IMG/VR virus record: IMGVR_UViG_3300027736_000041
Coordinates: 8,075-72,074 of that record
From: a virus
Strand: one strand, 5' to 3'
Length of the DNA: 64,000 bases
The notes under the pieces: model-generated
What the model was told of the DNA's origin: nothing
The model's input: the letters and a program-made list of their open reading frames with translations, nothing else
The model's database searches: none
Position numbers and translations under genes: made by a program
In this document: in pieces, positions 1-64,000 of the stretch
How positions within the stretch are numbered: the first letter of the stretch is position 1
Layout: each line of letters opens with the position of its first letter

Positions 1-1
1 T

Positions 2-406
2 CGTTGGATACCAGCAGAAGGCAGGACTGGCTTTCTGAATGGCAACAGGGTTATTGAGGAGCCCAATCCATTCGGTCGTTTGATTAGGTCACTCTTCAGC
101 AAAAATCTGTCACTTCAGATTGATGAAGAGCCAAACATGCTTAACACCCCTGATGAGGTTTATGACGCAATCATGACGAAATTCTTCAAAGAGAAGAGTT
201 ACGAATTAAAAAAATCCGGTATCAAGATCAGTATTGCATTGTTCGTGATCGACAACAGTGGCGATCATCCAGCGTCATGCGGCTGGATCATACTGGTTCC
301 GAATGGAACACCCGGACGTATGACTTCTCGTGAGACATGGATTGTAAATAGCGACATCCGACTTGAAGATCATCAGTCTTCCGTGGATGCTCTTGACATT
401 CCCTAG
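2..406 (+). CDS. hypothetical protein, 5'-partial (frame open from window start)
   Basis: Frame of the 80..406 ORF has no stop back to position 2; ends at TAG 406. Confidence 0.6.
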   Translation, partial: RWIPAEGRTGFLNGNRVIEEPNPFGRLIRSLFSKNLSLQIDEEPNMLNTPDEVYDAIMTKFFKEKSYELKKSGIKISIALFVIDNSGDHPASCGWIILVPNGTPGRMTSRETWIVNSDIRLEDHQSSVDALDIP

Positions 407-421
407 TGCATGCTGTATCGT
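393..421 (+). promoter_or_regulatory. sigma70-type promoter
   Basis: TTGACA (393-398), 17-bp spacer, TATCGT (416-421), upstream of the ORF at 482. Confidence 0.6.
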
Positions 422-481
422 TCCCTTGTGAGGCAATCAGTCGATGATTGGCCAGTCACCTACACTACAAGGAGGCAAGTG

Positions 482-925
482 ATGCCCAATTTTCAGAAGG
501 CAAAGATTGCTGATTCATCCGAATCGGTTGATCTGACGCCATATCTCAAGTTCCTTGAGACGATAGAGATCGGCTACAAGGTACAGGTTCCTCTTGAGAA
601 GGGGGAAACCACTCGCAAGACCATGCGTCTCTTTAATCGGGCAGCCAAGAAGATTGGCAAGCGATTGGGTCGGGTCTCATCGGATAGTTCCACCGCAGCG
701 TTCCGGGTTCTTCCCTTGGAGAAGCGTTCATCCAACATCACTGAGGATGCGCGTCGTGCGCGTGTTGAGAAGGCCAAGGCCACTCGGGATGCGCGACGTG
801 CCACTATCTCGACTGTTGCTTCAGTTTCTGCTGTTGTTGACATGAAGGATGATCGGTACGCATCCGACAAGAACAATCCTCATATTGCTGAGGCGATTGC
901 TGCTATCGAGGCGCTGGAGCGCTAA
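482..925 (+). CDS. small basic hypothetical protein, possibly nucleic-acid binding
   Basis: Strong RBS AAGGAGG (469-475) before ATG 482, so start moved from 410; K/R-rich. Confidence 0.7.
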   Translation: MPNFQKAKIADSSESVDLTPYLKFLETIEIGYKVQVPLEKGETTRKTMRLFNRAAKKIGKRLGRVSSDSSTAAFRVLPLEKRSSNITEDARRARVEKAKATRDARRATISTVASVSAVVDMKDDRYASDKNNPHIAEAIAAIEALER

Positions 926-1010
926 GAGACCTTCTGCCGTACTAGTTTAAGTTCTTAGGCTTCTAGTTCTTTTTTAATAGTTTTTATACTGTTATAAAGG
1001 GGCTAGAAGC

Positions 1011-1256
1011 ATGAGATTACATGATGATCCTTCAATCATTGAATTAGTTGCATCAGTCATTGCTTTAATGGCAGTTGGTGCAATTATTTGGTCAGCAACA
1101 TGGGATCAGTCTGCTGCGGCGCAGACAGCATTGACGGGCCTTGTCGGGGCTGCTGCTAGCTTTTTCTTGACTCCCAAGGGCACCAATGGCTATGGAAACG
1201 GATCGTCCAAGGAATTGCCGAAAAAAGCAGAGCCTCCTTCTGCATCTCCCTTGTGA
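1011..1256 (+). CDS. small two-TM membrane protein, holin-like
   Basis: Two hydrophobic helices (IIELVASVIALMAVGAIIW; ALTGLVGAAASFFL) and a charged C-terminal tail. Confidence 0.5.
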   Translation: MRLHDDPSIIELVASVIALMAVGAIIWSATWDQSAAAQTALTGLVGAAASFFLTPKGTNGYGNGSSKELPKKAEPPSASPL

Positions 1257-1270
1257 TGCACACAAGTCTT

Positions 1271-1356
1271 GCCGGAATGATGAAATGGCAGACATACCTG
1301 ACTTAAAATCAGGAGGCGGCTAATCCGCCGTGTGGGTTCGACTCCCACTTCCGGTA
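1271..1356 (+). tRNA. trnL: tRNA-Leu (anticodon UAA)
   Basis: Acceptor GCCGGAA/TTCCGGT, D-loop TGGCA, anticodon arm CCTGA-CTTAAAA-TCAGG, long variable arm GGCGG-CTAAT-CCGCC, T-arm GTGGG-TTCGACT-CCCAC, discriminator A; followed by CCG, so CCA not fully encoded. Confidence 0.95.
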
Positions 1357-1376
1357 CCGTGGGAGGCAATCTGTTG

Positions 1377-1405
1377 TTGACATGGCACTCGTTGCCGTGT
1401 ATGCT
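1377..1405 (+). promoter_or_regulatory. sigma70-type promoter
   Basis: TTGACA (1377-1382), 17 bp, TATGCT (1400-1405). Confidence 0.7.
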
Positions 1406-1410
1406 TAGGA

Positions 1411-1502
1411 TGACTCAGGAAACAGAGAGAGTATTTTTGCTTACTGTTTGCTGGTCAGAGGTCTCTGAGAAGTTGCCTCCCCTCAGAGACCTCACTTTTT
1501 TT
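1411..1502 (+). ncRNA. candidate ~90-nt two-hairpin small RNA or attenuated leader
   Basis: Lies between a promoter and an intrinsic terminator. Hairpin 1 at 1411-1457 (TGAC/GTCA, CAG/CTG, AAACAG/CTGTTT). Hairpin 2 is a perfect 12-bp stem GAGGTCTCTGAG/CTCAGAGACCTC followed by a T-run. Confidence 0.5.
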
Positions 1503-1517
1503 CTGGAGAAAATAGTC

Positions 1518-2606
1518 GTGGAAAATAGAGTCGGGCACGTGATTCAATCACAACACCAATTATCCAGCAGTGGTACCGGACAATTACCAGTACCGCGCGA
1601 GTTTGATTCGTACCAGCATGTGCGTCCTACCCTAAACATGGTGGTTGCTCCCGAGACTAGTGCCCCACGAGTGAAGATTACTCCTGCATTCATTTCGAAG
1701 ACTTTGTCGCAGAAGCATCCGACACTTACTAGGCAGATGATTGTTTCAATGATCGCCATGGGTTTGCAGAAATGGCAAGATCATGAACCAGTTTTCACAA
1801 TGATCGATACCGCCACGGTAATGTTGCGGTTGACTTCTGGTGAATATGGCGTCATCATTGAGATTGCCGATCTGCATTTTGGAGGCAATGTTCCATTGGC
1901 CATTGGTTGGCTCGCCAAGATTGGCGAGGAGATGATGCAATCCATGAACCAGCCAGTGCGGATTGTTGAACCAGAGGAAGTGCCTGAGGTAATTCCCGTC
2001 AAGGTTCTCGCTGATAATTGGCGAGTTGCCGATCCGGATTACATTTCAGTGATGGAGGCGTCACAGCGCCTAAAAGTTACTCCTGAGACAATTCGCAAGC
2101 GTTGCCGAGCCAATATCTATGTCTCCAAGACGATTTTGACTCCGCACGGACCCACTTGGTTGATTCATCGGGGTTCGATAAATAATCCTGTTGCCAAGAG
2201 AGAGCAGAGTGGGCGTTCTTCGCTCGAAACTGCAGCCGTGTTGACTTCTGACAGATGTTTGGATTTCTTGGAGGTTGCCATTCCTAGCGTCAAGTTGGGA
2301 TGGAAAACAGAAGAGAATCAGGTTTTCTTGAAAAAGATGGATGCCTATTACAGTACAGATCGATTGAAGCGCATGCGTATTGCTCTTGGGCTTACGCAGC
2401 CAGACGCATCATGGGCCATAGGACGAACTCGCGATTACATACTTCGGATGGAAGATCACGGCACTCGGGCATCATCAATTGGTCATCGTCTCATGATTGC
2501 CGCTCTTTACGGTGAGATGGCCATCGAGCGCAATGTTGAACTGGAGTGGTTGGATGGAGCGCCCATTAGAAGACTTCAAGATGGGAATTACGCGCATGAG
2601 CAATGA
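1518..2606 (+). CDS. DNA-binding regulator with two HTH domains (excisionase/MerR-like and XRE-like)
   Basis: YISVMEASQRLKVTPETIRKRC and LKRMRIALGLTQPDASWAIGRTRDYILRME motifs. Start moved to GTG 1518 (RBS GGAG) because 1332 lies inside the tRNA. Confidence 0.65.
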   Translation: MENRVGHVIQSQHQLSSSGTGQLPVPREFDSYQHVRPTLNMVVAPETSAPRVKITPAFISKTLSQKHPTLTRQMIVSMIAMGLQKWQDHEPVFTMIDTATVMLRLTSGEYGVIIEIADLHFGGNVPLAIGWLAKIGEEMMQSMNQPVRIVEPEEVPEVIPVKVLADNWRVADPDYISVMEASQRLKVTPETIRKRCRANIYVSKTILTPHGPTWLIHRGSINNPVAKREQSGRSSLETAAVLTSDRCLDFLEVAIPSVKLGWKTEENQVFLKKMDAYYSTDRLKRMRIALGLTQPDASWAIGRTRDYILRMEDHGTRASSIGHRLMIAALYGEMAIERNVELEWLDGAPIRRLQDGNYAHEQ

Positions 2607-2901
2607 ATTGAGCAACGTGTACTCGTTGAGACGTAACGGAGACGTTACAGTTTTTTCAAGTCGAGATGAATTCGAGGCATTTGTCTTCATGCACGTTCGT
2701 GCAATGGATCGAGATCATGATAAACTGTTCACGGATCACGAGACGAGTTCAACAGAAGTAATTCTCAAGAACGTCAAAGCGTGTTGCAACCGATATCCAT
2801 ATATCGTTATTGCAGTCTCTGGATTGTCTCGTGAAGTGTTGGTAAGCATTGTCCAGACGGCGTTTTACTCGCTGGCCAATGATGGCATAGGAGAAAAATG
2901 A
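2596..2901 (+). CDS. hypothetical protein
   Basis: ATG 2596 overlaps the previous gene end and the stop overlaps the next start, as in an operon. Confidence 0.55.
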   Translation: MSNELSNVYSLRRNGDVTVFSSRDEFEAFVFMHVRAMDRDHDKLFTDHETSSTEVILKNVKACCNRYPYIVIAVSGLSREVLVSIVQTAFYSLANDGIGEK

Positions 2902-3509
2902 TGGGCGGCAGTTCATACGGAAATCGTTCTCAGGGTTCTGGACGCGATGTTGGACCGTTGTATGGTGACTTGCTTGAGGACATTCGGGCAGCAGGAATGA
3001 TCGAGACAGTAACAAGCATCGAAGTTGCCCCTATTGCTGCCAATGAATATCTCTGTGTTGTTCGTGCTGAGTGCATCATGCCGCCGTTGGGAGAGAATCG
3101 TCCGCCACGGCGTTTTGTTGGATTAGGCGCAGCTTATCCCAAAAAGGCTGGAGCCAATGTCATACATGGCGTCAGCAATCCCGTCTATTTCATTCACACT
3201 GCGGAGAGTCGGGCCAAAAAGCGAGCATGGCAGGATGCGCTCGGACGTGGCGATGGTTTGGAAGAAGATGTGCGCGGACAAATCATGGATGAGCGGTCGC
3301 GAGTATCCGCACAGACAGTAGTTGCTGCACCTCCCGCGGTTCCTGCCGGACCATCAAATCCTGACGGCATTGTTACTGAAGAGATTGCGCAGCGTATTGC
3401 TCGCAATTCCAACAATGAAGTAGCTGTTGAAGATGCTCGACAGTACACTCGCGCTCAAGCAGCTCAGTTCTTTCGTGCATGGAACGAGCGAAATAGCACT
3501 TCACAATAA
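2898..3509 (+). CDS. Rad52/Sak-like single-strand annealing-family protein (putative)
   Basis: Pattern CVVRAE...FVGLGAA...HTAESRAKKRAWQDALG resembles the Rad52-like fold; RBS AGGAG. Confidence 0.5.
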   Translation: MMGGSSYGNRSQGSGRDVGPLYGDLLEDIRAAGMIETVTSIEVAPIAANEYLCVVRAECIMPPLGENRPPRRFVGLGAAYPKKAGANVIHGVSNPVYFIHTAESRAKKRAWQDALGRGDGLEEDVRGQIMDERSRVSAQTVVAAPPAVPAGPSNPDGIVTEEIAQRIARNSNNEVAVEDARQYTRAQAAQFFRAWNERNSTSQ

Positions 3510-3518
3510 TCGTAAGGC

Positions 3519-3548
3519 TTGACAATATCGTTCCAATAGGTATATGAT
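3519..3548 (+). promoter_or_regulatory. sigma70-type promoter
   Basis: TTGACA (3519-3524), 18 bp, TATGAT (3543-3548). Confidence 0.55.
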
Positions 3549-3590
3549 TATATCTGTGTAGCGATACAGGTCGAAAGCATCCGCTTTAAA

Positions 3591-3655
3591 GGGCCGCCAT
3601 CGCTTTCTTTGACATGATAAAAATGTCAAGGGAAGAGTTGGCGGTCTTTTTGTTT
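3591..3655 (+). terminator. long hairpin intrinsic terminator
   Basis: GGGCCGCCA/TGGCGGTCT outer stem, TTGACAT/ATGTCAA inner stem, followed by TTTTGTTT. Confidence 0.6.
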
Positions 3656-3669
3656 GTATGATAAGAGTT

Positions 3670-4680
3670 ATGAGTACAACGATTGAATCACTAAAAGAAC
3701 ATCGTAAATCGTTAGTCGCAGATGGTATTAATGCCACCTTTGAGGTACCTCTGCGATTTACGAAGTCTTTCGTAGGCGAATATACAAACATCAATGGCGA
3801 AAAAAAGACCGGAAGAATTATTGAGGGCATTGCCTCTACGGAAGCAGAGGACCAGCAAGGCGAGATTGTTCTTCAGGAAAAAATGGATTGTTCGTATCTG
3901 CTAGAGAAAGGTTACCTGAATTGGAACCATAGTCATGCCCCTGAAGATCAGATCGGCAAGCCACTTGAAGTCATCAAAATGGAAGGTGGACCGGAGACGC
4001 CAAATCAGCGTGCCTGCACGTTTTTTCGTGCCTTGTTGCTAGAAGGAGTACCTCGTGCAGAGGCCGTCTGGAACTTGGCGAAGTCCCTAGAAGACTCCCG
4101 AGGAATGGGCAATGAGCGTTCATTAGGATTTTCGGTTGAAGGAGGTGTGCGACTCAGACAGGGAAATATTCTCGTGGAGACAGTCGTGCGTCACATGGCT
4201 GCCACACATGAACCTGTCAATGCACAGAGTATTGCGCGATGTGTAATGGCAAAAAGTCAAGGATTTAAAGTTCCTGACAGTGTGCTTATTGACACCATGG
4301 ATTCAAACATGCCTCACTTTATATTTAACTCTTACTCGCAAATGGTAAAATCCATTGTTCCGGCCATGGACAAAACCATGTCAGTTGGAGATGCAGGTGC
4401 AGGAGGACTGCTACTGGAAAACCTGCATGGCATATCAGATCGAGATGGATTGCGCAAAAATGAAGGTGATGAATTAAGCCCTCAAATGATATTAAATGAA
4501 CTTTATAATCCTTGCACAGACGGTAGAGAGTGTGTGAAAAACGATAAGTTCATTGGTGGTCATCACGGTGCGCTTGATCATCTGGTGCATTGCCGGGGAA
4601 TGTCTCCGTCAAAAGCTTCAGATGCAATGGTAATCGTCATTCATGATTTGCGTAATCAAAAGAAAAAGCGCGGAAATTAA
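3670..4680 (+). CDS. prohead (capsid maturation) protease, HK97/U35-like
   Basis: IEGIASTEAEDQQGE, YLNWNH and LGFSVEG catalytic His/Ser motifs; lies before scaffold and capsid genes. Confidence 0.85.
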   Translation: MSTTIESLKEHRKSLVADGINATFEVPLRFTKSFVGEYTNINGEKKTGRIIEGIASTEAEDQQGEIVLQEKMDCSYLLEKGYLNWNHSHAPEDQIGKPLEVIKMEGGPETPNQRACTFFRALLLEGVPRAEAVWNLAKSLEDSRGMGNERSLGFSVEGGVRLRQGNILVETVVRHMAATHEPVNAQSIARCVMAKSQGFKVPDSVLIDTMDSNMPHFIFNSYSQMVKSIVPAMDKTMSVGDAGAGGLLLENLHGISDRDGLRKNEGDELSPQMILNELYNPCTDGRECVKNDKFIGGHHGALDHLVHCRGMSPSKASDAMVIVIHDLRNQKKKRGN

Positions 4681-4694
4681 GGAGGAGATAAGAA

Positions 4695-6419
4695 ATGGCT
4701 GTCGCAAACAACGAAATGGCGGATGCCCGTCAGCGCCTGAGCAAGACGCTAGAGGACAACAGCATTTCCGACGCACTGTCCGTACTGGACAAGGCTGTTG
4801 GAGGGCTGATCGATCTGGCGAAAGGCAAGATGGCAACTGAGGGTTTGAATGGCGATCAACTGAACAGCCCGTATGGGTCTGGGCCGGGTGGCGGTGCCTC
4901 CAGTCCCTTTGGTTCTATTGATGCAAGTATGGTCTTGAAGGCCGCTGAGGATATTCTGAGTAACGAGAACACAAAGAATAATCCCAAGATGAAGCGGAAC
5001 AAGATCGAGGGCGGTCCCGGCAAGGGTCGTCAGCCCGATTTCAAAGGTTATGACGCCGGAAACACCAGCAAGTTCTTCAAGGCTGGTCAGATGGACGACG
5101 ACATGGACATGAGCAAGGCTGAAGATGAGGAAGAGGAAGCGGATGATTACAACGATCCTAATGATCCTCGTAATCGTGACTTGGCTCGTGGGTTTGATGA
5201 GCAAGGAGAAGGCGACATGGGTATGGACAAGAATTGGTCTTGGCAGAAGGCCGAAGAAAGCGAAGATGACGAAGACGGTCAGGATGACGATGCCGTAGCC
5301 CCTCAGCGTCGTTCGAAGCGTTCGAAGCGCTCGGCAGATGACGATGATCGTCCATATGACCAAGAGAACACGTTGTATGGTGAAGCAAAGTCATGGCGCA
5401 AGGCTGCGGACGATGACGATGCTGACGATGACGATGACGATGCTGACGATGACGATGCTCCCCCTGTTCGCAGGTCCAAGGCATCGAAGCGTTCTTCTGC
5501 GCGGTCTTCTGCACGTTCTGAGGATGCCGAAGAGAATGAAGATGGGCCATCGGGAAATCTTCCCCCATGGTTGCAGCGCAAGGGTTTCGGCGATCAGGAC
5601 AATGCGGGTGGTCCTCCGTGGCAGCAGAGCGCACAAGACGATGATCAAGGCGACGACGATGATGCTCCCCCTGCTCGCAGGTCCAAGTCGTCGAAGCGTT
5701 CTTCTGCGCGGTCTTCTGCACGTTCTGAGGATGCCGAAGAAGATGCCATGAAGAGTGATGGCGCGTATGGTGATGAGGGATACATGGCTCGTTCGTTCCG
5801 TCGTGGCGATATTCACAAGTCGCTGGTCTCGGGACGCAATGGCGAGCGTGTTGCCGAAGTTGTCGAGGCGTCTCGCGAACTTGCGACGATGGTCAATGTT
5901 TTCGGATCGTATCTGGAGCAGTTGTCCAAGCAGGTCGATCAGGTTCGACGTGATCAATACAACACAGCCACGGTGCTTGCTGATGCAGTGAACACTGTTG
6001 TGAAGTCGCAGGCTGCGCTGGCACTGGGCCTTGAGCGCATGGCCAAGTCTGCAACAGTTCTGGCCGAGCAAGGCGTTGATCCCATGTCGAAGAGCATGGG
6101 TGACAGTCGTCCTAATCCGGGGGTTGTGATGAACGGTCGTGTGCTTACCGAAGGGGCTGCACTGCGTCGTTCGAATGCAATGGTAGACGAGACCGGACAT
6201 GCTTTGGTGACAAGTGGCACGGTTGAGTCGAAGTTGACTAAGTCCCTGATGGGATCGATCATTCAGCAATCGGTCATTGACGGAGAGTTCTCCGCCAAGG
6301 AAGCGTTACGCTGGCTGACCGAAACAGATAGTCCCGCCAGTGGGCCGGTCGCGGTATTCCGGCAACTTCCCTCGAAGTTACAGGAACGTATTTCCCGTAA
6401 GGTCGAGGAAGAAAACTAA
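4695..6419 (+). CDS. acidic low-complexity scaffold / internal head protein
   Basis: Between protease and MCP; strong RBS; D/E-rich disordered centre, coiled-coil C-terminal part, many K-A/K-S motifs. Confidence 0.65.
   Translation: MAVANNEMADARQRLSKTLEDNSISDALSVLDKAVGGLIDLAKGKMATEGLNGDQLNSPYGSGPGGGASSPFGSIDASMVLKAAEDILSNENTKNNPKMKRNKIEGGPGKGRQPDFKGYDAGNTSKFFKAGQMDDDMDMSKAEDEEEEADDYNDPNDPRNRDLARGFDEQGEGDMGMDKNWSWQKAEESEDDEDGQDDDAVAPQRRSKRSKRSADDDDRPYDQENTLYGEAKSWRKAADDDDADDDDDDADDDDAPPVRRSKASKRSSARSSARSEDAEENEDGPSGNLPPWLQRKGFGDQDNAGGPPWQQSAQDDDQGDDDDAPPARRSKSSKRSSARSSARSEDAEEDAMKSDGAYGDEGYMARSFRRGDIHKSLVSGRNGERVAEVVEASRELATMVNVFGSYLEQLSKQVDQVRRDQYNTATVLADAVNTVVKSQAALALGLERMAKSATVLAEQGVDPMSKSMGDSRPNPGVVMNGRVLTEGAALRRSNAMVDETGHALVTSGTVESKLTKSLMGSIIQQSVIDGEFSAKEALRWLTETDSPASGPVAVFRQLPSKLQERISRKVEEEN
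5445..5740 (+). repeat. 89-bp near-identical direct repeat (5445-5533 and 5652-5740)
   Basis: Both copies encode DDDDAPPxRRSKxSKRSSARSSARSEDAE. Confidence 0.9.
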
Positions 6420-6447
6420 GTAAAGCACTAGTAGGAGGAGAAAGAAA

Positions 6448-8049
6448 ATGGCTCTGTTAACAGATTTTCCCACAGGATACAAGAAGCCGGAAGCGCTCAA
6501 TAAGTCGTTCGACATGATTGTGCGGGACTGGTCACGTCAGCAGTTTGGCGGAGACTCGGTTGTCGAGGAAATTCGCAAGGCTCTGAACACTGGTGTTTAC
6601 AACCAGATCGCAGGCGTATCGGCAGCACCGGGTGAGGCTACAGCGCTTCGTCTGGAAAACCTTGACAACACGATGACCTCGGTTCTTGCAACCGCGGAGC
6701 ATCTCAAGATTTTCCGCTTTCTTCACAAGGAGCCGTCGAAGCAGCCATTCTATCAGTGGAACCGTCGTGAGTCTTATGGTTCCACCCGTGGGTTCTTCGG
6801 ATTTGCCGAAGGTGGACTCCCGCAGGGTGGCAAGGGCCAGTGGAGCCGTCAAGGGGCGTATGTCAAGTTTCTCGGAACGAAGGGTGGGGTTACTCATCCG
6901 GTTGTCCTGACGAATATCCTTGGCGGAATGTCGATGGACCCGGTCGCTGAGGATCAGCTTGGTCGTACCATGGACTTCATGCAGCGTATTGAAAGAGCCG
7001 TTCTGTACGGTGATGATGATATCCTTGATAATGGTGGTACCGATACGAACTATGACGGACTGTTGAAGTCCCTCACCCGGCAGCGGGCCAAGAATGTCAT
7101 TGACCTTGCTGGCAAACCCCTCAACCTCGATACGATTGCTGGCGCTGCGACCAAATTGGTCACCGAAGGCAAGTTGCTTTCGTTTCAAGACCTGACACTG
7201 TTCATGTCGCCGCAGAATATCGAAGACCTTGGCAAGTTGCGATACAACACCTACATTGGTTCTGGATCGATCACTGGGCCGGGTACCACGGTTGATCGTG
7301 CCGACCTGACCACAAGTGCCCGTAACAACCTCATTGCTGGTTTGTCGGTGGTTGGTCAGTCCACATCGTTTGGTGTCATTCCTTTCGAGTGGTCGATTTT
7401 CACAGAGCCGGTCGAGAGTGGCCTGCCTCTGAACCTCACGTCCAATCAGGCTGATACTGGCGCTCCAGCCGCTCCTTCAGCGACCTTTGGCGGATTAACA
7501 GCCATTCGTGCCTCGACCAATACGTCGGCTACGTCGAACTTCGCGGGTGGAGCGAAGAACTATTGGTACATGATTTCTTCAGTCAATGACGTTGGAGAGT
7601 CCCTTGGTACGGTGATGACTGGAGTGAAGTCCATCAACACCAATCAGGAAGCGTATCTGCAGTTCAGTCGCGTTACGGGATCGGGCCTCACTCAGGCTCG
7701 TGCCTATCGTATCTATCGCGTACAGAAGACTGCTGAGCCGACAGCGACTGATCCCGGATGGCGGTTCGTTGGCTATGTCGCCGACCCTAACAGCGGCAGC
7801 GGTGTTGATTTTATCGACCGCAATGGCACAAGCGAACTCTACAACAACTTCATGCCGGACACCAATGTTGCGCCATTGATTTGTCGCAATCCGGCCGATC
7901 TTGTTGTGGCACAGATGTCGCCACTGCTCAAGATGCCGCTCGCTCCTGTTAGCACGACGTTTGAGTATCTGCTTCTCCTGTATCACACCCTTGTTCTCAA
8001 GGCACCGGAGCGCCAGATTATCTTCAAGAACGTTGGTGCTTTAACATAA
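6448..8049 (+). CDS. major capsid protein (SPO1/Twort-like, with inserted Ig/FN3-like domain)
   Basis: KALNTG...ALRLENLD, FAEGGLP, IERAVLYGD, NYDGLLK, NVIDLAGKPL, LLKMPLA and LLYHTLVLKAP motifs; RBS AGGAGG. Confidence 0.9.
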   Translation: MALLTDFPTGYKKPEALNKSFDMIVRDWSRQQFGGDSVVEEIRKALNTGVYNQIAGVSAAPGEATALRLENLDNTMTSVLATAEHLKIFRFLHKEPSKQPFYQWNRRESYGSTRGFFGFAEGGLPQGGKGQWSRQGAYVKFLGTKGGVTHPVVLTNILGGMSMDPVAEDQLGRTMDFMQRIERAVLYGDDDILDNGGTDTNYDGLLKSLTRQRAKNVIDLAGKPLNLDTIAGAATKLVTEGKLLSFQDLTLFMSPQNIEDLGKLRYNTYIGSGSITGPGTTVDRADLTTSARNNLIAGLSVVGQSTSFGVIPFEWSIFTEPVESGLPLNLTSNQADTGAPAAPSATFGGLTAIRASTNTSATSNFAGGAKNYWYMISSVNDVGESLGTVMTGVKSINTNQEAYLQFSRVTGSGLTQARAYRIYRVQKTAEPTATDPGWRFVGYVADPNSGSGVDFIDRNGTSELYNNFMPDTNVAPLICRNPADLVVAQMSPLLKMPLAPVSTTFEYLLLLYHTLVLKAPERQIIFKNVGALT

Positions 8050-8076
8050 ACAATACGGTATAATTCATACCGGGCG

Positions 8077-8122
8077 AGACGCCGATGCCCCTCAGGAACG
8101 AGGCGCGTCGGCGTTTTTGTTT
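8077..8122 (+). terminator. intrinsic terminator after MCP
   Basis: AGACGCCGATGC/GCGTCGGCGTTT stem followed by TTGTTT. Confidence 0.75.
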
Positions 8123-8142
8123 AGAAAATCAAGGAGAATCAC

Positions 8143-8592
8143 ATGGGCAGAGGAAACGCAGTGGAGCGTGCAGCAAAAGCAAAGGAACGTCTTCAGGCTG
8201 TAGGAGAGGCTCAGGCAGAGATTGGCCGACAGGCTTTGGAGGCCATTGAAAAGGGCACTGATCCTGAATTGGCAGTTGCCTTGGCTACAGCAGCAGCCAA
8301 GGAATTTCCGGCCAACGAAGAAACAACAGTTGTTCTTGAGGAGCAGAAACTAACGGCAAGGGCCACACAAATCAATGCGGAACACAAGGCAAAACAAGAT
8401 GCAGAGCAACAGGTATCAATCCGTCTGATTGAGCGTGAGGATGTGAAGGCTCACTCGCTCATGGGATGCACGCTAGACGGAAAGCCCTTCAATATTCAGA
8501 TTAACGCACATGGTGTGGCAATTGTTTCTCGTTCAATTGCAGAGTATTTGCTCAAGGAATCATCCGATGTGTTCGAGGAAGTTGAGCAATAA
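8143..8592 (+). CDS. hypothetical virion-associated protein
   Basis: RBS AAGGAG; immediately downstream of MCP. Confidence 0.7.
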   Translation: MGRGNAVERAAKAKERLQAVGEAQAEIGRQALEAIEKGTDPELAVALATAAAKEFPANEETTVVLEEQKLTARATQINAEHKAKQDAEQQVSIRLIEREDVKAHSLMGCTLDGKPFNIQINAHGVAIVSRSIAEYLLKESSDVFEEVEQ

Positions 8593-8640
8593 GGCATCAT
8601 TAAAGTTCTGAAATGATTATCCTTATATACAGGATAAAAA

Positions 8641-9780
8641 ATGTCAGTACCAGAATATGTTTTCTTGCATCGAATACAGGAATTTTATGACCAGTTGCGT
8701 GCTGGCAGAAACCTATGGAAAATAGACGAGACGCTTGGATTCATTGACGAACGCGGTCGCCAGATGATCAAGAAATGGATTCAAGACGAACGATTTGCAT
8801 GGACATTCGGACGCGGGTATGCACTTCTCATGCAGCCCGCGCCTGTAATCAGTTTGGTGGTTGACAGCGACTCTGATCGTCCAAATGGAAACATGATTGG
8901 CAACTACGCCCGTGATGGCATTGAGTTCGATGCAATTGGTAATGCCAATTATTACTGGGAACAAAATGCCAAATTGAAAATGGGTTCATTTCTTTTCGTG
9001 TTTACGGCACCAAATTCCGATATGCTCACGGCCATGTATTGTCTTACCGAACGAGCATTATATGAGGGAGAAACTCCTCCTGCAGGGGAGGAGGATATCA
9101 TCACGTTCTCGGATTACGGAATCCATGAGTTATCGTACAGGGGATCAGATGTTCGTCCTGATCAGAATTATGTTCCAACGGCAACATGGGCAAGGACTCT
9201 CAATGTATCGTGTTCCTACATGCAGACGTGGACAGGCAAGATATGGGGCAAATCAGGATTCGCCTTGAGTATTGATATAGGTGACGTGTATTCCCCCGGT
9301 GATAATGATTTCATACAGAAAAATCCCGAGTATGTAAATGGTATCCCGGTGTTGCCGGTGAATGCTCCGGGGAGCAATCCTGCATTTGTTCCTGCACCCG
9401 GCATATCCTTGTCTTCCATATCAAATAGCACTACTCCAGTATATTTAACTACTACTGGAGAAAATCCATCAATTGACAACTTATTGAGAGTTGCTGAAAA
9501 TACAGCATTAAGTTTTGATGCCATCATTGGTGCAAACATAGCTGGTCAGGCATCCGCACTATGGAAATTTTCGGGAATTATTCGAAGAGCAATTGAGGCA
9601 TCATCTACTACCGTTGTTGGATTGACTGCTCCGACGATTATCGCTGATCCTATTTTTGCGACAACATACATTGATGTGTATGCAGATACATCATTGGGCG
9701 CATTGATGATTTCGGTAACCGGAATAGCAAACACCGCCGTGTATTGGAGCGCATCAATCGTTGTGAAAGAACTCATCTAA
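8641..9780 (+). CDS. putative tail completion/terminator protein fused to a C-terminal beta-rich domain
   Basis: N-terminal ~190 aa has a tail-terminator-like pattern (PVISLVVDSDSD...RTLNVSCSY). The C-terminal ~120 aa is paralogous to the next two genes. Confidence 0.5.
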   Translation: MSVPEYVFLHRIQEFYDQLRAGRNLWKIDETLGFIDERGRQMIKKWIQDERFAWTFGRGYALLMQPAPVISLVVDSDSDRPNGNMIGNYARDGIEFDAIGNANYYWEQNAKLKMGSFLFVFTAPNSDMLTAMYCLTERALYEGETPPAGEEDIITFSDYGIHELSYRGSDVRPDQNYVPTATWARTLNVSCSYMQTWTGKIWGKSGFALSIDIGDVYSPGDNDFIQKNPEYVNGIPVLPVNAPGSNPAFVPAPGISLSSISNSTTPVYLTTTGENPSIDNLLRVAENTALSFDAIIGANIAGQASALWKFSGIIRRAIEASSTTVVGLTAPTIIADPIFATTYIDVYADTSLGALMISVTGIANTAVYWSASIVVKELI

Positions 9781-10232
9781 TGGTTCGTTTGTATGGCATT
9801 ACAAATGTTTCAACTTCAGGATCGGGCGGTGCAAACAATCAAGGCATTGTTCTGAAAGGAAGCACTACGTCTAACGGAACAACTTATTTAACAACGAATA
9901 GTGTGGGAATTGAAAATGAAGGCAATATGCTTATTGTTGCACAAAATACTTCAGTTCTAATGGACATATCAGTAGTTGCACGAACAGATACAACGCCAAG
10001 CTATGCGGCAGGATGGCTTCTGAGTGGAATGGCAAAACGAGGAGCAAACGCCAATACCGTATCGTTAATGGGTTTCAGCGTTGCTACTTGCACGGCAGAT
10101 TCGCAATTGACAGCATTGCAAATTTTTGTCACTGAAAATTTGACGACTGGCGGAATAAGCATACAGTGCAAAGGAATTAGTCAGTATACTAGAGTAAACT
10201 GGATCGCAACGATTGGGTTGACGCAAGTGTAA
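9780..10232 (+). CDS. small structural protein, paralog of the C-terminal domain of its neighbours
   Basis: TAATG overlap start; YLTT...W..SG..KR...W.ATI pattern. Confidence 0.7.
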   Translation: MVRLYGITNVSTSGSGGANNQGIVLKGSTTSNGTTYLTTNSVGIENEGNMLIVAQNTSVLMDISVVARTDTTPSYAAGWLLSGMAKRGANANTVSLMGFSVATCTADSQLTALQIFVTENLTTGGISIQCKGISQYTRVNWIATIGLTQV

Positions 10233-10335
10233 CATCATTGCTGTTTATGAAATTTCGGCCTTTAATCAAATTAGTGAAATAATAAATATCACGCAAAGGT
10301 AATAGAACCGATACAATAGAGAAAAGGACACAAAA

Positions 10336-12699
10336 ATGGTAGCATTTAGCGCAAACAATAAAACGACATTCAATGTGCCCATAGAGGGTACCGCTACAGG
10401 CGGATTGACCGTAAACCGCACCGACCTAGCGGTAACGAATAGTGCATCCTTGACGGTTGTCGGACCTACGACGACTGGGGCAACGTCTCTATTGTATGGC
10501 GCAAAGATTAGCGGTCCCGTTTCCGGATCGGGCCTTCTCACCACAAGTTACGGACTGTACATCGGCAATCCTACCAATAGTGGCGGAACCACTACAAATG
10601 CATATGGACTGTATGTTGAAAAACCTACCGCTGGGGCGACTCTTAATTATTCCATTTATTCGGCTGGTTCCATTTTTGCAACCGATTCTATTGTAGCGGG
10701 TTCCGCTTCTTTTGATCTTCTCAATACCACTGCAACTACGGTTAATTTTGCCGGTGCATCGACAACCCTGAGCATTGGCGCTGCTGGTGGAACTTCAACA
10801 TTCAATGGGACGCTTAATATCGCGTCAGGAAAGACCCTCACCATTGCGGGCACTGCAGTCTTGTCGGCAACGACACTCGGATCAGGCGTCACTGGATCGT
10901 CCCTGACAAGCGTAGGCACGATTGGCACTGGTACATGGCAAGGCACGGCAATCGCGGTCGGTTACGGGGGTACGGGAACGAACAGTGGTTCCATTACCGG
11001 CACGGGCGCGTTGACATTCACGGCGGGAGGAGCAAACGAAAACGTCACCCTTGCTCCGACCGGAACAGGAACCGTTGATGTTTCTTCCAAGCGCATCACG
11101 AACGTCGCCACTCCAACTGCTTCTACTGATGCTACCAACAAGGGCTACGTGGATGCTCTTGTGCAGGGCATCGACGTTCACCCGTCGGTAAGAGCTGCAA
11201 CTACTGCAAATATTTCTCTGAGTGCCCCGCAAACAATTGACGGCGTTGCAGTTGTTGCGGGAAATCGCGTTCTCGTCAAGAATCAGTCCACTCTGTCGCA
11301 AAACGGTGTCTACATCGTCAATGCAAGTGCGTGGGTGCGTGCCACTGACTTTGATAGCACGGCAAATGTTTCCGCTAATGCGTTCTTCTTTGTTGAAGAA
11401 GGAACCCTCTATGGCGATTCTGGATGGACACTAACCAATGACGGCACACCAGTAATCGGAACAGATGCACTGAATTTCACACAATTCAGTGGTGCCGGAA
11501 TGGTTACTGCAGGAAACGGTTTGACCAAGACTGGCAACTCGCTTGATGTAGTCGGCACGGCAGATCGCATCAGTGTTGCCGCGGACAGCATTGATATTGC
11601 TTCCACGTATGCCGGACAAAATACAATCACTACCGTTGGAACAATTGCAACAGGAACATGGAGTGGTTCATTTGGTTCTGTTTCCGGTGCAAACCTCACT
11701 AGTTTGACCGCCGGAAATCTTTCCGGAACGATTCCTTCCGGAGTGCTTGGAAACTCGACAGTCTACATTGGCACGACGGGGGTTGCACTCAATCGTACTA
11801 GCGGCGCTCTGACCCTAGCCGGATTGACACTGACCACACCCGATATTGGTGTTGCGACTGCAACATCAGTAAACAAACTCACCATCACCGCTCCGGCATC
11901 AGGCTCAACACTTACCATTGCTGACGGCAAGACCCTCACGGTAAGCAATACGCTCACCTTCACGGGTTCGGACTCTGCTTCCGTGGCCTTTGGCAGTGGC
12001 GGAACGGTTGTCTACAGCGGAGGAAGCATCGGTGCGGCCAGTGCCACTTCCCTGAGTTCTTCGGGCCTTGTCACCGCAAGTGGTTTTGTCACTACAACCG
12101 GATCGCTAGGTATCAATTTCAAGGATGGAACCGGTACAGCCGGTACTGCATCTGGTGATACCCGCCTCTACACCACGTCAGGCGATCTTTATCTTTTTGC
12201 TAATGCTGGATCGGCAAAGAAGATCCTCAATGTATCGAATATTGGTTCCTCTGCCCTTGCGTTTGGACAATCATCATTGAATAATAATACTGCAAATGGC
12301 GTAACAGTCAATGCAGGAATTTACACAATGAGAATGTCCACCGGTTCGACTACTGCGACAAAAATGACAGTCAGTGGAGCAGCGTTTGTTGATAACGCTA
12401 CCGATCAGATCATCATTCCCGTCAGCACCACGTGGGCGGTAAGCGTCAAGGTTATTGCCTATAACGCTACCAACACTGCGTCCGCTTCGTGGGACATCAT
12501 CACGACCTTTAGACGAGGATCAACCGGAAATGCAACGATGGTTTCTGATCCAATTGTGTCAGCATTCGGTGATGCGTCCCTTGATGCATCCATCATTGAT
12601 ATCACCACTGGAGCAAATAACATTCTTCTTACCGTGACTTGCGAAGCGGCCACAACAACATTGTGGGCTGCTTCGTTCACGACACTTGAAGTATCGTAA
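10336..12699 (+). CDS. fibre protein
   Basis: T/G/S-rich; RITNVATPTASTDATNKGYVD, VRAATTANI, NRVLVKNQ...NGVY and FTQFSGAG fibre motifs. Confidence 0.75.
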   Translation: MVAFSANNKTTFNVPIEGTATGGLTVNRTDLAVTNSASLTVVGPTTTGATSLLYGAKISGPVSGSGLLTTSYGLYIGNPTNSGGTTTNAYGLYVEKPTAGATLNYSIYSAGSIFATDSIVAGSASFDLLNTTATTVNFAGASTTLSIGAAGGTSTFNGTLNIASGKTLTIAGTAVLSATTLGSGVTGSSLTSVGTIGTGTWQGTAIAVGYGGTGTNSGSITGTGALTFTAGGANENVTLAPTGTGTVDVSSKRITNVATPTASTDATNKGYVDALVQGIDVHPSVRAATTANISLSAPQTIDGVAVVAGNRVLVKNQSTLSQNGVYIVNASAWVRATDFDSTANVSANAFFFVEEGTLYGDSGWTLTNDGTPVIGTDALNFTQFSGAGMVTAGNGLTKTGNSLDVVGTADRISVAADSIDIASTYAGQNTITTVGTIATGTWSGSFGSVSGANLTSLTAGNLSGTIPSGVLGNSTVYIGTTGVALNRTSGALTLAGLTLTTPDIGVATATSVNKLTITAPASGSTLTIADGKTLTVSNTLTFTGSDSASVAFGSGGTVVYSGGSIGAASATSLSSSGLVTASGFVTTTGSLGINFKDGTGTAGTASGDTRLYTTSGDLYLFANAGSAKKILNVSNIGSSALAFGQSSLNNNTANGVTVNAGIYTMRMSTGSTTATKMTVSGAAFVDNATDQIIIPVSTTWAVSVKVIAYNATNTASASWDIITTFRRGSTGNATMVSDPIVSAFGDASLDASIIDITTGANNILLTVTCEAATTTLWAASFTTLEVS

Positions 12700-12708
12700 G
12701 GATAAAAA

Positions 12709-14472
12709 ATGCCGGTAACAAGTTTTACGGCTACCAATCGGTTCGATCTTATTGGTAGCCAAGTAGTCACCGGCGGTCTTGCCGTAGGAACCTCTTCGGA
12801 AGTCACCTACGGATTGACTGTTTATACTAATCCCAAGGATAGTTTGTCCGCTGCTTCATTAACTGTTGCTGCATCAACAATCTATGTGGCAGCAATCAAT
12901 GTTCCTGCATCAACATCGTCCATCACTACGGCGCTACCCAGCCTGACCGTCTCGGCAATGCATGCCAACAGTTTCAAACCGACAAGCATCAGCGCGTTGG
13001 CTTCGGGAATGACGGTTACTCATGCGGCTACTCAGCATATCGGTGGTGTACCGACACGAACAGGCACACTGGCAAATCTTTCACTGACCAATGCCTATGG
13101 AGTGTTCGTAGACACGTCCGCAACCGATTCCACGAATGCCTACGGTGTATATGTCAATGCGCCAACTGGCGCAACAAATAATTATGCATTGTATGTCGGT
13201 TCAGGAAGTTCTTCGCTTGGAAACATCACGGGAGGTTCGTGGCTTGCGTCTGCAGTCGGTGTGAACTATGGAGGTACAGGACAGACCGCAACGCCAAGCA
13301 ACGGCCAGTTGCTGATTGGTACGGGATCAGGGTTCTCGCTAGCGACACTGACTGCGGGAACCAATGTCACCATCACGAATACCTCAGGAAGCATCACGAT
13401 CAACGCATCCGGCACTGGCGGAGGTGGAAGTTCAGGCACCACCACCAATGCATTGACTATAGGAACAGGGCTGTCGGGAACAAGTTTCAATGGCTCTTCA
13501 GCAGTAACCATCGCCTTGGCAAGCACTGCGGTCACTGCAGGTTCGTATACATCCGCAAATATCACCGTTGATGCTCAAGGAAGACTTACTGCTGCATCAA
13601 ACGGAAGTGGTGGAGGGGGTGAAGGGGGTGGAGGAGCATCCCTTTCCGTCGCCAATACATGGACAGCAACGCAAACGCTTTCCAACAAGGCTGTCATCAG
13701 TGATTCAGCGTCTTCTCCTGCGCCATTCTGGGGCAATGCTCTTACCAGTGGACTGGCACTGACAAGCGGTGATACCTCGACAAGTGTCTGGACGGTTGAT
13801 CCTGAGTCGGGGATTGTGCTAGGTATTTTTACTTCTTCCGCCGATTCCATTGGAATGCCAACAACAGACGGCATGGCAATTGCTGCGCCGTCCTATGACT
13901 ACAGCCCCGTTGCAACGGTGGATAGCACGTACAACGGAGCGTTTGAAGTTTCTTTGGGATTGCGACTGAAGGCATCTGCTGCATCAACCACGTTTGTCGA
14001 ACTCCGCGCTCCCACTGGCTCGTCATCCAGTGCGTCCTATGTATTGCCCAACAATCTTCCCGCCAAAGATGGATACATTCTCAATGCAACAACGCAGGGG
14101 CAGATGGCGTGGCAATACCAGAACGCGATTGAGCCGATCATCGCTGATGATATCTCTCCTTATTTCAATGGCTCTTCCGCCGTTTTTCCATTGACCAATA
14201 ATCTTGTTAAAATTTCCAACATTATTGACTCAAAAGATGCTGAAGTTATTGTCAATGGAAGAAGACTCGTGCCGTATGTACAGGAATTACGGTATCCTTG
14301 GATTGTAGAATATGATGCATATCGAGGGTTTCGTGTGAGGGATGGAAAATTGATTCTTTTTAATGCGCCAAAATCTGGAGAGCAAGCAAGCGTGATGATC
14401 AAGACAATCAGTCAAAAAGTGGCGACAAGAAAATATCCATTCTCTGCCTCGACGATTGCGCTGGGAGACTGA
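12709..14472 (+). CDS. fibre protein
   Basis: YGGTG, NGQLLIG and GSYTSANITVDAQGRLT fibre motifs; distinct C-terminal domain ending YPFSASTIALGD. Confidence 0.7.
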   Translation: MPVTSFTATNRFDLIGSQVVTGGLAVGTSSEVTYGLTVYTNPKDSLSAASLTVAASTIYVAAINVPASTSSITTALPSLTVSAMHANSFKPTSISALASGMTVTHAATQHIGGVPTRTGTLANLSLTNAYGVFVDTSATDSTNAYGVYVNAPTGATNNYALYVGSGSSSLGNITGGSWLASAVGVNYGGTGQTATPSNGQLLIGTGSGFSLATLTAGTNVTITNTSGSITINASGTGGGGSSGTTTNALTIGTGLSGTSFNGSSAVTIALASTAVTAGSYTSANITVDAQGRLTAASNGSGGGGEGGGGASLSVANTWTATQTLSNKAVISDSASSPAPFWGNALTSGLALTSGDTSTSVWTVDPESGIVLGIFTSSADSIGMPTTDGMAIAAPSYDYSPVATVDSTYNGAFEVSLGLRLKASAASTTFVELRAPTGSSSSASYVLPNNLPAKDGYILNATTQGQMAWQYQNAIEPIIADDISPYFNGSSAVFPLTNNLVKISNIIDSKDAEVIVNGRRLVPYVQELRYPWIVEYDAYRGFRVRDGKLILFNAPKSGEQASVMIKTISQKVATRKYPFSASTIALGD

Positions 14473-14473
14473 C

Positions 14474-17400
14474 ATGCCAACGAGAGAGGGTATCCAGCAT
14501 TTTGTCGATACATCCGAGCCAAATGGTGTCCAACCCGGTGATGAGTGGTGGAACATTGGTACGGGAAGATATTACAAGCGTGTGGTATTCAGCAATGGCG
14601 GTGTAGGCTGGACGGAGATTGCACAGCCTTCCTTGATGCTTGGTGCTGCGAGTACATGGGCATTGACTCAGGCATTCAATGGAGGAATAACAGGAACAAC
14701 AGCGGCGTTCAGTGGAGGAATAACAGGAACAACAGCGGCGTTCAGTGGTAGCGCAGCGTCTGATTTCATGATCATTGGATCTGGAAGAAGTTCTTCTGTT
14801 CAGGCGTCTTTGGATGTAAAGGGACAGGTACGCGCTCCACAATACATTATTGGCAATCCTGTCTCAGGATCGTCAATTACGTATGGGGCTGCAACAAGTA
14901 ATAATCTTCTTCCTCCGCCCATGTTTCAAGGTGGAACTGGAGCATTGACCTCGGTAGGGACGGCAGCAACGGGGTCAAGTCCTTCTGGTGTTGTGATTGA
15001 CCCTACTGGCAGATTTGTTTTTGTGACGAATATATCTAGCATCACGGTGCAAACCTATACCATAAATCAATCCACCGGAGCATTGACCTCAGTAGGGACG
15101 GCAGCAACGGGGTCAAGTCCTAAAAGTGTTGCGGTTGATCCCACTGGCAGGTTTGCTTTTGTGGGAAATTTGAACGGCGCTACGGTGCAAGCCTATACCA
15201 TCAATCAATCTACCGGAGCATTGACCTCAGTAGGTGCGGTAGCAACGGGGACAACTCCTCGGACTGTTGCGGTTGACCCAACTGGCAGATTTGTTTTTGT
15301 TGCGAATTATAGTAGCGATACCGTACAAGCCTTCACCATCAATCAATCTACTGGAGCATTGACCTCGGTAGGCACGGCAGCAACGGGAACAAATCCTTAT
15401 GGTGTTGCGGTTGATCCGACCGGCAGGTTTGCTTTTGTGACGAATTATAGTGTCAATACAGTACAAGCCTATACCATTAATCAATCGACGGGAGCATTGA
15501 CCTCGGTAGGAGCGGTACCAACGGGGGCAGCTCCTCAGGGTGTTGCGGTTGACCCAACTGGCAGATTTGCTTTTGTCGCGAATCTTAGTAGCGCTACCGT
15601 GCAAGCCTATACCATCAATCAATCCACCGGAGCATTGACTTCGGTAGGCACGACAGCAACGGGGACATTTCCCACTGGTGTTGCGGTTGATCCAACTGGC
15701 AGGTTTGCTTTTGTCCCGAATAGTAGTGGCGCTACCGTGCAGACCTATACCATTAATCAATCGACGGGAGCATTGACCTCGGTAGGCACGGCAGCAACGG
15801 GGACAACTCCTCAAGATGTTGCGGTTGACCCGACTGGCAGATTTGCTTTTGTGGTGAATTATAATAGCGACACGGTACAAACCTATCGTATTAATAATTT
15901 TGCGGCTAATAGTGGAACATTTCAGGATCAGTTAATCATTGGCTCTGGAAGAAGTTCGTCTGGTCAAGCAGCACTTGATGTCAGTGGACAACTTCGCGCT
16001 CCACAATACATTATTGGAAATCCTGTCTCAGGATCATCCATTACATACGGGGCTGCAACAAGTAACAATCTTCTTCCTCCGCCAACTTTTCACGGAGGAA
16101 CCGGAGTGTTGACATCTGTAGGGACGGCAGCAACTGGGACAAATCCTAACAGTGTTGCGGTTGATCCGACCGGCAGGTTTGCTTTTGTGGCGAATAATGG
16201 TGGCACTACCGTACAAGCCTATACCATTAACCAATCCACCGGAGCATTGACTTCGGTAGGCACAGCAGCAACGGGAACAAGCCCTTATGGTGTTGCGGTT
16301 GACCCAACTGGCAGATTTGCTTTTGTGACGAATTATGGTAGCGCTACCGTGCAGGCCTATACCATTAACCAATCCACCGGAGCATTGACCTCGGTAGGGA
16401 CGGTAGCAACGGGAACAAGTCCTCAGCTTGTTGCGGTTGACCCAACTGGCAGGTTTGCCTTTGTGACGAATTATAGCGGCTCTACAGTACAAGCCTATAC
16501 CATTAACCAATCCACCGGAGCATTGACTTCGGTAGGCACAGCAGCAACTGGGTCAAATCCTTATGGTGTTGCGGTTGACCCGACTGGCAGATTTGCTTTT
16601 GTGACGAATTATGGTAGCGCTACGGTACAGGCCTATACCATCAATCAATCTACCGGAGCATTGACCTCGGTCGGAGCGGTAGCAGCGGGGAATAGTCCCT
16701 CCCTTGTTGCGGCTGACCCGACTGGAAGATTTGCTTTTGTCGCGAATCAGGGTGTTGCTACTGTACAGACGTATACGATTAATCAATCAACTGGAGCATT
16801 AACCTCGGTTGGGACAGTAGCAGCGGGGACATTTCCTAATGCTGTTGCGGTTGATCCAACTGGCAGATTTGCTTTTGTGACGAATTATGGTAGCGCTACG
16901 GTGCAAACCTATACCATTAACCAATTGACCGGAGCATTGACCTCGATAGGAACGGTAGCAACGGGAACAAGTCCTTTTGGTGTTGTGGTTGATCCAACTG
17001 GCAGGTTTGCTTTTGTGACGAATTATAGTAGCAATACAGCACAGGCCTATCGTATTAATAATTTTACGGCCAATAGTGGAACATTCCAAGATGGTTTAAC
17101 TATTGGAACAGGAAACATTGTTTCTACTCTCGCCCCAAGTGCAGTGTATGTGAGTGGACAACTCCGCGCTCCACAATACATCATTGGAAACCCAGTTTCA
17201 GGATCGTCTATTACCTATGGAGCAGTAACGGCAAACAATCTTCTTCCTCCGCCCATGTTTCAAGGTGGAACTGGAGCATTGACCTCGGTAGGGACGGCAG
17301 CAACGGGGTCAAGTCCTAAAAGTGTTGCGGTTGACCCGACTGGAAGATTTGCTTTTGTGACAAATCTTAGTACCCCTACAGTACAAGCCTATACCATTAA

Positions 17401-19771
17401 TCAATCAACCGGAGCATTGACCTCAGTAGGTGCGGTAGCAACGGGGTCAAGTCCGCAAAGTGTTGCGGTTGACCCAACTGGCAGGTTTGCTTTTGTGACA
17501 AATTATTCTAGCGCTACGGTGCAAACCTATACCATTAACCAATTGACCGGAGCATTGACCTCGGTAGGAACGGCAGCAACGGGGACAAATCCGCAAAGTG
17601 TTGCGGTTGATCCAACTGGCAGATTTGTTTTTGTGGCGAATTACAATAGCATCACGGTACAGGCATATACCATCGATCAATCTACCGGAGCATTGACCTC
17701 GGTAGGAACGGTAGTAACGGGGAACAATCCTAATATTGTTGCGGTTGACCCAACTGGCAGGTTTGTTTTTGTCTCGGATTATTATGACAACAAGGTATAT
17801 GCCTGTACCATTAATCAATCAACCGGAGCATTGACCTCAGTAGGTGGGTTAGCAACGGGGTCACAGCCTCAGGGTGTTGCGGTTGACCGAACTGGCAGGT
17901 TTGTTTTTGTGGCGAATTATGGTAGCGCTACGGTACAGGCCTATACCATTAATCAATCCACCGGTGCATTGACTTCGGTAGGAGCGGTAGCAACAGGGAC
18001 AACTCCTTATGGTGTTGCGGTTGACCCAACTGGCAGGTTTGCTTTTGTGACGAATTATGGTAGCGCTACGGTGCAAACCTATACCATTAACCAATCAACC
18101 GGAGCATTGACCTCGGTAGGAACGGTAGCAACTGGGACCGCTCCGCAAAATGTTGCGGTTGACCCAACTGGTAGATTTGCTTTTGTGACGAATTATGCTG
18201 GCGATACGGTACAGGCCTATCGTATTAATAATTTTGCCGCAAATAGTGGAACATTTCAGGATCAATTAACTATTGGAACAGGAAACATTGTTTCTACTCT
18301 CGCCCCAAGTGCAGTGTATGTAAGCGGACAACTCCGCGCTCCGCAATACATTATTGGAAATCCTCTGTCAGGATCTTCCATTACATATGGGGCCGTGACG
18401 AGCAATAATCTTCTTCCTCCGCCAACTTTCCACGGAGGGACTGGAGCATTGACCTCGGTAGGAGCGGTAGCAGCGGGAACAAATTCGCGCATGGTTGCGA
18501 TTGATTCGTCCGGACGATTTGCCATCGTTGCGAATTTTGGCTCCGCCACCGTACAGCCTTTCGTGATCAATCAATCGACCGGGGCACTTACCGCGGGGAC
18601 GGCCGTGGCGTTCGGCAGTAGCGCATATAGCGTGGCAATTGATCCGACCGGGCGCTATGCCTACGTCTGCGGGGGCAGCGCCACCTACACCGTCCAGCCA
18701 TACACGATCAACCAGTCCACTGGCGATTTGACAGCGGGGACTGCGGTAACCACTGGAAATACTCCGAATGCCGTTACGGTTGATCCCACCGGACGGTTCG
18801 TCTACGTGACGAATCAGAATGATGCTACGGTTCAATGTTTTTTGATCACTCAAAGCACTGGAGCGTTGACCTCAATGGGAGCGGTAGCAACAGGAACCGG
18901 TTGCTTTGCGGTTGTGGTAGATCCCTCCGGACGGTTTGTCTTTGTCGCGAATCAGGGTCTTGCTACTGTACAGACGTATACGATTAATCAATCAACTGGA
19001 GCATTGACCTCGGTAGGAACGGTAGCAACGGGGACAAATCCTCGCCAACTCGCTGTTGATCCCACTGGCAGGTTTCTTTTTGTGACGAATTATGGTAGCA
19101 GCACGGTGCAGCCCTTCACAATCAACCAGTCAACTGGGACATTGACCGCGGGAACTGCCGTGGCAACCGGGACAACTCCTCATTGTGTTGCGGTAGACCC
19201 GACCGGACGACTTGTCTTCGTTGCAAATAGTGTTGCTGGCACACTTCAGACTTACTCGATCAATCAATCTACCGGAGCATTGACCTCTGTGGGAACCGTG
19301 ACGACAGGAACAACTCCTTGGGGTGTTGCGGTTGATCCAACTGGTCGATTTGTTGTTGTGGGAAACAATGGCGGAGCCACCGTGCAGTCCTTCCGAATTA
19401 ATAATTTTGCGGCAAATAGTGGAACATTTCAAGATCAACTCGGCATTGGGACGACTACTCCAAATTCTACCTTGCACGCATCCGGTTCTTTTAGCGTAGC
19501 AATTCTTTCAATTACTGGCGCAACAACATTGGATGCGACTCATAACGTAGTGTTGTGCGGAGGAACGTCTTCGTATCAAGTTACCTTGCCAACTGCTGTG
19601 GGAATTGCCGGAAGAATGTATCAAATAAAAAAGACAAGCATTTCTGACTATACATTGACCATTGGCACCACTTCGTCACAAACTATTGACGGAAGCACTT
19701 CATTAGGATTTGCAACACAGTATAATAATTTTGTAGTTATTTCTGATGGCGCAAATTGGAGTTTGTTGTAA
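14474..19771 (+). CDS. giant adhesin/receptor-binding protein with four 7-bladed beta-propellers (YVTN/lactonase-like blades)
   Basis: 28 copies of a ~46-aa blade GALTSVGxxATGxxPxxVAVDPTGRFxFVxNxxxxTVQxYTINQST in groups of seven; C-terminal VTLP...ISDGANW domain; ATG 14474 with RBS GGGAG. Confidence 0.8.
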   Translation: MPTREGIQHFVDTSEPNGVQPGDEWWNIGTGRYYKRVVFSNGGVGWTEIAQPSLMLGAASTWALTQAFNGGITGTTAAFSGGITGTTAAFSGSAASDFMIIGSGRSSSVQASLDVKGQVRAPQYIIGNPVSGSSITYGAATSNNLLPPPMFQGGTGALTSVGTAATGSSPSGVVIDPTGRFVFVTNISSITVQTYTINQSTGALTSVGTAATGSSPKSVAVDPTGRFAFVGNLNGATVQAYTINQSTGALTSVGAVATGTTPRTVAVDPTGRFVFVANYSSDTVQAFTINQSTGALTSVGTAATGTNPYGVAVDPTGRFAFVTNYSVNTVQAYTINQSTGALTSVGAVPTGAAPQGVAVDPTGRFAFVANLSSATVQAYTINQSTGALTSVGTTATGTFPTGVAVDPTGRFAFVPNSSGATVQTYTINQSTGALTSVGTAATGTTPQDVAVDPTGRFAFVVNYNSDTVQTYRINNFAANSGTFQDQLIIGSGRSSSGQAALDVSGQLRAPQYIIGNPVSGSSITYGAATSNNLLPPPTFHGGTGVLTSVGTAATGTNPNSVAVDPTGRFAFVANNGGTTVQAYTINQSTGALTSVGTAATGTSPYGVAVDPTGRFAFVTNYGSATVQAYTINQSTGALTSVGTVATGTSPQLVAVDPTGRFAFVTNYSGSTVQAYTINQSTGALTSVGTAATGSNPYGVAVDPTGRFAFVTNYGSATVQAYTINQSTGALTSVGAVAAGNSPSLVAADPTGRFAFVANQGVATVQTYTINQSTGALTSVGTVAAGTFPNAVAVDPTGRFAFVTNYGSATVQTYTINQLTGALTSIGTVATGTSPFGVVVDPTGRFAFVTNYSSNTAQAYRINNFTANSGTFQDGLTIGTGNIVSTLAPSAVYVSGQLRAPQYIIGNPVSGSSITYGAVTANNLLPPPMFQGGTGALTSVGTAATGSSPKSVAVDPTGRFAFVTNLSTPTVQAYTINQSTGALTSVGAVATGSSPQSVAVDPTGRFAFVTNYSSATVQTYTINQLTGALTSVGTAATGTNPQSVAVDPTGRFVFVANYNSITVQAYTIDQSTGALTSVGTVVTGNNPNIVAVDPTGRFVFVSDYYDNKVYACTINQSTGALTSVGGLATGSQPQGVAVDRTGRFVFVANYGSATVQAYTINQSTGALTSVGAVATGTTPYGVAVDPTGRFAFVTNYGSATVQTYTINQSTGALTSVGTVATGTAPQNVAVDPTGRFAFVTNYAGDTVQAYRINNFAANSGTFQDQLTIGTGNIVSTLAPSAVYVSGQLRAPQYIIGNPLSGSSITYGAVTSNNLLPPPTFHGGTGALTSVGAVAAGTNSRMVAIDSSGRFAIVANFGSATVQPFVINQSTGALTAGTAVAFGSSAYSVAIDPTGRYAYVCGGSATYTVQPYTINQSTGDLTAGTAVTTGNTPNAVTVDPTGRFVYVTNQNDATVQCFLITQSTGALTSMGAVATGTGCFAVVVDPSGRFVFVANQGLATVQTYTINQSTGALTSVGTVATGTNPRQLAVDPTGRFLFVTNYGSSTVQPFTINQSTGTLTAGTAVATGTTPHCVAVDPTGRLVFVANSVAGTLQTYSINQSTGALTSVGTVTTGTTPWGVAVDPTGRFVVVGNNGGATVQSFRINNFAANSGTFQDQLGIGTTTPNSTLHASGSFSVAILSITGATTLDATHNVVLCGGTSSYQVTLPTAVGIAGRMYQIKKTSISDYTLTIGTTSSQTIDGSTSLGFATQYNNFVVISDGANWSLL
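14675..14748 (+). repeat. 33-bp tandem repeat (about 2.2 copies)
   Basis: Encodes FxGGITGTTAA twice. Confidence 0.85.
14939..19405 (+). repeat. 138-bp blade repeats nested in ~1.17-kb propeller repeats (4 x 7)
   Basis: Propeller ends RINNF at 15893, 17057, 18227 and 19400 (periods 1164, 1170, 1173 bp). Confidence 0.95.
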
Positions 19772-20280
19772 TGGCATTTAGAGCAGATGTCCCGGTGCTG
19801 CTGGCGTCAACCACGTTGGGGAGTGCGTCGGCGAGTGTGACGTTTTCTGGTTTTAGTTCCGCCTATAAGCACCTTATGATTCTTTTCATGGCACGAAGTT
19901 CGGCAACTGCTGGCGCTTACGATACGCTGGCATATCAATTCAACGGCGACACTGCTGCGAATTATCGGAGTATCGCGAATACAACGGCTACAACTCACGC
20001 AAGTGTAGCGATTATTCCCAATACAACTACGTTTTTTCCAACTCAACCCGGCATCGGGCGAACGATTATTTTCTACTACAATGACACTTCATCTGGTTGG
20101 CAAAAGCGAACTCTTACCGATACGGACTCAGATATTGGCACAAGTGCAACAAGCCCATTCACGACCGTGTGGGGCGGTACATGGACCACTGTCAATACTG
20201 CCATTACAAGCGTTCTAATGAAAACATCGAACGGCAATTTCGTAGCAGGAAGCCGCTTTGACTTGTACGGAATACCCTAA
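19771..20280 (+). CDS. small fibre-associated beta-sandwich protein (paralog of 28611..29111)
   Basis: TAATG coupling; LxSASASVTFS...FNG...ITSV...G..F.LYG.P shared with the paralog. Confidence 0.75.
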   Translation: MAFRADVPVLLASTTLGSASASVTFSGFSSAYKHLMILFMARSSATAGAYDTLAYQFNGDTAANYRSIANTTATTHASVAIIPNTTTFFPTQPGIGRTIIFYYNDTSSGWQKRTLTDTDSDIGTSATSPFTTVWGGTWTTVNTAITSVLMKTSNGNFVAGSRFDLYGIP

Positions 20281-20372
20281 TGAATACTGAACCACCCATC
20301 GCCATAGAGTTGAACTGCGAAACCGGCATCGAAACAAGTATAAAAAGGAATGATAAATGGCCAAGCATGTAA
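20280..20372 (+). pseudogene. truncated remnant of a fibre-chaperone-like gene (paralog of 29122..29586)
   Basis: MNTEPPIAIELNCETGIE resembles KPIKIEVNCETGEE, then similarity is lost and it stops after 30 aa. Confidence 0.6.
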
Positions 20373-23300
20373 TCCTTGAATCGTATTCGTTCACTCCAGC
20401 CACAAGAACGATTGTGGTTTATGGAAAGTGGATTCGGCGCGAGCAATTGTTGCTTATCACGAACGTGACAAAAAACACGGTCATTTACAATTTCAGCGAT
20501 CCGTCGCTTGGGGTATCGGCATATACGACTGGAATAAGTCAGCAAAGTCCGACAACTCAGCAGAATGAGATCACGACCGTCGTTGTGTCCTATGACACGA
20601 CCAGTCATTCCGCTACAGACAAGTTAGCCATTCTTGTTGAAGAGACGTATGAATCTATTCTTCCCGCCGAAACAATGATGGACCCTGTGGGAAAAATGCG
20701 GACATCCATTCCGCAAAGTCTTATTGATACTGACTTTGAATACGGACAGCAACCGACAAAGTGGGAACATCTGGCACTAGTGAATAACAGGCCGACATGT
20801 TTTTATGATCCATCGAGCAGTGCCGCACAGTGGACTTACAACGTTGGTGTTGCTTCGCAAAGCACAACCACCGTTACTGGAACGGGCACTACATGGCATG
20901 GAGGTTTGATAGGAAGCAGGTTCACGTATCTTGATGGTACTGATGTGGGAACCATCACCGCGGTGGCAAGTGCCACATCATTGACGGTCTCCACATCTGC
21001 CACCGTTCCCTCACAGAGTTACACCATTTTTGGATTTCCGTACAAGGGCGGCAGCACAAGTCCTTCACCAGTTGCTGATCCTTCGATCATGTTCAAGGAT
21101 ACAACAACCGACGCAACTGGATACACAATTTCATTACTGCTGAATACAGGCGCATTTGGATTGTATGTTGGTCAGCCAATCTATGTCAGCAATTCCCTTG
21201 ATCAAGCAAACGTTGACGGATGGTGGGTTGTGGATGCCATTGTGCCTCAGGCGTCCTATGCGGCCGCTGGTGCTAACGTCAATGATATCGTCAGGTTCAA
21301 AACCATCAATATTACATCAGCCACAAACTTATTTGATCCTACAAAGACTATTGTGTATCCGGGATATTGGTACACGGGAGCTAATATTCCTGTGACATCA
21401 ATCGCGTGTGCGTCAAATATCATCACTGTTACCACTCCGTCGGCTCACGGACTGTCCGTTGGAGAGCAGGTACACATCAACAATACGGCTACGGCTGCAT
21501 GCAATGGATCGTGGGCAATCACGACAACGCCGACAAATACCACGTTTACGATTACCACTCCTGCAGGTGGTTCTCCGGGAACACTTACTCTTAACGGTGG
21601 AGTAAATGGAACATTATTCCCCAGAGCGCAGGGATATGTGATTCATCGTGCGTTTGACGGTGGTGTGCAATTTTCCAATCAGACTCCATATCACGGATTG
21701 CAAATGATCCGGCAAACCCGTCGGTATTTCCGCTATCAAAGTGGAAAGGCCATTCAATTTTCTACTGGCTCAATTCTCAAGCCAGCTTTGACGGTAGATA
21801 CAATTACCTCTTCGGGAACTACTGCGACAATCACCACGAAATATCCGCACGGCATTACCTACTCTTCGGTAGGAACCAATGCCCAGATCAAAGTCATTGG
21901 AGCCTCTGACGTTGCTGGCGTTGCATTTCCGGGAACCGCTTCACAGTCCGGAACAGTGATCACTGGCGTCAATACCTATTTCACTTCTGCGCTCACAGGA
22001 CAGACATTTGTATTTTCAGATGGAACTAACGCAGGCGTGATCACTTACGTCAGTGCAACTTCGTTAAATGTCACTGTTTCCCAAACTGTATCATCTCAAA
22101 AATATTATGTTCAATCAACTGCCTACAATGGAATTTTTACCATTGCCAGTGTTCCATCACTATATACAATCACCTACACGATGTCATCCACTCCAACAAA
22201 CAGCACGACGACAGCGTTCCCTATTGATGGATACCCTTCTGGAATTCAAGTATCCCCTTGGGCATGGTATGGAGGCAAAAACCGTGTTGGAATGTTTGAT
22301 CAACAAAACGGGTTCTTTTTTGAATATGACGGACAAAATGTTTATGCCGTTCGACGAAGCAGCACTATGCAAATACCGGGAACATTTACGGTTACGAATG
22401 GTTCCCAATCAGTTGTGGCTTCGTCAGCAGTTGGATCAATCTCCAGTCACTTGAAACCCGGAGATACCGTAGCGATCCGTGGCGGATCATATACCGTAGG
22501 CTCGATTACTTCTGCTACACAAATGTACATTTACCCAGAGTACCGTGGTGCTACTCCAGTGAACGCATCATATGTGGCACAAGCACAATCCAACGTTATT
22601 GTCAGCAAGACCGTTGACATCCGTATTCCTCAAAGCGCTTGGAATATTGACAAGTGTGACGGAACAGGACATTCCGGATTCAACGTTGACCTGACAAAAA
22701 TGCAAATGTTTTATATTGATTATGCGTGGTATGGGGCAGGAGCAATCCGCTGGGGGTTCAAAAATAACCGCGGAGAAGTTATTTATTGTCATAGAATGAA
22801 CAACAACAACATCAATACCGAAGCATACATGAGATCCGGCAACATGTGTGCGAGGTATGAGACCAACACATTGGCTCCGACCACATGGGTGACCAACTGG
22901 AATTTAATTGCGGCAAGCACCGGTACGATTTACGTTGCTGACGCCACGCAGTTTCCTCCGGCCGGAACACTTGTGGTCACAGCCGCTGGTGGACAAACGG
23001 GACAGTTGATCGAGTACATGAACTACAGTTCCAGAACAGACTCGACATTCACGATCAGTGCCCGTGGACAGACTGGAGGCGGTGCGGCCGCAACGTTTTC
23101 TCCGACAACAACTGCGCCGGTGTCTGTTTCGTTATATCTGCCTTCTGTCGCCTCGACACTATCTCACTGGGGATCATCGATCATCATGGACGGCAGATAC
23201 GACGACGACAAGTCGCTTATTTTCTCGGCCGGAATGAATGTCCCGACAGCGGCGTTGACGGCACGGCAGCAGTATCCATTGATTTCCATCCGCTCTGCGC

Positions 23301-23977
23301 CAAGTGTTGATAGTGGATTGACGGGATCAATGGGCGCAAGGGAAATTGTCAATAGAATGCAGTTGGTTTTGCGCCAGATGGATGCATTCACTTCGGGAAA
23401 CAGTTTCGCGGTTGACTTGTGGCTGAACGCATCCATTGCGAGTGGCTACTACTACAATGCAACTGGGACTACCGCAAACAGCACGACACTCAATTTGACC
23501 GGAACTCTTGTCGGCACCGCCCCTGTTGCTGGTTCGTATGTGTGGGGACCGGGATTGCTTCCGGGATCGTTCTTCACGGTGTATTCCAATACAACAACAA
23601 ATACGCTTAGCATTGCTGCTACAGCGACAAAAGGCGGAACGTACTGGATCGGCAACAACCAGTTTCAGGCGGTTGGTGGTTCCTCGCTTTCTCAGCGAGT
23701 TCTTCATCCACTTACCGACCGGCTTATTCCGGGCACTGGAGAGAAAATTTTCACGTTCTTCACTAATTCTTCTGGCGTAACTCAGCAAGATTTGTCGCAG
23801 GTTCGTGACATGGCTACTTCCATCGTAGGTGGTGCCTCCAATGCATACCTTACGCCGGGATATGCCAACAAATATCCGGATGGCCCAGACATCATCACCA
23901 TGGTTGCAACACCAATCGGTACGGTGTCCAGTGCCACGATCATTGCGCGTCTGAGTTGGTCAGAAGCACAGGCGTAA
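20357..23977 (+). CDS. large virion structural/fibre protein
   Basis: 1206 aa, T/S-rich; T.T...HG repeats; SLIDTDFEYG.QPTKWE and RQTRRYFRYQSGK blocks; two internal ~60-aa repeats (G.ASQS.T..TG...DGT..G.IT). Confidence 0.7.
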   Translation: MAKHVILESYSFTPATRTIVVYGKWIRREQLLLITNVTKNTVIYNFSDPSLGVSAYTTGISQQSPTTQQNEITTVVVSYDTTSHSATDKLAILVEETYESILPAETMMDPVGKMRTSIPQSLIDTDFEYGQQPTKWEHLALVNNRPTCFYDPSSSAAQWTYNVGVASQSTTTVTGTGTTWHGGLIGSRFTYLDGTDVGTITAVASATSLTVSTSATVPSQSYTIFGFPYKGGSTSPSPVADPSIMFKDTTTDATGYTISLLLNTGAFGLYVGQPIYVSNSLDQANVDGWWVVDAIVPQASYAAAGANVNDIVRFKTINITSATNLFDPTKTIVYPGYWYTGANIPVTSIACASNIITVTTPSAHGLSVGEQVHINNTATAACNGSWAITTTPTNTTFTITTPAGGSPGTLTLNGGVNGTLFPRAQGYVIHRAFDGGVQFSNQTPYHGLQMIRQTRRYFRYQSGKAIQFSTGSILKPALTVDTITSSGTTATITTKYPHGITYSSVGTNAQIKVIGASDVAGVAFPGTASQSGTVITGVNTYFTSALTGQTFVFSDGTNAGVITYVSATSLNVTVSQTVSSQKYYVQSTAYNGIFTIASVPSLYTITYTMSSTPTNSTTTAFPIDGYPSGIQVSPWAWYGGKNRVGMFDQQNGFFFEYDGQNVYAVRRSSTMQIPGTFTVTNGSQSVVASSAVGSISSHLKPGDTVAIRGGSYTVGSITSATQMYIYPEYRGATPVNASYVAQAQSNVIVSKTVDIRIPQSAWNIDKCDGTGHSGFNVDLTKMQMFYIDYAWYGAGAIRWGFKNNRGEVIYCHRMNNNNINTEAYMRSGNMCARYETNTLAPTTWVTNWNLIAASTGTIYVADATQFPPAGTLVVTAAGGQTGQLIEYMNYSSRTDSTFTISARGQTGGGAAATFSPTTTAPVSVSLYLPSVASTLSHWGSSIIMDGRYDDDKSLIFSAGMNVPTAALTARQQYPLISIRSAPSVDSGLTGSMGAREIVNRMQLVLRQMDAFTSGNSFAVDLWLNASIASGYYYNATGTTANSTTLNLTGTLVGTAPVAGSYVWGPGLLPGSFFTVYSNTTTNTLSIAATATKGGTYWIGNNQFQAVGGSSLSQRVLHPLTDRLIPGTGEKIFTFFTNSSGVTQQDLSQVRDMATSIVGGASNAYLTPGYANKYPDGPDIITMVATPIGTVSSATIIARLSWSEAQA

Positions 23978-24043
23978 AATCATCAAACCAATTTTTATGA
24001 TAAACAGAAGTGTATAATGGGTACATAAGCACAGGAGACGAAA

Positions 24044-24400
24044 ATGCCGCAAAGTTATAAAAGATTGAACTCGATCATTTCCAATGCATCGCTTTCAACG
24101 CCACTGAATTTATATACCTGCACCACAACTTCTGCCGTGGTTAGCACCATCTCTATTTGCAATACGTCAGCATCTGTCGTGACGTATCGCATTTGCGTGA
24201 CAACGGCTGCCGCTTCGGCTACCGGCACAACGTTTCCTGCTGACATCAATGGATACATCGTCTATGACGGAACGATACTAGGCAACGACACATCGTTCGT
24301 CACGGTGGGATTGACGCTTGATGCTACCAACAAATATCTTCTTGCTTCTTCTAGCGCCGCTTCCTTGGCGATCAGCGCATTTGGAGTGGAGATTTCCTAA
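24044..24400 (+). CDS. small adaptor-like protein, family copy 1
   Basis: YKRL...VVSTISICN...YRI...FGVEIS; RBS AGGAG. Confidence 0.75.
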   Translation: MPQSYKRLNSIISNASLSTPLNLYTCTTTSAVVSTISICNTSASVVTYRICVTTAAASATGTTFPADINGYIVYDGTILGNDTSFVTVGLTLDATNKYLLASSSAASLAISAFGVEIS

Positions 24401-27400
24401 TGGCAATCAAGAGCCTCAAGGGATTGGGATCGAAGCCTAGTGCCGTGGCAGACACTGGCACAGCCCTGACCGTTTCAACGCCGCTGACCGCATCCTCAGG
24501 AGCAACCATCACTGGAAGTGCCTTGACTGCTTCAAACGGATTCATAGTCGCTGGCGGGGCAAACATCGCGGGAGGATTGACCGTTACGAGTGGGTCGCTG
24601 TCTGCTCCCGGAGGATTGTCTACGACCGCATTGTCTACGCCGACGCTATATCCATCTGGATTAACAGGTGCCGTTGCAGCATCGAGGTGGGTGGGAGGAA
24701 CCGTTTCAGGTGCCCCTACCAGTGGCACATTTGCCGTTGGAGACTATGTAGTAAGTCAAAATGGCTCATTCTATGTCTGTCAGGTAGCAGGCACTCCGGG
24801 AACATGGCAGCAAGCGGGAGGATCAACGTTTGCGGGACCACTCGTGGTTGGAACTGGAAGAACACAATCCATACAAACAGCAGCAGATATTCAAGGACAA
24901 TTGAGAGCCTCACAATACATCATTGGGAACCCAGTTTCAGGATCGTCCATTACATATGGGGCGGTCACGAGTAATAATCTTCTTCCTCCGCCGACTTTCC
25001 ATGGAGGAACCGGAGTGTTGACCTCTGTAGGGACGGCAGCAACGGGGAATGGTGCTAACAGTGTTGCGACTGATCCCACTGGCAGGTTTGCTTTTGTCGC
25101 GAATAGTAATGGCAATACCGTTCAAGCCTATACCGTCAATCAATCTACCGGAGCATTGACCTCAGTAGGTGCGGTAGCAACGGGTACATATCCTCAGGGT
25201 AATGCGGTGGACCCCACCGGCAGATTCCTTTTTGTAACAAATTTTAACGGCAATACAGTACAGACCTATACCATCAATCAATCGACCGGAGCATTGACCT
25301 CAGTAGGCACGGCAGCAACGGGCACCAATCCTTATAATGTTGCAGTTGATCCAACTGGCAGGTTTGTATTTGTCCCGAATTTTAATGGCGCCACCGTGCA
25401 AGCCTATACCATCAATCAATCCACCGGAGCATTGACCTCGGTGGGGACAGCAGCAACGGGAACACAGCCTAGAGGTGTCGCGGTTGATCCCACCAGCAGG
25501 TTTCTTTTTGTGACAAATGCTTTTAATGGAGCCGGAGGGAACACAGTACAGACCTATACCATAAATCAATCCACCGGAGCATTGACCTCGGTGGGGACAA
25601 CAGCAACAGGGGCACTTCCTGTTAATGTTGCGGTTGATCCCACTGGCAGATTTGTTTTTGTGACAAATTATAGTGGAAGTACCGTGCAAGCCTATACCAT
25701 TGATCAATCTACCGGAATATTGACTTCCGTAGGTGCTTTATCAACGGGAGCAAATCCCACGAGTGTTGCGGTTGATCCAACCGGTAGGTTTGCTTTTGTT
25801 GTGAATAGTACTGACGGTACCGGTATGATTTATACTATTAATCAATTCACTGGAGCATTAATTTTTATAGGTTCGGTTACAACAGGATCAAGCCCTAATT
25901 ATGTTGCGGTTGATCCAACTGGTAGATTTGTTTTTGTGTCAAATTATAGTAGCACCACCGTGCAGGCCTTCCGAATTAATAATTTCGCCGCAAATAGTGG
26001 AACATTTCAGGATCAATTGACCATTGGAACAGGAAACATTGTTTCTACTCTCGCCCCAAGTGCAGTGTATGTAAGCGGACAACTCCGCGCTCCACAGCAC
26101 ATCATCGGCAATCCTGTCTCAGGATCGTCCATTACGTATGGGGCGGCCACGAGTAATAATCTTCTTCCTCCGCCGACTTTTCACGGTGGAACCGGAGTGT
26201 TGACTTCGGTAGGTGCGGTCGCAACGGCGTATGGTTTGGGTGTTGCGATTGACCCAACTGGCAGATTTGCTTTTGTGACAAATACTAGTGGCGATACAGT
26301 ACAGGCATATACCATTAATCAATCTACCGGAGCATTGACCTCGGTAGGCACGGCAGCAACGGGGACAAATCCTAGAGGAGTTGCCGCTGACCCCACTGGC
26401 AGGTTTGCTTTTGTTACGAGTTATAGTAACACGGTGCAGGCCTATACCATCAATCAATCTACCGGAGCATTGACCTCGGTCGGAGCGGTAGCAACGGGGT
26501 CTGGTCCTCAAGGAGTTGCGATTGACTCCACTGGCAGGTTTGCTTTTGTGACGAGTCAATCTGGCGATACAGTACAGGCATATACCATTAATCAATCTAC
26601 CGGAGCATTAACCTCGGTAGGCACAGCAGCAACGGGATCAATGCCTTATGGTGTTGCGGTTGACCCGACTGGCAGGTTTGCTTTTGTGACGAATAATAAT
26701 GCCTCTACGGTACAAGCCTATGCCATTAATCAATCCACCGGAGCATTGACATCGGTAGGAGCGGTAGCAACGGGGACAAATCCCTTGGGTGTTGCGGTTG
26801 ACCCAACTGGCAGGTTTGCTTTTGTGGCAAATTTTGGTGTCTCTACGGTACAAGCCTATACCATTAATCAATCGACTGGAGCATTAACCTCGGTCGGAAC
26901 GGCAGCAACGGGAACATATCCTCGGGGTGTTGCGGTTGACCCAACTGGCAGATTTGTTTTTGTGACAAATAATAGTAGCGCTACGGTACAAACCTATACC
27001 ATTAATCAATCCACCGGAGCATTGACCTCGGTCGGAGCGGTAGCAACGGGATCAGGCCCTGAAATAATTGCGGTTGATCCGACTGGGAGATTTGTTTTTC
27101 TCACGAATTATGGTAGCACCACGGTACAAGCCTATCGTATCAATAATTTTGCGGCAAATAGTGGAACATTTCAGGATCAGTTAATCATTGGATCTGGAAG
27201 AAGTTCGTCTGTTCAAGCATCGCTAGATGTTAGCGGACAACTACGCGCTCCACAATACATCATCGGGAACCCAGTTTCAGGATCTTCTATTACATATGGG
27301 GCGTCCACGAGCAACAATCTTCTTCCTCCGCCAACTTTCCATGGAGGAACAGGGTCATTGACCTCGGTAGGCACGGCAGCAACGGGGACAAATCCTCAAT

Positions 27401-28611
27401 TTGTTGCGGTTGACCCAACTGGCAGGTTTGCTTTTGTGACGAATAATGGTACCACCACCATACAGTCCTATACCATCGATCAAACCACCGGAGCATTGAC
27501 CTCGGTAGGCACGACAGCAACGGGGTCAAGTCCTTATGCTGTTGCGGTTGATCCAACTGGCAGGTTTGCTTTTGTGGTGAATAATGGTACCACCACCATA
27601 CAGGCATATACCATCAATCAATCCACCGGAGCATTGACCTCAGTAGGTGCGGTAGCAACGGGGACAAACCCTCAATTTGTTGCGGTTGACCCTACCGGAA
27701 GATTTGCTTTTGTGACGAATTTTAATGCCACCACGGTACAAGCCTATACCATCAATCAATCTACCGGAGCATTGATCTCGGTAGGTACGGCAGCAACCGG
27801 CAGTGGACCCACTGGTGTTGCGGTTGACCCAACTGGCAGATTTGTTTTTGTGACGAATTATACTAGCACTACGGTACAAGCCTATACCATTAATCAATCC
27901 ACCGGAGCATTGACCTCGGTAGGGGCGGTAGCAACGGGAACAACTCCTTATGCTGTTGCGGTTGATCCAACTGGCAGATTTGTTGTTGTTGCGAATTATG
28001 GTAGCACTACGGTGCAAGCCTATACCATTAATCAATCTACTGGAGCATTGACCTCGGTAGGCACGGCAGCAACGGGGAACAATCCTCAGGGTGTTGCGGT
28101 TGATCCAACTGGCAGATTTGTTTTTGTGACGAATAGTGCTAGCACCACCGTTCAAGCCTATACCATCAATCAATCTACCGGAGCATTGACCTCGGTAGGC
28201 ACGGCAGCAACTGGGTCAAATCCGTCTGCTGTTGCGGTTGATCCTACTGGCAAGTTTGTTTTTGTGTCAAATTATGGCAGCACCACCGTGCAGGCCTTCC
28301 GAATTAATAATTTTGCCGCGACCGGAACACTCTTCTCTCAGGTCACCTCGATCACTGCCGCAACGACACTCGACTCCACACACGGAGTTGTCCTTTGCGG
28401 AGGAACCACATCCTATCAGGTCACCCTTCCCACCGCCGTAGGAATTACTGGGCGGCAATATCAAATAAAGAAGAACAGCACTTCTGCCTATACCTTGACT
28501 ATCGGCACCACTTCCTCACAGACTATTGATGGAGTGACCTCACTCGTATTGACAACGCAGTATAATAATATTGTAGTTATTTCTGATGGCGCAAATTGGA
28601 GTATTTTGTAA
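24400..28611 (+). CDS. adhesin/receptor-binding protein with three 7-bladed beta-propellers (paralog of 14474..19771)
   Basis: 21 blade repeats, same linkers and same C-terminal ISDGANW domain; different N-terminus beginning MAIKSL. Confidence 0.8.
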   Translation: MAIKSLKGLGSKPSAVADTGTALTVSTPLTASSGATITGSALTASNGFIVAGGANIAGGLTVTSGSLSAPGGLSTTALSTPTLYPSGLTGAVAASRWVGGTVSGAPTSGTFAVGDYVVSQNGSFYVCQVAGTPGTWQQAGGSTFAGPLVVGTGRTQSIQTAADIQGQLRASQYIIGNPVSGSSITYGAVTSNNLLPPPTFHGGTGVLTSVGTAATGNGANSVATDPTGRFAFVANSNGNTVQAYTVNQSTGALTSVGAVATGTYPQGNAVDPTGRFLFVTNFNGNTVQTYTINQSTGALTSVGTAATGTNPYNVAVDPTGRFVFVPNFNGATVQAYTINQSTGALTSVGTAATGTQPRGVAVDPTSRFLFVTNAFNGAGGNTVQTYTINQSTGALTSVGTTATGALPVNVAVDPTGRFVFVTNYSGSTVQAYTIDQSTGILTSVGALSTGANPTSVAVDPTGRFAFVVNSTDGTGMIYTINQFTGALIFIGSVTTGSSPNYVAVDPTGRFVFVSNYSSTTVQAFRINNFAANSGTFQDQLTIGTGNIVSTLAPSAVYVSGQLRAPQHIIGNPVSGSSITYGAATSNNLLPPPTFHGGTGVLTSVGAVATAYGLGVAIDPTGRFAFVTNTSGDTVQAYTINQSTGALTSVGTAATGTNPRGVAADPTGRFAFVTSYSNTVQAYTINQSTGALTSVGAVATGSGPQGVAIDSTGRFAFVTSQSGDTVQAYTINQSTGALTSVGTAATGSMPYGVAVDPTGRFAFVTNNNASTVQAYAINQSTGALTSVGAVATGTNPLGVAVDPTGRFAFVANFGVSTVQAYTINQSTGALTSVGTAATGTYPRGVAVDPTGRFVFVTNNSSATVQTYTINQSTGALTSVGAVATGSGPEIIAVDPTGRFVFLTNYGSTTVQAYRINNFAANSGTFQDQLIIGSGRSSSVQASLDVSGQLRAPQYIIGNPVSGSSITYGASTSNNLLPPPTFHGGTGSLTSVGTAATGTNPQFVAVDPTGRFAFVTNNGTTTIQSYTIDQTTGALTSVGTTATGSSPYAVAVDPTGRFAFVVNNGTTTIQAYTINQSTGALTSVGAVATGTNPQFVAVDPTGRFAFVTNFNATTVQAYTINQSTGALISVGTAATGSGPTGVAVDPTGRFVFVTNYTSTTVQAYTINQSTGALTSVGAVATGTTPYAVAVDPTGRFVVVANYGSTTVQAYTINQSTGALTSVGTAATGNNPQGVAVDPTGRFVFVTNSASTTVQAYTINQSTGALTSVGTAATGSNPSAVAVDPTGKFVFVSNYGSTTVQAFRINNFAATGTLFSQVTSITAATTLDSTHGVVLCGGTTSYQVTLPTAVGITGRQYQIKKNSTSAYTLTIGTTSSQTIDGVTSLVLTTQYNNIVVISDGANWSIL
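25012..28314 (+). repeat. 138-bp blade repeats (3 x 7)
   Basis: Same DNA consensus as 14939-19405. Confidence 0.95.
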
Positions 28612-29111
28612 TGAGTTTTTTGACGGATAGGCCATTTTTGCTCGGAACATCACTTCTGGCATCTGCTTCAGCCTCGGTGACTTTTTCTAATATTCCCGCC
28701 AGTATTAACAATTTGGTTTGTCACTACACAGCTAAATCCACTGGAGGTCAGCCAACATACGATTTGTTGGGAATACGATTTAACGGATCATCGGCGGTTG
28801 CATACTATAGTACACAAGATGCCGGATTAAATGCAGAAGGAAGAATCGCAATTATTCCTCCAAGTGGAATTTTTCCCACAGGTCAGCAAGGTGCTGGAAC
28901 ATTTCATATTTATGATATTCAGAATACTGCTAGAGCCAAAGTTGCTTCAGCATTATATATTAATCAATATAGCACAACAGTGAGAAATTTAAACGCAGCG
29001 TTTTACGGTGCTGTGTGGGAAAATACTGCAGCAATTACTTCTGTTACTTTTCTTGGAGTTATAGCAACTTTAGAAGCCGGAACTATATTTAAATTATATG
29101 GATATCCATAA
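28611..29111 (+). CDS. small fibre-associated protein (paralog of 19771..20280)
   Basis: TAATG coupling; shared motifs with the paralog. Confidence 0.75.
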   Translation: MSFLTDRPFLLGTSLLASASASVTFSNIPASINNLVCHYTAKSTGGQPTYDLLGIRFNGSSAVAYYSTQDAGLNAEGRIAIIPPSGIFPTGQQGAGTFHIYDIQNTARAKVASALYINQYSTTVRNLNAAFYGAVWENTAAITSVTFLGVIATLEAGTIFKLYGYP

Positions 29112-29121
29112 GGAAAAAATG

Positions 29122-29586
29122 ATGAGTAATACTGAATCGCCAGAAGTCACAACACCCGAGATAGTTCCCTTGACTGCAGAGGAAATTGCCCAAGCAGTCT
29201 TGGCTGCACAGGAAGCCGAGAGGATTGCCAAGGAGGAGGCAGCAGTCTTGGCTGCACAGAAGAGAGCGGCGGCAATTTTGGCGGCAAAGAAAAAGGCATT
29301 GGCCGATGGCATCGCCGCAGGAAAGCCAATCAAGATCGAAGTCAATTGCGAAACCGGAGAGGAAATCGTAAGCCTTTTGACGAATGAGGAAGTGTCTGTT
29401 CGGGAAGTCGAAGTGGCACGGAATCTTGCGGAGCGTCAAGTCACCGAAGCAAAAAAGGCGCAAGAAGAAGAAGAAAGACAAGCCCTCCTCGCATGGATTT
29501 CTTCCCAGAACTCATTGCCACAAGCCGCCAAGAATGCCTTGGCTAGAGCAGCGGGAATTGATACAACCACATCATCTGCACCATAA
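29122..29586 (+). CDS. coiled-coil protein, putative fibre assembly chaperone
   Basis: IEVNCETGEE..LT.EE followed by E/A-rich helices; RBS AAGGA. Confidence 0.6.
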   Translation: MSNTESPEVTTPEIVPLTAEEIAQAVLAAQEAERIAKEEAAVLAAQKRAAAILAAKKKALADGIAAGKPIKIEVNCETGEEIVSLLTNEEVSVREVEVARNLAERQVTEAKKAQEEEERQALLAWISSQNSLPQAAKNALARAAGIDTTTSSAP

Positions 29587-29628
29587 AATGATAGAATACA
29601 AAAGTATTTGTTTGAGATAGGAATAAAC

Positions 29629-30069
29629 ATGGCCGGTGAAATTGCCCTGAAGAAATTGTATGCAAATCATCCCGATAAATATATCGTGGATGACATGCAA
29701 GAGGCACAGAGAAGATTTTATCTTCCCAAGACACTCATTGTCATTCCTGTTTGGGATAAATTGCTTACTGCAGATGGAGTCATCAATCTTACAAGTGAAA
29801 CATTTGAATTATCGGGACGAAATCAATTTGCACTTGAAATAACAGTGGCAGGAGCGATGAGCGCAGGGTCTGTACGTATGGAAGCATCAATCACTGGCTC
29901 TGCATGGACACCCGTTACAAACTCTACCACTTCTCTTATTATGACAAACACCTCAGCATTCGCCTATTGGAACACGAGTTACCCATATAGATACCATAGA
30001 TTAATATTTGCTACTGCACTTGCTGGCGGCACGTCGGCAACAATTACATTGGCTGCTATTGCAGGATAA
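29629..30069 (+). CDS. hypothetical structural protein
   Basis: ATG 29629 with RBS AGGA; beta-rich. Confidence 0.65.
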   Translation: MAGEIALKKLYANHPDKYIVDDMQEAQRRFYLPKTLIVIPVWDKLLTADGVINLTSETFELSGRNQFALEITVAGAMSAGSVRMEASITGSAWTPVTNSTTSLIMTNTSAFAYWNTSYPYRYHRLIFATALAGGTSATITLAAIAG

Positions 30070-30077
30070 GGAGAAAC

Positions 30078-30404
30078 ATGATGCCCCCACGTAGTGTCGC
30101 AGGTCAGGATATCGCAACTCAAAACTCAGCAAATCCCCTTGCTGTTCTCGGTGGAGAAACAGGTATTGAGGACAATACCGCAGTCGTCGAGCCAGCAGAG
30201 CCAGTTGTGGAAGCACAACCTCCTGTTGCGGTAGTGTCCGCAGAAGAAGAAGTGTCGTTTGCAGACGTATGGGTGAAGTCTGTGCGCAATCAATACAACC
30301 ATACACTTATTGATACATTCTTGTTTGAATGCAAGAGAAACGGATGGATTTCGAATACCCCTTCTGGATGGCTAAAGCGTTTTACAAGGTGGTGTGAAGA
30401 ATAA
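30078..30404 (+). CDS. hypothetical protein preceding tail sheath
   Basis: RBS AAGGAG. Confidence 0.65.
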   Translation: MMPPRSVAGQDIATQNSANPLAVLGGETGIEDNTAVVEPAEPVVEAQPPVAVVSAEEEVSFADVWVKSVRNQYNHTLIDTFLFECKRNGWISNTPSGWLKRFTRWCEE

Positions 30405-30465
30405 AGGCAAATGAGAAAATAAAGACAACATGTACGCAATTGCGCAGAAGAAGGAGTAGCAATCA

Positions 30466-32187
30466 ATGCCTGTAGGATTTCGCGGAGCAGTGTTAGTAGC
30501 GCCCGGAGTGGCGTCTTATATCGATGATTCTCAAGCGGCCGCTGCTGTAGCTCCAAGCCTGCAGTCAGTTGCCATCGTGGGAGAAGCAGAGCGGGGACAA
30601 CCCAACACAGCCATTGCATTCAATGATGCTGCAACAGCAAATGCGGTCTTTGGCAGTGGAGGCACGGCAACACCATTGATTGATGGAATTGTGCGTGCAT
30701 TGGCGGCAGGTGCAGGGACAGTGTTTGCAGTGCGTGTTGGAGCGGCAACACAATCTACTGCTGCGATCACATCATCTGCCACGACAGCGATTACCCTCAA
30801 GGCCAATGAATGGGGCACATTGTCCAATACGTGGTCCGTCAAGATCGCCAACGGAAGTGCCATCGGAAAGAAAGCAACACTAATCACGCACAGCGGAACA
30901 GAATATGTTGTTGACAATGTACAAAAAAACCTTATCCAGATCATTGGAACCGCAAACACTGGATCAGGATCCGTAACTATTTCTGCAACAAGTGTCTCGT
31001 TAACATGGGGGTCACCGGGCACGGCAGTCGAATATACATTTGCAGCATATCCACGACTGAATAATCTTATCTCCGCCATCAATAATGGCGGAGCGTTTGT
31101 CGCGTCCCTAACCACTGCCGCATCTGCTGCTGGAAGGCAAGCAAGCAATACATTAGACGCAGTGACTACAGTGGCTATTCTTGCCAGTGACGGTACAAAT
31201 GCAGCAACGTTGCTGACTGGCAATGGAAAAGCCATGGTTGATGCGCTTAATGGCGAGATTACAGGCAACCTGCTGACGGCAACATTTGTGGCGAATACGG
31301 GAGCCCTGACTAATGGAACGTATGTGTTCAGTGGAGCGGTGTCTGGATTAACGTCCGGAGCTACAACTACTGCTGATTGGGCTACGGCTTTCACGGCGCT
31401 GGAAAATGTGAGAAGTTCAGTAGTCGTACCCATGACTTCAAGTCCAACAAAGCAGGCAACTGCATTCGCGCATGCCAAGAGCATGAGTTTGCCGCAAAAC
31501 AGTTCCGAAAGAATTGCTGTTATCGGTGGAGATATTGGACAGACCGTAGCACAAGCAAAGACCCTTGCGGCCGCCTACAACGACAAGCGTGCGGTTGTTG
31601 TATGGCCCGGTATCAAGGATTATAACGCGGACGGAGACTTGGTTACACTTCCCCCATATTATCTTGCCGCACAGATTGGCGGAATGTTGGCTGGACAAAC
31701 CGATCAGGCCGAGCCGATGACCAACAAGCCAGTGAGCCTGTACGGACTGGAGACTATTGCGTCTCGGGCAGATATCGATAATCTCCTCAATGGCGGAGTA
31801 TTCACGATCAAGAGTGATCCAAACAGGGGATTTCTTGTGGTGCAGTCGCTGACGACATGGACCGGAGATTTGAAGTTTGCACGACGGGAAATCAGTACCG
31901 TTCGGGCTGCTGATCAGACGGTGCGAATTGTGCGGGAGTCTGTTGCAGAATTCATTGGAAACAAATCCACAACTCGTCTGCTACAAGTCATTACCATGAA
32001 AGTCAATGAAGCGTTACGTTTTTGTGCGAGTCGCGGATTAATTGTGGATGATCCAGCAAAACCAGCATTATATCCTGCGTTTAAGGATGTCATTATTCGA
32101 CCGATTGGCGATGCATACTATATTGATTTTTCAATTTCTCCCGCAAAACCACTGAACTACTTGCTTATCACTGCGTATGTAAACTAA
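30466..32187 (+). CDS. tail sheath protein (contractile tail)
   Basis: PGVASYID, VAIVGEAERG.PN, P.YLAAQIGG...EPMTNK, REISTVRAAD and ISPAKPLNYLLIT sheath motifs. Confidence 0.92.
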   Translation: MPVGFRGAVLVAPGVASYIDDSQAAAAVAPSLQSVAIVGEAERGQPNTAIAFNDAATANAVFGSGGTATPLIDGIVRALAAGAGTVFAVRVGAATQSTAAITSSATTAITLKANEWGTLSNTWSVKIANGSAIGKKATLITHSGTEYVVDNVQKNLIQIIGTANTGSGSVTISATSVSLTWGSPGTAVEYTFAAYPRLNNLISAINNGGAFVASLTTAASAAGRQASNTLDAVTTVAILASDGTNAATLLTGNGKAMVDALNGEITGNLLTATFVANTGALTNGTYVFSGAVSGLTSGATTTADWATAFTALENVRSSVVVPMTSSPTKQATAFAHAKSMSLPQNSSERIAVIGGDIGQTVAQAKTLAAAYNDKRAVVVWPGIKDYNADGDLVTLPPYYLAAQIGGMLAGQTDQAEPMTNKPVSLYGLETIASRADIDNLLNGGVFTIKSDPNRGFLVVQSLTTWTGDLKFARREISTVRAADQTVRIVRESVAEFIGNKSTTRLLQVITMKVNEALRFCASRGLIVDDPAKPALYPAFKDVIIRPIGDAYYIDFSISPAKPLNYLLITAYVN

Positions 32188-32214
32188 TAATAAAAACAAA
32201 AAAGGAGAAAAAGT

Positions 32215-32868
32215 ATGCCAAGTCAAGCAACTGTAGAGGCGCCAACATTAACGGGATCCAACGTTCTTGTTGGCGGAAAAGTATTGATCATGATGGACGG
32301 ATATGTAGTCGGATTTGCGAATAGCGCTCAATGTTCTGACTCATACAATTTGGTTCCTGTTCATATTATTGGGCAACTCCAAGCAATTGAAATGGTTCCG
32401 ACCAATGCGACGCATTCTATTACCTTATCACTCATGGTAATGAGGAATGACGGTCTCACGAGGCATAACTTGGAGCCGGTTGGTGCTGGTAGTTACGGAT
32501 ATCTTGCTGATGGAAAGAACATTGGGGAAATTACGGGACTCAAATCAAGTTTTGGAGTGGACACGGAAAATGACCGGCAAGACCGGATCAAGACATCTAG
32601 CAAGCAGGGTGATGGGGGTGAATTGATGGCTCTTGATGGCAAGGCATTCAATATTGCCATTATTGATGCCAAGACTGGAAAAGCTGTTGTTGAATATGTC
32701 AGGTGCTATTTTGCGCAAGGATCGTTCACTGTTTCTGCCAATCAGGTCATTGGGCATTCAGTCACATTCTTGGCATTGGACAAGCGTGGCCAGTGGGATG
32801 GAGAATCGGACAAGAACAATGCGGGCACCAATATGGCGGCGTTCCCCACCTCAATACCCGCAACATAA
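32215..32868 (+). CDS. tail tube protein
   Basis: Directly after sheath; VGFANS...Y.L.PVHIIGQ....E.VP motif. Confidence 0.8.
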   Translation: MPSQATVEAPTLTGSNVLVGGKVLIMMDGYVVGFANSAQCSDSYNLVPVHIIGQLQAIEMVPTNATHSITLSLMVMRNDGLTRHNLEPVGAGSYGYLADGKNIGEITGLKSSFGVDTENDRQDRIKTSSKQGDGGELMALDGKAFNIAIIDAKTGKAVVEYVRCYFAQGSFTVSANQVIGHSVTFLALDKRGQWDGESDKNNAGTNMAAFPTSIPAT

Positions 32869-32919
32869 GCCCATTTCATACAATTTACTTTACACAATGA
32901 TCTGAATACTGGTATACTG

Positions 32920-32959
32920 TACGGCGTGAGGAAGTCATTCTCACGCCGTATTAGTTTTT
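32920..32959 (+). terminator. intrinsic terminator after tail tube
   Basis: Perfect 11-bp stem TACGGCGTGAG/CTCACGCCGTA followed by TTAGTTTTT. Confidence 0.65.
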
Positions 32960-32972
32960 CAAGGAGAAATGA

Positions 32973-33413
32973 ATGGTTACCAAGGCGGAAAAAGAAGCAT
33001 TTGAGGCAAATGCTGATACCCTTACCGAAGCGGTTGAAGCAGCAAAGATTCCTCCGCGCATCAAGCCCGTTGGAGATGCCAAGACCTACGATCCTACAAG
33101 GCCATTCGAGATTGATGGGCCAGCAGGAAAGATCGGCGTCGTGCGCGGACACATGAATTTGCAGAGACTTGCAGGACGAGCAGTAGCCACTTCTTTGCAG
33201 GGATTGAGCGTTGATCAACGCACGTATGAAATGACGTGGATGTCTGTCATGCTTCAATTTGTCACGCAATCACCGGGATATCTCCCTAGTTATTGCGACG
33301 GAAACATTGATACGTTCATTGAGAACATTTACGAATTTGAAGACTTAGCGTATTACTACCGGGAATGGGAGAACTGGCGAAACTCGTTTCGTGCAGCACG
33401 AACAGTTTCGTAA
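32973..33413 (+). CDS. tail assembly chaperone (G-like)
   Basis: Between tube and tape measure; RBS AAGGAG. Confidence 0.65.
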   Translation: MVTKAEKEAFEANADTLTEAVEAAKIPPRIKPVGDAKTYDPTRPFEIDGPAGKIGVVRGHMNLQRLAGRAVATSLQGLSVDQRTYEMTWMSVMLQFVTQSPGYLPSYCDGNIDTFIENIYEFEDLAYYYREWENWRNSFRAARTVS

Positions 33414-34005
33414 ACAAAGTCTTCAAAAACGCGCATTAAATGAACTGTATCAATCAGAAATACTTGAATGGTACAGAAACCAATATAACATTCCTCTTCA
33501 GGAATTTTATACCCAAAACATTGACGAAGATATTGCGTTTATCGATTTTTATCGTCGTCAGTATTGGAATGAGATTCGTTACGGCGTTCGCACATGGGGC
33601 GACAACGACAACGAACTCAAGATGCCTTCATTCTCGTTGTTCCGGCCATTTGGCGGAGCGTTACCTGTTGCCAATGGATTTGGATTGGATAACTCCTATA
33701 CGGTAAAGAACGAGCATTATCAACCTAAAGCGCAGCCTTTGGAAGAAAATACGGATTATGAACCATCTCCCGAAAAAGTGGAGGATGGTTATACTTATAT
33801 AAAAGCCAAGAATATTCCACAAGAACTAAAAGGCGCAGATAGGTTGCGTAGCGTTGAAAATTGGTCGAGTGTCAACGAAACATATGAAACGGATAATTTC
33901 AAGGAAATGGTAGAGATGTCTCAAAATACTGATAATTTTTGGGAATTGCTAGAAAGCATTACCTTGGAAAATTCCGGATCATCTAAAGAGGAGGGAGATG
34001 AATAA
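33391..34005 (+). CDS. tail assembly chaperone C-terminal part (T-like), probably reached by +1 frameshift
   Basis: Overlaps the upstream ORF in the +1 frame at TTT-CGT; no well-placed RBS; directly precedes the tape measure. Confidence 0.6.
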   Translation: MQHEQFRKQSLQKRALNELYQSEILEWYRNQYNIPLQEFYTQNIDEDIAFIDFYRRQYWNEIRYGVRTWGDNDNELKMPSFSLFRPFGGALPVANGFGLDNSYTVKNEHYQPKAQPLEENTDYEPSPEKVEDGYTYIKAKNIPQELKGADRLRSVENWSSVNETYETDNFKEMVEMSQNTDNFWELLESITLENSGSSKEEGDE

Positions 34006-37000
34006 ATGACTAGTTCTTACACTCCCGCCGATTTTGAAAGAGCAATTGCAGAGGGATTAAAAAAAGGTGTTACAGAAGTAACAACTACACTTATTCCTGC
34101 CCAAGACAAATTAGACAAGTCAATAGCAGAACTTGGTAAAGAAGTCACTGCTCTTAACACTGCGGTAGCAGGCATTCCAGCGCAATTAACTGCTATAGCC
34201 ACCTCTCTTGGCAACATGACGAAAGCATTTACTGATTTTAAAGATGGAGCTGCTGATCTAGCAAAGACACTCAGCACGGGTGCCCCTACCAATTTGGCAA
34301 CACAGATTGCTGCGGGAATTGCGGCCTCAATTGTTGCTTTGCAGGCTACCTTAAAAGCAGAGATGGCTACTGCCGTAAAAGACGGCATTGATGGAGGAAT
34401 TGCTGCAAGCGGCGGCGGAGGCGGCGGAGGAGGCGGCGGAGGCGGCGGCGGAGGAGGCGGAGACCCAACTCGCGGGTATAGAAACCAGCCACAGCACGAA
34501 GGCATAATGCACAACATAGGCCAGCAATTCATGTGGCAAGGAACTCATTTGCTCGAAGGTGGATTGAAAGCCTTTGCTCCCAGTGGTCTTGATTATCGCC
34601 AACAAGCGGAACAGCAGGGCGCATCACTTGGTTCATTGTATCGTCAACAACAACGCACGTGGTCAGATTCTACAAGTACAGGTGAGTTCAAGACAAATAC
34701 GCTAGGCATTGGAAAATATAATGGAGAAACCTTAGCAGGTGTAACTGATGAGGATCGATTCAGGTCTTTGAATGTTTCAACAAGATTTGCCGGAAGCTCA
34801 AGATTGACGCAAAAACAGATATCAGATCAAGCCGATACATCGGTAAAGTCGGCATTTGCACTGGGTCTTGATCGAACAAACTATTCGGCAACATTGGAAA
34901 GTTTTGGTCGGGCAGGCGCGGTTGGCGGAGAAACAACAAGAACCGGCTCCGGTAGTGCCATGACCGCAGCAAACAGCGGCAATTTCAAACAGGATCAAAA
35001 AGAATTTGCACTTACCATTGCTGAGGCATTGGCAAATGGAAAATTATTTGATCGCATGGACGAAGTCATGAAAAGCATGGCTGGCATGGCAGATATGGTT
35101 GGAGGTCGCATGGGCGATCTTGATCCGCAAAAATTGGCATCTGCATTTGCCGAAGCTAATAAGGCCGCCGCTGGAGATCCCCGATTGCAAGAAGCCGTAC
35201 CCGGCTTATTCGGCAAAGTCGATCAACAAATGTCAACCATGGTTCGTGATCCAATGTTAGTGGCCGGATATGCCAAAAGCGACGCAGGAAAAGGACGAGG
35301 CGGCGCGGACATGCTCTATAACATTCAAAAGACACTTGAAGGAGGAGATGTTCTTGCAAAATTTGACATGATGGGAAGCGAGTTCAAGACTCGCACTGGA
35401 TTGACAGCTAACAAATCAACCATGGATGAACTAGATAAAATCACAGGATTAAAGGGCGAAGAAAGACGAAAGGCCATAGAAACAAGTGCAATTTTCGGCG
35501 TTGAAGGTGTAGGCGAAGCAGGCGTTGGAAGAGCCCAAGTCGCACTGATGTCAATGAAAGATCGTTATGGTCTTAGTTCGCTTAATGAAACTCGCGGAGC
35601 ATTAAGTCTTTCAGATTTGAAAGTATCAGGTTCAAAACTTACTGATGAGCAAAAAAGTGAAATACAAAAGCTGAAATCAACATCAAATCAGGTACAAACA
35701 GCGGTTATTATGGGGACAGAAAAAGCTGAAGATATTCAAAAATTGATGCAAAAAGAGTATGGAAATTTAAAAAATACCGCTCTAGATGCCTTTATTAATG
35801 AAGATGTGTCAAAACTGAAAACACCAGATGATATTGCCGACTATAAAAAGAGAGCCATTGCCACAGTCAGTACATATGACCAAACGGGAGGAGGTACAGG
35901 AGGTGTTGGGGGACCACAAGGAGGAAAAGACGGCAAGGGCGGGTTGCCTGATTTTGAAAAATTGACAGTTTCTAGCCAAGCATTGTTAGACTCACAAATA
36001 AAACTTGCGACTGCAACGGATAAAGTTGCTACAGGAATGGACGCTTTTAACATTTGGATGAACAAGTTGTTGGCCAATAATCCAACAATCGCCGGAATGG
36101 TGGCAAGTCCTGTCGGACAAGGGATAGTTTCAGGACTGGCGATTGCCGGAACCACCGCCGGAGTAATGGGCGTGGGAAAATACTTTCAACACGGAGGTGA
36201 ATCAGCAACAAAGCCACATATAGAGGCTTTGGATGACGCTATCGAGAAAATCAAAGCCAACCCGACTGGTTTACCGCAACAGGACATTGATACAGCAATT
36301 GCGGAAGCGAGAAAGAAGGCGGCACCAAAAATTACCTCTGCAAGAAGATGGGGAAAAGGGAAAGCCGCCGGAGTAATCGCTGTCGGTGCTCTTGCTGTGG
36401 CCGGTGTCGCCGCAGCGATAAATCCAGCAGCTTTTGGATTTGCTGGAGGAGGAGGAGACGTTGGTACTGATGAAGACTACGAAGAAGAGGATGAGGGAAG
36501 AGGCGGGGGACTAGACACCAATATACAGCAATCAAGTGTAGGAGTACCCACAGGTCCAGCGAGGACGGCAGGAACGCCCTCAGGCGCATCTACGACAAAA
36601 CTAGGGGAGGATATTGCAAACTCAACCGGCACAGCAAGTACCGCTGTCGATGTAATTGAAATGGGATTGGCTGGTGCCAGTAAACTGGGCCTAAAGGGCG
36701 CAGGTGCAGTAGCATCCAAATTTGCCAAGTTCATTCCGGGCATAGGCGGAATCATCGACGCGGTCGGTTCAAATAGCGAAGACATTGCCAAGGGATGGGA
36801 AAATTACCAGAAAACAGGAGAGATTTTTACGCGCGATAATGCGCGAACCCTGTTGTCCACTGGCGCAGGCGCATTGGCAAGTGGTGCATTGAGCCTGATC
36901 CCCGGTGTTGGTGCTATTGCGCAAGGATTATTTGGCTCTACAGCGTCAGACCTTGCCTCGTCTGGCGTAAAGGGAATGTTCGATGCGCTCGTGCCGGGAT

Positions 37001-39954
37001 CAAAGGGCACAGGCGGAGGAGGCGAGATCAGTCCTCCGACTACTGGACAAATAGCACCCGGCGCTCCGATACAGCCCGGTGGACCCATGCAATTGAAAGA
37101 TGCCACATTTCTTGGGAATGTGACCATCGGCCGAATGACGGTTGTGCAGCAGGATGTACAACAATCTGCAAGCGCCAAGGATTTGCTGAATGCGCAGAAT
37201 ATTGCACCATCAGTACGGGTCACTGCACCATCAAGTACCAGTGTTCCTACAGGAAACAGTCTCCCAGTAGCTGGTCGCCCCGGAGGAGTGGCATACGATG
37301 AGTCACTAAGTGGTTCGAAAACACCGTGGACTTCTGTAGTACGCAACAACAATGATCCAGAAAATAACGGCATCAGGAACAACCAAGCGTTTTATTCCAT
37401 GGATGCAGATTACGCAAAAAATAATCCAAATTTGACTCCAGAAGTGCTGAGCAAAACTAATCAAGCATTAATCAATGCGGGACGAAATAACAATATTGCT
37501 CCTGAATTGCTCAAGGCACTTGCAATACAAGAAAGCGGACTTGATCCAAGCAAAACAAATGGAAATGCCAAAGGACTTCTCCAATTGATGCCAGAAGCTG
37601 CTAGACAGATGAATGGCGGTAAAGATCCAACACAAGAAGAATTGCTCGATCCTAATTTCAATGCAAATTTGTCAGCAAAATATTTGAATTTTATTGCAAA
37701 CAAAATGAAGGCCGATGGTAAAGACGTAACAGTCGCGGGAGTTGTGTCTCGATACTTCCAAGGACCAAGCGCCACTGATGAAACTGTAGCAAGACCTGAC
37801 GTTGTAGCATATGCCGAACAAGTCGAAACGAGAGCATCGAAATTACAAGGTTTCGCGAGCAATCCTCATGGTGGCGGGAGAGACATTCTTAGTTTTAATG
37901 ATGTTCTTGCCGATCTTACCAAAAAAGATGCTAATGGACGTTATTCGAGTACTGTGACTCCGACGATGACGCAACGACAATGGGAAACAACGCAAGCCGT
38001 AGGCTCCAACGAATGGACATCGAATGGAGTAAAAGTAAGGGCTCCCGGCGCACCGGCAGGAAGTGATCCAGATCATAGAGGCATTGACATTTCAGGCGGA
38101 GGAGGCCGACCTACTGGTGTAAGGAATATTACTGAAGGGACTGTTGTAGGAAGAGGATTTGCCGGAGACAAAAAAGGTGATAAAACGGGTTTTGGCAATT
38201 ACGTTCTTATTCGGCCCACTGCGGCACCCGATACAACAATATTGTATGGACATTTGGCAAATCCAACTGAATGGGCAGTAAATGCCCACGTTGGTAAAGG
38301 AGCTGTTCTCGGCACGATGGGAAGTACGGGCCATTCAAGCGGACCACATGTTCATATACAGGCATGGAAAGGCGCAAAAGTAGTTAAAGATTTCGAAGAT
38401 ACAACGAATTTTACTGATCAACAATATAGTCAACACAAAGGAATCATTCAAGGCGTCGGATTGAAAGGCGGACAAACTGTAGATGTAGTAGATACATTAC
38501 GGCAAATATCGGGCGGATCATCTAAGTCCGGCGGATGGGCAGGAGTTAATTCGACTACTTTCACTGGCGGACCAATAGGAAAAGGGGGCGGGATGGATAC
38601 TGGCTCTCAAGTTGCCAATTTCAGTGGCTCTACAGCAACAGCCAATCCCATGTCGTTCCCCACAATCAATGGCGAGATCAACATTTCGGTTCGACCGGAT
38701 GAGGCTAGCATGATAAAATTAATTACCACAATATTGAATTCTTCCAATGTCAAATCTGAAGGATCAACCGCGACATTGACATTCCAGATTGACGGTCATG
38801 TTACAGGAACGGGTGGCGGTTCTGATGAACCAGCAGAGACACATTCGGACGCTGGCGGAGGCAGCGGAGGAAGTGCGCCTGCGCCTGCTGCCACGAACAC
38901 ACCCGATATTGGCGGAGCAACCCCCATAGCACCTCGTACTGGCACGCTTGATGCATTGAGAGGAACTGGACGTGGACCTGCAGTACCGACGGTAAAATCA
39001 GGCCCATCAACTTCTCCTCCTTCTCCTTCTGATCCTGTTGTGTCCACTGATCCCCTTAGAGAACAACGTCAGGGAGAGCAAACTACTGGTGGTAGAGGAT
39101 CAGCACCCGGTTCCGGTGGACGTGCACCCGTGATGATGGACGGTCAGCAACAAGATACGGGCATGGCTCCTGCGAGTCCTGCGGCTGCTACTCGGAACAA
39201 TAATATGTGGTCGAATTTCGCTGCTCCACAGGCACCACCAGCACCACCAGCACCAGACCCGATGCAAAATGGCGAAACAGCACAGCAGTCGGTCCGGCCA
39301 CCAGCACCACCAGCACCAGACCCGATGCAAAATGGCGAAACAGCACAGCAGTCGATCCGGCCACCGGCACCACCAGCACCAGACCCGATGCAAAATGGCG
39401 AAACAGCACAGCAGTCGGTCCCAAGATCGGCTCCAGTTGACTCTGGAGGTGGACGAGGTACTGTTACAGTGCCCGCAGGCAGACTGGGTGGTTCCGGTCC
39501 TTCGGATTACAGATTAAGCGCAACCGGAGAAAAAATATACAATGATCCCAACGCACCGCGGACAATGCAAGTACCGGCACCGCCGCCGCAAATCGATTTG
39601 GGCGCAGCGGCTCAAAGATTGGGAAATGCTGCTGCAGATAGTTTTGGGGCAGGTGCGTCACAAGTTGCGGAACAAGTTGGAGCAAATCAGATGAGGGCGT
39701 CTCAGGCAGAAAATGAAGGTGCCTCCATGATTGGCGACGCATTGCTCTCGGGCGCTTCCAGTGTCGCAGGCATGTTTGGTAATGCGGCCGCAGGAATTTC
39801 AAATGCATGGAATGCTCAACAAGAAGCTTCAGCAAAACATAAGGCGGAACAAGCGGCCAAGGAAAGGGAGGCATATGTTGCTCGTCAATCAGCAGGTATA
39901 TTAGGATCAGATTACACAGTAGATGCAGCAGGCCGGAAAGTTCCCAAGAAATGA
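34006..39954 (+). CDS. tape measure protein with lytic transglycosylase (SLT) and M23 peptidase domains
   Basis: Long helical N-terminus; LLKALAIQESG...GLLQLMP...N...SAKYL (SLT); HRGID...YGHL...GSTGHSSGPHVH (M23). Confidence 0.85.
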   Translation: MTSSYTPADFERAIAEGLKKGVTEVTTTLIPAQDKLDKSIAELGKEVTALNTAVAGIPAQLTAIATSLGNMTKAFTDFKDGAADLAKTLSTGAPTNLATQIAAGIAASIVALQATLKAEMATAVKDGIDGGIAASGGGGGGGGGGGGGGGGGDPTRGYRNQPQHEGIMHNIGQQFMWQGTHLLEGGLKAFAPSGLDYRQQAEQQGASLGSLYRQQQRTWSDSTSTGEFKTNTLGIGKYNGETLAGVTDEDRFRSLNVSTRFAGSSRLTQKQISDQADTSVKSAFALGLDRTNYSATLESFGRAGAVGGETTRTGSGSAMTAANSGNFKQDQKEFALTIAEALANGKLFDRMDEVMKSMAGMADMVGGRMGDLDPQKLASAFAEANKAAAGDPRLQEAVPGLFGKVDQQMSTMVRDPMLVAGYAKSDAGKGRGGADMLYNIQKTLEGGDVLAKFDMMGSEFKTRTGLTANKSTMDELDKITGLKGEERRKAIETSAIFGVEGVGEAGVGRAQVALMSMKDRYGLSSLNETRGALSLSDLKVSGSKLTDEQKSEIQKLKSTSNQVQTAVIMGTEKAEDIQKLMQKEYGNLKNTALDAFINEDVSKLKTPDDIADYKKRAIATVSTYDQTGGGTGGVGGPQGGKDGKGGLPDFEKLTVSSQALLDSQIKLATATDKVATGMDAFNIWMNKLLANNPTIAGMVASPVGQGIVSGLAIAGTTAGVMGVGKYFQHGGESATKPHIEALDDAIEKIKANPTGLPQQDIDTAIAEARKKAAPKITSARRWGKGKAAGVIAVGALAVAGVAAAINPAAFGFAGGGGDVGTDEDYEEEDEGRGGGLDTNIQQSSVGVPTGPARTAGTPSGASTTKLGEDIANSTGTASTAVDVIEMGLAGASKLGLKGAGAVASKFAKFIPGIGGIIDAVGSNSEDIAKGWENYQKTGEIFTRDNARTLLSTGAGALASGALSLIPGVGAIAQGLFGSTASDLASSGVKGMFDALVPGSKGTGGGGEISPPTTGQIAPGAPIQPGGPMQLKDATFLGNVTIGRMTVVQQDVQQSASAKDLLNAQNIAPSVRVTAPSSTSVPTGNSLPVAGRPGGVAYDESLSGSKTPWTSVVRNNNDPENNGIRNNQAFYSMDADYAKNNPNLTPEVLSKTNQALINAGRNNNIAPELLKALAIQESGLDPSKTNGNAKGLLQLMPEAARQMNGGKDPTQEELLDPNFNANLSAKYLNFIANKMKADGKDVTVAGVVSRYFQGPSATDETVARPDVVAYAEQVETRASKLQGFASNPHGGGRDILSFNDVLADLTKKDANGRYSSTVTPTMTQRQWETTQAVGSNEWTSNGVKVRAPGAPAGSDPDHRGIDISGGGGRPTGVRNITEGTVVGRGFAGDKKGDKTGFGNYVLIRPTAAPDTTILYGHLANPTEWAVNAHVGKGAVLGTMGSTGHSSGPHVHIQAWKGAKVVKDFEDTTNFTDQQYSQHKGIIQGVGLKGGQTVDVVDTLRQISGGSSKSGGWAGVNSTTFTGGPIGKGGGMDTGSQVANFSGSTATANPMSFPTINGEINISVRPDEASMIKLITTILNSSNVKSEGSTATLTFQIDGHVTGTGGGSDEPAETHSDAGGGSGGSAPAPAATNTPDIGGATPIAPRTGTLDALRGTGRGPAVPTVKSGPSTSPPSPSDPVVSTDPLREQRQGEQTTGGRGSAPGSGGRAPVMMDGQQQDTGMAPASPAAATRNNNMWSNFAAPQAPPAPPAPDPMQNGETAQQSVRPPAPPAPDPMQNGETAQQSIRPPAPPAPDPMQNGETAQQSVPRSAPVDSGGGRGTVTVPAGRLGGSGPSDYRLSATGEKIYNDPNAPRTMQVPAPPPQIDLGAAAQRLGNAAADSFGAGASQVAEQVGANQMRASQAENEGASMIGDALLSGASSVAGMFGNAAAGISNAWNAQQEASAKHKAEQAAKEREAYVARQSAGILGSDYTVDAAGRKVPKK
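39232..39420 (+). repeat. 63-bp tandem repeat x3
   Basis: PAPPAPDPMQNGETAQQSxRP; ATG codons at 39262, 39325 and 39388. Confidence 0.9.
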
Positions 39955-41510
39955 GAATTATAGAAATCAATCAGAATAAACAAGGTGGAGTATTCCAACA
40001 AATAATTGTGGGCGGATTTGATTTGACGCAATTTGTATTGGGAGGAACAGTGCGGAGATCAATTGGCAATCCCGCCGGAGAATTTGAATTGAAATTGCGT
40101 CCTTTGGTAGACAAGAACGGAGCAATACTAGATATTCCGATTTTGCCAAATGATTATTGTGAAATACGTGTGGACAGGCAATATATTCCAAATGGACCCA
40201 GAGCAGGAATTAAATTGCTGATGCGAGGATTAGTGGATTCAGTCAAGTTGACGGAAGCAGCAGATCAAGGGCCACAAGGAGTTGTCAGTCGCGCAGTGTC
40301 TATTGGCGGATCAGATTTGGGAAAAATATTTCAGCGTAAACAAATTCAGTTGCCTCCAGATGGCATTACCGATGAATTCAATACTTCATTTTTAGATTAT
40401 GTGACAACATTATTAGGACAAGACGCAGGTGGATTTGAATTTGACATGCCCATGGAGGTATGGATAGATTTTTTCTTGACGAAAATTTATTCCGACGATA
40501 AAATTGCATTAGGATCAAAAAGATTAAATGACAATGCATTATGGATCAAATCAGAATTTAATCTTCCAAAAACACCGCAAGGAAAAACTCGTTTGAGAGT
40601 TATGAAAGCGCCGATTTTGAATAATTTTCAAGGAAGCTTGTGGGATTTTATAACGTTCTATTGCAGCAAGCCCTTTTTAGAGATTTTCTTGAATGATGAA
40701 GAGGACTACACGGTGTTGACGTGTCGATGGGTTCCATGGCTGAATGCATTGGATCAGGTTCCTTTGCAACATTCTTTCACAGAGCAAGGCAGTTTTCCAT
40801 GGTTTGACGAATCCAAGGTTGATATGTTGTATTTAAAAAATTATGATATTGTTACTGAAAAACAATTAACAAGAAATGATTTTGATAGGTACACGTATTT
40901 TTTGACAAAACCATATCAATCATGGTTTTCACAAGGATCGGGTGGATTAACCGAAGGAGCGTTGTTTGCAGATACACAGCCAACTCTTGATCCAGATGGA
41001 AAGATTAGTACATGGCGAAATCCGTATTATGATATGGCAGGTCAAGATCAATTTGGATACAAGCCCATGGTAGTAAAAATGCCTTTTTATGGGCAAGTAG
41101 GACAAGGATCAAATGAAGTATCGTTTGAATTGCAATTCATTGCTAAGGATTGCAACAAATGGCTTGTCGATATTTTTACATTTACCGATTTGTTGTATAC
41201 AGGATCAATTACAATAATTGGAACTCCAGACGTAAAATTAGGACAATGGATCAAAATTGGAGACGACAATGATCCCCGTCAACTTACAGGATACGTCCAA
41301 AGTATCGAACATTCATGGGTAGTGTCTCCTGCGCCGCAATTCTTGACCAGATTGGGATTGACACGTATTTCAAACGTCGATGGACAATTAAACAGGGACA
41401 GACTCAAGGGCGAATACATGCAGCACGTAGATGGAGTTAATCGCCCGCAAAGCATCAGTGGTTATGCGTTAGCGGGACTTCAATCTAGGCCTGATCCTAA
41501 TACACTTTAA
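39951..41510 (+). CDS. baseplate hub protein (putative)
   Basis: Follows tape measure; AGEFELKL, LMRGLVD, GSDLGK, PFLEIF and GSITIIG...GYVQSIEH pattern. Confidence 0.65.
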   Translation: MRIIEINQNKQGGVFQQIIVGGFDLTQFVLGGTVRRSIGNPAGEFELKLRPLVDKNGAILDIPILPNDYCEIRVDRQYIPNGPRAGIKLLMRGLVDSVKLTEAADQGPQGVVSRAVSIGGSDLGKIFQRKQIQLPPDGITDEFNTSFLDYVTTLLGQDAGGFEFDMPMEVWIDFFLTKIYSDDKIALGSKRLNDNALWIKSEFNLPKTPQGKTRLRVMKAPILNNFQGSLWDFITFYCSKPFLEIFLNDEEDYTVLTCRWVPWLNALDQVPLQHSFTEQGSFPWFDESKVDMLYLKNYDIVTEKQLTRNDFDRYTYFLTKPYQSWFSQGSGGLTEGALFADTQPTLDPDGKISTWRNPYYDMAGQDQFGYKPMVVKMPFYGQVGQGSNEVSFELQFIAKDCNKWLVDIFTFTDLLYTGSITIIGTPDVKLGQWIKIGDDNDPRQLTGYVQSIEHSWVVSPAPQFLTRLGLTRISNVDGQLNRDRLKGEYMQHVDGVNRPQSISGYALAGLQSRPDPNTL

Positions 41511-41522
41511 AAAGGAAGAAAA

Positions 41523-42383
41523 ATGGGAACATATCCAACAACCATGAGGGGTTCTGCCGCAATGGCGGATGTGCGAAATGGCGTGGAAAGCGCGTATGGC
41601 ACATCTCGTGGGCCGATGCTTGGTCGTGTGTTGGGCATCAACTGGGCCAAGAGGACGTTGAAGTGTGTTGGCATGCACATGGACGAGGGGTCAGGACCAT
41701 GGATCGACGTGCCAATTGCATCGAGTGTATTTACGCAATCGGAAGCATCTCATTGGATTCCCAGTGTTGCTCCACCAGTGGATACGTCGTTTTCCGGATT
41801 GTCGGCTTTGGACGGAGTTGATGATGCCATTGCGATTATTGTATTTGCCAACAATAATCCAATATTTCCTATTTGTGTCGGTTTTCTTCCGCCCCTTTAT
41901 CATGAATTTTCATTTGATGAGCCGGGAACAAAAATAGATCGTCATGCTAGTGATGTGTATAGCAGGATGACAAGCAATGGAACGTATGAATTTGCGTTCC
42001 CTGATGGAACGTATTTCAAGGTAGCTCCCATTACGGAAAACATAGGGTTGACGGATTTATCCAGTGGCAATGTTCATGAAAGTCGTCCATGGACCATTGT
42101 CAAGGACGATCCACGGTTTGTGACCATGATGCATTCCAGTGGCGCATCGGTTGTGATTGATCCTTTTGGAAATATGTCGGTATCTACTCCAACAAATTTA
42201 AACGTCAATGCGGTTGGATCAACCACAATTCAAAGCACAGGATCACTTACAATAAATACATCTTCTACTATAAGTATTAATAGTTCTGGTGGAAATATCA
42301 CGGTAAATGGAGTAAATCTTGTTACTCATAATCATGTGGTATCTGTAAATGGCTCGAATCAATCAACAAGTGGACCACAATAG
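41523..42383 (+). CDS. baseplate central spike (gpV/gp45-like)
   Basis: OB-fold-like N-terminus, beta-helix repeats, C-terminal THNH (HxH) apex motif ending TSGPQ. Confidence 0.7.
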   Translation: MGTYPTTMRGSAAMADVRNGVESAYGTSRGPMLGRVLGINWAKRTLKCVGMHMDEGSGPWIDVPIASSVFTQSEASHWIPSVAPPVDTSFSGLSALDGVDDAIAIIVFANNNPIFPICVGFLPPLYHEFSFDEPGTKIDRHASDVYSRMTSNGTYEFAFPDGTYFKVAPITENIGLTDLSSGNVHESRPWTIVKDDPRFVTMMHSSGASVVIDPFGNMSVSTPTNLNVNAVGSTTIQSTGSLTINTSSTISINSSGGNITVNGVNLVTHNHVVSVNGSNQSTSGPQ

Positions 42384-42398
42384 TCCGGGGAGTCTTTC

Positions 42399-43568
42399 AT
42401 GGACATAAACAACAGCATGTTTTCGCTGAGACTAAATGAAGAAGGCGAAAACTATTCCGAATACGTATTTTATGTGTTGCCTGAACAAGTTGATATTTCA
42501 ACTCCGGCTCGTCTTGCGCTGTATCAATCGATTAATGGGCAGACTCATGCAGATCACATGGGTGATGGAACCACCACGATCAATTTGCAAGGAGTTACTG
42601 GATGGAGGCTAGGAGGATTGATGAATAGTGGGTTTGCCTATGCGTCGTATGTGCTTTTAAGGGAAATGATTTTTCGATATTACAAAAAATGCAAAGAAGG
42701 TGAGTCAAAATCAACTTCGTTAAAGTTAACCATTTCCTTCCCTGATGCTCCTGATTACGGACAATGGGATGTGGCCATTAGGGAATTGACATTGCGCAGA
42801 AGTGCAAGCGCTCCGTTGATGTTTAATTATCAATTATCAATGGTTTGTTTGAGCGGAAATTATTTATCAAACAACGCAAACGAAAAATATCCAAATCAGG
42901 AACAAGTTATGAAAGATTTGAAATCAAATCTTATCCCAGATTCAGTAAGGCATATATTTCCGGTCAGAAAACAAATGTCGTCTGCAATTAAAGAGGCAAT
43001 GCCGGGAGGATCAATTCCAATAAATGTTGACCTTACAGAGATGATAAAAGTAGCAGAAGCAAGATTTTCAGATACTACGTGGACATTAGGTGGCTCTAGT
43101 ATTGTGACACAAACAGAACAAGAACGATTATCTGGATCAGGGACAATACAGAAATACTGGAGTTTGCGTCAACTTGCAGGAGTAATATTTGGCACTAGCA
43201 CCACTACTCCGGAACAATACGCAGCATGGATGCAAAATCCCGATGGCAAAACTATGGCTGCACCACTTGCAGATAATGATCCGCGATTATTATTTTTGGC
43301 CAGAGAAAATCCTACTATTTCTCTTAATGGTATACCGTCAAAATCTATTGTAAAAAGAGCAGTATTGGGTACTGGAGATTCCATTCTTACAAGTGTTCAA
43401 GAAAATGCCACTATTACCGTTCCAACAATTAGTTTTGACAATAATTATAAATTAAACGAGACAGTTATGGTCAAAGGCGTTAAAACAAAACGATTTAATA
43501 GGTATGGATCTACTTTTGCAGATGAATTGGCACGCACATACACCGGTCAGGGCCGCGGTGGCGAATAA
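42399..43568 (+). CDS. baseplate/tail tube initiator-like protein
   Basis: F.VLPE......P.R....Q...G..HAD..G.G...I.LQG.TG pattern; baseplate position. Confidence 0.5.
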   Translation: MDINNSMFSLRLNEEGENYSEYVFYVLPEQVDISTPARLALYQSINGQTHADHMGDGTTTINLQGVTGWRLGGLMNSGFAYASYVLLREMIFRYYKKCKEGESKSTSLKLTISFPDAPDYGQWDVAIRELTLRRSASAPLMFNYQLSMVCLSGNYLSNNANEKYPNQEQVMKDLKSNLIPDSVRHIFPVRKQMSSAIKEAMPGGSIPINVDLTEMIKVAEARFSDTTWTLGGSSIVTQTEQERLSGSGTIQKYWSLRQLAGVIFGTSTTTPEQYAAWMQNPDGKTMAAPLADNDPRLLFLARENPTISLNGIPSKSIVKRAVLGTGDSILTSVQENATITVPTISFDNNYKLNETVMVKGVKTKRFNRYGSTFADELARTYTGQGRGGE

Positions 43569-43579
43569 GGAGGCAACAC

Positions 43580-44128
43580 ATGTCTATTCAAGTTGCTTTT
43601 GGTAGCACATTAAATGAAAATAACAATGAAATTGAAACAATAAATTCTGAAACAATGACCGCAAAACGACATAGATTGTTGCCAGAAATTAAAACATTAT
43701 TTAAATTGTATCCTTCTTTAGAATATGTGTCATTTTTTTTGCAACAATCGTATGAAACAATGCCGGAACATACTCCAGAAGCAAGGGTGATATGCGCTCA
43801 AATATCAGAGGCAATAGCAAAATGCATTTCAGGATTGATGTATGAAATTCCCATTTTAAATGTTGAAACAGAATTATTTTTGGCAAAAGTAAAAATTTTT
43901 GCCACTGACACAGAAGCAAACATGATGAGATTTAAAAATGCCATTTTGTTTGATAATGTGGCATCTGGAGGGACGGCAATTCAATTGACACCTGCTGGTC
44001 TGCAAGCACTAAAAGAACTTCAACAATGGAAATTAGCAGATAATATCATACACAACGATAATTCAAGTGCAGATTTTAACATTAATAATAAATTAAAAGA
44101 ATTACTTGTAAATGTAATATTTGTATAA
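43580..44128 (+). CDS. hypothetical baseplate-region protein
   Basis: Strong RBS AAGGAGG; AT-rich. Confidence 0.65.
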   Translation: MSIQVAFGSTLNENNNEIETINSETMTAKRHRLLPEIKTLFKLYPSLEYVSFFLQQSYETMPEHTPEARVICAQISEAIAKCISGLMYEIPILNVETELFLAKVKIFATDTEANMMRFKNAILFDNVASGGTAIQLTPAGLQALKELQQWKLADNIIHNDNSSADFNINNKLKELLVNVIFV

Positions 44129-44142
44129 AATAAGGAAAAAAA

Positions 44143-45522
44143 ATGTCAACATATAAAAATTATGTAGTCAAACAAAGTGATACGTTAGAAACAATAGCGC
44201 AACGACAATTAGGAGATACATCTGCGTGGCCGTCACTTATTCCGCTTAATAAATTAAGATACCCTTATATTTCTGACGACATAAGAGATCAATATGGAAC
44301 ACCTCATGCAGAATTAATGCTTCCGGCATCAGTTGATGCCGGTGATATTTCCATTAATTTAAAAACGTATGTTGATTCAGGAATGTTGCCAGAATCGTTA
44401 TTAACTAGTAAATCAATATTTTTTGTCAGAAGATACGATGGAAACGGAGATTATGTTCATGATGCTTTGACAATTGATACGTATTATCCATCGGCGTATG
44501 CAATTAAAAAGCCAGATAATACGTATCAATCAGTTGCTGCAGGAACTGTGGTGTTTGATGCATTGACATTAGAAAATCCTACAACATTGGCACTGCAATA
44601 TGTGTCTACAATTAACGGAGGATCATTGCCTGCTAGAACATATTATGTGAAATATACATACATCACACATAATGGCGAAACAATGACATCACCGGACAAC
44701 ATTGATTCAGACAGTGGAGCAAGAATTGGAATAGCAATACCTCAAAATGAATTAATGTCTATGTCTTCTCCAATTATTTGGCCAGATAACGTCATTGGCG
44801 TGAATGTGTATGTCGGAACAAATCCTGAATTATTGTACAAACAACAAAATGGATTATTTGCAACAACATTTACTGCAAAAAATCAAACATATGTTGAGCC
44901 AACAAATGGAATTACGCTAAACACACAAAAAGCGCCTGTATCAAATACCGCAAAAATTGGATTTTTACATTCATACGAAATCGGAATTATTTTTAGCATT
45001 CATAGCGATCCCAACACATTTGACACGCAAGTATTAAAAACAGGAGACATCATTCATCTTGAAACAAGTCAGGAACAAACATCTAGATTAATAATTAATA
45101 AACATGTAAACACTCAAGCAATAAACACATTTGGAACAGATATAAAAATAAATGAATTAGGATTTTTGACGTTTGATAGTCAAGAGTATCCCGGAGATAC
45201 GACAACAGTAACTGGATTGAGCAACGTGCGGCAGGCAATTAGAAGCAGGTTGCTCACAAAATATGGGGCTTTGACAACAAGACCTACATTTGGAAATACT
45301 GCGCTCACCTTACTTGGAGAACGATATCGCGTAGGATTTTTACTGAAAGTACGTGGAGAATTGCAAAAAACAATTCTTAGCGAACAAAGAATACAATCGG
45401 TAGACAATATCGTATTGAACTATGACGCAACAACAGGAGCATGTACTGTTACAAATTTATCGGCAACGGTTGCTGAAAACGGCGTTCAATTAAATTTTAA
45501 TCCAATTGTCTTGCCGATCTAA
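44143..45522 (+). CDS. baseplate wedge protein, LysM-like N-terminus and gp25-like C-terminus
   Basis: YVVKQSDTLETIAQRQLGD..W..L..LN.L; GLSNVRQAIRSRLLT..G.L...P.FG...EQRI..V. Confidence 0.75.
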   Translation: MSTYKNYVVKQSDTLETIAQRQLGDTSAWPSLIPLNKLRYPYISDDIRDQYGTPHAELMLPASVDAGDISINLKTYVDSGMLPESLLTSKSIFFVRRYDGNGDYVHDALTIDTYYPSAYAIKKPDNTYQSVAAGTVVFDALTLENPTTLALQYVSTINGGSLPARTYYVKYTYITHNGETMTSPDNIDSDSGARIGIAIPQNELMSMSSPIIWPDNVIGVNVYVGTNPELLYKQQNGLFATTFTAKNQTYVEPTNGITLNTQKAPVSNTAKIGFLHSYEIGIIFSIHSDPNTFDTQVLKTGDIIHLETSQEQTSRLIINKHVNTQAINTFGTDIKINELGFLTFDSQEYPGDTTTVTGLSNVRQAIRSRLLTKYGALTTRPTFGNTALTLLGERYRVGFLLKVRGELQKTILSEQRIQSVDNIVLNYDATTGACTVTNLSATVAENGVQLNFNPIVLPI

Positions 45523-45564
45523 AGCCAGCAAGTCAATAACGAAGAATTTTGGTAAAATGAAAAT

Positions 45565-48096
45565 ATGGCAATGACAATGGCAAATGATGGAATATTCAAA
45601 CTAAGGAAACAAGAAGACCTTGTTGCCTCAATGGTTAACTACATGGCGTCACATACCACAAGAATTAATGACTTTAATCAAGGAAGCATAGTGCGGTCAT
45701 TAATCGAAGCGGTATCACAAGAAATTTTTAGACAAAATGTCAGTTTTGCTCAAGGCATAACAGATAGTGTGCGCACGTCTATCAAGCAAGCGTTTGGACT
45801 TCCCCTACTTGACGCAGTACGTGCGTATGGACAATTCACATTTTATCGCAAAATGCTGGATGCGCCATCAAACGTGGCAGTGACGTATGCCGCTGTTAAT
45901 GGAAACAGGTTGGTCAGAGCAACGTTTTCAGGCAAAACGTCAAGCGGTACAAGCGGATTAAGTGCGGGAACTTATTATTACAGTATTACTCCAGTGTTCT
46001 CCACAGGAGAGCAACTCGGCAGCGATCCTGTGAGTGGAAAAATGATTCTTGTGAGTCCGCAAACGATAACACTCACATGGGTGGCTGTGACTAATGCAAC
46101 GGGATACAAGATATACAGAGCCGACAACGCATACATGATGAATGCAGTTTCTGTATCCATTGGCAGTGGAGCGACAGTAACATTTACTGATTCGGGTTCC
46201 AATTTTACAACGTATCGTATTTGGCCGGGAACTGAGTACACATGGGGCGTAACAGCGAGAAATCTGACCAATAGTGCAGCAGCAGAGACACTTGGCGGAT
46301 ATGTACGCTCGACTCCCACATTAAACACCGCATATATTACGTGGTCACCATCAGTATCTGGAGATACAGCATCGAGACCTTTGGCCTATAAGATTTATCG
46401 CAGCGTAATTAATTATTCACTGACTATTCCATCTGGGGCAACTGTTGTGCAAACCAGCAATAGTGCTAGCACTGGACTTACTATAGAAACAACATATTAT
46501 TACAGCATTTCTTGTTTGACAAATAGCGGCGAAAGTCTAGGATCAATTCCAGTGTCTGTCACGGCTGCATCCACCCTGCGTAGCGCGACAATTGGCTGGG
46601 ACTCAATGACCAATAATATTGGATTTAGGATTTATCGTGCTACAAATAGTGCCATGACCGCGAATCTCGTCTATAAAGACATAATTGACCCGACGACAGT
46701 TTCATTTGTCGATACAAATTTGACAATTGTTAATGTTGCAAATAGATGGACCGAATCATTCTATATTGGAGAAGTATCCAGTCAGACACAAGTAGGCACA
46801 CAATTTGTGTGGCAAGCAGTTGATTCGGGCATTGGCGGTGCTTCATCTGATCAGGGAACTGGAGGCACTATTGGGACGTGGCCGAGACTTGCGACTGCTT
46901 TTGGAGTGCAGGGAGATATTTCAATTGGTGCCGGAACAAGAGTAGGAGTGTTCGGAACGTCTCGGACGTATGAGGTTCCGTATCAACAGGTATTGCCTGA
47001 AGCGTCAAACGAGGCAACAACGACAATTATTTCAACCTCATATGGAACAGTTGGAAATACTCCTGCAAATACCATACAAAATTTATTGACAACGATTTAT
47101 GGAATTTCTTCTGGAAATAATCCTCAAGCAATTGTTAATGGAGCAGAAATAGAAACTGAAGAAGAGTGGAGAATTCGATTTGGAAAAATCATTCGCGATT
47201 TGGCACGAGGAACCGCATACTCAATTGGTGCGGGAGCGCAAACAGTTCGATTATATGATGGCAATGGATTTATTGTTGAACAAGTGACAAAAGCCATTCC
47301 AATAGAAACATCGGCGCAAGTTGTTACACTATATATTCATAACGGCACATCAACTGGAAGCAGTCAAACATTAATTGACAAAACACAGAACACTATTGAT
47401 GGGTATGTAGACGAACAGGGAAACAAATATCCGGGATATAAGCCTGCAGGAATTCCCGTCACTGTTGCAGGGGCAACTACGCAAACACAAGATGTGTATG
47501 TTTATGCAACTACATTGTCGGGATATTCATTGTTAATTGTTAGAACATCTATTAAATACGCTATTGCAAATTATTTTGACTCATTAGATATTAGCGACGG
47601 ATTTCAAGTTCCAGCAATTCAAACGGTATCGGCTAACGCCCCCACTGGAAACGTCTATTATCAATATCAAATTGTTGCAACTGACTCAAATGGAAACAAA
47701 TCAATTCCTTCTGCTCCATATTCAATTACCAATGGAGCAGCAATTGCCAATAATACTATAACTTGGACAAGAAATACCACTGGCCCAACAATTGTTTCGT
47801 ATGATATATTGCGATGGGACGAAGCAGCTTCTTCATGGGGATATTTGGAGACTGTCAAATATTCTGGGTCAAATTCCATGAGTTACATAGACACAAAAAG
47901 TTCGACATTGTATTATACGTTTACGTCGCCAATTACAAAAGCATTTAACAAATCGTCTCTTATTCAGGCAATCATGGCCACACCGGGAATGGCGTCCGTA
48001 AAAATAAATGTCTTTGATTCAAATAACGCAGATCAAGAAATTATTGTTCCATTAACAGGAAAAATTCTTGTTTGTGGATCAATTATATTGAGATAA
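45565..48096 (+). CDS. baseplate J-like wedge protein with inserted FN3-like domains
   Basis: INDFNQGSIVRSLIEAV, G..GN..ANTI, NGAEIETEEEWRIRF....LARGT and GYKPAGI motifs. Confidence 0.85.
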   Translation: MAMTMANDGIFKLRKQEDLVASMVNYMASHTTRINDFNQGSIVRSLIEAVSQEIFRQNVSFAQGITDSVRTSIKQAFGLPLLDAVRAYGQFTFYRKMLDAPSNVAVTYAAVNGNRLVRATFSGKTSSGTSGLSAGTYYYSITPVFSTGEQLGSDPVSGKMILVSPQTITLTWVAVTNATGYKIYRADNAYMMNAVSVSIGSGATVTFTDSGSNFTTYRIWPGTEYTWGVTARNLTNSAAAETLGGYVRSTPTLNTAYITWSPSVSGDTASRPLAYKIYRSVINYSLTIPSGATVVQTSNSASTGLTIETTYYYSISCLTNSGESLGSIPVSVTAASTLRSATIGWDSMTNNIGFRIYRATNSAMTANLVYKDIIDPTTVSFVDTNLTIVNVANRWTESFYIGEVSSQTQVGTQFVWQAVDSGIGGASSDQGTGGTIGTWPRLATAFGVQGDISIGAGTRVGVFGTSRTYEVPYQQVLPEASNEATTTIISTSYGTVGNTPANTIQNLLTTIYGISSGNNPQAIVNGAEIETEEEWRIRFGKIIRDLARGTAYSIGAGAQTVRLYDGNGFIVEQVTKAIPIETSAQVVTLYIHNGTSTGSSQTLIDKTQNTIDGYVDEQGNKYPGYKPAGIPVTVAGATTQTQDVYVYATTLSGYSLLIVRTSIKYAIANYFDSLDISDGFQVPAIQTVSANAPTGNVYYQYQIVATDSNGNKSIPSAPYSITNGAAIANNTITWTRNTTGPTIVSYDILRWDEAASSWGYLETVKYSGSNSMSYIDTKSSTLYYTFTSPITKAFNKSSLIQAIMATPGMASVKINVFDSNNADQEIIVPLTGKILVCGSIILR

Positions 48097-48108
48097 AAGG
48101 GGTGTGCC

Positions 48109-49554
48109 TTGAATACGATTACGGCACTTCCGCCAAACACTAGCATATTGCAAAGATTATTGGATCAAATGCCAGATTCTTTTAATAAAGAACCTCTGGA
48201 GACTTCTGCAATAGTTTTTTACATTGATAGTTCAAAATGGAATGAAGCATTATCTGTTTCAATAATGATTTCCGATGGGAAATTATACGTATACTCTACA
48301 ATTACCGATATTTTTTCTGAAATTATAGAATTAAAACAACACACCATATTGTCGTTATGTACATATTTTATGGTCAAATATGACAACAAGGGCATTATGG
48401 CATATCCTTATGGAGAATTGCCAACGTCTGATCGCTCATTAATCTCCACAAGTCTTATTGAAGGTGTTGCGGAACTTACAAATAGCGTCACCATATGGCC
48501 CAAATTCAATAGTGTTAATTATGCATTCCTAATGCCTTTTGCTACGGCGCTTGCTGATTCACGACAAAATATGGAGTATTCATTGCGTCAGACTGATCAG
48601 CGACTGGCAGGTGGACAATGGGCTGATTTCTGGGGACATCTTCTTAATGTTGATCGATTAACTTCAGAAATTTTGGATGATATTGCGTACAGAAATCGCG
48701 TGCAAAGGCAAGTTGTTTATCCCAAAGTAAACAACGTAGCACTATCGTCATTGTTAAGTGGCTCGTTGTCAACAGACATTAACGTTCTGGACGGTGGATC
48801 GCCATTGGGACTTGCCAATTTGTCAGCAGACAAGGGGTTTGCCAGTACCGCATCGGCGATAAGCGCGGCATCGACAATTAGTCAGGGTTCAACCTCACTG
48901 GTGATTTCGGCTTCATCAGTAACAGGAACTCTTAAAACAGGACAAGTCATTGTTGCAACAGGCATTCCGACAGGAACTGTTCTGTTGACCGTTGGATCAA
49001 ATGTGTCGGGCAATATTACTTGTCTTATTAGTCAGCCAGCATTGACAACACAATCAAATATCGCAGCGTCATTTTATGCACAGTCATATCCAATTACATT
49101 GCCAATTGTAGGAAATGCGTTTGGATACGGAACCGTTGCAAATAATTCCAATCAATTGGTTATTGGAACATCCCCTTCTGTGCCGCAAGGATATTTCCGT
49201 TCGCTTGGCGCATCAGTGTTAAAAATATCAGGCACAAATATTCCTGACAATACAACAATTACAGTAAATGCAGGAAATAACGCAGAAGGCAAAAATGGCA
49301 CGTATGTCTTGAGCCAGACAATTTCCCCTCAAGTATCATCAACCCTTATAAAGGCCGTCGCGAATGGGTATACTATCGATGATCCGAATTTGGCATTTAC
49401 ATTAGGACCAAGTACAGGAGCAGGATCATTCGTGGTGTATGTCAATACACCTGATGGATCGTACACATTAACGCAACAAGAATATTCTCTTTTATACTCG
49501 TTAATAAATCAATGGAAACCAGCAGGAATATCATTTACTGTTCAAGTACAGTAG
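48109..49554 (+). CDS. baseplate wedge protein (P2 gpI-like, putative)
   Basis: GQWADFWG.LL.V.R...D..YR.R; C-terminal WKPAGI; TTG start with RBS AAGGGG. Confidence 0.6.
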   Translation: MNTITALPPNTSILQRLLDQMPDSFNKEPLETSAIVFYIDSSKWNEALSVSIMISDGKLYVYSTITDIFSEIIELKQHTILSLCTYFMVKYDNKGIMAYPYGELPTSDRSLISTSLIEGVAELTNSVTIWPKFNSVNYAFLMPFATALADSRQNMEYSLRQTDQRLAGGQWADFWGHLLNVDRLTSEILDDIAYRNRVQRQVVYPKVNNVALSSLLSGSLSTDINVLDGGSPLGLANLSADKGFASTASAISAASTISQGSTSLVISASSVTGTLKTGQVIVATGIPTGTVLLTVGSNVSGNITCLISQPALTTQSNIAASFYAQSYPITLPIVGNAFGYGTVANNSNQLVIGTSPSVPQGYFRSLGASVLKISGTNIPDNTTITVNAGNNAEGKNGTYVLSQTISPQVSSTLIKAVANGYTIDDPNLAFTLGPSTGAGSFVVYVNTPDGSYTLTQQEYSLLYSLINQWKPAGISFTVQVQ

Positions 49555-49569
49555 TAATGGAGCAAGAGA

Positions 49570-52500
49570 GTGAAGCCAGTTAATCCGACATTGGGAGCAA
49601 CGCCGTTACGGATCAGTAGAATTTCTTCAATTGACATTGGGAATAAGTCTTGGGATTCTGTGCTATTCCAGCAAGGAAAAAGCATTCTGGATTTTGACTT
49701 AAATGTCATGCAAAGAATTTCAAGAGAAAACGTGACGCAGCTATCTCGCTTGTTGGTGCGATCTGGATTTTTTACTATCAATAACATTTCTGTTGACGCA
49801 ACAACGGCAATTATTCCCGACTCTCGTGTGAATTTTTTTGGTTCCTACGTCAGAGTGGCGAGTCCGACTAATAGTCCAACGTATGCGACCAATGTGTCTA
49901 TTTCGCCAGCAGGCACTTCAACAACCAATGCTATTTTTCTTTGGTTGGAAATTTGGTTTCAAGAAGTTGTTCCAGATGGAATTGCTGAAACAGCAGATGG
50001 TTCAGCCGATCCAACTGCACAACAAAAAGCCTCCGATGTCCGTTATTATGGAGGAGAAACCAATGCCACACTTGTCAATGAGTTAAAAGACACGAGTTTT
50101 GGTGCTGAAACAACTCGACGTATCCAAGCTCGATGGAGAATACGGCAAACCACAGGTGTCAATACGACGCTTCATAGCAAAGGGTTTGCAGACGTTTCTG
50201 GCTCAACTGTCACTCCAAATCTATCGGTCCTTGCTCAAGGAGGAAAAACTGCTTCACAAAGCGGACGTTATTTCAGGCGTGCCGATCAAACCAATGTTGT
50301 GAACTCGATAAATCTTAACTTGGAGTTCAACATTGAAGGCGATACAAATCTTTTTATTGCCGGAGACGGCACTGCTGCAGACGCATTGCTACTCAACACC
50401 GTTGATGGTCGCGTGTATGGCATTCCCATTGGATACGTGTATCTGGATGCAGGCAATGCGTTTTTTGCGGATTTGCGAGATGCTGTATCTTCAGTGGCGT
50501 CACCAACCGCATTGACAACGGGTGGAGCGGCAACGATTGGAGCTGGCCTAGCACGCGCCGTGGTGATCGCTGGCGGAGCAACAGATGCGTCGATTGCCAC
50601 GACATCACCCAATAGTGGCCAGAGTTCAGTGCCGTTGTATATACGCACGCTTGGTAATGCGCCAATCATTACCAAGACCATTCAGCAAGACTCGGCAGGC
50701 ACATCAGCAAATCCAGTTTATTCATGGTCTGGTGATACCAACACTGGTTTGTATCAATACGGAACAGGTGTTCTGGGAATTACCGCCGGAGGTACTGGTG
50801 CAGCAGCTATCAGTTCGACCATTGCGCGATTTGTGTCTGACCTCGGCGCAGGAGGAGACCTTGGTGCAGGGCTTCCAGTTGGAGTATTGCCAACTGCCGG
50901 GTTAGATGTATTTGCGGGCGGAGCCACAATTCGGGCATTGTCCAATCCGACCATTTCTACCGTAACGAATGCCGCTACTTCTACATCGACATCGTATTCG
51001 TACCGCGTTGTTGCTGTTGACCGTAATGGAAACAAGACTGCTCCTTCTGCGGTGTTTACTTTAAGTACCGGACCAACTACTCTGAGTAACACTGTCTATA
51101 ATGTCATCACTTGGGCCTCAGTAACCAATGCGTATACGTATGATGTGCTGAAGTATGATTCAAGCACCAGTTCTTACAAACAGTTGGCCACAGGAATTAC
51201 TGCCACAACATACAATGACACTGGCACGGCCCTGTCCAACTACACCATTCCAACGCAGAATGGCACCGCAAATCTCAATGTTGATGGAGCCGTCACAATT
51301 GGTCTGGGAACAACGATCACTGCTGGAGGATTGATCGTCACAGCGGGTGGTGCAACAATTTCGGCAGGTGGTGCAACAATTACCGGAAATTCCGCTATTA
51401 CGGGATCATTGGGAATTAGTGCCGGATTATCCGTGACCAACACAGGGGCGACCATTATTGGAAACAACGCAGACACCTCCGTCTTGACGCTGAAGCCTTA
51501 CGCCGCGAATGCGGATGGACGCATGGATATTGTTGCGTGGTCTTCTGCTCCGGGAACGACCAATCATTCCGCCGTTCTTCGTTTGCTCAAGAACAACAAT
51601 GGGACAACATCTGAACGGTGGCGATTGTCATCGACAACAACCGTTGAAGGCGGAACAAATGCAGGTTCCAATTTCTCCATTGATGCATATGGAGACACCG
51701 GGACACTGATTGGCAATGCGCTTACCATTACGAGATCAAGTCGAGCGATCACCATTCCCGGAGCGCTTACCGCATCTGGAGGTGGCACGCTTAATGGAAC
51801 ATTTGCGGTTACCGCATCAACGGGAAATATCACTGGAACTATAGATGCCTTGGCTCGACACACGGTCATGGTCAGTGGTACATCGTATGGCACTCGACGA
51901 TCCATCAACCTCATTCCGAGCGGAATGACGATTGTTGCAGTAGACAATTCATCAACCGAGTCGGTTGATGTCACCTTGACAGTCACGCCATTGACGTACA
52001 GCGATACCGAATCCAGTCCTGCTGCGCCATCTTCCACTCCCGGTGATAGCGTAGCTGCGGGAACAAGCACATATCCGGCTCGACGAGATCACAAGCATGC
52101 ACGAGCCGATGCGTATTCCACAACAGTGACAAACGTGTCTTCTACGGCAGTTGTTGGTACTGCGTCAGCCGTCTCCAGAGGAGATCATACGCACGGATAT
52201 GGCGGATATTTACCTGCAATCGGTGTCACTGCGGCAATTCAGACCGCAGAAGCAATCAGTCTTGATGTCTATGGTGCCAATAGCAATGCAGGATTGGCTG
52301 GTGTATTGGCTGTTCGTGACACTACGGCAATGGCCGCAGGTGTCGGAGGGCGAATTGTCTTTGGGGGATACGCTGGAGCCACAACTGCGTATACAGCATG
52401 GGCGGGCATCAGCGGGCAAAAACTCAACGGTACTGCTGCCAACAATGCGGGATACCTGAGCCTCTGGTCGAGGGTTTCCGGTGGCGCGACCATGACAGAA

Positions 52501-55500
52501 TTTTTCCGCGGATATGATACCGGTGGAGTCTACATCGGTGTAAGTGCGTACACTGATCCCGGAGCGAATAATCTCAAGGTAAGCGGCAATATTGTTGCAA
52601 CCAAATACAACAATGTGACCATCACTACTCCGGCGACTGGATCCACCATCACTATTGATGAGGGCAAGACATTCCGCGTCAGCAATACCATGACGTTTAC
52701 GGCCGGAGCGGAGTCGCAATCGTTTGCCTTTCCTGCCGCTGGAGATACGGTTGTCACTCTTGGGGCAACGCAAACCTTGACTGCAAAGACCCTCACGAGC
52801 CCGACTATCAACGGTGGGACGCATACGGCTGTCACAGGGTTTTCATTGCGCTCAACCAATGCGGCTCCTTACAACCTGACTTTTGCCACTTCTGATGCAA
52901 TGGGTGCCGATAGGACAATTACTTTTGCGGCCGGGGGAGCAGACCGGACCATTACACTTGCTGGAAATGTCACGACAACAGGAGCATTCAGCACAAGCGG
53001 AACATTTGCGATCACGCTTACCTCTACAGCAACGACAAATGTTACGTTACCTACGACAGGGACGCTTGCCACGCTCGCGGGTACCGAAACATTCACGAAC
53101 AAGACGTTTACGTCACCCACGCTTACCGCTCCCGCACTCGGTGTTGCTACGGCAACGTCGATCAATGGACTGGCAATCACCACAACTACTGGAACGTTGA
53201 CCATTACCAATGCCAAAACGCTCTCGGTTAGTAACTCCATAACGCTTGCAGCCACAACGGATGCAAAAACATTTACGTTTCCGGGTTCCATCAACGATGA
53301 GGTAGTGCTTCTGACAGCCACACAGACGTTGTCGAACAAGACGTTCACAACACCATCTCTTGGCGCAGCGACTGCAACAACCGTCAATGGAGTGTATGTA
53401 GGCACAGGAGGAAATGCTACCAATGGCACCGCCTTGGGCAAGACCTCTGGAAACTTGACGGGCGCAAACAACACTGCAATTGGTTTTGAATCTCAGTTGC
53501 AAGGCACAGGCGCAACAGGAGAGAAGAATACGTCCGTTGGTTCAGTTACTTTGCGATCACTTCTGATTGGCTCAAACAACACTGCAATTGGGTATTCTGC
53601 GGCGACTTCTCACACTGCATCAAATGCAACAGCGGTTGGATCACAAGCACTATTGAGCAGCACAACGGGAGATGCAAACACTGCCGTTGGTACAAATAGT
53701 CTTCGAAGTGTTACTACAGCAGCAAATAATACTTCTATTGGTTTTCAAGCATTGTATTCTGCAGTTACAACAGGGACAAATACCGCAGTAGGATCAAATG
53801 CCTTGTATGCCACTACTGGAGCAGGAAATGTTGCTCTGGGATATTTTGCCGGAAAATATGAAACGGCAAGCAATTCATTCTATGTAGACAATCAAGATCG
53901 CACAGATACAGCGGGAGATAAAGCAAAAGCATTATTGTATGGAATATTTGATGCAACTGCGGCAAATCAAACACTCAAAATTAACGCAGGAACAGTTACT
54001 GTTCTTGGAACAATCAACGGTTTGACATTGACTGCTGCAAGCACAGGATTCACCATTGCTGGTGGAACCACATCCAAGACCCTCACTGTTTCAAATACCA
54101 TGACGTTTACGGCTGGAGCAGATGCGCAAACTTTTGCGTTCCCTGCCGCTGGAGATACGGTGGTAACTCTTGGGGCAACGCAAACCCTTACTGGAAAGAC
54201 ATTGACTTCTCCAGTAATCAATACTGGCATTACGCTGAATGCAACGACAACACCGGGAGCTGGTCCCGGAGCAAACAAGATATTCCTGTATGTCAAGTCA
54301 GATGGAAATCTGTACTATCAAGCAGGAACTAGCTCTGGTGAAATTGCGCTCACTTCGTCCACGCCCGGATTTACTGCAACCGACGAAGGGTTGGTATTAA
54401 CAGGATCGGGCGGCGGCGGCGGAGGAGGAGGCGGCGCAACCTCATCGTCGGCGAATACATGGACTGCTCCGCAAACATTTTCTCAAAATGCACCAATCAT
54501 ATTAACTGATATGACGGCAGCACCCACACCTCCGGGTACTGGCTTGACAGAAATCTATGCTATTGGCGGGGCTGTCTACTATCGCTCAGGAACAACCGGA
54601 AACTCTACAGTGATCGGTGGGGGAACTGGCGCAAATACAGGCGTTGCGAATACATTCAGTGCATTACAGACTTTCGGCGCTGCCATTGCAGTCACTGGCA
54701 ACTCTACAGTAGTGGGAACGCTTACCGGATTGACTGGACTGACCGTTGCTTCTGGAGGAGCGTCCATTACGGGCAATTCAACAATAACTGGCACGTTGAG
54801 TGGGTTGACGGGATTGACCGTTGGTAGCGGCGGATCATCAGTAATTGGAGATAGCAGTCATCAGACAAATGTTGCAAGAACAACTGCGTTTACTTCTTTG
54901 ATTGTAAATGTAACCGACACAAGTTCAACTGCTAGCATCATGAAAACTGGTGTGTCAATTAACAGTACTGGCACTTGGAATGGATCAAGTGCAGTCAATC
55001 GGGCCTTGTATGTCACCGCAACTGGTGGAACTACTAATTATGCGGCAATTTTTGAAGCAGGATCAGTTGGTATCGGTACAACAACGCCGACTGCCTCGTT
55101 GCATTTGGCATCTGGAGTTTCTAAATTTGGCAGCACAAACACTTATACAAGCACTACTTCTCATGTATTTGCCAATTCAATAGCAATTGAAGCATCTGCT
55201 GGCGGAACATTTGCCATTAATTCATACTATGACTCTACGGCATGGAAATATGCCGGAAACGGTTTTGCGTGGCTTATTCAGGAAAATAGCGGAAGCCTTG
55301 TCTTTACCACGGCGGCAAGCAATGCTGGCGGTCACGGTGCGGCAACGAGTTTTTCAGAACGCATGCGCATTTATTCAGATGGAACAGTAGGTATCGGTGT
55401 CGCCCTTCCTACCGTCAAATTGGATGTTGCGGGTGCAGGAAAATTTTCCACAGGAATGACGGTGTCTGCCAATGGGATTACGGTTACAGGTAACTCCACA

Positions 55501-56133
55501 ATCACCGGAACGCTTGGCGGTCTCACTGGATTAACGGTAGCCAGTGGTGGCATTACCGTCACAGGGAACTCCACAATCACGGGAACACTTGGCGGTCTCA
55601 CTGGATTAACGGTAGCCAGTGGTGGCATTACCGTCACAGGTAACTCCACAATCACCGGAACGCTTGGCGGTCTTACTGGACTAACGGTCGCAAGCGGTGG
55701 AATTACGGTTACCACAGGAGGCGCTACAGTCAGCGCAGGCGGAATTACCGTCACGGGCAACTCCACAATCACCGGAACGCTTGGCGGTCTCACTGGATTA
55801 ACGGTAGCCAGTGGTGGCATTACCGTCACAGGGAACTCCACAATCACGGGAACACTTGGCGGTCTCACTGGGCTCACGGTTGCCAGTGGTGGCATTACCG
55901 TCACAGGGAACTCCACAATCACGGGAACATTGCGCTTGAATGGAGCAACTTCAAACTACACAATTATCAAGGCAGCCGATACAAGTTCCAACGTAACGTA
56001 CACATTGCCTAGTGGTAGTCCAACCGCAGGGCAATATTTACAATCTGCTGCAAACGGCGATTTAACGTGGGCTACAATCACCATTCCAGAGACGGTGAAC
56101 TACGCGCGTTCGTTTTTATTCATGGGAGTATAA
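49570..56133 (+). CDS. long main tail fibre (2187 aa)
   Basis: Baseplate-anchor N-terminus (VLFQQGK.ILD.DLN; WLEIW; GAETTRRIQ.RW; TVDGRVYGIP), NTAVG beta-roll repeats, TQTLT.KT and ERMRI...G.VGIG fibre motifs. Confidence 0.85.
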   Translation: MKPVNPTLGATPLRISRISSIDIGNKSWDSVLFQQGKSILDFDLNVMQRISRENVTQLSRLLVRSGFFTINNISVDATTAIIPDSRVNFFGSYVRVASPTNSPTYATNVSISPAGTSTTNAIFLWLEIWFQEVVPDGIAETADGSADPTAQQKASDVRYYGGETNATLVNELKDTSFGAETTRRIQARWRIRQTTGVNTTLHSKGFADVSGSTVTPNLSVLAQGGKTASQSGRYFRRADQTNVVNSINLNLEFNIEGDTNLFIAGDGTAADALLLNTVDGRVYGIPIGYVYLDAGNAFFADLRDAVSSVASPTALTTGGAATIGAGLARAVVIAGGATDASIATTSPNSGQSSVPLYIRTLGNAPIITKTIQQDSAGTSANPVYSWSGDTNTGLYQYGTGVLGITAGGTGAAAISSTIARFVSDLGAGGDLGAGLPVGVLPTAGLDVFAGGATIRALSNPTISTVTNAATSTSTSYSYRVVAVDRNGNKTAPSAVFTLSTGPTTLSNTVYNVITWASVTNAYTYDVLKYDSSTSSYKQLATGITATTYNDTGTALSNYTIPTQNGTANLNVDGAVTIGLGTTITAGGLIVTAGGATISAGGATITGNSAITGSLGISAGLSVTNTGATIIGNNADTSVLTLKPYAANADGRMDIVAWSSAPGTTNHSAVLRLLKNNNGTTSERWRLSSTTTVEGGTNAGSNFSIDAYGDTGTLIGNALTITRSSRAITIPGALTASGGGTLNGTFAVTASTGNITGTIDALARHTVMVSGTSYGTRRSINLIPSGMTIVAVDNSSTESVDVTLTVTPLTYSDTESSPAAPSSTPGDSVAAGTSTYPARRDHKHARADAYSTTVTNVSSTAVVGTASAVSRGDHTHGYGGYLPAIGVTAAIQTAEAISLDVYGANSNAGLAGVLAVRDTTAMAAGVGGRIVFGGYAGATTAYTAWAGISGQKLNGTAANNAGYLSLWSRVSGGATMTEFFRGYDTGGVYIGVSAYTDPGANNLKVSGNIVATKYNNVTITTPATGSTITIDEGKTFRVSNTMTFTAGAESQSFAFPAAGDTVVTLGATQTLTAKTLTSPTINGGTHTAVTGFSLRSTNAAPYNLTFATSDAMGADRTITFAAGGADRTITLAGNVTTTGAFSTSGTFAITLTSTATTNVTLPTTGTLATLAGTETFTNKTFTSPTLTAPALGVATATSINGLAITTTTGTLTITNAKTLSVSNSITLAATTDAKTFTFPGSINDEVVLLTATQTLSNKTFTTPSLGAATATTVNGVYVGTGGNATNGTALGKTSGNLTGANNTAIGFESQLQGTGATGEKNTSVGSVTLRSLLIGSNNTAIGYSAATSHTASNATAVGSQALLSSTTGDANTAVGTNSLRSVTTAANNTSIGFQALYSAVTTGTNTAVGSNALYATTGAGNVALGYFAGKYETASNSFYVDNQDRTDTAGDKAKALLYGIFDATAANQTLKINAGTVTVLGTINGLTLTAASTGFTIAGGTTSKTLTVSNTMTFTAGADAQTFAFPAAGDTVVTLGATQTLTGKTLTSPVINTGITLNATTTPGAGPGANKIFLYVKSDGNLYYQAGTSSGEIALTSSTPGFTATDEGLVLTGSGGGGGGGGGATSSSANTWTAPQTFSQNAPIILTDMTAAPTPPGTGLTEIYAIGGAVYYRSGTTGNSTVIGGGTGANTGVANTFSALQTFGAAIAVTGNSTVVGTLTGLTGLTVASGGASITGNSTITGTLSGLTGLTVGSGGSSVIGDSSHQTNVARTTAFTSLIVNVTDTSSTASIMKTGVSINSTGTWNGSSAVNRALYVTATGGTTNYAAIFEAGSVGIGTTTPTASLHLASGVSKFGSTNTYTSTTSHVFANSIAIEASAGGTFAINSYYDSTAWKYAGNGFAWLIQENSGSLVFTTAASNAGGHGAATSFSERMRIYSDGTVGIGVALPTVKLDVAGAGKFSTGMTVSANGITVTGNSTITGTLGGLTGLTVASGGITVTGNSTITGTLGGLTGLTVASGGITVTGNSTITGTLGGLTGLTVASGGITVTTGGATVSAGGITVTGNSTITGTLGGLTGLTVASGGITVTGNSTITGTLGGLTGLTVASGGITVTGNSTITGTLRLNGATSNYTIIKAADTSSNVTYTLPSGSPTAGQYLQSAANGDLTWATITIPETVNYARSFLFMGV
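55474..55930 (+). repeat. 75-bp tandem repeats (GITVTGNSTITGTLGGLTGLTVASG)
   Basis: NST codons at 55492, 55567, 55642, 55759, 55834 and 55909. Confidence 0.9.
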
Positions 56134-56175
56134 TATAAATTATGTATAATACATATACCGGGAAGGAAATCTACA

Positions 56176-56526
56176 ATGGCTGAGGCATACAAGGTACTAT
56201 GTCAAACCACAGCAACTACAACAAGTTATGCTATTGCAGGAACAACAGGGGCGCAGAATGTTTATACTCCTTCTGGGACATCTGCTACGATTGTCAGTAC
56301 TGTTGTGATTTGCAATAAGGGATCAACTGCAGCCACATATAGATTAGGCATTTCCACGACAACGGCTCATGCATTGAACGAGATGATTGTTGATGGCGGA
56401 ACGATTCCTGCGTATGATTCAGTGTTTTTGACACTAGGAATTACCATTCCTAATGGATCAAAATTATTGTTTAGCGCAAGTAGTACAAATATAAATATTT
56501 GCGCATTTGGTGTAGAGGTTTCGTAA
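56176..56526 (+). CDS. small adaptor-like protein, family copy 2
   Basis: YKVL...IVSTVVICN...YRL...FGVEVS. Confidence 0.75.
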   Translation: MAEAYKVLCQTTATTTSYAIAGTTGAQNVYTPSGTSATIVSTVVICNKGSTAATYRLGISTTTAHALNEMIVDGGTIPAYDSVFLTLGITIPNGSKLLFSASSTNINICAFGVEVS

Positions 56527-59093
56527 TGGCGATCAAAGCCGCATCAAATTTAAATGTTAATAATAAAATAAATAAACTTGGTGTGACGTATGGTCCAGTA
56601 GTTGCAACTACTACAGGGACGTGGACGCAATCCGTCTCTGTTGCCAATGGTGTTACATATGATGTGTGGATGTGTACTGGTTCTGGAAATTGGACTTCCA
56701 ATAGGGACTGTAGGGCAACTGTGCTTCTTGTTGGCGGAGGAGCGGCGGGAGCAGCATGGGGAGGAGGAGGGGGCGGTGCTGGAGGATTCCTAGAAACAGG
56801 CGTCGATGTTACAAGTGGCACAACATACACGATTACTCTTGGTGCAGGGGGGGCTGGAGCAACTCGTGGTGGATCAAACGGATCAGATACGACCATATAC
56901 AGTAACTCAGTTCTTAAATTGATAGCATATGGCGGCGGGTCTGGAGGAATTTACACGGGTAGAAACGGACTTTCTGGCGGAAGTGGCGGAGGAGGAAAGC
57001 AGTCTAGCAATTCTTCAGCAACGCCGGGTGGTCTAGCATCATTTTTAGACTCTAATTCAACTGCTCATCCGCTTGCACAAGGAGGCGATGGAGGCGATGG
57101 TGAAGCAAGAGGAGATGGATATTCTGGTGCAGGTGGTGGTGCATCAGGAATAAAGCCAGCAACACCCGTGCTTGCGGGTGTGGTGGCAATTCCCGGTGCC
57201 CCCGGAAAAGCATGGTCGATAAATGGAGTCACGTATGCCGGTGGTGGTGGCAACGATGGCGGTGGCGCAGGTGGGGCTGGTGGCGGTAGTGCAGGAGCAA
57301 CGGCAGCCGCGGTGAATACCGGTGGTGGCGGCGGTGGAACATATGGAGATGGTACTGTGGGTGGCGCGGGGGGATCGGGCATTGTAGGCATTGCCGTACC
57401 CCGCCAAATCCTTCCCAACGTAGGATCACCAGTCGCAGTAACTGCCTTGATTGGCTCTACTCCTATTGTGCCCGGAACATTGACCTATAACAATGTTGTC
57501 TACACTACCTATACATTCACTGCGTCTGGAACATTGTCTGGATTGAGCAAGGATGTCAATGCAAGAGTGCTTCTTATTGGTGGTGGTGGTGGTGGTGCTG
57601 GCGGGTCTGGCTCAAATTGTGGCGGAGGGGGCGGAGCAGGCGGTCTTGTTGACGCAGGAATGACATTTAAATCTGCAACCAATTACACAGTCACCGTAGG
57701 GGCTGCCGGTGGTGCTGGTGGAAGCGGCGGTGGCACTCCGGGTGGGAACACAACGATTACTGCGCCAACTGGGCAATATCTTTTGGCAACTGGCGGAGGA
57801 GAGGCAAAGGCTTACGGAAATACTGGTGGCTCTGGGGGATCAGGTGCCGGAGGTTCAGGTGCGGGAGCGGGTGGTACAGGCATCACTGGCATGGGATTCT
57901 CTGGTGGAGTTAGCGGAGGATCAACCACTAACAATGCTGGCGGAGGTGGGGGGGCATCAACTGCCGGAGGAACTGGAAACAGTGGTACTGGTTCTCCCGG
58001 TGTGGGCGGTGCAGGACTTGCTTGGATTGACGGAATAACACGAGCAGGTGGGGGCACAGGGGGTAGTTTGACTAACGGGATTACTTTAGCGGGAGGATCA
58101 GGAGGTGGAGGCACGGGCGGATATTTGACACAGGCATTGTTTGACTCAGGAATCACAAAGGGACAAACAAACACCGGAAGCGGCGGAGGCGGTGATCGCG
58201 CTGGGTTTGGATCGGCAGGTGGCTCCGGCGTTGTCATCGTTGCCATACCAAATATTGAACAGACTACTTGGTTGAGTTATGGTGGTTTATCTAATGCGGC
58301 GATTGGAAATACATTAACAGGCACATACACAAGTGGCGGAGTTTCTTATGGATACGTGACTTTTAATTCATCAGATTATTTAAATGTCACTCGATCCGGG
58401 TTTGTAGATATGTTGTTAGTTGGTGGTGGTGGTGGGGGCCGCAACGACATTGGCGGCGGCGGCGGTGGCGGCGGTCATTTTCTTGCAACAAACGTGTGGC
58501 TTTCGGCTGGTTCTAATTCTGTGATAGTTGGGGCTGGAGGAGCAGGAGGGGTTGGCGGTACGGTAATACCATCAAGCAATGGAACAGAATCCGTAGTGGG
58601 AGCAACATACGCTTTTGGTGGCGGAGGCTCTACTGGTGGCGGTGGCAATTATGGATTAAAAGGCGGTTCTGGGGGTGGAGGCGGGGCCGCTACTAGTTCT
58701 CTGGGAGGATCGGCTGTATCAGGTCAGGGCAATATTGGGGGAGGCGGATATTCCACTGGAGGCAGTGGCTCCTCCGGTGGCGGAGGCGGCGGGGCAGGTG
58801 CGGCAGGATCAGCAGGTGTATCTGGCGTTGCAGGTGCTGGTGGTAGTGGAGCAGCGTCTGCCATTACGGGCACTAGTGTTACGCGAGCGGGTGGTGGGGG
58901 TGGCGGAGGCTGGGGATGTACCGGAGGAGCAGGCGGCACAGGTGGTGGGGGTGCTGGTGCCGTTAATGGTGGCGGAACTGGTGGCATAGCAGGTACCGCA
59001 AATACAGGTGGTGGAGGGGGTGCTGGTGCAAATTTAAACGGTGCTGGAGCAACCGGCGGATCAGGCGTTGTAATAGTATTGGTAAAACTTTAA
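56526..59093 (+). CDS. glycine-rich fibre/receptor-binding protein (three Gly-rich domains)
   Basis: TAATG start MAIKAA; three LLxGGG...GGGGGAGG...NTGxGGG...GGSGxV units. Confidence 0.75.
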   Translation: MAIKAASNLNVNNKINKLGVTYGPVVATTTGTWTQSVSVANGVTYDVWMCTGSGNWTSNRDCRATVLLVGGGAAGAAWGGGGGGAGGFLETGVDVTSGTTYTITLGAGGAGATRGGSNGSDTTIYSNSVLKLIAYGGGSGGIYTGRNGLSGGSGGGGKQSSNSSATPGGLASFLDSNSTAHPLAQGGDGGDGEARGDGYSGAGGGASGIKPATPVLAGVVAIPGAPGKAWSINGVTYAGGGGNDGGGAGGAGGGSAGATAAAVNTGGGGGGTYGDGTVGGAGGSGIVGIAVPRQILPNVGSPVAVTALIGSTPIVPGTLTYNNVVYTTYTFTASGTLSGLSKDVNARVLLIGGGGGGAGGSGSNCGGGGGAGGLVDAGMTFKSATNYTVTVGAAGGAGGSGGGTPGGNTTITAPTGQYLLATGGGEAKAYGNTGGSGGSGAGGSGAGAGGTGITGMGFSGGVSGGSTTNNAGGGGGASTAGGTGNSGTGSPGVGGAGLAWIDGITRAGGGTGGSLTNGITLAGGSGGGGTGGYLTQALFDSGITKGQTNTGSGGGGDRAGFGSAGGSGVVIVAIPNIEQTTWLSYGGLSNAAIGNTLTGTYTSGGVSYGYVTFNSSDYLNVTRSGFVDMLLVGGGGGGRNDIGGGGGGGGHFLATNVWLSAGSNSVIVGAGGAGGVGGTVIPSSNGTESVVGATYAFGGGGSTGGGGNYGLKGGSGGGGGAATSSLGGSAVSGQGNIGGGGYSTGGSGSSGGGGGGAGAAGSAGVSGVAGAGGSGAASAITGTSVTRAGGGGGGGWGCTGGAGGTGGGGAGAVNGGGTGGIAGTANTGGGGGAGANLNGAGATGGSGVVIVLVKL

Positions 59094-59106
59094 AAGGAAA
59101 AAAGAA

Positions 59107-59415
59107 ATGGCACATTTTGCGGAACTTGATTCAAACAATATTGTCCAGCGAGTCATCGTCGTAGGAAATGATGTCCTCAAGGATGCTGCCGGACAAGAGA
59201 GCGAGGAACTTGGCAAGGCGTTCTGCCAGAGCCTTCTCGGTGGTAACTGGGTACAGACCAGTTATAATGGGAAGTTCAGGAAGATGTATGCTGGTATTGG
59301 ATATAGGTACATTCCATCTGAAGATGTATTTCTTCCCGGCGATTTTACTTCCATTGCGGCGTATGAAACAGCAATGGCAAAGGCAGTGGCTGATGCGGCG
59401 AAGAAGGGAACATAA
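59107..59415 (+). CDS. small fibre-associated protein (MAHFAEL type)
   Basis: MAHFAELD.NNIV.RVIVV...W.QTSYN...RK.YAGIGY.Y; follows the Gly-rich gene. Confidence 0.7.
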   Translation: MAHFAELDSNNIVQRVIVVGNDVLKDAAGQESEELGKAFCQSLLGGNWVQTSYNGKFRKMYAGIGYRYIPSEDVFLPGDFTSIAAYETAMAKAVADAAKKGT

Positions 59416-59418
59416 TTT

Positions 59419-59751
59419 ATGCCAACGACATACAAGAGGCTAGCTGCAGCATCAACGGCTGCTGCAGGCGTGACGACCGTTCAGACACTCTATACGACAA
59501 CGGTTTCCACCGTTGTCGTCAGTACCATTGCTATTTGCAATCAGTCTGCAACTGCGCAGACGTATCGATTGTGTGTGAGTACTACGACGGCATTTGTTGA
59601 TGCGGGATATCTTGCATTCAATTCCACTGTTCCCGCCAATGATACAATCTTTATTACTTCTGGAATTACTCTTTCTTCAGGAGAGAAATTATTGTGTTCT
59701 TCAAGTGCGACAACTGTATCGTTCAGTGCATTTGGAGCGGAGATTAGTTAA
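59419..59751 (+). CDS. small adaptor-like protein, family copy 3
   Basis: YKRL...VVSTIAICN...YRL...FGAEIS. Confidence 0.75.
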   Translation: MPTTYKRLAAASTAAAGVTTVQTLYTTTVSTVVVSTIAICNQSATAQTYRLCVSTTTAFVDAGYLAFNSTVPANDTIFITSGITLSSGEKLLCSSSATTVSFSAFGAEIS

Positions 59752-61680
59752 ATGAGTATCAAGACATTATCTACTGCAAACGTCAATATTGGTTCCAAGC
59801 CAGATTTTCCTAACGGACTGACGGTTTCATCGGGTAATGTCGGAATCGGAACACGAACGGCGTCTTACCCTCTTGATGTCCAGACACTAGGCTCGGGCGT
59901 AACAATCGCACAACGGTTGGTAGTCAACTCATCCTATTTCACGTTTGCGAACGGCACCGTGACGGTGAATACTGCCTCAAAAATTGGCACCATTACCATT
60001 ACAAGTGCGGAGGCATATACTAGTTCACTTATTTATACCGGCATGATCTTGACTGCGACAAGTGCAGTTGGAAATCTCGGAACGATGGCGGCGGGCACCT
60101 ATGTCGCCGTTACAGGAACGAGCGTCAATGGTTCCAGCCAATTGGTGATTGCCTATTCCTATCCCGGAGGAACAGACCCTGTTGCAGGAACGATCACTTC
60201 AGTCATTGTCAGTGGGTATGTAGCAGGATGGGGGCCATCCTTGCTGTTTACTGGAGGAGGCGCATCAGTTGATCTTGCGTCGATTGCCGGATTAGTTGGA
60301 ACATCAAATTCGAATACTGCTGGAGATTTGGCATTCTACACAAGATCGTCCGGGACACTTGCAGAACGCATGAGGATTACTTCTTCTGGCAACGTCGGCA
60401 TTGGGACCACGAGTCCGGGGGCAAATCTCGATATTCTGGGAGGAACAACACAGGGGTTCAACTACCTTCTTAGATTATCTCCAGTCTCCGGAACAACTTC
60501 TGCGGCTTTGGGAAGAGAAAGTTTTATTAATTTTGGCGCGACATTTAGTAATAATTGGACCGGAACAGATTACGGTACCCGATATAGCGGAGGAATTTCT
60601 TATGGTGCTTATGGAGGAGCAACAAACGCAAGATCGTGGTCAATGAAATTTGCTACCGGTGATGATCTTGCTGGAGACACTCCAACAGAGAGAATGCGAT
60701 TGTTTTCCACTGGAGTCGCATCAAGTGCAACATTACGGGTTGGCGGTATTATAAGTACCTATACTGCGGGGAATTACACCGCTACCGGACAAGAAATAAA
60801 TAGACATAGCATAGTATTTTCCTCTTGGAGAGATGCTCAACAAGATACTTTGGGCGCAAAAATTGAAGCAATTAATTACACAAACAATAATGCTGCTAAT
60901 CTTTATCACCTTACTCAACGCACAGATATTGTTTTTTCTACATTATCTGCTGCATATGCTTCCTCGACGGATTCGACCACAGAAAAAATGCGAATCACTT
61001 CTGCTGGCAAAATTCTAGTGAATGTCAATACTGATAACGGTCCCCAAATGTATGTCTCTGGAGGAGCCGCAGACACTCCTACTGCATACGGTTTTGCTGT
61101 CTGCACTCCAAAGCCTGCTTTAACAGCAGGCAGTTACTCAAATATGGCATATTTTGCTAATAATAGAAGTGCTCTTAATGATGGATTAAGAATTGTAAAT
61201 GTTAGAGCGTCAACGGGAGCAAATATTGGAGACTGGACGACAGAAGATTTTCGTATACTGCGCGATGTAGATCAAAATGGCAATAGTGGATCGGCTCAAT
61301 GTGCAATAGTTTGGGGTTCTTCTACTCTAAGTCTTATGACTGCTAATGCATCCCGAATATACATCAATTCCTCTGGAAACGTCGGCATTGGGACCACTGA
61401 TCCAAAAGCTACCCTTCATGCTAACGGAACCTTTGCCATTACTACAGCAACTTCTGGGACAGCCAACTCAGTTATTCTTGCTGCGGCAAATTATGCACTT
61501 CCGAATGCCACAACGTGTTCAGGAAGAATGTATTGGGTAAAAAATACGAGTACAGGTGCAATTACCATGACTAGCGCAGGGGGAACAATTGACGGCGTAG
61601 CGGCTGGAACAGGTGTGTCACTGGCTCAATACGATTGCTACACTGTTATTTCAGACGGAACTAATTGGTTCATTATTTAG
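59752..61680 (+). CDS. fibre protein
   Basis: Starts MSIKTL; repeated ERMRI.SSGNVGIGT motifs; C-terminal LP...ISDGTNW domain. Confidence 0.75.
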   Translation: MSIKTLSTANVNIGSKPDFPNGLTVSSGNVGIGTRTASYPLDVQTLGSGVTIAQRLVVNSSYFTFANGTVTVNTASKIGTITITSAEAYTSSLIYTGMILTATSAVGNLGTMAAGTYVAVTGTSVNGSSQLVIAYSYPGGTDPVAGTITSVIVSGYVAGWGPSLLFTGGGASVDLASIAGLVGTSNSNTAGDLAFYTRSSGTLAERMRITSSGNVGIGTTSPGANLDILGGTTQGFNYLLRLSPVSGTTSAALGRESFINFGATFSNNWTGTDYGTRYSGGISYGAYGGATNARSWSMKFATGDDLAGDTPTERMRLFSTGVASSATLRVGGIISTYTAGNYTATGQEINRHSIVFSSWRDAQQDTLGAKIEAINYTNNNAANLYHLTQRTDIVFSTLSAAYASSTDSTTEKMRITSAGKILVNVNTDNGPQMYVSGGAADTPTAYGFAVCTPKPALTAGSYSNMAYFANNRSALNDGLRIVNVRASTGANIGDWTTEDFRILRDVDQNGNSGSAQCAIVWGSSTLSLMTANASRIYINSSGNVGIGTTDPKATLHANGTFAITTATSGTANSVILAAANYALPNATTCSGRMYWVKNTSTGAITMTSAGGTIDGVAAGTGVSLAQYDCYTVISDGTNWFII

Positions 61681-61690
61681 GATAATCAAG

Positions 61691-62527
61691 ATGACATATT
61701 TGGCTAGAACAATTATTACCGCAACCACCACGGGAACATGGGCGCAAACGGTACAACAATCCGGCGCAACAGTGTTTGACGTTTGGACGTGTACCGCAAC
61801 GGGCACATGGATACCCTCACGGAATTGCAATGCCTATGTTCTTATGATTGCAGGCGGCGGCGGCGGTGGTTCAGCCGGTGCCGGTGCCGGTGGCGGAGGT
61901 GCAGGTGGATATTTAGAGTTAAGCACACAATTTCTTGCTGGGTCAACATACACGGCGGTGATTGGAGCAGGTGGAGCAACCGTTGCAAGTGGAAGCAATT
62001 CATCGATAACAGTGAGTGGAAGTTATTCTCCGATAGTCGTTGCTGGAGGAGGTTATGGGGGAAGATACAATTATTCCGGTGGCGTTAGCGGGGGCAGTGG
62101 TGGTGGGGGTGCAGCGGTTAATGCAGGAACGCCGGGTGCTTCTTTTTATGGGCAAGGAAACTCTGGCGGATGGGGAATCAGCAACTCAGGTAATAATGAC
62201 GGTGCAGGTGGTGGCGGCGGAGGTGCCGGTGGTCCCGGAGTTTATAATGGAACTGGGGCATACACCGCATCTGCTTCAAATGGAGGTACCGGAAAAATTT
62301 GGTGGGTTGATGGAGTGCGAAGGGCTGGAGGAGGAGGGGCACCGGGAAATTCTTATCTTCAAAACCCAGCGATTACGGATGGAACCGCTGATGGTGGAGG
62401 CGGTGCAGGATCACAAACAACGGGAGGAAATGGAACTTCCAACACGGGCGGTGGCGGAGGTGCTGGCCGAGGAGTTGCTTCAGGCAGCGGCGGGTCTGGG
62501 GTGATCCTGATTGCGGTGCGACGCTAA
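61691..62527 (+). CDS. glycine-rich protein (single domain), paralog of the 56526 N-terminal domain
   Basis: TTTGTW.Q.V...G...DVW.CT..G.W...R.C.A.VL shared with 56526. Confidence 0.75.
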   Translation: MTYLARTIITATTTGTWAQTVQQSGATVFDVWTCTATGTWIPSRNCNAYVLMIAGGGGGGSAGAGAGGGGAGGYLELSTQFLAGSTYTAVIGAGGATVASGSNSSITVSGSYSPIVVAGGGYGGRYNYSGGVSGGSGGGGAAVNAGTPGASFYGQGNSGGWGISNSGNNDGAGGGGGGAGGPGVYNGTGAYTASASNGGTGKIWWVDGVRRAGGGGAPGNSYLQNPAITDGTADGGGGAGSQTTGGNGTSNTGGGGGAGRGVASGSGGSGVILIAVRR

Positions 62528-62631
62528 TGGCGCATTACGCTGAAGTCGACACCGACAACCGTGTGATACGCGTCCTCGTGGTCGCCAACGATGTGATAAC
62601 CACGCCGGATGGCATCGAATTTCAGAGATAG
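62527..62631 (+). pseudogene. truncated remnant of a MAHFAEL-type gene (paralog of 59107..59415)
   Basis: MAHYAEVDTDNRVIRVLVVANDVITTPDGIEFQR then stop, 34 aa. Confidence 0.7.
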
Positions 62632-62688
62632 CAAGAGAATTATTATTTTTTCAATTCTATATACTTATTGAAAAGAAATTTGTAAATC

Positions 62689-62874
62689 ATGGTCGAACAA
62701 AGAAATCCGTTTAATTTGCCAAGTTATTGGTCAGATGATGTCAACGGCAATCGAACATTACGCAAGGAAGTATTGCGTCCTAAATCAAACATAACTAATG
62801 CTGACTATGCGTATGCGGACACATTTGCTGGCCAAGGATCGGTCATTCCCATAGCATTTCCAATATCGTTCTAA
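62689..62874 (+). CDS. small hypothetical protein
   Basis: 61-aa ORF filling an intergenic gap; weak RBS. Confidence 0.35.
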   Translation: MVEQRNPFNLPSYWSDDVNGNRTLRKEVLRPKSNITNADYAYADTFAGQGSVIPIAFPISF

Positions 62875-62948
62875 ATTTGCGCCAATCAAAAAATATGCTA
62901 TACTAGACACCAAGGCGGAAGCCAACACAACAAAGGAGAGCGAAACCT

Positions 62949-63320
62949 GTGGCGTCAAACAACAATATCGTGGATGCGGAGTTCAGGATGGAAGAAACCG
63001 AAGTGATCGAAGCCAGTCCGGAAGGCGTTGGAGAGACGATGGATTACGACCAGTTCGTTGACGTGCTTGCTGACGGCAAGTACGGCGGGGAACTCTGGGC
63101 TGAGGCGGAACGCGAGAAGATCAGGTCGCAGGCGGAGGTGCGTCTTGCAAGCAAGCGTAACAATGAGCAGCGACTGAACGCCGCGACCGAGCGACTGCGC
63201 AAGGCCGTCGATGACCAGAAGGCTATCGAGGAAGAGTTCCCTTCGGCTCAGAAGTGGGGCAAGTACTACATCTCGCTTGAGGCGGTCAACGCAAAGCAGG
63301 CTGAGGCAAACACTCCGTAA
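62949..63320 (+). CDS. hypothetical coiled-coil protein
   Basis: GTG start with RBS AAGGAG; upstream TGCTATACT and downstream terminator. Confidence 0.7.
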   Translation: MASNNNIVDAEFRMEETEVIEASPEGVGETMDYDQFVDVLADGKYGGELWAEAEREKIRSQAEVRLASKRNNEQRLNAATERLRKAVDDQKAIEEEFPSAQKWGKYYISLEAVNAKQAEANTP

Positions 63321-63349
63321 CCTAGTCGTTGAATTAGGATTGAAGCATG

Positions 63350-63378
63350 AAACGGGCCGTGAGGCCCGTTTTTTGTTT
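63350..63378 (+). terminator. intrinsic terminator
   Basis: AAACGGGCC-GTGA-GGCCCGTTT followed by TTTGTTT. Confidence 0.85.
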
Positions 63379-63442
63379 GTGGTTATCTATCTGGTAGGAT
63401 ATAAGTCAACACCGAAGTTTGAACTTCGGCAAAGGAGACTTT

Positions 63443-64000
63443 ATGGCCAACGCGCCGTTTGCACGCGGTTCCACTCCAAAGACCCGATTGAAAAACGTGC
63501 CTCATCCCTTGAATGATGGAAATCCTCTTGAGACTGAGGACGATCACATTCTGGCCCGAATTGCCAAGACCCCTGAAGGCAAGGTCCGCTACGAAGATGT
63601 ATTTCGCGTAGCTAAGGAACTGCAGGGGATCAAGAAACAAGCAGCGTACCGATCCGAGAAAACGTATCTCGATCTCCGTCACGCTGATGGTCCCATCGGA
63701 ATGGTGTACTCCTCTGATTGGCATCTTGGTTCGCTTGGATGCGATTACGACCAGATGCAGAAAGACCTTGATTTCCTTTTTGCAACGCCAAATATTGGTC
63801 TTGCCACTGTAGGTGATCTCAAGGACAATTTTGGCTCATTCAAGAATGTGGCAGCCATTCATAGCCAAGCATTCGCAGGAGACTTGCAGAACTTGGTGCT
63901 TGAAGATATTGCGACCCGTCTTGTACAAGCAAACAAGTTATGGATCATCACGTGGGATAACCATAGCGTTGAGTTTGATGAGCGCGTCATTGGTTATGAA
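63443..64000 (+). CDS. calcineurin-like metallophosphoesterase, 3'-partial
   Basis: Absent from the ORF track (no stop). Manual translation MANAPFARG...SDWHLG...VGDLKD...WDNH; RBS AAGGAG. Confidence 0.8.
   Translation, partial: MANAPFARGSTPKTRLKNVPHPLNDGNPLETEDDHILARIAKTPEGKVRYEDVFRVAKELQGIKKQAAYRSEKTYLDLRHADGPIGMVYSSDWHLGSLGCDYDQMQKDLDFLFATPNIGLATVGDLKDNFGSFKNVAAIHSQAFAGDLQNLVLEDIATRLVQANKLWIITWDNHSVEFDERVIGYE

Follow-up and report, generated by a model that had tools for sequence, protein, structure and literature searches.

Two paralogous genes with seven tandem propellers

The window, that is, the whole 64,000-nt stretch of DNA that was analysed (positions 8,075 to 72,074 of IMG/VR virus record IMGVR_UViG_3300027736_000041), comes from an uncultured, contractile-tailed freshwater phage. 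The earlier note had recognized a phage from the sequence, and both the IMG/VR record and the genes for head, sheath, tape measure and baseplate, which share a single strand, agree. Inside the structural gene block, between the head genes and the sheath, lie two paralogous genes, here called A and B, which encode arrays of beta-propellers and are summarized with their surroundings in Table 1. The position of these genes fits a tail, head or neck fibre alike.

Blade anchors number 28 in gene A and 21 in gene B, 49 in total, and are grouped in sevens at 46-aa steps, with 112-114 aa between groups, in accord with the four and three seven-bladed propellers previously counted from the sequence; the previously proposed array limits, 14939-28314, likewise match the start of the first blade (A1b1, 14939) and the end of the last (B3b7, 28317). 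Forty-five of the 49 blades are exactly 46 aa long and the other 4 carry small indels in or beside the loops, and a period of 138 is detected in all 7 arrays, with 73-83% matches (TRF). The repeated unit at the higher level is a cassette that consists of a linker of ~66 aa and one seven-bladed propeller, present four times in gene A and three times in gene B. Propeller A4 is the most divergent, with a framework DNA identity of ~0.72 to the other propellers.

Gene A encodes 1765 aa from ATG 14474, a start that is backed by the orthologue P0005 and by an Atlas record beginning at residue 7, the open reading frame being open from TTG 14456. Its N-terminal domain, which includes a 33-bp tandem repeat at 14671-14748 (TRF), differs from that of gene B; the C-terminal tip is of the same type in both.

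Table 1. Coordinates of the two propeller genes, their parts and the adjoining genes in the window
Feature	Coordinates	Strand	Description
Gene A, probable fibre protein	14474..19771	+	N-terminal domain, cassettes A1-A4, C-terminal tip domain
Gene A N-terminal domain	14474..14758	+	common to orthologous fibres with other middle sections
Propeller A1	14939..15904	+	7 blades of 46 aa; preceded by linker 14759-14938
Propeller A2	16103..17068	+	7 blades; linker 15905-16102
Propeller A3	17273..18238	+	7 blades; linker 17069-17272, second linker type
Propeller A4	18443..19411	+	7 blades
Gene A C-terminal tip domain	19412..19768	+	76% identical to gene B tip
Small gene after gene A	19756..20280	+	174 aa from TTG
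Virion structural protein between the fibre genes	20357..23977	+	1206 aa; phrog_5838, E 2.8e-240
Gene B, probable fibre protein, gene A paralogue	24400..28611	+	1403 aa; cassettes B1-B3
Propeller B1	25012..25989	+	7 blades, one with 4-aa insertion in B-C loop
Propeller B2	26191..27153	+	7 blades, two with 1-aa indels in loops
Propeller B3	27352..28317	+	7 blades
Gene B C-terminal tip domain	28318..28608	+	phrog_37034, E 9.5e-7
Small gene after gene B	28596..29111	+	171 aa from TTG

Constant framework and variable loops

Within the 46-aa blade, entropy reaches 1.7-3.2 bits in the motif G-[TS]-x-P-x-x (columns 13, 14, 16 and 17) and 2.1-2.6 bits in N-x-x-x-x-T (columns 32-35), as against mostly <=0.9 bits in the framework columns. 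The variation of these two motifs in nearly all blades, reported in the earlier note, is thus evident in the column entropy, and its five example loops (SSPKS, TTPRT, TNPYG, TFPNA and SGPEI) all occur in the blades. The 45 regular blades have 43 different sequences at the first loop and 37 at the second, and no two blades share the same pair. The loops consist largely of S (21%), G (14%), T (14%), N (13%), Y (9%) and A (9%), with ~4% charged residues. The description of the framework as near-identical at the DNA level was overstated: framework codons are 0.57-0.93 identical between blades (median 0.82), whole blades 0.53-0.92 (median 0.77), and synonymous framework sites are well diverged (pS 0.42).

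The assignment of the blades to the YVTN/lactonase type is corroborated by profile, structural and model evidence. Both proteins match Pfam Lactonase, PF10282 (gene A, E 2e-183 over 16 stretches; gene B, E 2.1e-146), and an AF2 model of one cassette (the A2 unit, 15923-17095) has a mean pLDDT of 87.4 and a pTM of 0.83, with 28 strands in the propeller, propeller blocks at 93-98 (~97) and linker residues 1-37 at pLDDT <50. Among solved structures, the nearest is a YVTN propeller from an archaeal S-layer, 1l0q_A (30% identity and E 6.4e-22 in Foldseek, E 2.3e-28 by profile), with Pgl-type lactonases next.

DSSP places strand D of the blade at columns 3-10, A at 15-20, B at 26-31 and C at 36-42, so that the variable columns 13, 14, 16, 17 and 32-35 fall in or beside the D-A and B-C connections: per blade, two variable positions lie in the D-A loop, two open strand A and four lie in the B-C loop. 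The A-B and C-D turns are invariant (D-P-T-G-R and N-Q-S-T-G-A). From propeller topology, the D-A and B-C loops would lie together on one face and the invariant turns on the opposite one, so that the modelled secondary structure favours the single variable face that had been proposed. With eight variable positions per blade on that face, each propeller would carry its own surface of ~56 variable residues. It is this face that propellers generally use for ligands.

Probable fibre identity, neighbouring genes and relatives

Several observations suggest that genes A and B probably encode homotrimeric virion fibres. The gene A tip has weak matches to phrog_37034 and to a tail-fibre phrog, and the N-terminal part of gene B matches tail-fibre phrog_23059 (E 8.5e-6). 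When the C-terminal 125 aa of gene A (residues 1647-1771) were predicted as a complex of three copies, the score was 0.96, against 0.01 for the best of 3 controls, on a scale calibrated on two copies, where the mark was reached by 21/30 proteins solved as one-chain pairs and by 0/23 solved single chains; the prediction runs had at least 97% of contacts in common and a partner pLDDT of at least 95. This predicted trimer was obtained without an alignment and may mirror a likeness to solved fibre tips.

Each fibre gene is followed by a small gene, and the two are paralogues (33% identity, E 1e-22). The likely start of the first, ATG 19771, overlaps the gene A stop codon, as ATG 28611 overlaps that of gene B, and the small genes are possibly translationally coupled to the fibre genes. 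Pfam and PHROG searches with the small gene after A gave no match, and its Atlas matches are viral hypothetical-protein clusters only, the Atlas record beginning at residue 6; its product may assist fibre assembly or associate with the tip. The conserved 1206-aa protein encoded between A and B shares 42-44% identity with T4-like cyanophage proteins annotated as virion structural or 'fiber', and its gene also adjoins a propeller fibre gene in contigs L009, L012, L016 and L017.

The N-terminal domain of gene A is 82% identical in contig L015 and 67% identical in L016, and recurs in L009 and L012/P0005. Orthologous fibres with this N-terminus carry 4 or 3 cassettes, or a propeller of another type (an LVIVD match, in L015). 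Relatives that share the linker and propeller cassette end in Peptidase_S74 (PF13884) or other fibre C-termini, and the number of cassettes among relatives ranges from 1 to 4.

Possible exchange of blades

The earlier suggestion that blades could be reshuffled as units is in keeping with three observations. Blades do not keep a positional register from propeller to propeller: in blades 2-6, framework DNA is 0.817 identical between blades at the same position and 0.818 between those at different ones. At identical framework residues, the fraction of identical codons is 0.66 within the window and 0.65-0.72 to type-1 blades of three other contigs, over a codon-usage baseline of 0.33-0.42, that is, codon identity is about equal between genomes and within one. 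In strains 96-97% identical in the flanking gene, numerous joints within the arrays are non-collinear (1-35 listed letters replaced). A test for conversion tracts gave a weak result: 7/300 permutations reach its maximum run of 52. Recombination is the proposed mode of diversification.

The analogy with variable lymphocyte receptors (VLRs), drawn in the earlier note, holds only for the architecture of a scaffold with variable loops. It is overdrawn as to process because no programmed mechanism of diversification was found, and a search for a reverse transcriptase in the 72-kb record found none.

Function of the propellers and alternative explanations

The explanation that we favour, with a probability of roughly 60%, is that A and B are paralogous phage fibres with non-enzymatic binding propellers, diversified by duplication and by exchange of blades and cassettes. 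In such a fibre, an N-terminal attachment domain would be followed by four (A) or three (B) cassettes and the common C-terminal tip, and each propeller ring would be shut velcro-fashion by the pairing of the first D strand with the last blade. The propellers would serve as ligand-binding modules for adhesion or receptor recognition, the ligands possibly being host surface glycans or proteins, and we infer that both proteins are present in the virion, so that a fibre set would offer seven distinct specificities beside the C-terminal tip. Such a set would have originated by amplification of blades and cassettes, exchange within and between related phages, and selection for differing loops.

Selection was estimated by our own parsimony count on the 138-bp repeats, for which the tree is uncertain and recombination probable. 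In the window, the loops yield an omega of 1.45 (S 42.8, N 228.2, p 0.013; 45 blades) or 1.63-1.70 (nominal p ~0.0008-0.0009; 43 blades); the pooled value is therefore modestly above 1, as opposed to the value at or below 1 that the earlier note regarded as contrary to its proposal. Replicate arrays yield 1.37-1.51 (L010a/b, p 0.02-0.04; 27 blades) and 1.37-1.52 (L009, p 0.05-0.14; 17 blades). Taken singly, only column 17 falls below a nominal p of 0.05 (p 0.0185). Loop pN is ~0.5 even among pairs of blades with a framework pS of ~0.2. The omega of the framework is 0.20, and the framework is maintained by purifying selection.

The foremost alternative, which we consider unlikely, is that the propellers are structural beads, stable and bulky spacers that stiffen, lengthen or shield the fibre, with near-neutral loops and recognition by the tip alone. 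A loop omega as near to 1 as 1.4-1.7, with a single individually significant column, and the restriction of the loops to a few kinds of small polar residue fitted to tight turns could reflect relaxed, turn-compatible loops; the tip is a separate domain with its own downstream partner gene, and relatives have 1 to 4 cassettes, as expected of a module that sets length. Against spacers stand the pooled loop omega above 1 in three arrays, loops that differ in 45/45 regular blades over a framework with an omega of 0.2, the probable confinement of the variability to the face that propellers generally use for ligands, and a comparison with a related strain (run X3). There, a collinear piece of A4, represented by one 866-nt contig from this most divergent propeller, is 97.6% identical, with 21 differences, 14 synonymous and 7 nonsynonymous, in 288 codons. 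Only 3 of the 7 nonsynonymous changes fall in the ~48 loop codons, which is unexpected for neutral loops next to 14 synonymous changes; in this one strain comparison, the loops are mostly conserved and do not seem free to drift.

Far less probable is an enzymatic role, in which the propellers would act as lactonases, esterases or depolymerases on a host polymer or signal, in the manner of tailspike depolymerases and endosialidase propellers. This is suggested by the family name, by the Pgl-type lactonases among the top structural matches, by a gene A score of 449 bits against NCBIfam PRK11028 (6-phosphogluconolactonase; cut-off 370), and by the lactonase domains that a survey of eCIS fibres, in the part cited, counts as enzymatic fibre domains (PMC12923769). 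However, the PRK11028 score adds up 15 stretches of the four propellers, and gene B, with 354 bits, is below the cut-off; the face that holds the active site in the lactonase family is the one that differs from blade to blade and from propeller to propeller; G12, P15 and N31, the only residues next to it that are nearly invariant, recur in each blade and look structural; and the S-layer domain that comes closest among solved structures is not an enzyme.

That the array, or the number and order of its blades, is an artefact of short-read metagenome assembly, which the earlier note had listed as a way for its proposal to fail, is very improbable: the source is a linear metagenome-assembled contig (CheckV completeness 41%), the region has 522 repeated 31-mers, none of the contig pieces compared spans a whole array and the related 4-kb contig L015 has a run of only 3 blades, maybe a collapse, but no exact repeat in 14456-28611 exceeds 81 bp and no 99-mer recurs, the frames stay open across 5.3 and 4.2 kb with 7 blades in 7/7 propellers, contigs of a second assembler from the probable source run cover 30/30 bins at >=99% (with one joint), 48/56 contigs from another study's run match at >=99% and span 28/30 bins (no joint listed), runs of 7 or 14 blades occur again in independent contigs, and contigs L010 and L011 are identical across 20.6 kb including 41 blades.

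Comparison with known systems

The design is unusual, not unprecedented. The Methanosarcina surface-layer YVTN protein 1l0q, an extracellular non-enzyme, and the PF10282 family share the fold of seven four-stranded blades of ~40-46 aa and the same blade motif. The cellular S-layer protein 1l0q has one propeller with a PKD domain behind it, in contrast to the four and three propellers in tandem with dedicated linkers found here, and the phage blades are far more alike than those of 1l0q, with variation limited to two loops.

By analogy, the WD40 repeats of fungal HNWD/NLR proteins and recently amplified propellers appear closer than VLRs. In Podospora anserina, the WD40 repeats encoded by the HNWD (het-d/het-e) NLR genes evolve in concert, and four surface residues of each repeat are under positive selection (PMC1805685). 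To the extent that this source describes them, they share with the phage arrays a propeller scaffold of similar repeats, a few diversified positions on the interaction face, apparent repeat exchange and a recognition repertoire; they differ in belonging to the WD40 family and to intracellular fungal immune receptors, in their highly variable repeat number and in positive selection established by codon models, where the phage has a fixed 7 blades and selection and exchange are suggested. The phage blades are also less identical (~80% at the DNA level) than HNWD repeats. Highly repetitive propellers occur in all major lineages, with two lactonase-like families, and viruses among the sources (Pereira and Lupas 2022, PMC9218822); the phage arrays are of this kind, and the portion of that survey used here makes no mention of arrays in phage fibres, of multiple propellers in tandem or of variability restricted to loops.

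Among particles, Gp45, the receptor-binding protein of Staphylococcus phage phi11, has a five-bladed propeller platform (PMC4901313), so that, by that account, a propeller serves as the host-recognition module of a phage tail device; it is a single propeller of an unrelated family in a siphophage baseplate, unlike the tandem seven-bladed YVTN-type propellers along a fibre. The eCIS tail fibres bear beta-propeller lectins or lactonase domains (PMC12923769), and umbrella-toxin particles several diversified lectins (PMC13274773). As presented in the cited parts of these papers, such particles resemble the phage in bearing several diversified target-binding modules, as in bet-hedging; they are bacterial toxin-delivery particles, not phages, and those parts describe no tandem near-identical blades with loop-restricted variation. 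Mtd, the DGR target of Bordetella phage BPP-1 (PMC7159879), also combines, in a phage fibre protein, a scaffold that stays constant with a ligand-binding surface that is hypervariable. A DGR, as outlined there, depends on a template repeat and a reverse transcriptase, and diversifies a single site of C-type-lectin fold within a lineage; here, by contrast, the diversity is spread across 49 germline paralogous blades.

If both proteins are in the virion, each virion would display seven binding surfaces, and if the fibres are trimeric, a fibre would carry three copies of each surface.

Organization of the propeller genes

Genes A and B encode beta-propeller blades as a 46-aa repeat that contains an invariant D-P-T-G-R turn, found 28 times in gene A and 21 times in gene B. 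The blades form seven runs of seven, with a 46-aa spacing within the runs and 112-114 aa between them, so that anchoring on this turn recovers the arrangement described in the earlier note, that is, 49 blades in seven seven-bladed propellers, four in gene A (A1-A4) and three in gene B (B1-B3). Each propeller, together with its linker of about 66 aa, is here denoted a cassette. Nearly all blades (45 of 49) are exactly 46 aa long. The entropy along the blade peaks at columns 13, 14, 16 and 17, within the motif G-[TS]-x-P-x-x, and at columns 32-35, within N-x-x-x-x-T, and the pair of loops formed by these columns is unique in each of the 45 regular blades, which bears out the presence of two hypervariable loops per blade. 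The residues S, G, T, N, Y and A account for 80% of the loop composition, and charged residues for about 4%. Outside the propellers, the N-terminal part of gene A contains a 33-bp tandem repeat encoding an 11-aa unit; there are two copies in the window, one in the orthologue from contig L009 (7523-13276) and three in that from contig L015 (555-3683), which makes the copy number variable among related phages.

Both genes sit within a virion structural module, with the head genes upstream and the sheath, tube, tape-measure and baseplate genes downstream (see the table), and all long ORFs of the window are on the + strand. The record is linear, 72 kb long and 41% complete according to CheckV. No isolated phage in the collection matches the major head protein at more than about 25% identity, so the lineage is uncultured. 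The 1206-aa virion protein encoded between the two fibre genes shows 42-44% identity to T4-like cyanophage proteins (e.g., from S-PM2, Syn1 and S-RIM44) classed as structural or "fiber", unlike the head protein, which is unrelated to the head proteins of those phages. Its gene directly follows a propeller fibre gene in four related contigs (L009, L012, L016 and L017), which makes the fibre and the 1206-aa protein a conserved pair. Past the baseplate genes, a 2187-aa and an 864-aa protein are likely to be further fibre or baseplate-peripheral proteins, so that the phage would have two sets of large distal proteins, the propeller fibres being one of them.

Features of the window (coordinates are those of the window)
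Feature	Position	Strand	Remark
tRNA-Leu gene (anticodon TAA)	1271-1358		precedes the head module; overlap with the next ORF at its 5' end
Mechanical ORF	1332-2606		GTG start 1332 inside the tRNA
Head maturation protease	3658-4680	+	PHROG match
Major head protein	6448-8049	+	PHROG match
Decoration- or fibre-like protein	10336-12699	+	PHROG match
Fibre-like protein	12709-14472	+	PHROG match
Gene A	14474-19771	+	open from 14456; ATG at 14474
33-bp tandem repeat	14671-14748		in gene A
Modelled cassette (linker and A2)	15923-17095		in gene A
Small gene after gene A	19756-20280	+	likely ATG 19771
1206-aa virion protein	20357-23977	+	phrog_5838, E 2.8e-240
118-aa ORF	between the 1206-aa gene and gene B	+	
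Gene B	24400-28611	+	
Second small gene	28596-29111	+	likely ATG 28611
Tail sheath	30466-32187	+	PHROG match
Tape-measure-sized protein	34006-39954	+	SLT and M23 domains
Tube-like protein and baseplate proteins	downstream of gene B	+	PHROG matches
2187-aa virion structural protein	49570-56133		phrog_6002
864-aa protein	56499-59093		glycine-rich domain PF21722, E 1.1e-41; phrog_2295

Integrity of the arrays

Arrays of this kind could be produced by misassembly of repeats, and several observations argue against such an origin. The longest exact repeat within 14456-28611 is 81 bp, no 99-mer being repeated, and both reading frames are open throughout. The region was divided into 30 bins and compared with contigs that a different assembler had built from sequencing runs: those of X1, the likely source run, cover all 30 bins (169 of 200 contigs at >=99%), and those of X2, a run of another study, cover 28 (48 of 56 contigs at >=99%), with pieces free of any difference within A4 and B1. 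A single joint is listed for X1, and for X2 there is none. Independent contigs again contain runs of 7 or 14 blades, and two of these, L010 and L011, are identical across 20.6 kb that include 41 blades. No single contig piece of the X runs spans a whole array, the blade order being that of the window assembly alone. Coverage was read only in the positive: uncovered bins of X2, X3 and X7 are not counted as evidence on absence, strain or habitat, and a further 20 runs, many with small shares, are left out of such evidence.

Fold of the propellers and location of the variable residues

The Pfam lactonase family (PF10282, cut-off 21.7) matches gene A with 609.8 bits (E 2e-183, 16 stretches) and gene B with 488 bits (E 2.1e-146, 12 stretches). 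An AF2 model of the linker and propeller A2, built from an alignment of 16 cassettes, has a mean pLDDT of 87.4 and a pTM of 0.83; the propeller, with 28 blade strands, reaches 93-98, and linker residues 1-37 stay below 50. As modelled, the propellers consist of seven four-stranded blades closing into a ring and belong to the lactonase/YVTN family. The top Foldseek matches of the model are 1l0q, 5c2v_B, 6nau and 1ri6; the nearest solved relatives are an archaeal S-layer YVTN propeller (1l0q), followed by hydrazine synthase beta and Pgl-type lactonases. The best matches among predicted viral structures are two uncharacterised proteins of uncultured Caudovirales, with 28-33% identity.

Established propeller topology places the D-A and B-C connections together on one face, opposite the A-B and C-D connections. 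DSSP assigns blade columns 3-10 of the model to strand D, 15-20 to A, 26-31 to B and 36-42 to C, so the variable columns occupy the D-A connection, the first residues of strand A and the B-C loop, and the conserved turns D-P-T-G-R and N-Q-S-T-G-A correspond to A-B and C-D. Because strand topology, rather than 3D coordinates, puts D-A and B-C together, the variable residues are predicted to share one (top) face.

The family assignment raises the question of an enzyme. The NCBIfam equivalog of 6-phosphogluconolactonase (NF008258, cut-off 370) gives 449 bits for gene A, summed over 15 stretches in four propellers, and 354 bits for gene B; this identification was rejected because the threshold is passed only by summing the four propellers of gene A and gene B falls under it. 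Judging from the sequence, the variation of top-face columns in every blade would argue against one conserved lactonase active site, and an enzymatic role of the propellers is unlikely.

Probable modular fibres with a predicted trimeric tip

The C-terminal domains of the two proteins are 76% identical. Complex prediction with three copies of the last 125 aa (residues 1647-1771) yields a score of 0.96 vs 0.01 for the best control; in the calibration, made on two copies, 21 of 30 solved homomers but none of 23 single chains reached the mark. The prediction runs have at least 97% of contacts in common, with a pLDDT of at least 95; as a monomer, modelled by AF2 from a two-sequence alignment, the domain has a pLDDT of 47.5. 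The C-terminal domain is thereby predicted, from modelling only, to be homotrimeric.

Sequence searches with the fibre ends gave weak PHROG matches (phrog_23059, tail fibre, 8.5e-6; phrog_15695, 0.0073; phrog_37034, of unknown function), no Pfam match with hmmscan and, for the C-terminal domain compared with PDB sequences by phmmer, a best E of 0.2. In tblastn, residues 1629-1771 match a Thermocrinis virus protein annotated as "T7 tail fiber protein" (34% identity, E 2e-9). The Atlas look-alike of the C-terminal domain is the tail-fibre C-terminal family PF26209 (score 0.91, 151 shared features), a lead only, this family being present in 58% of the members of the Atlas cluster.

Relatives with the linker-propeller cassette contain 1, 2, 3 or 4 cassettes, with 7 (or 14) blades per propeller wherever these are countable, and carry diverse C-termini including Peptidase_S74 (PF13884). 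The orthologues that share the N-terminus of gene A contain four cassettes (L009), three (L012/P0005) or three blades and an LVIVD-type domain (L015), and the orthologue from L016 looks propeller-like by eye, yet has no Pfam match. The L015 gene, on a 4-kb metagenome contig, encodes only three YVTN-type blades between the linker and the exit motif, and the LVIVD repeat match lies in the domain after them. The short run may be an assembly collapse, or else a three-blade fragment able to form a propeller only by oligomerising in a trimeric fibre. In L010 (1520-12355, identical to L011), 41 blades are distributed over three adjacent genes: the first encodes a 1772-aa protein with 14 consecutive blades (two propellers without a linker) and two further runs of 7, the second a 408-aa single-propeller protein, and the third a fibre with one cassette of the blade type of the window. 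The 1772-aa and 408-aa proteins consist of a second, even more uniform blade type.

Downstream of each fibre gene lies a small gene whose probable start codon, an ATG, shares the final base of that fibre gene's stop codon. The two products, of about 172 aa, are paralogues (33% identity, E 1e-22) that belong to no Pfam or PHROG family, and their Atlas matches are viral hypothetical clusters only. Because the orthologous fibres of L009 and L012, with a different C-terminus, are without such a gene, the small gene seems to go with the tip domain, and its product may act as an assembly chaperone or as a partner of the tip.

Genes A and B probably encode modular, trimeric fibres of the phage, which bear seven YVTN-type propellers whose top faces are each diversified in their own way. 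The propellers are most likely binding modules; a purely structural role is possible but less likely.

Selection on the loops

Pairwise Nei-Gojobori comparison of 45 blades gives pS 0.39 and pN 0.51 for the loops, and pS 0.42 and pN 0.11 for the framework. With this framework pS and a median pairwise identity of 0.77 overall and 0.82 in framework codons, the framework cannot be called near-identical at the DNA level, as had been claimed. For the closest blade pairs, the yardstick is the loops' own pS (0.25-0.33), the choice of pairs by lowest framework pS biasing framework pS downward. A parsimony count on the ML tree of the window blades yields 42.8 synonymous and 228.2 nonsynonymous changes in the loops (omega 1.45, p 0.013) and a framework omega of 0.20. 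A second extraction, of 43 window blades on all-site or framework-only trees, gives loop omega of 1.63-1.70 with p of about 0.0009 (0.0008 lowest), and the values are 1.37-1.51 for L010a/b (27 blades) and 1.37-1.52 for L009 (17 blades). Pooled loop omega is therefore 1.37-1.70 across the three arrays, in none of them 1 or less, with p from 0.0008 to 0.14, values that are nominal given short repeats, weak trees and likely recombination. Among single columns, only column 17 falls below 0.05, nominally, and none is significant after correction.

Over shorter divergence, run X3 contains a strain about 96% identical to the window in a flanking gene (114 differences in 3007 bases). A collinear piece over A4 shows 21 differences, 14 synonymous and 7 nonsynonymous, 3 of the latter in about 48 loop codons, for a loop omega of 0.4-0.5 by hand estimate. 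A short contig over the sixth blade of A3 has three differences, all nonsynonymous and in loop columns 13, 14 and 17, and the linker before A2 has 7 synonymous vs 1 nonsynonymous differences. The loops thus differ among paralogues yet are not free to drift, a pattern that, on thin data, fits specific functions.

Evolution of the blade arrays

Between propellers, there is no positional register: the framework identity of blades 2-6 is 0.817 for the same position vs 0.818 for other positions, and all register shifts between propeller pairs score alike. The fraction of identical codons at identical framework residues is 0.66 within the window and 0.65-0.72 between the window and blades of this type from three other contigs, vs 0.49 for the second blade type (L010a/b) and 0.43 for L012, the baseline from codon usage being 0.33-0.42. 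These fractions, along with the lack of register, imply that blades of the same type are about equally related, whatever their position or phage. Both blade types occur on one contig, in different genes.

Runs X3 and X7 show many non-collinear joints within the arrays, with short stretches replaced, and X1 and X2 almost none. The related strains in X3 and X7 come from one bioreactor run and one lake-water run and are about 96-97% identical to the window in the 1206-aa gene; they are non-collinear with it inside six of the seven propeller arrays, and a deletion of 15 bases, at 24615, falls within gene B's N-terminal domain. In a conversion-tract test, the observed maximum run was reached by 7 of 300 permutations, a weak signal; the mean run exceeded all 300, but the variable sites are clustered, which confounds that statistic. 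The evidence fits either exchange of blades or cassettes, or an amplification burst followed by cassette transfer.

The earlier note compared the arrays to the variable lymphocyte receptors (VLRs). The part of this claim that concerns a scaffold with variable loops stands; reshuffling of blades is suggested by the lack of register, by the equal codon identity within and between genomes and by the non-collinear contigs of other strains, with a weak signal in the tract test. In lamprey, VLR cassettes are assembled somatically into one expressed gene, whereas here genes A and B are complete germline ORFs, and the sequence bears no sign of VLR-type somatic or programmed cassette assembly. Nor do the arrays look like targets of a diversity-generating retroelement (DGR): the search for a reverse transcriptase (PF00078), which found controls in 3 of 14 genomes, has no match in the 72-kb record, although at about 41% completeness the enzyme may be encoded elsewhere in the genome.

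A bolder and less likely reading, at a probability of roughly one in five, is a pool of YVTN-type blades shared by a group of freshwater phages, in which in-register exchange is combined with selection that keeps eight top-face positions different. Blade exchange would run within propellers, between propellers, between both fibre genes and between co-infecting phages, amounting to concerted evolution, and selection would meanwhile hold the eight positions of each blade different.

Rarity and implications

In sequence searches the cassette is rare: the linker profile finds only 20 cluster representatives out of 1.84 billion at E<=0.001, 11 of them at E<=1e-10, and has no true match when one genome is taken for each of 185,579 prokaryote species. 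Of the 15 stretches in these genomes that matched a pattern, one passed tblastn; it was rejected as a chance match of 15 residues, in a protein that has no blades and at a region resembling a signal peptide. When gene A was compared by tblastn with the phage record collection, the only matches were distant (22-25% identity), mostly unannotated or labelled 6-phosphogluconolactonase. Bacterial multi-propeller proteins of the lactonase family with Ig-like domains are common (1235 matches at E<=0.001 among 8000 scored candidates).

Recognition of the host by phages is usually credited to a single tip domain or to tailspikes with enzymatic activity. A fibre bearing as many as four propellers in tandem, all with different faces, would amount to a modular multi-specificity adhesin and would be a natural case of scaffold-plus-loop diversification in a virus that has no DGR. 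We found no published description of phage fibres with tandem YVTN/lactonase propellers; the supplementary tables of the eCIS catalogue might list similar ones. Propeller-bearing receptor-binding proteins of phages (PMC4901313) and propeller-bearing eCIS fibres (PMC12923769) are already known, and the closest analogues for the way this system works are the WD40 repeats of fungal HNWD/NLR proteins (PMC1805685) and recently amplified propellers (PMC9218822).

With its eight tolerant positions, the very regular 46-aa blade offers a ready natural template for engineered binders, and the arrays are a test case for repeat proteins that stay homogeneous while their functional loops diverge. If the shared pool of blades is real, these phages would build up and reshuffle seven binding surfaces (times three in the trimer) by recombination, independently of a retroelement, and this surface repertoire would serve host-range bet-hedging, as a viral counterpart of the fungal NLR WD40 repertoires.
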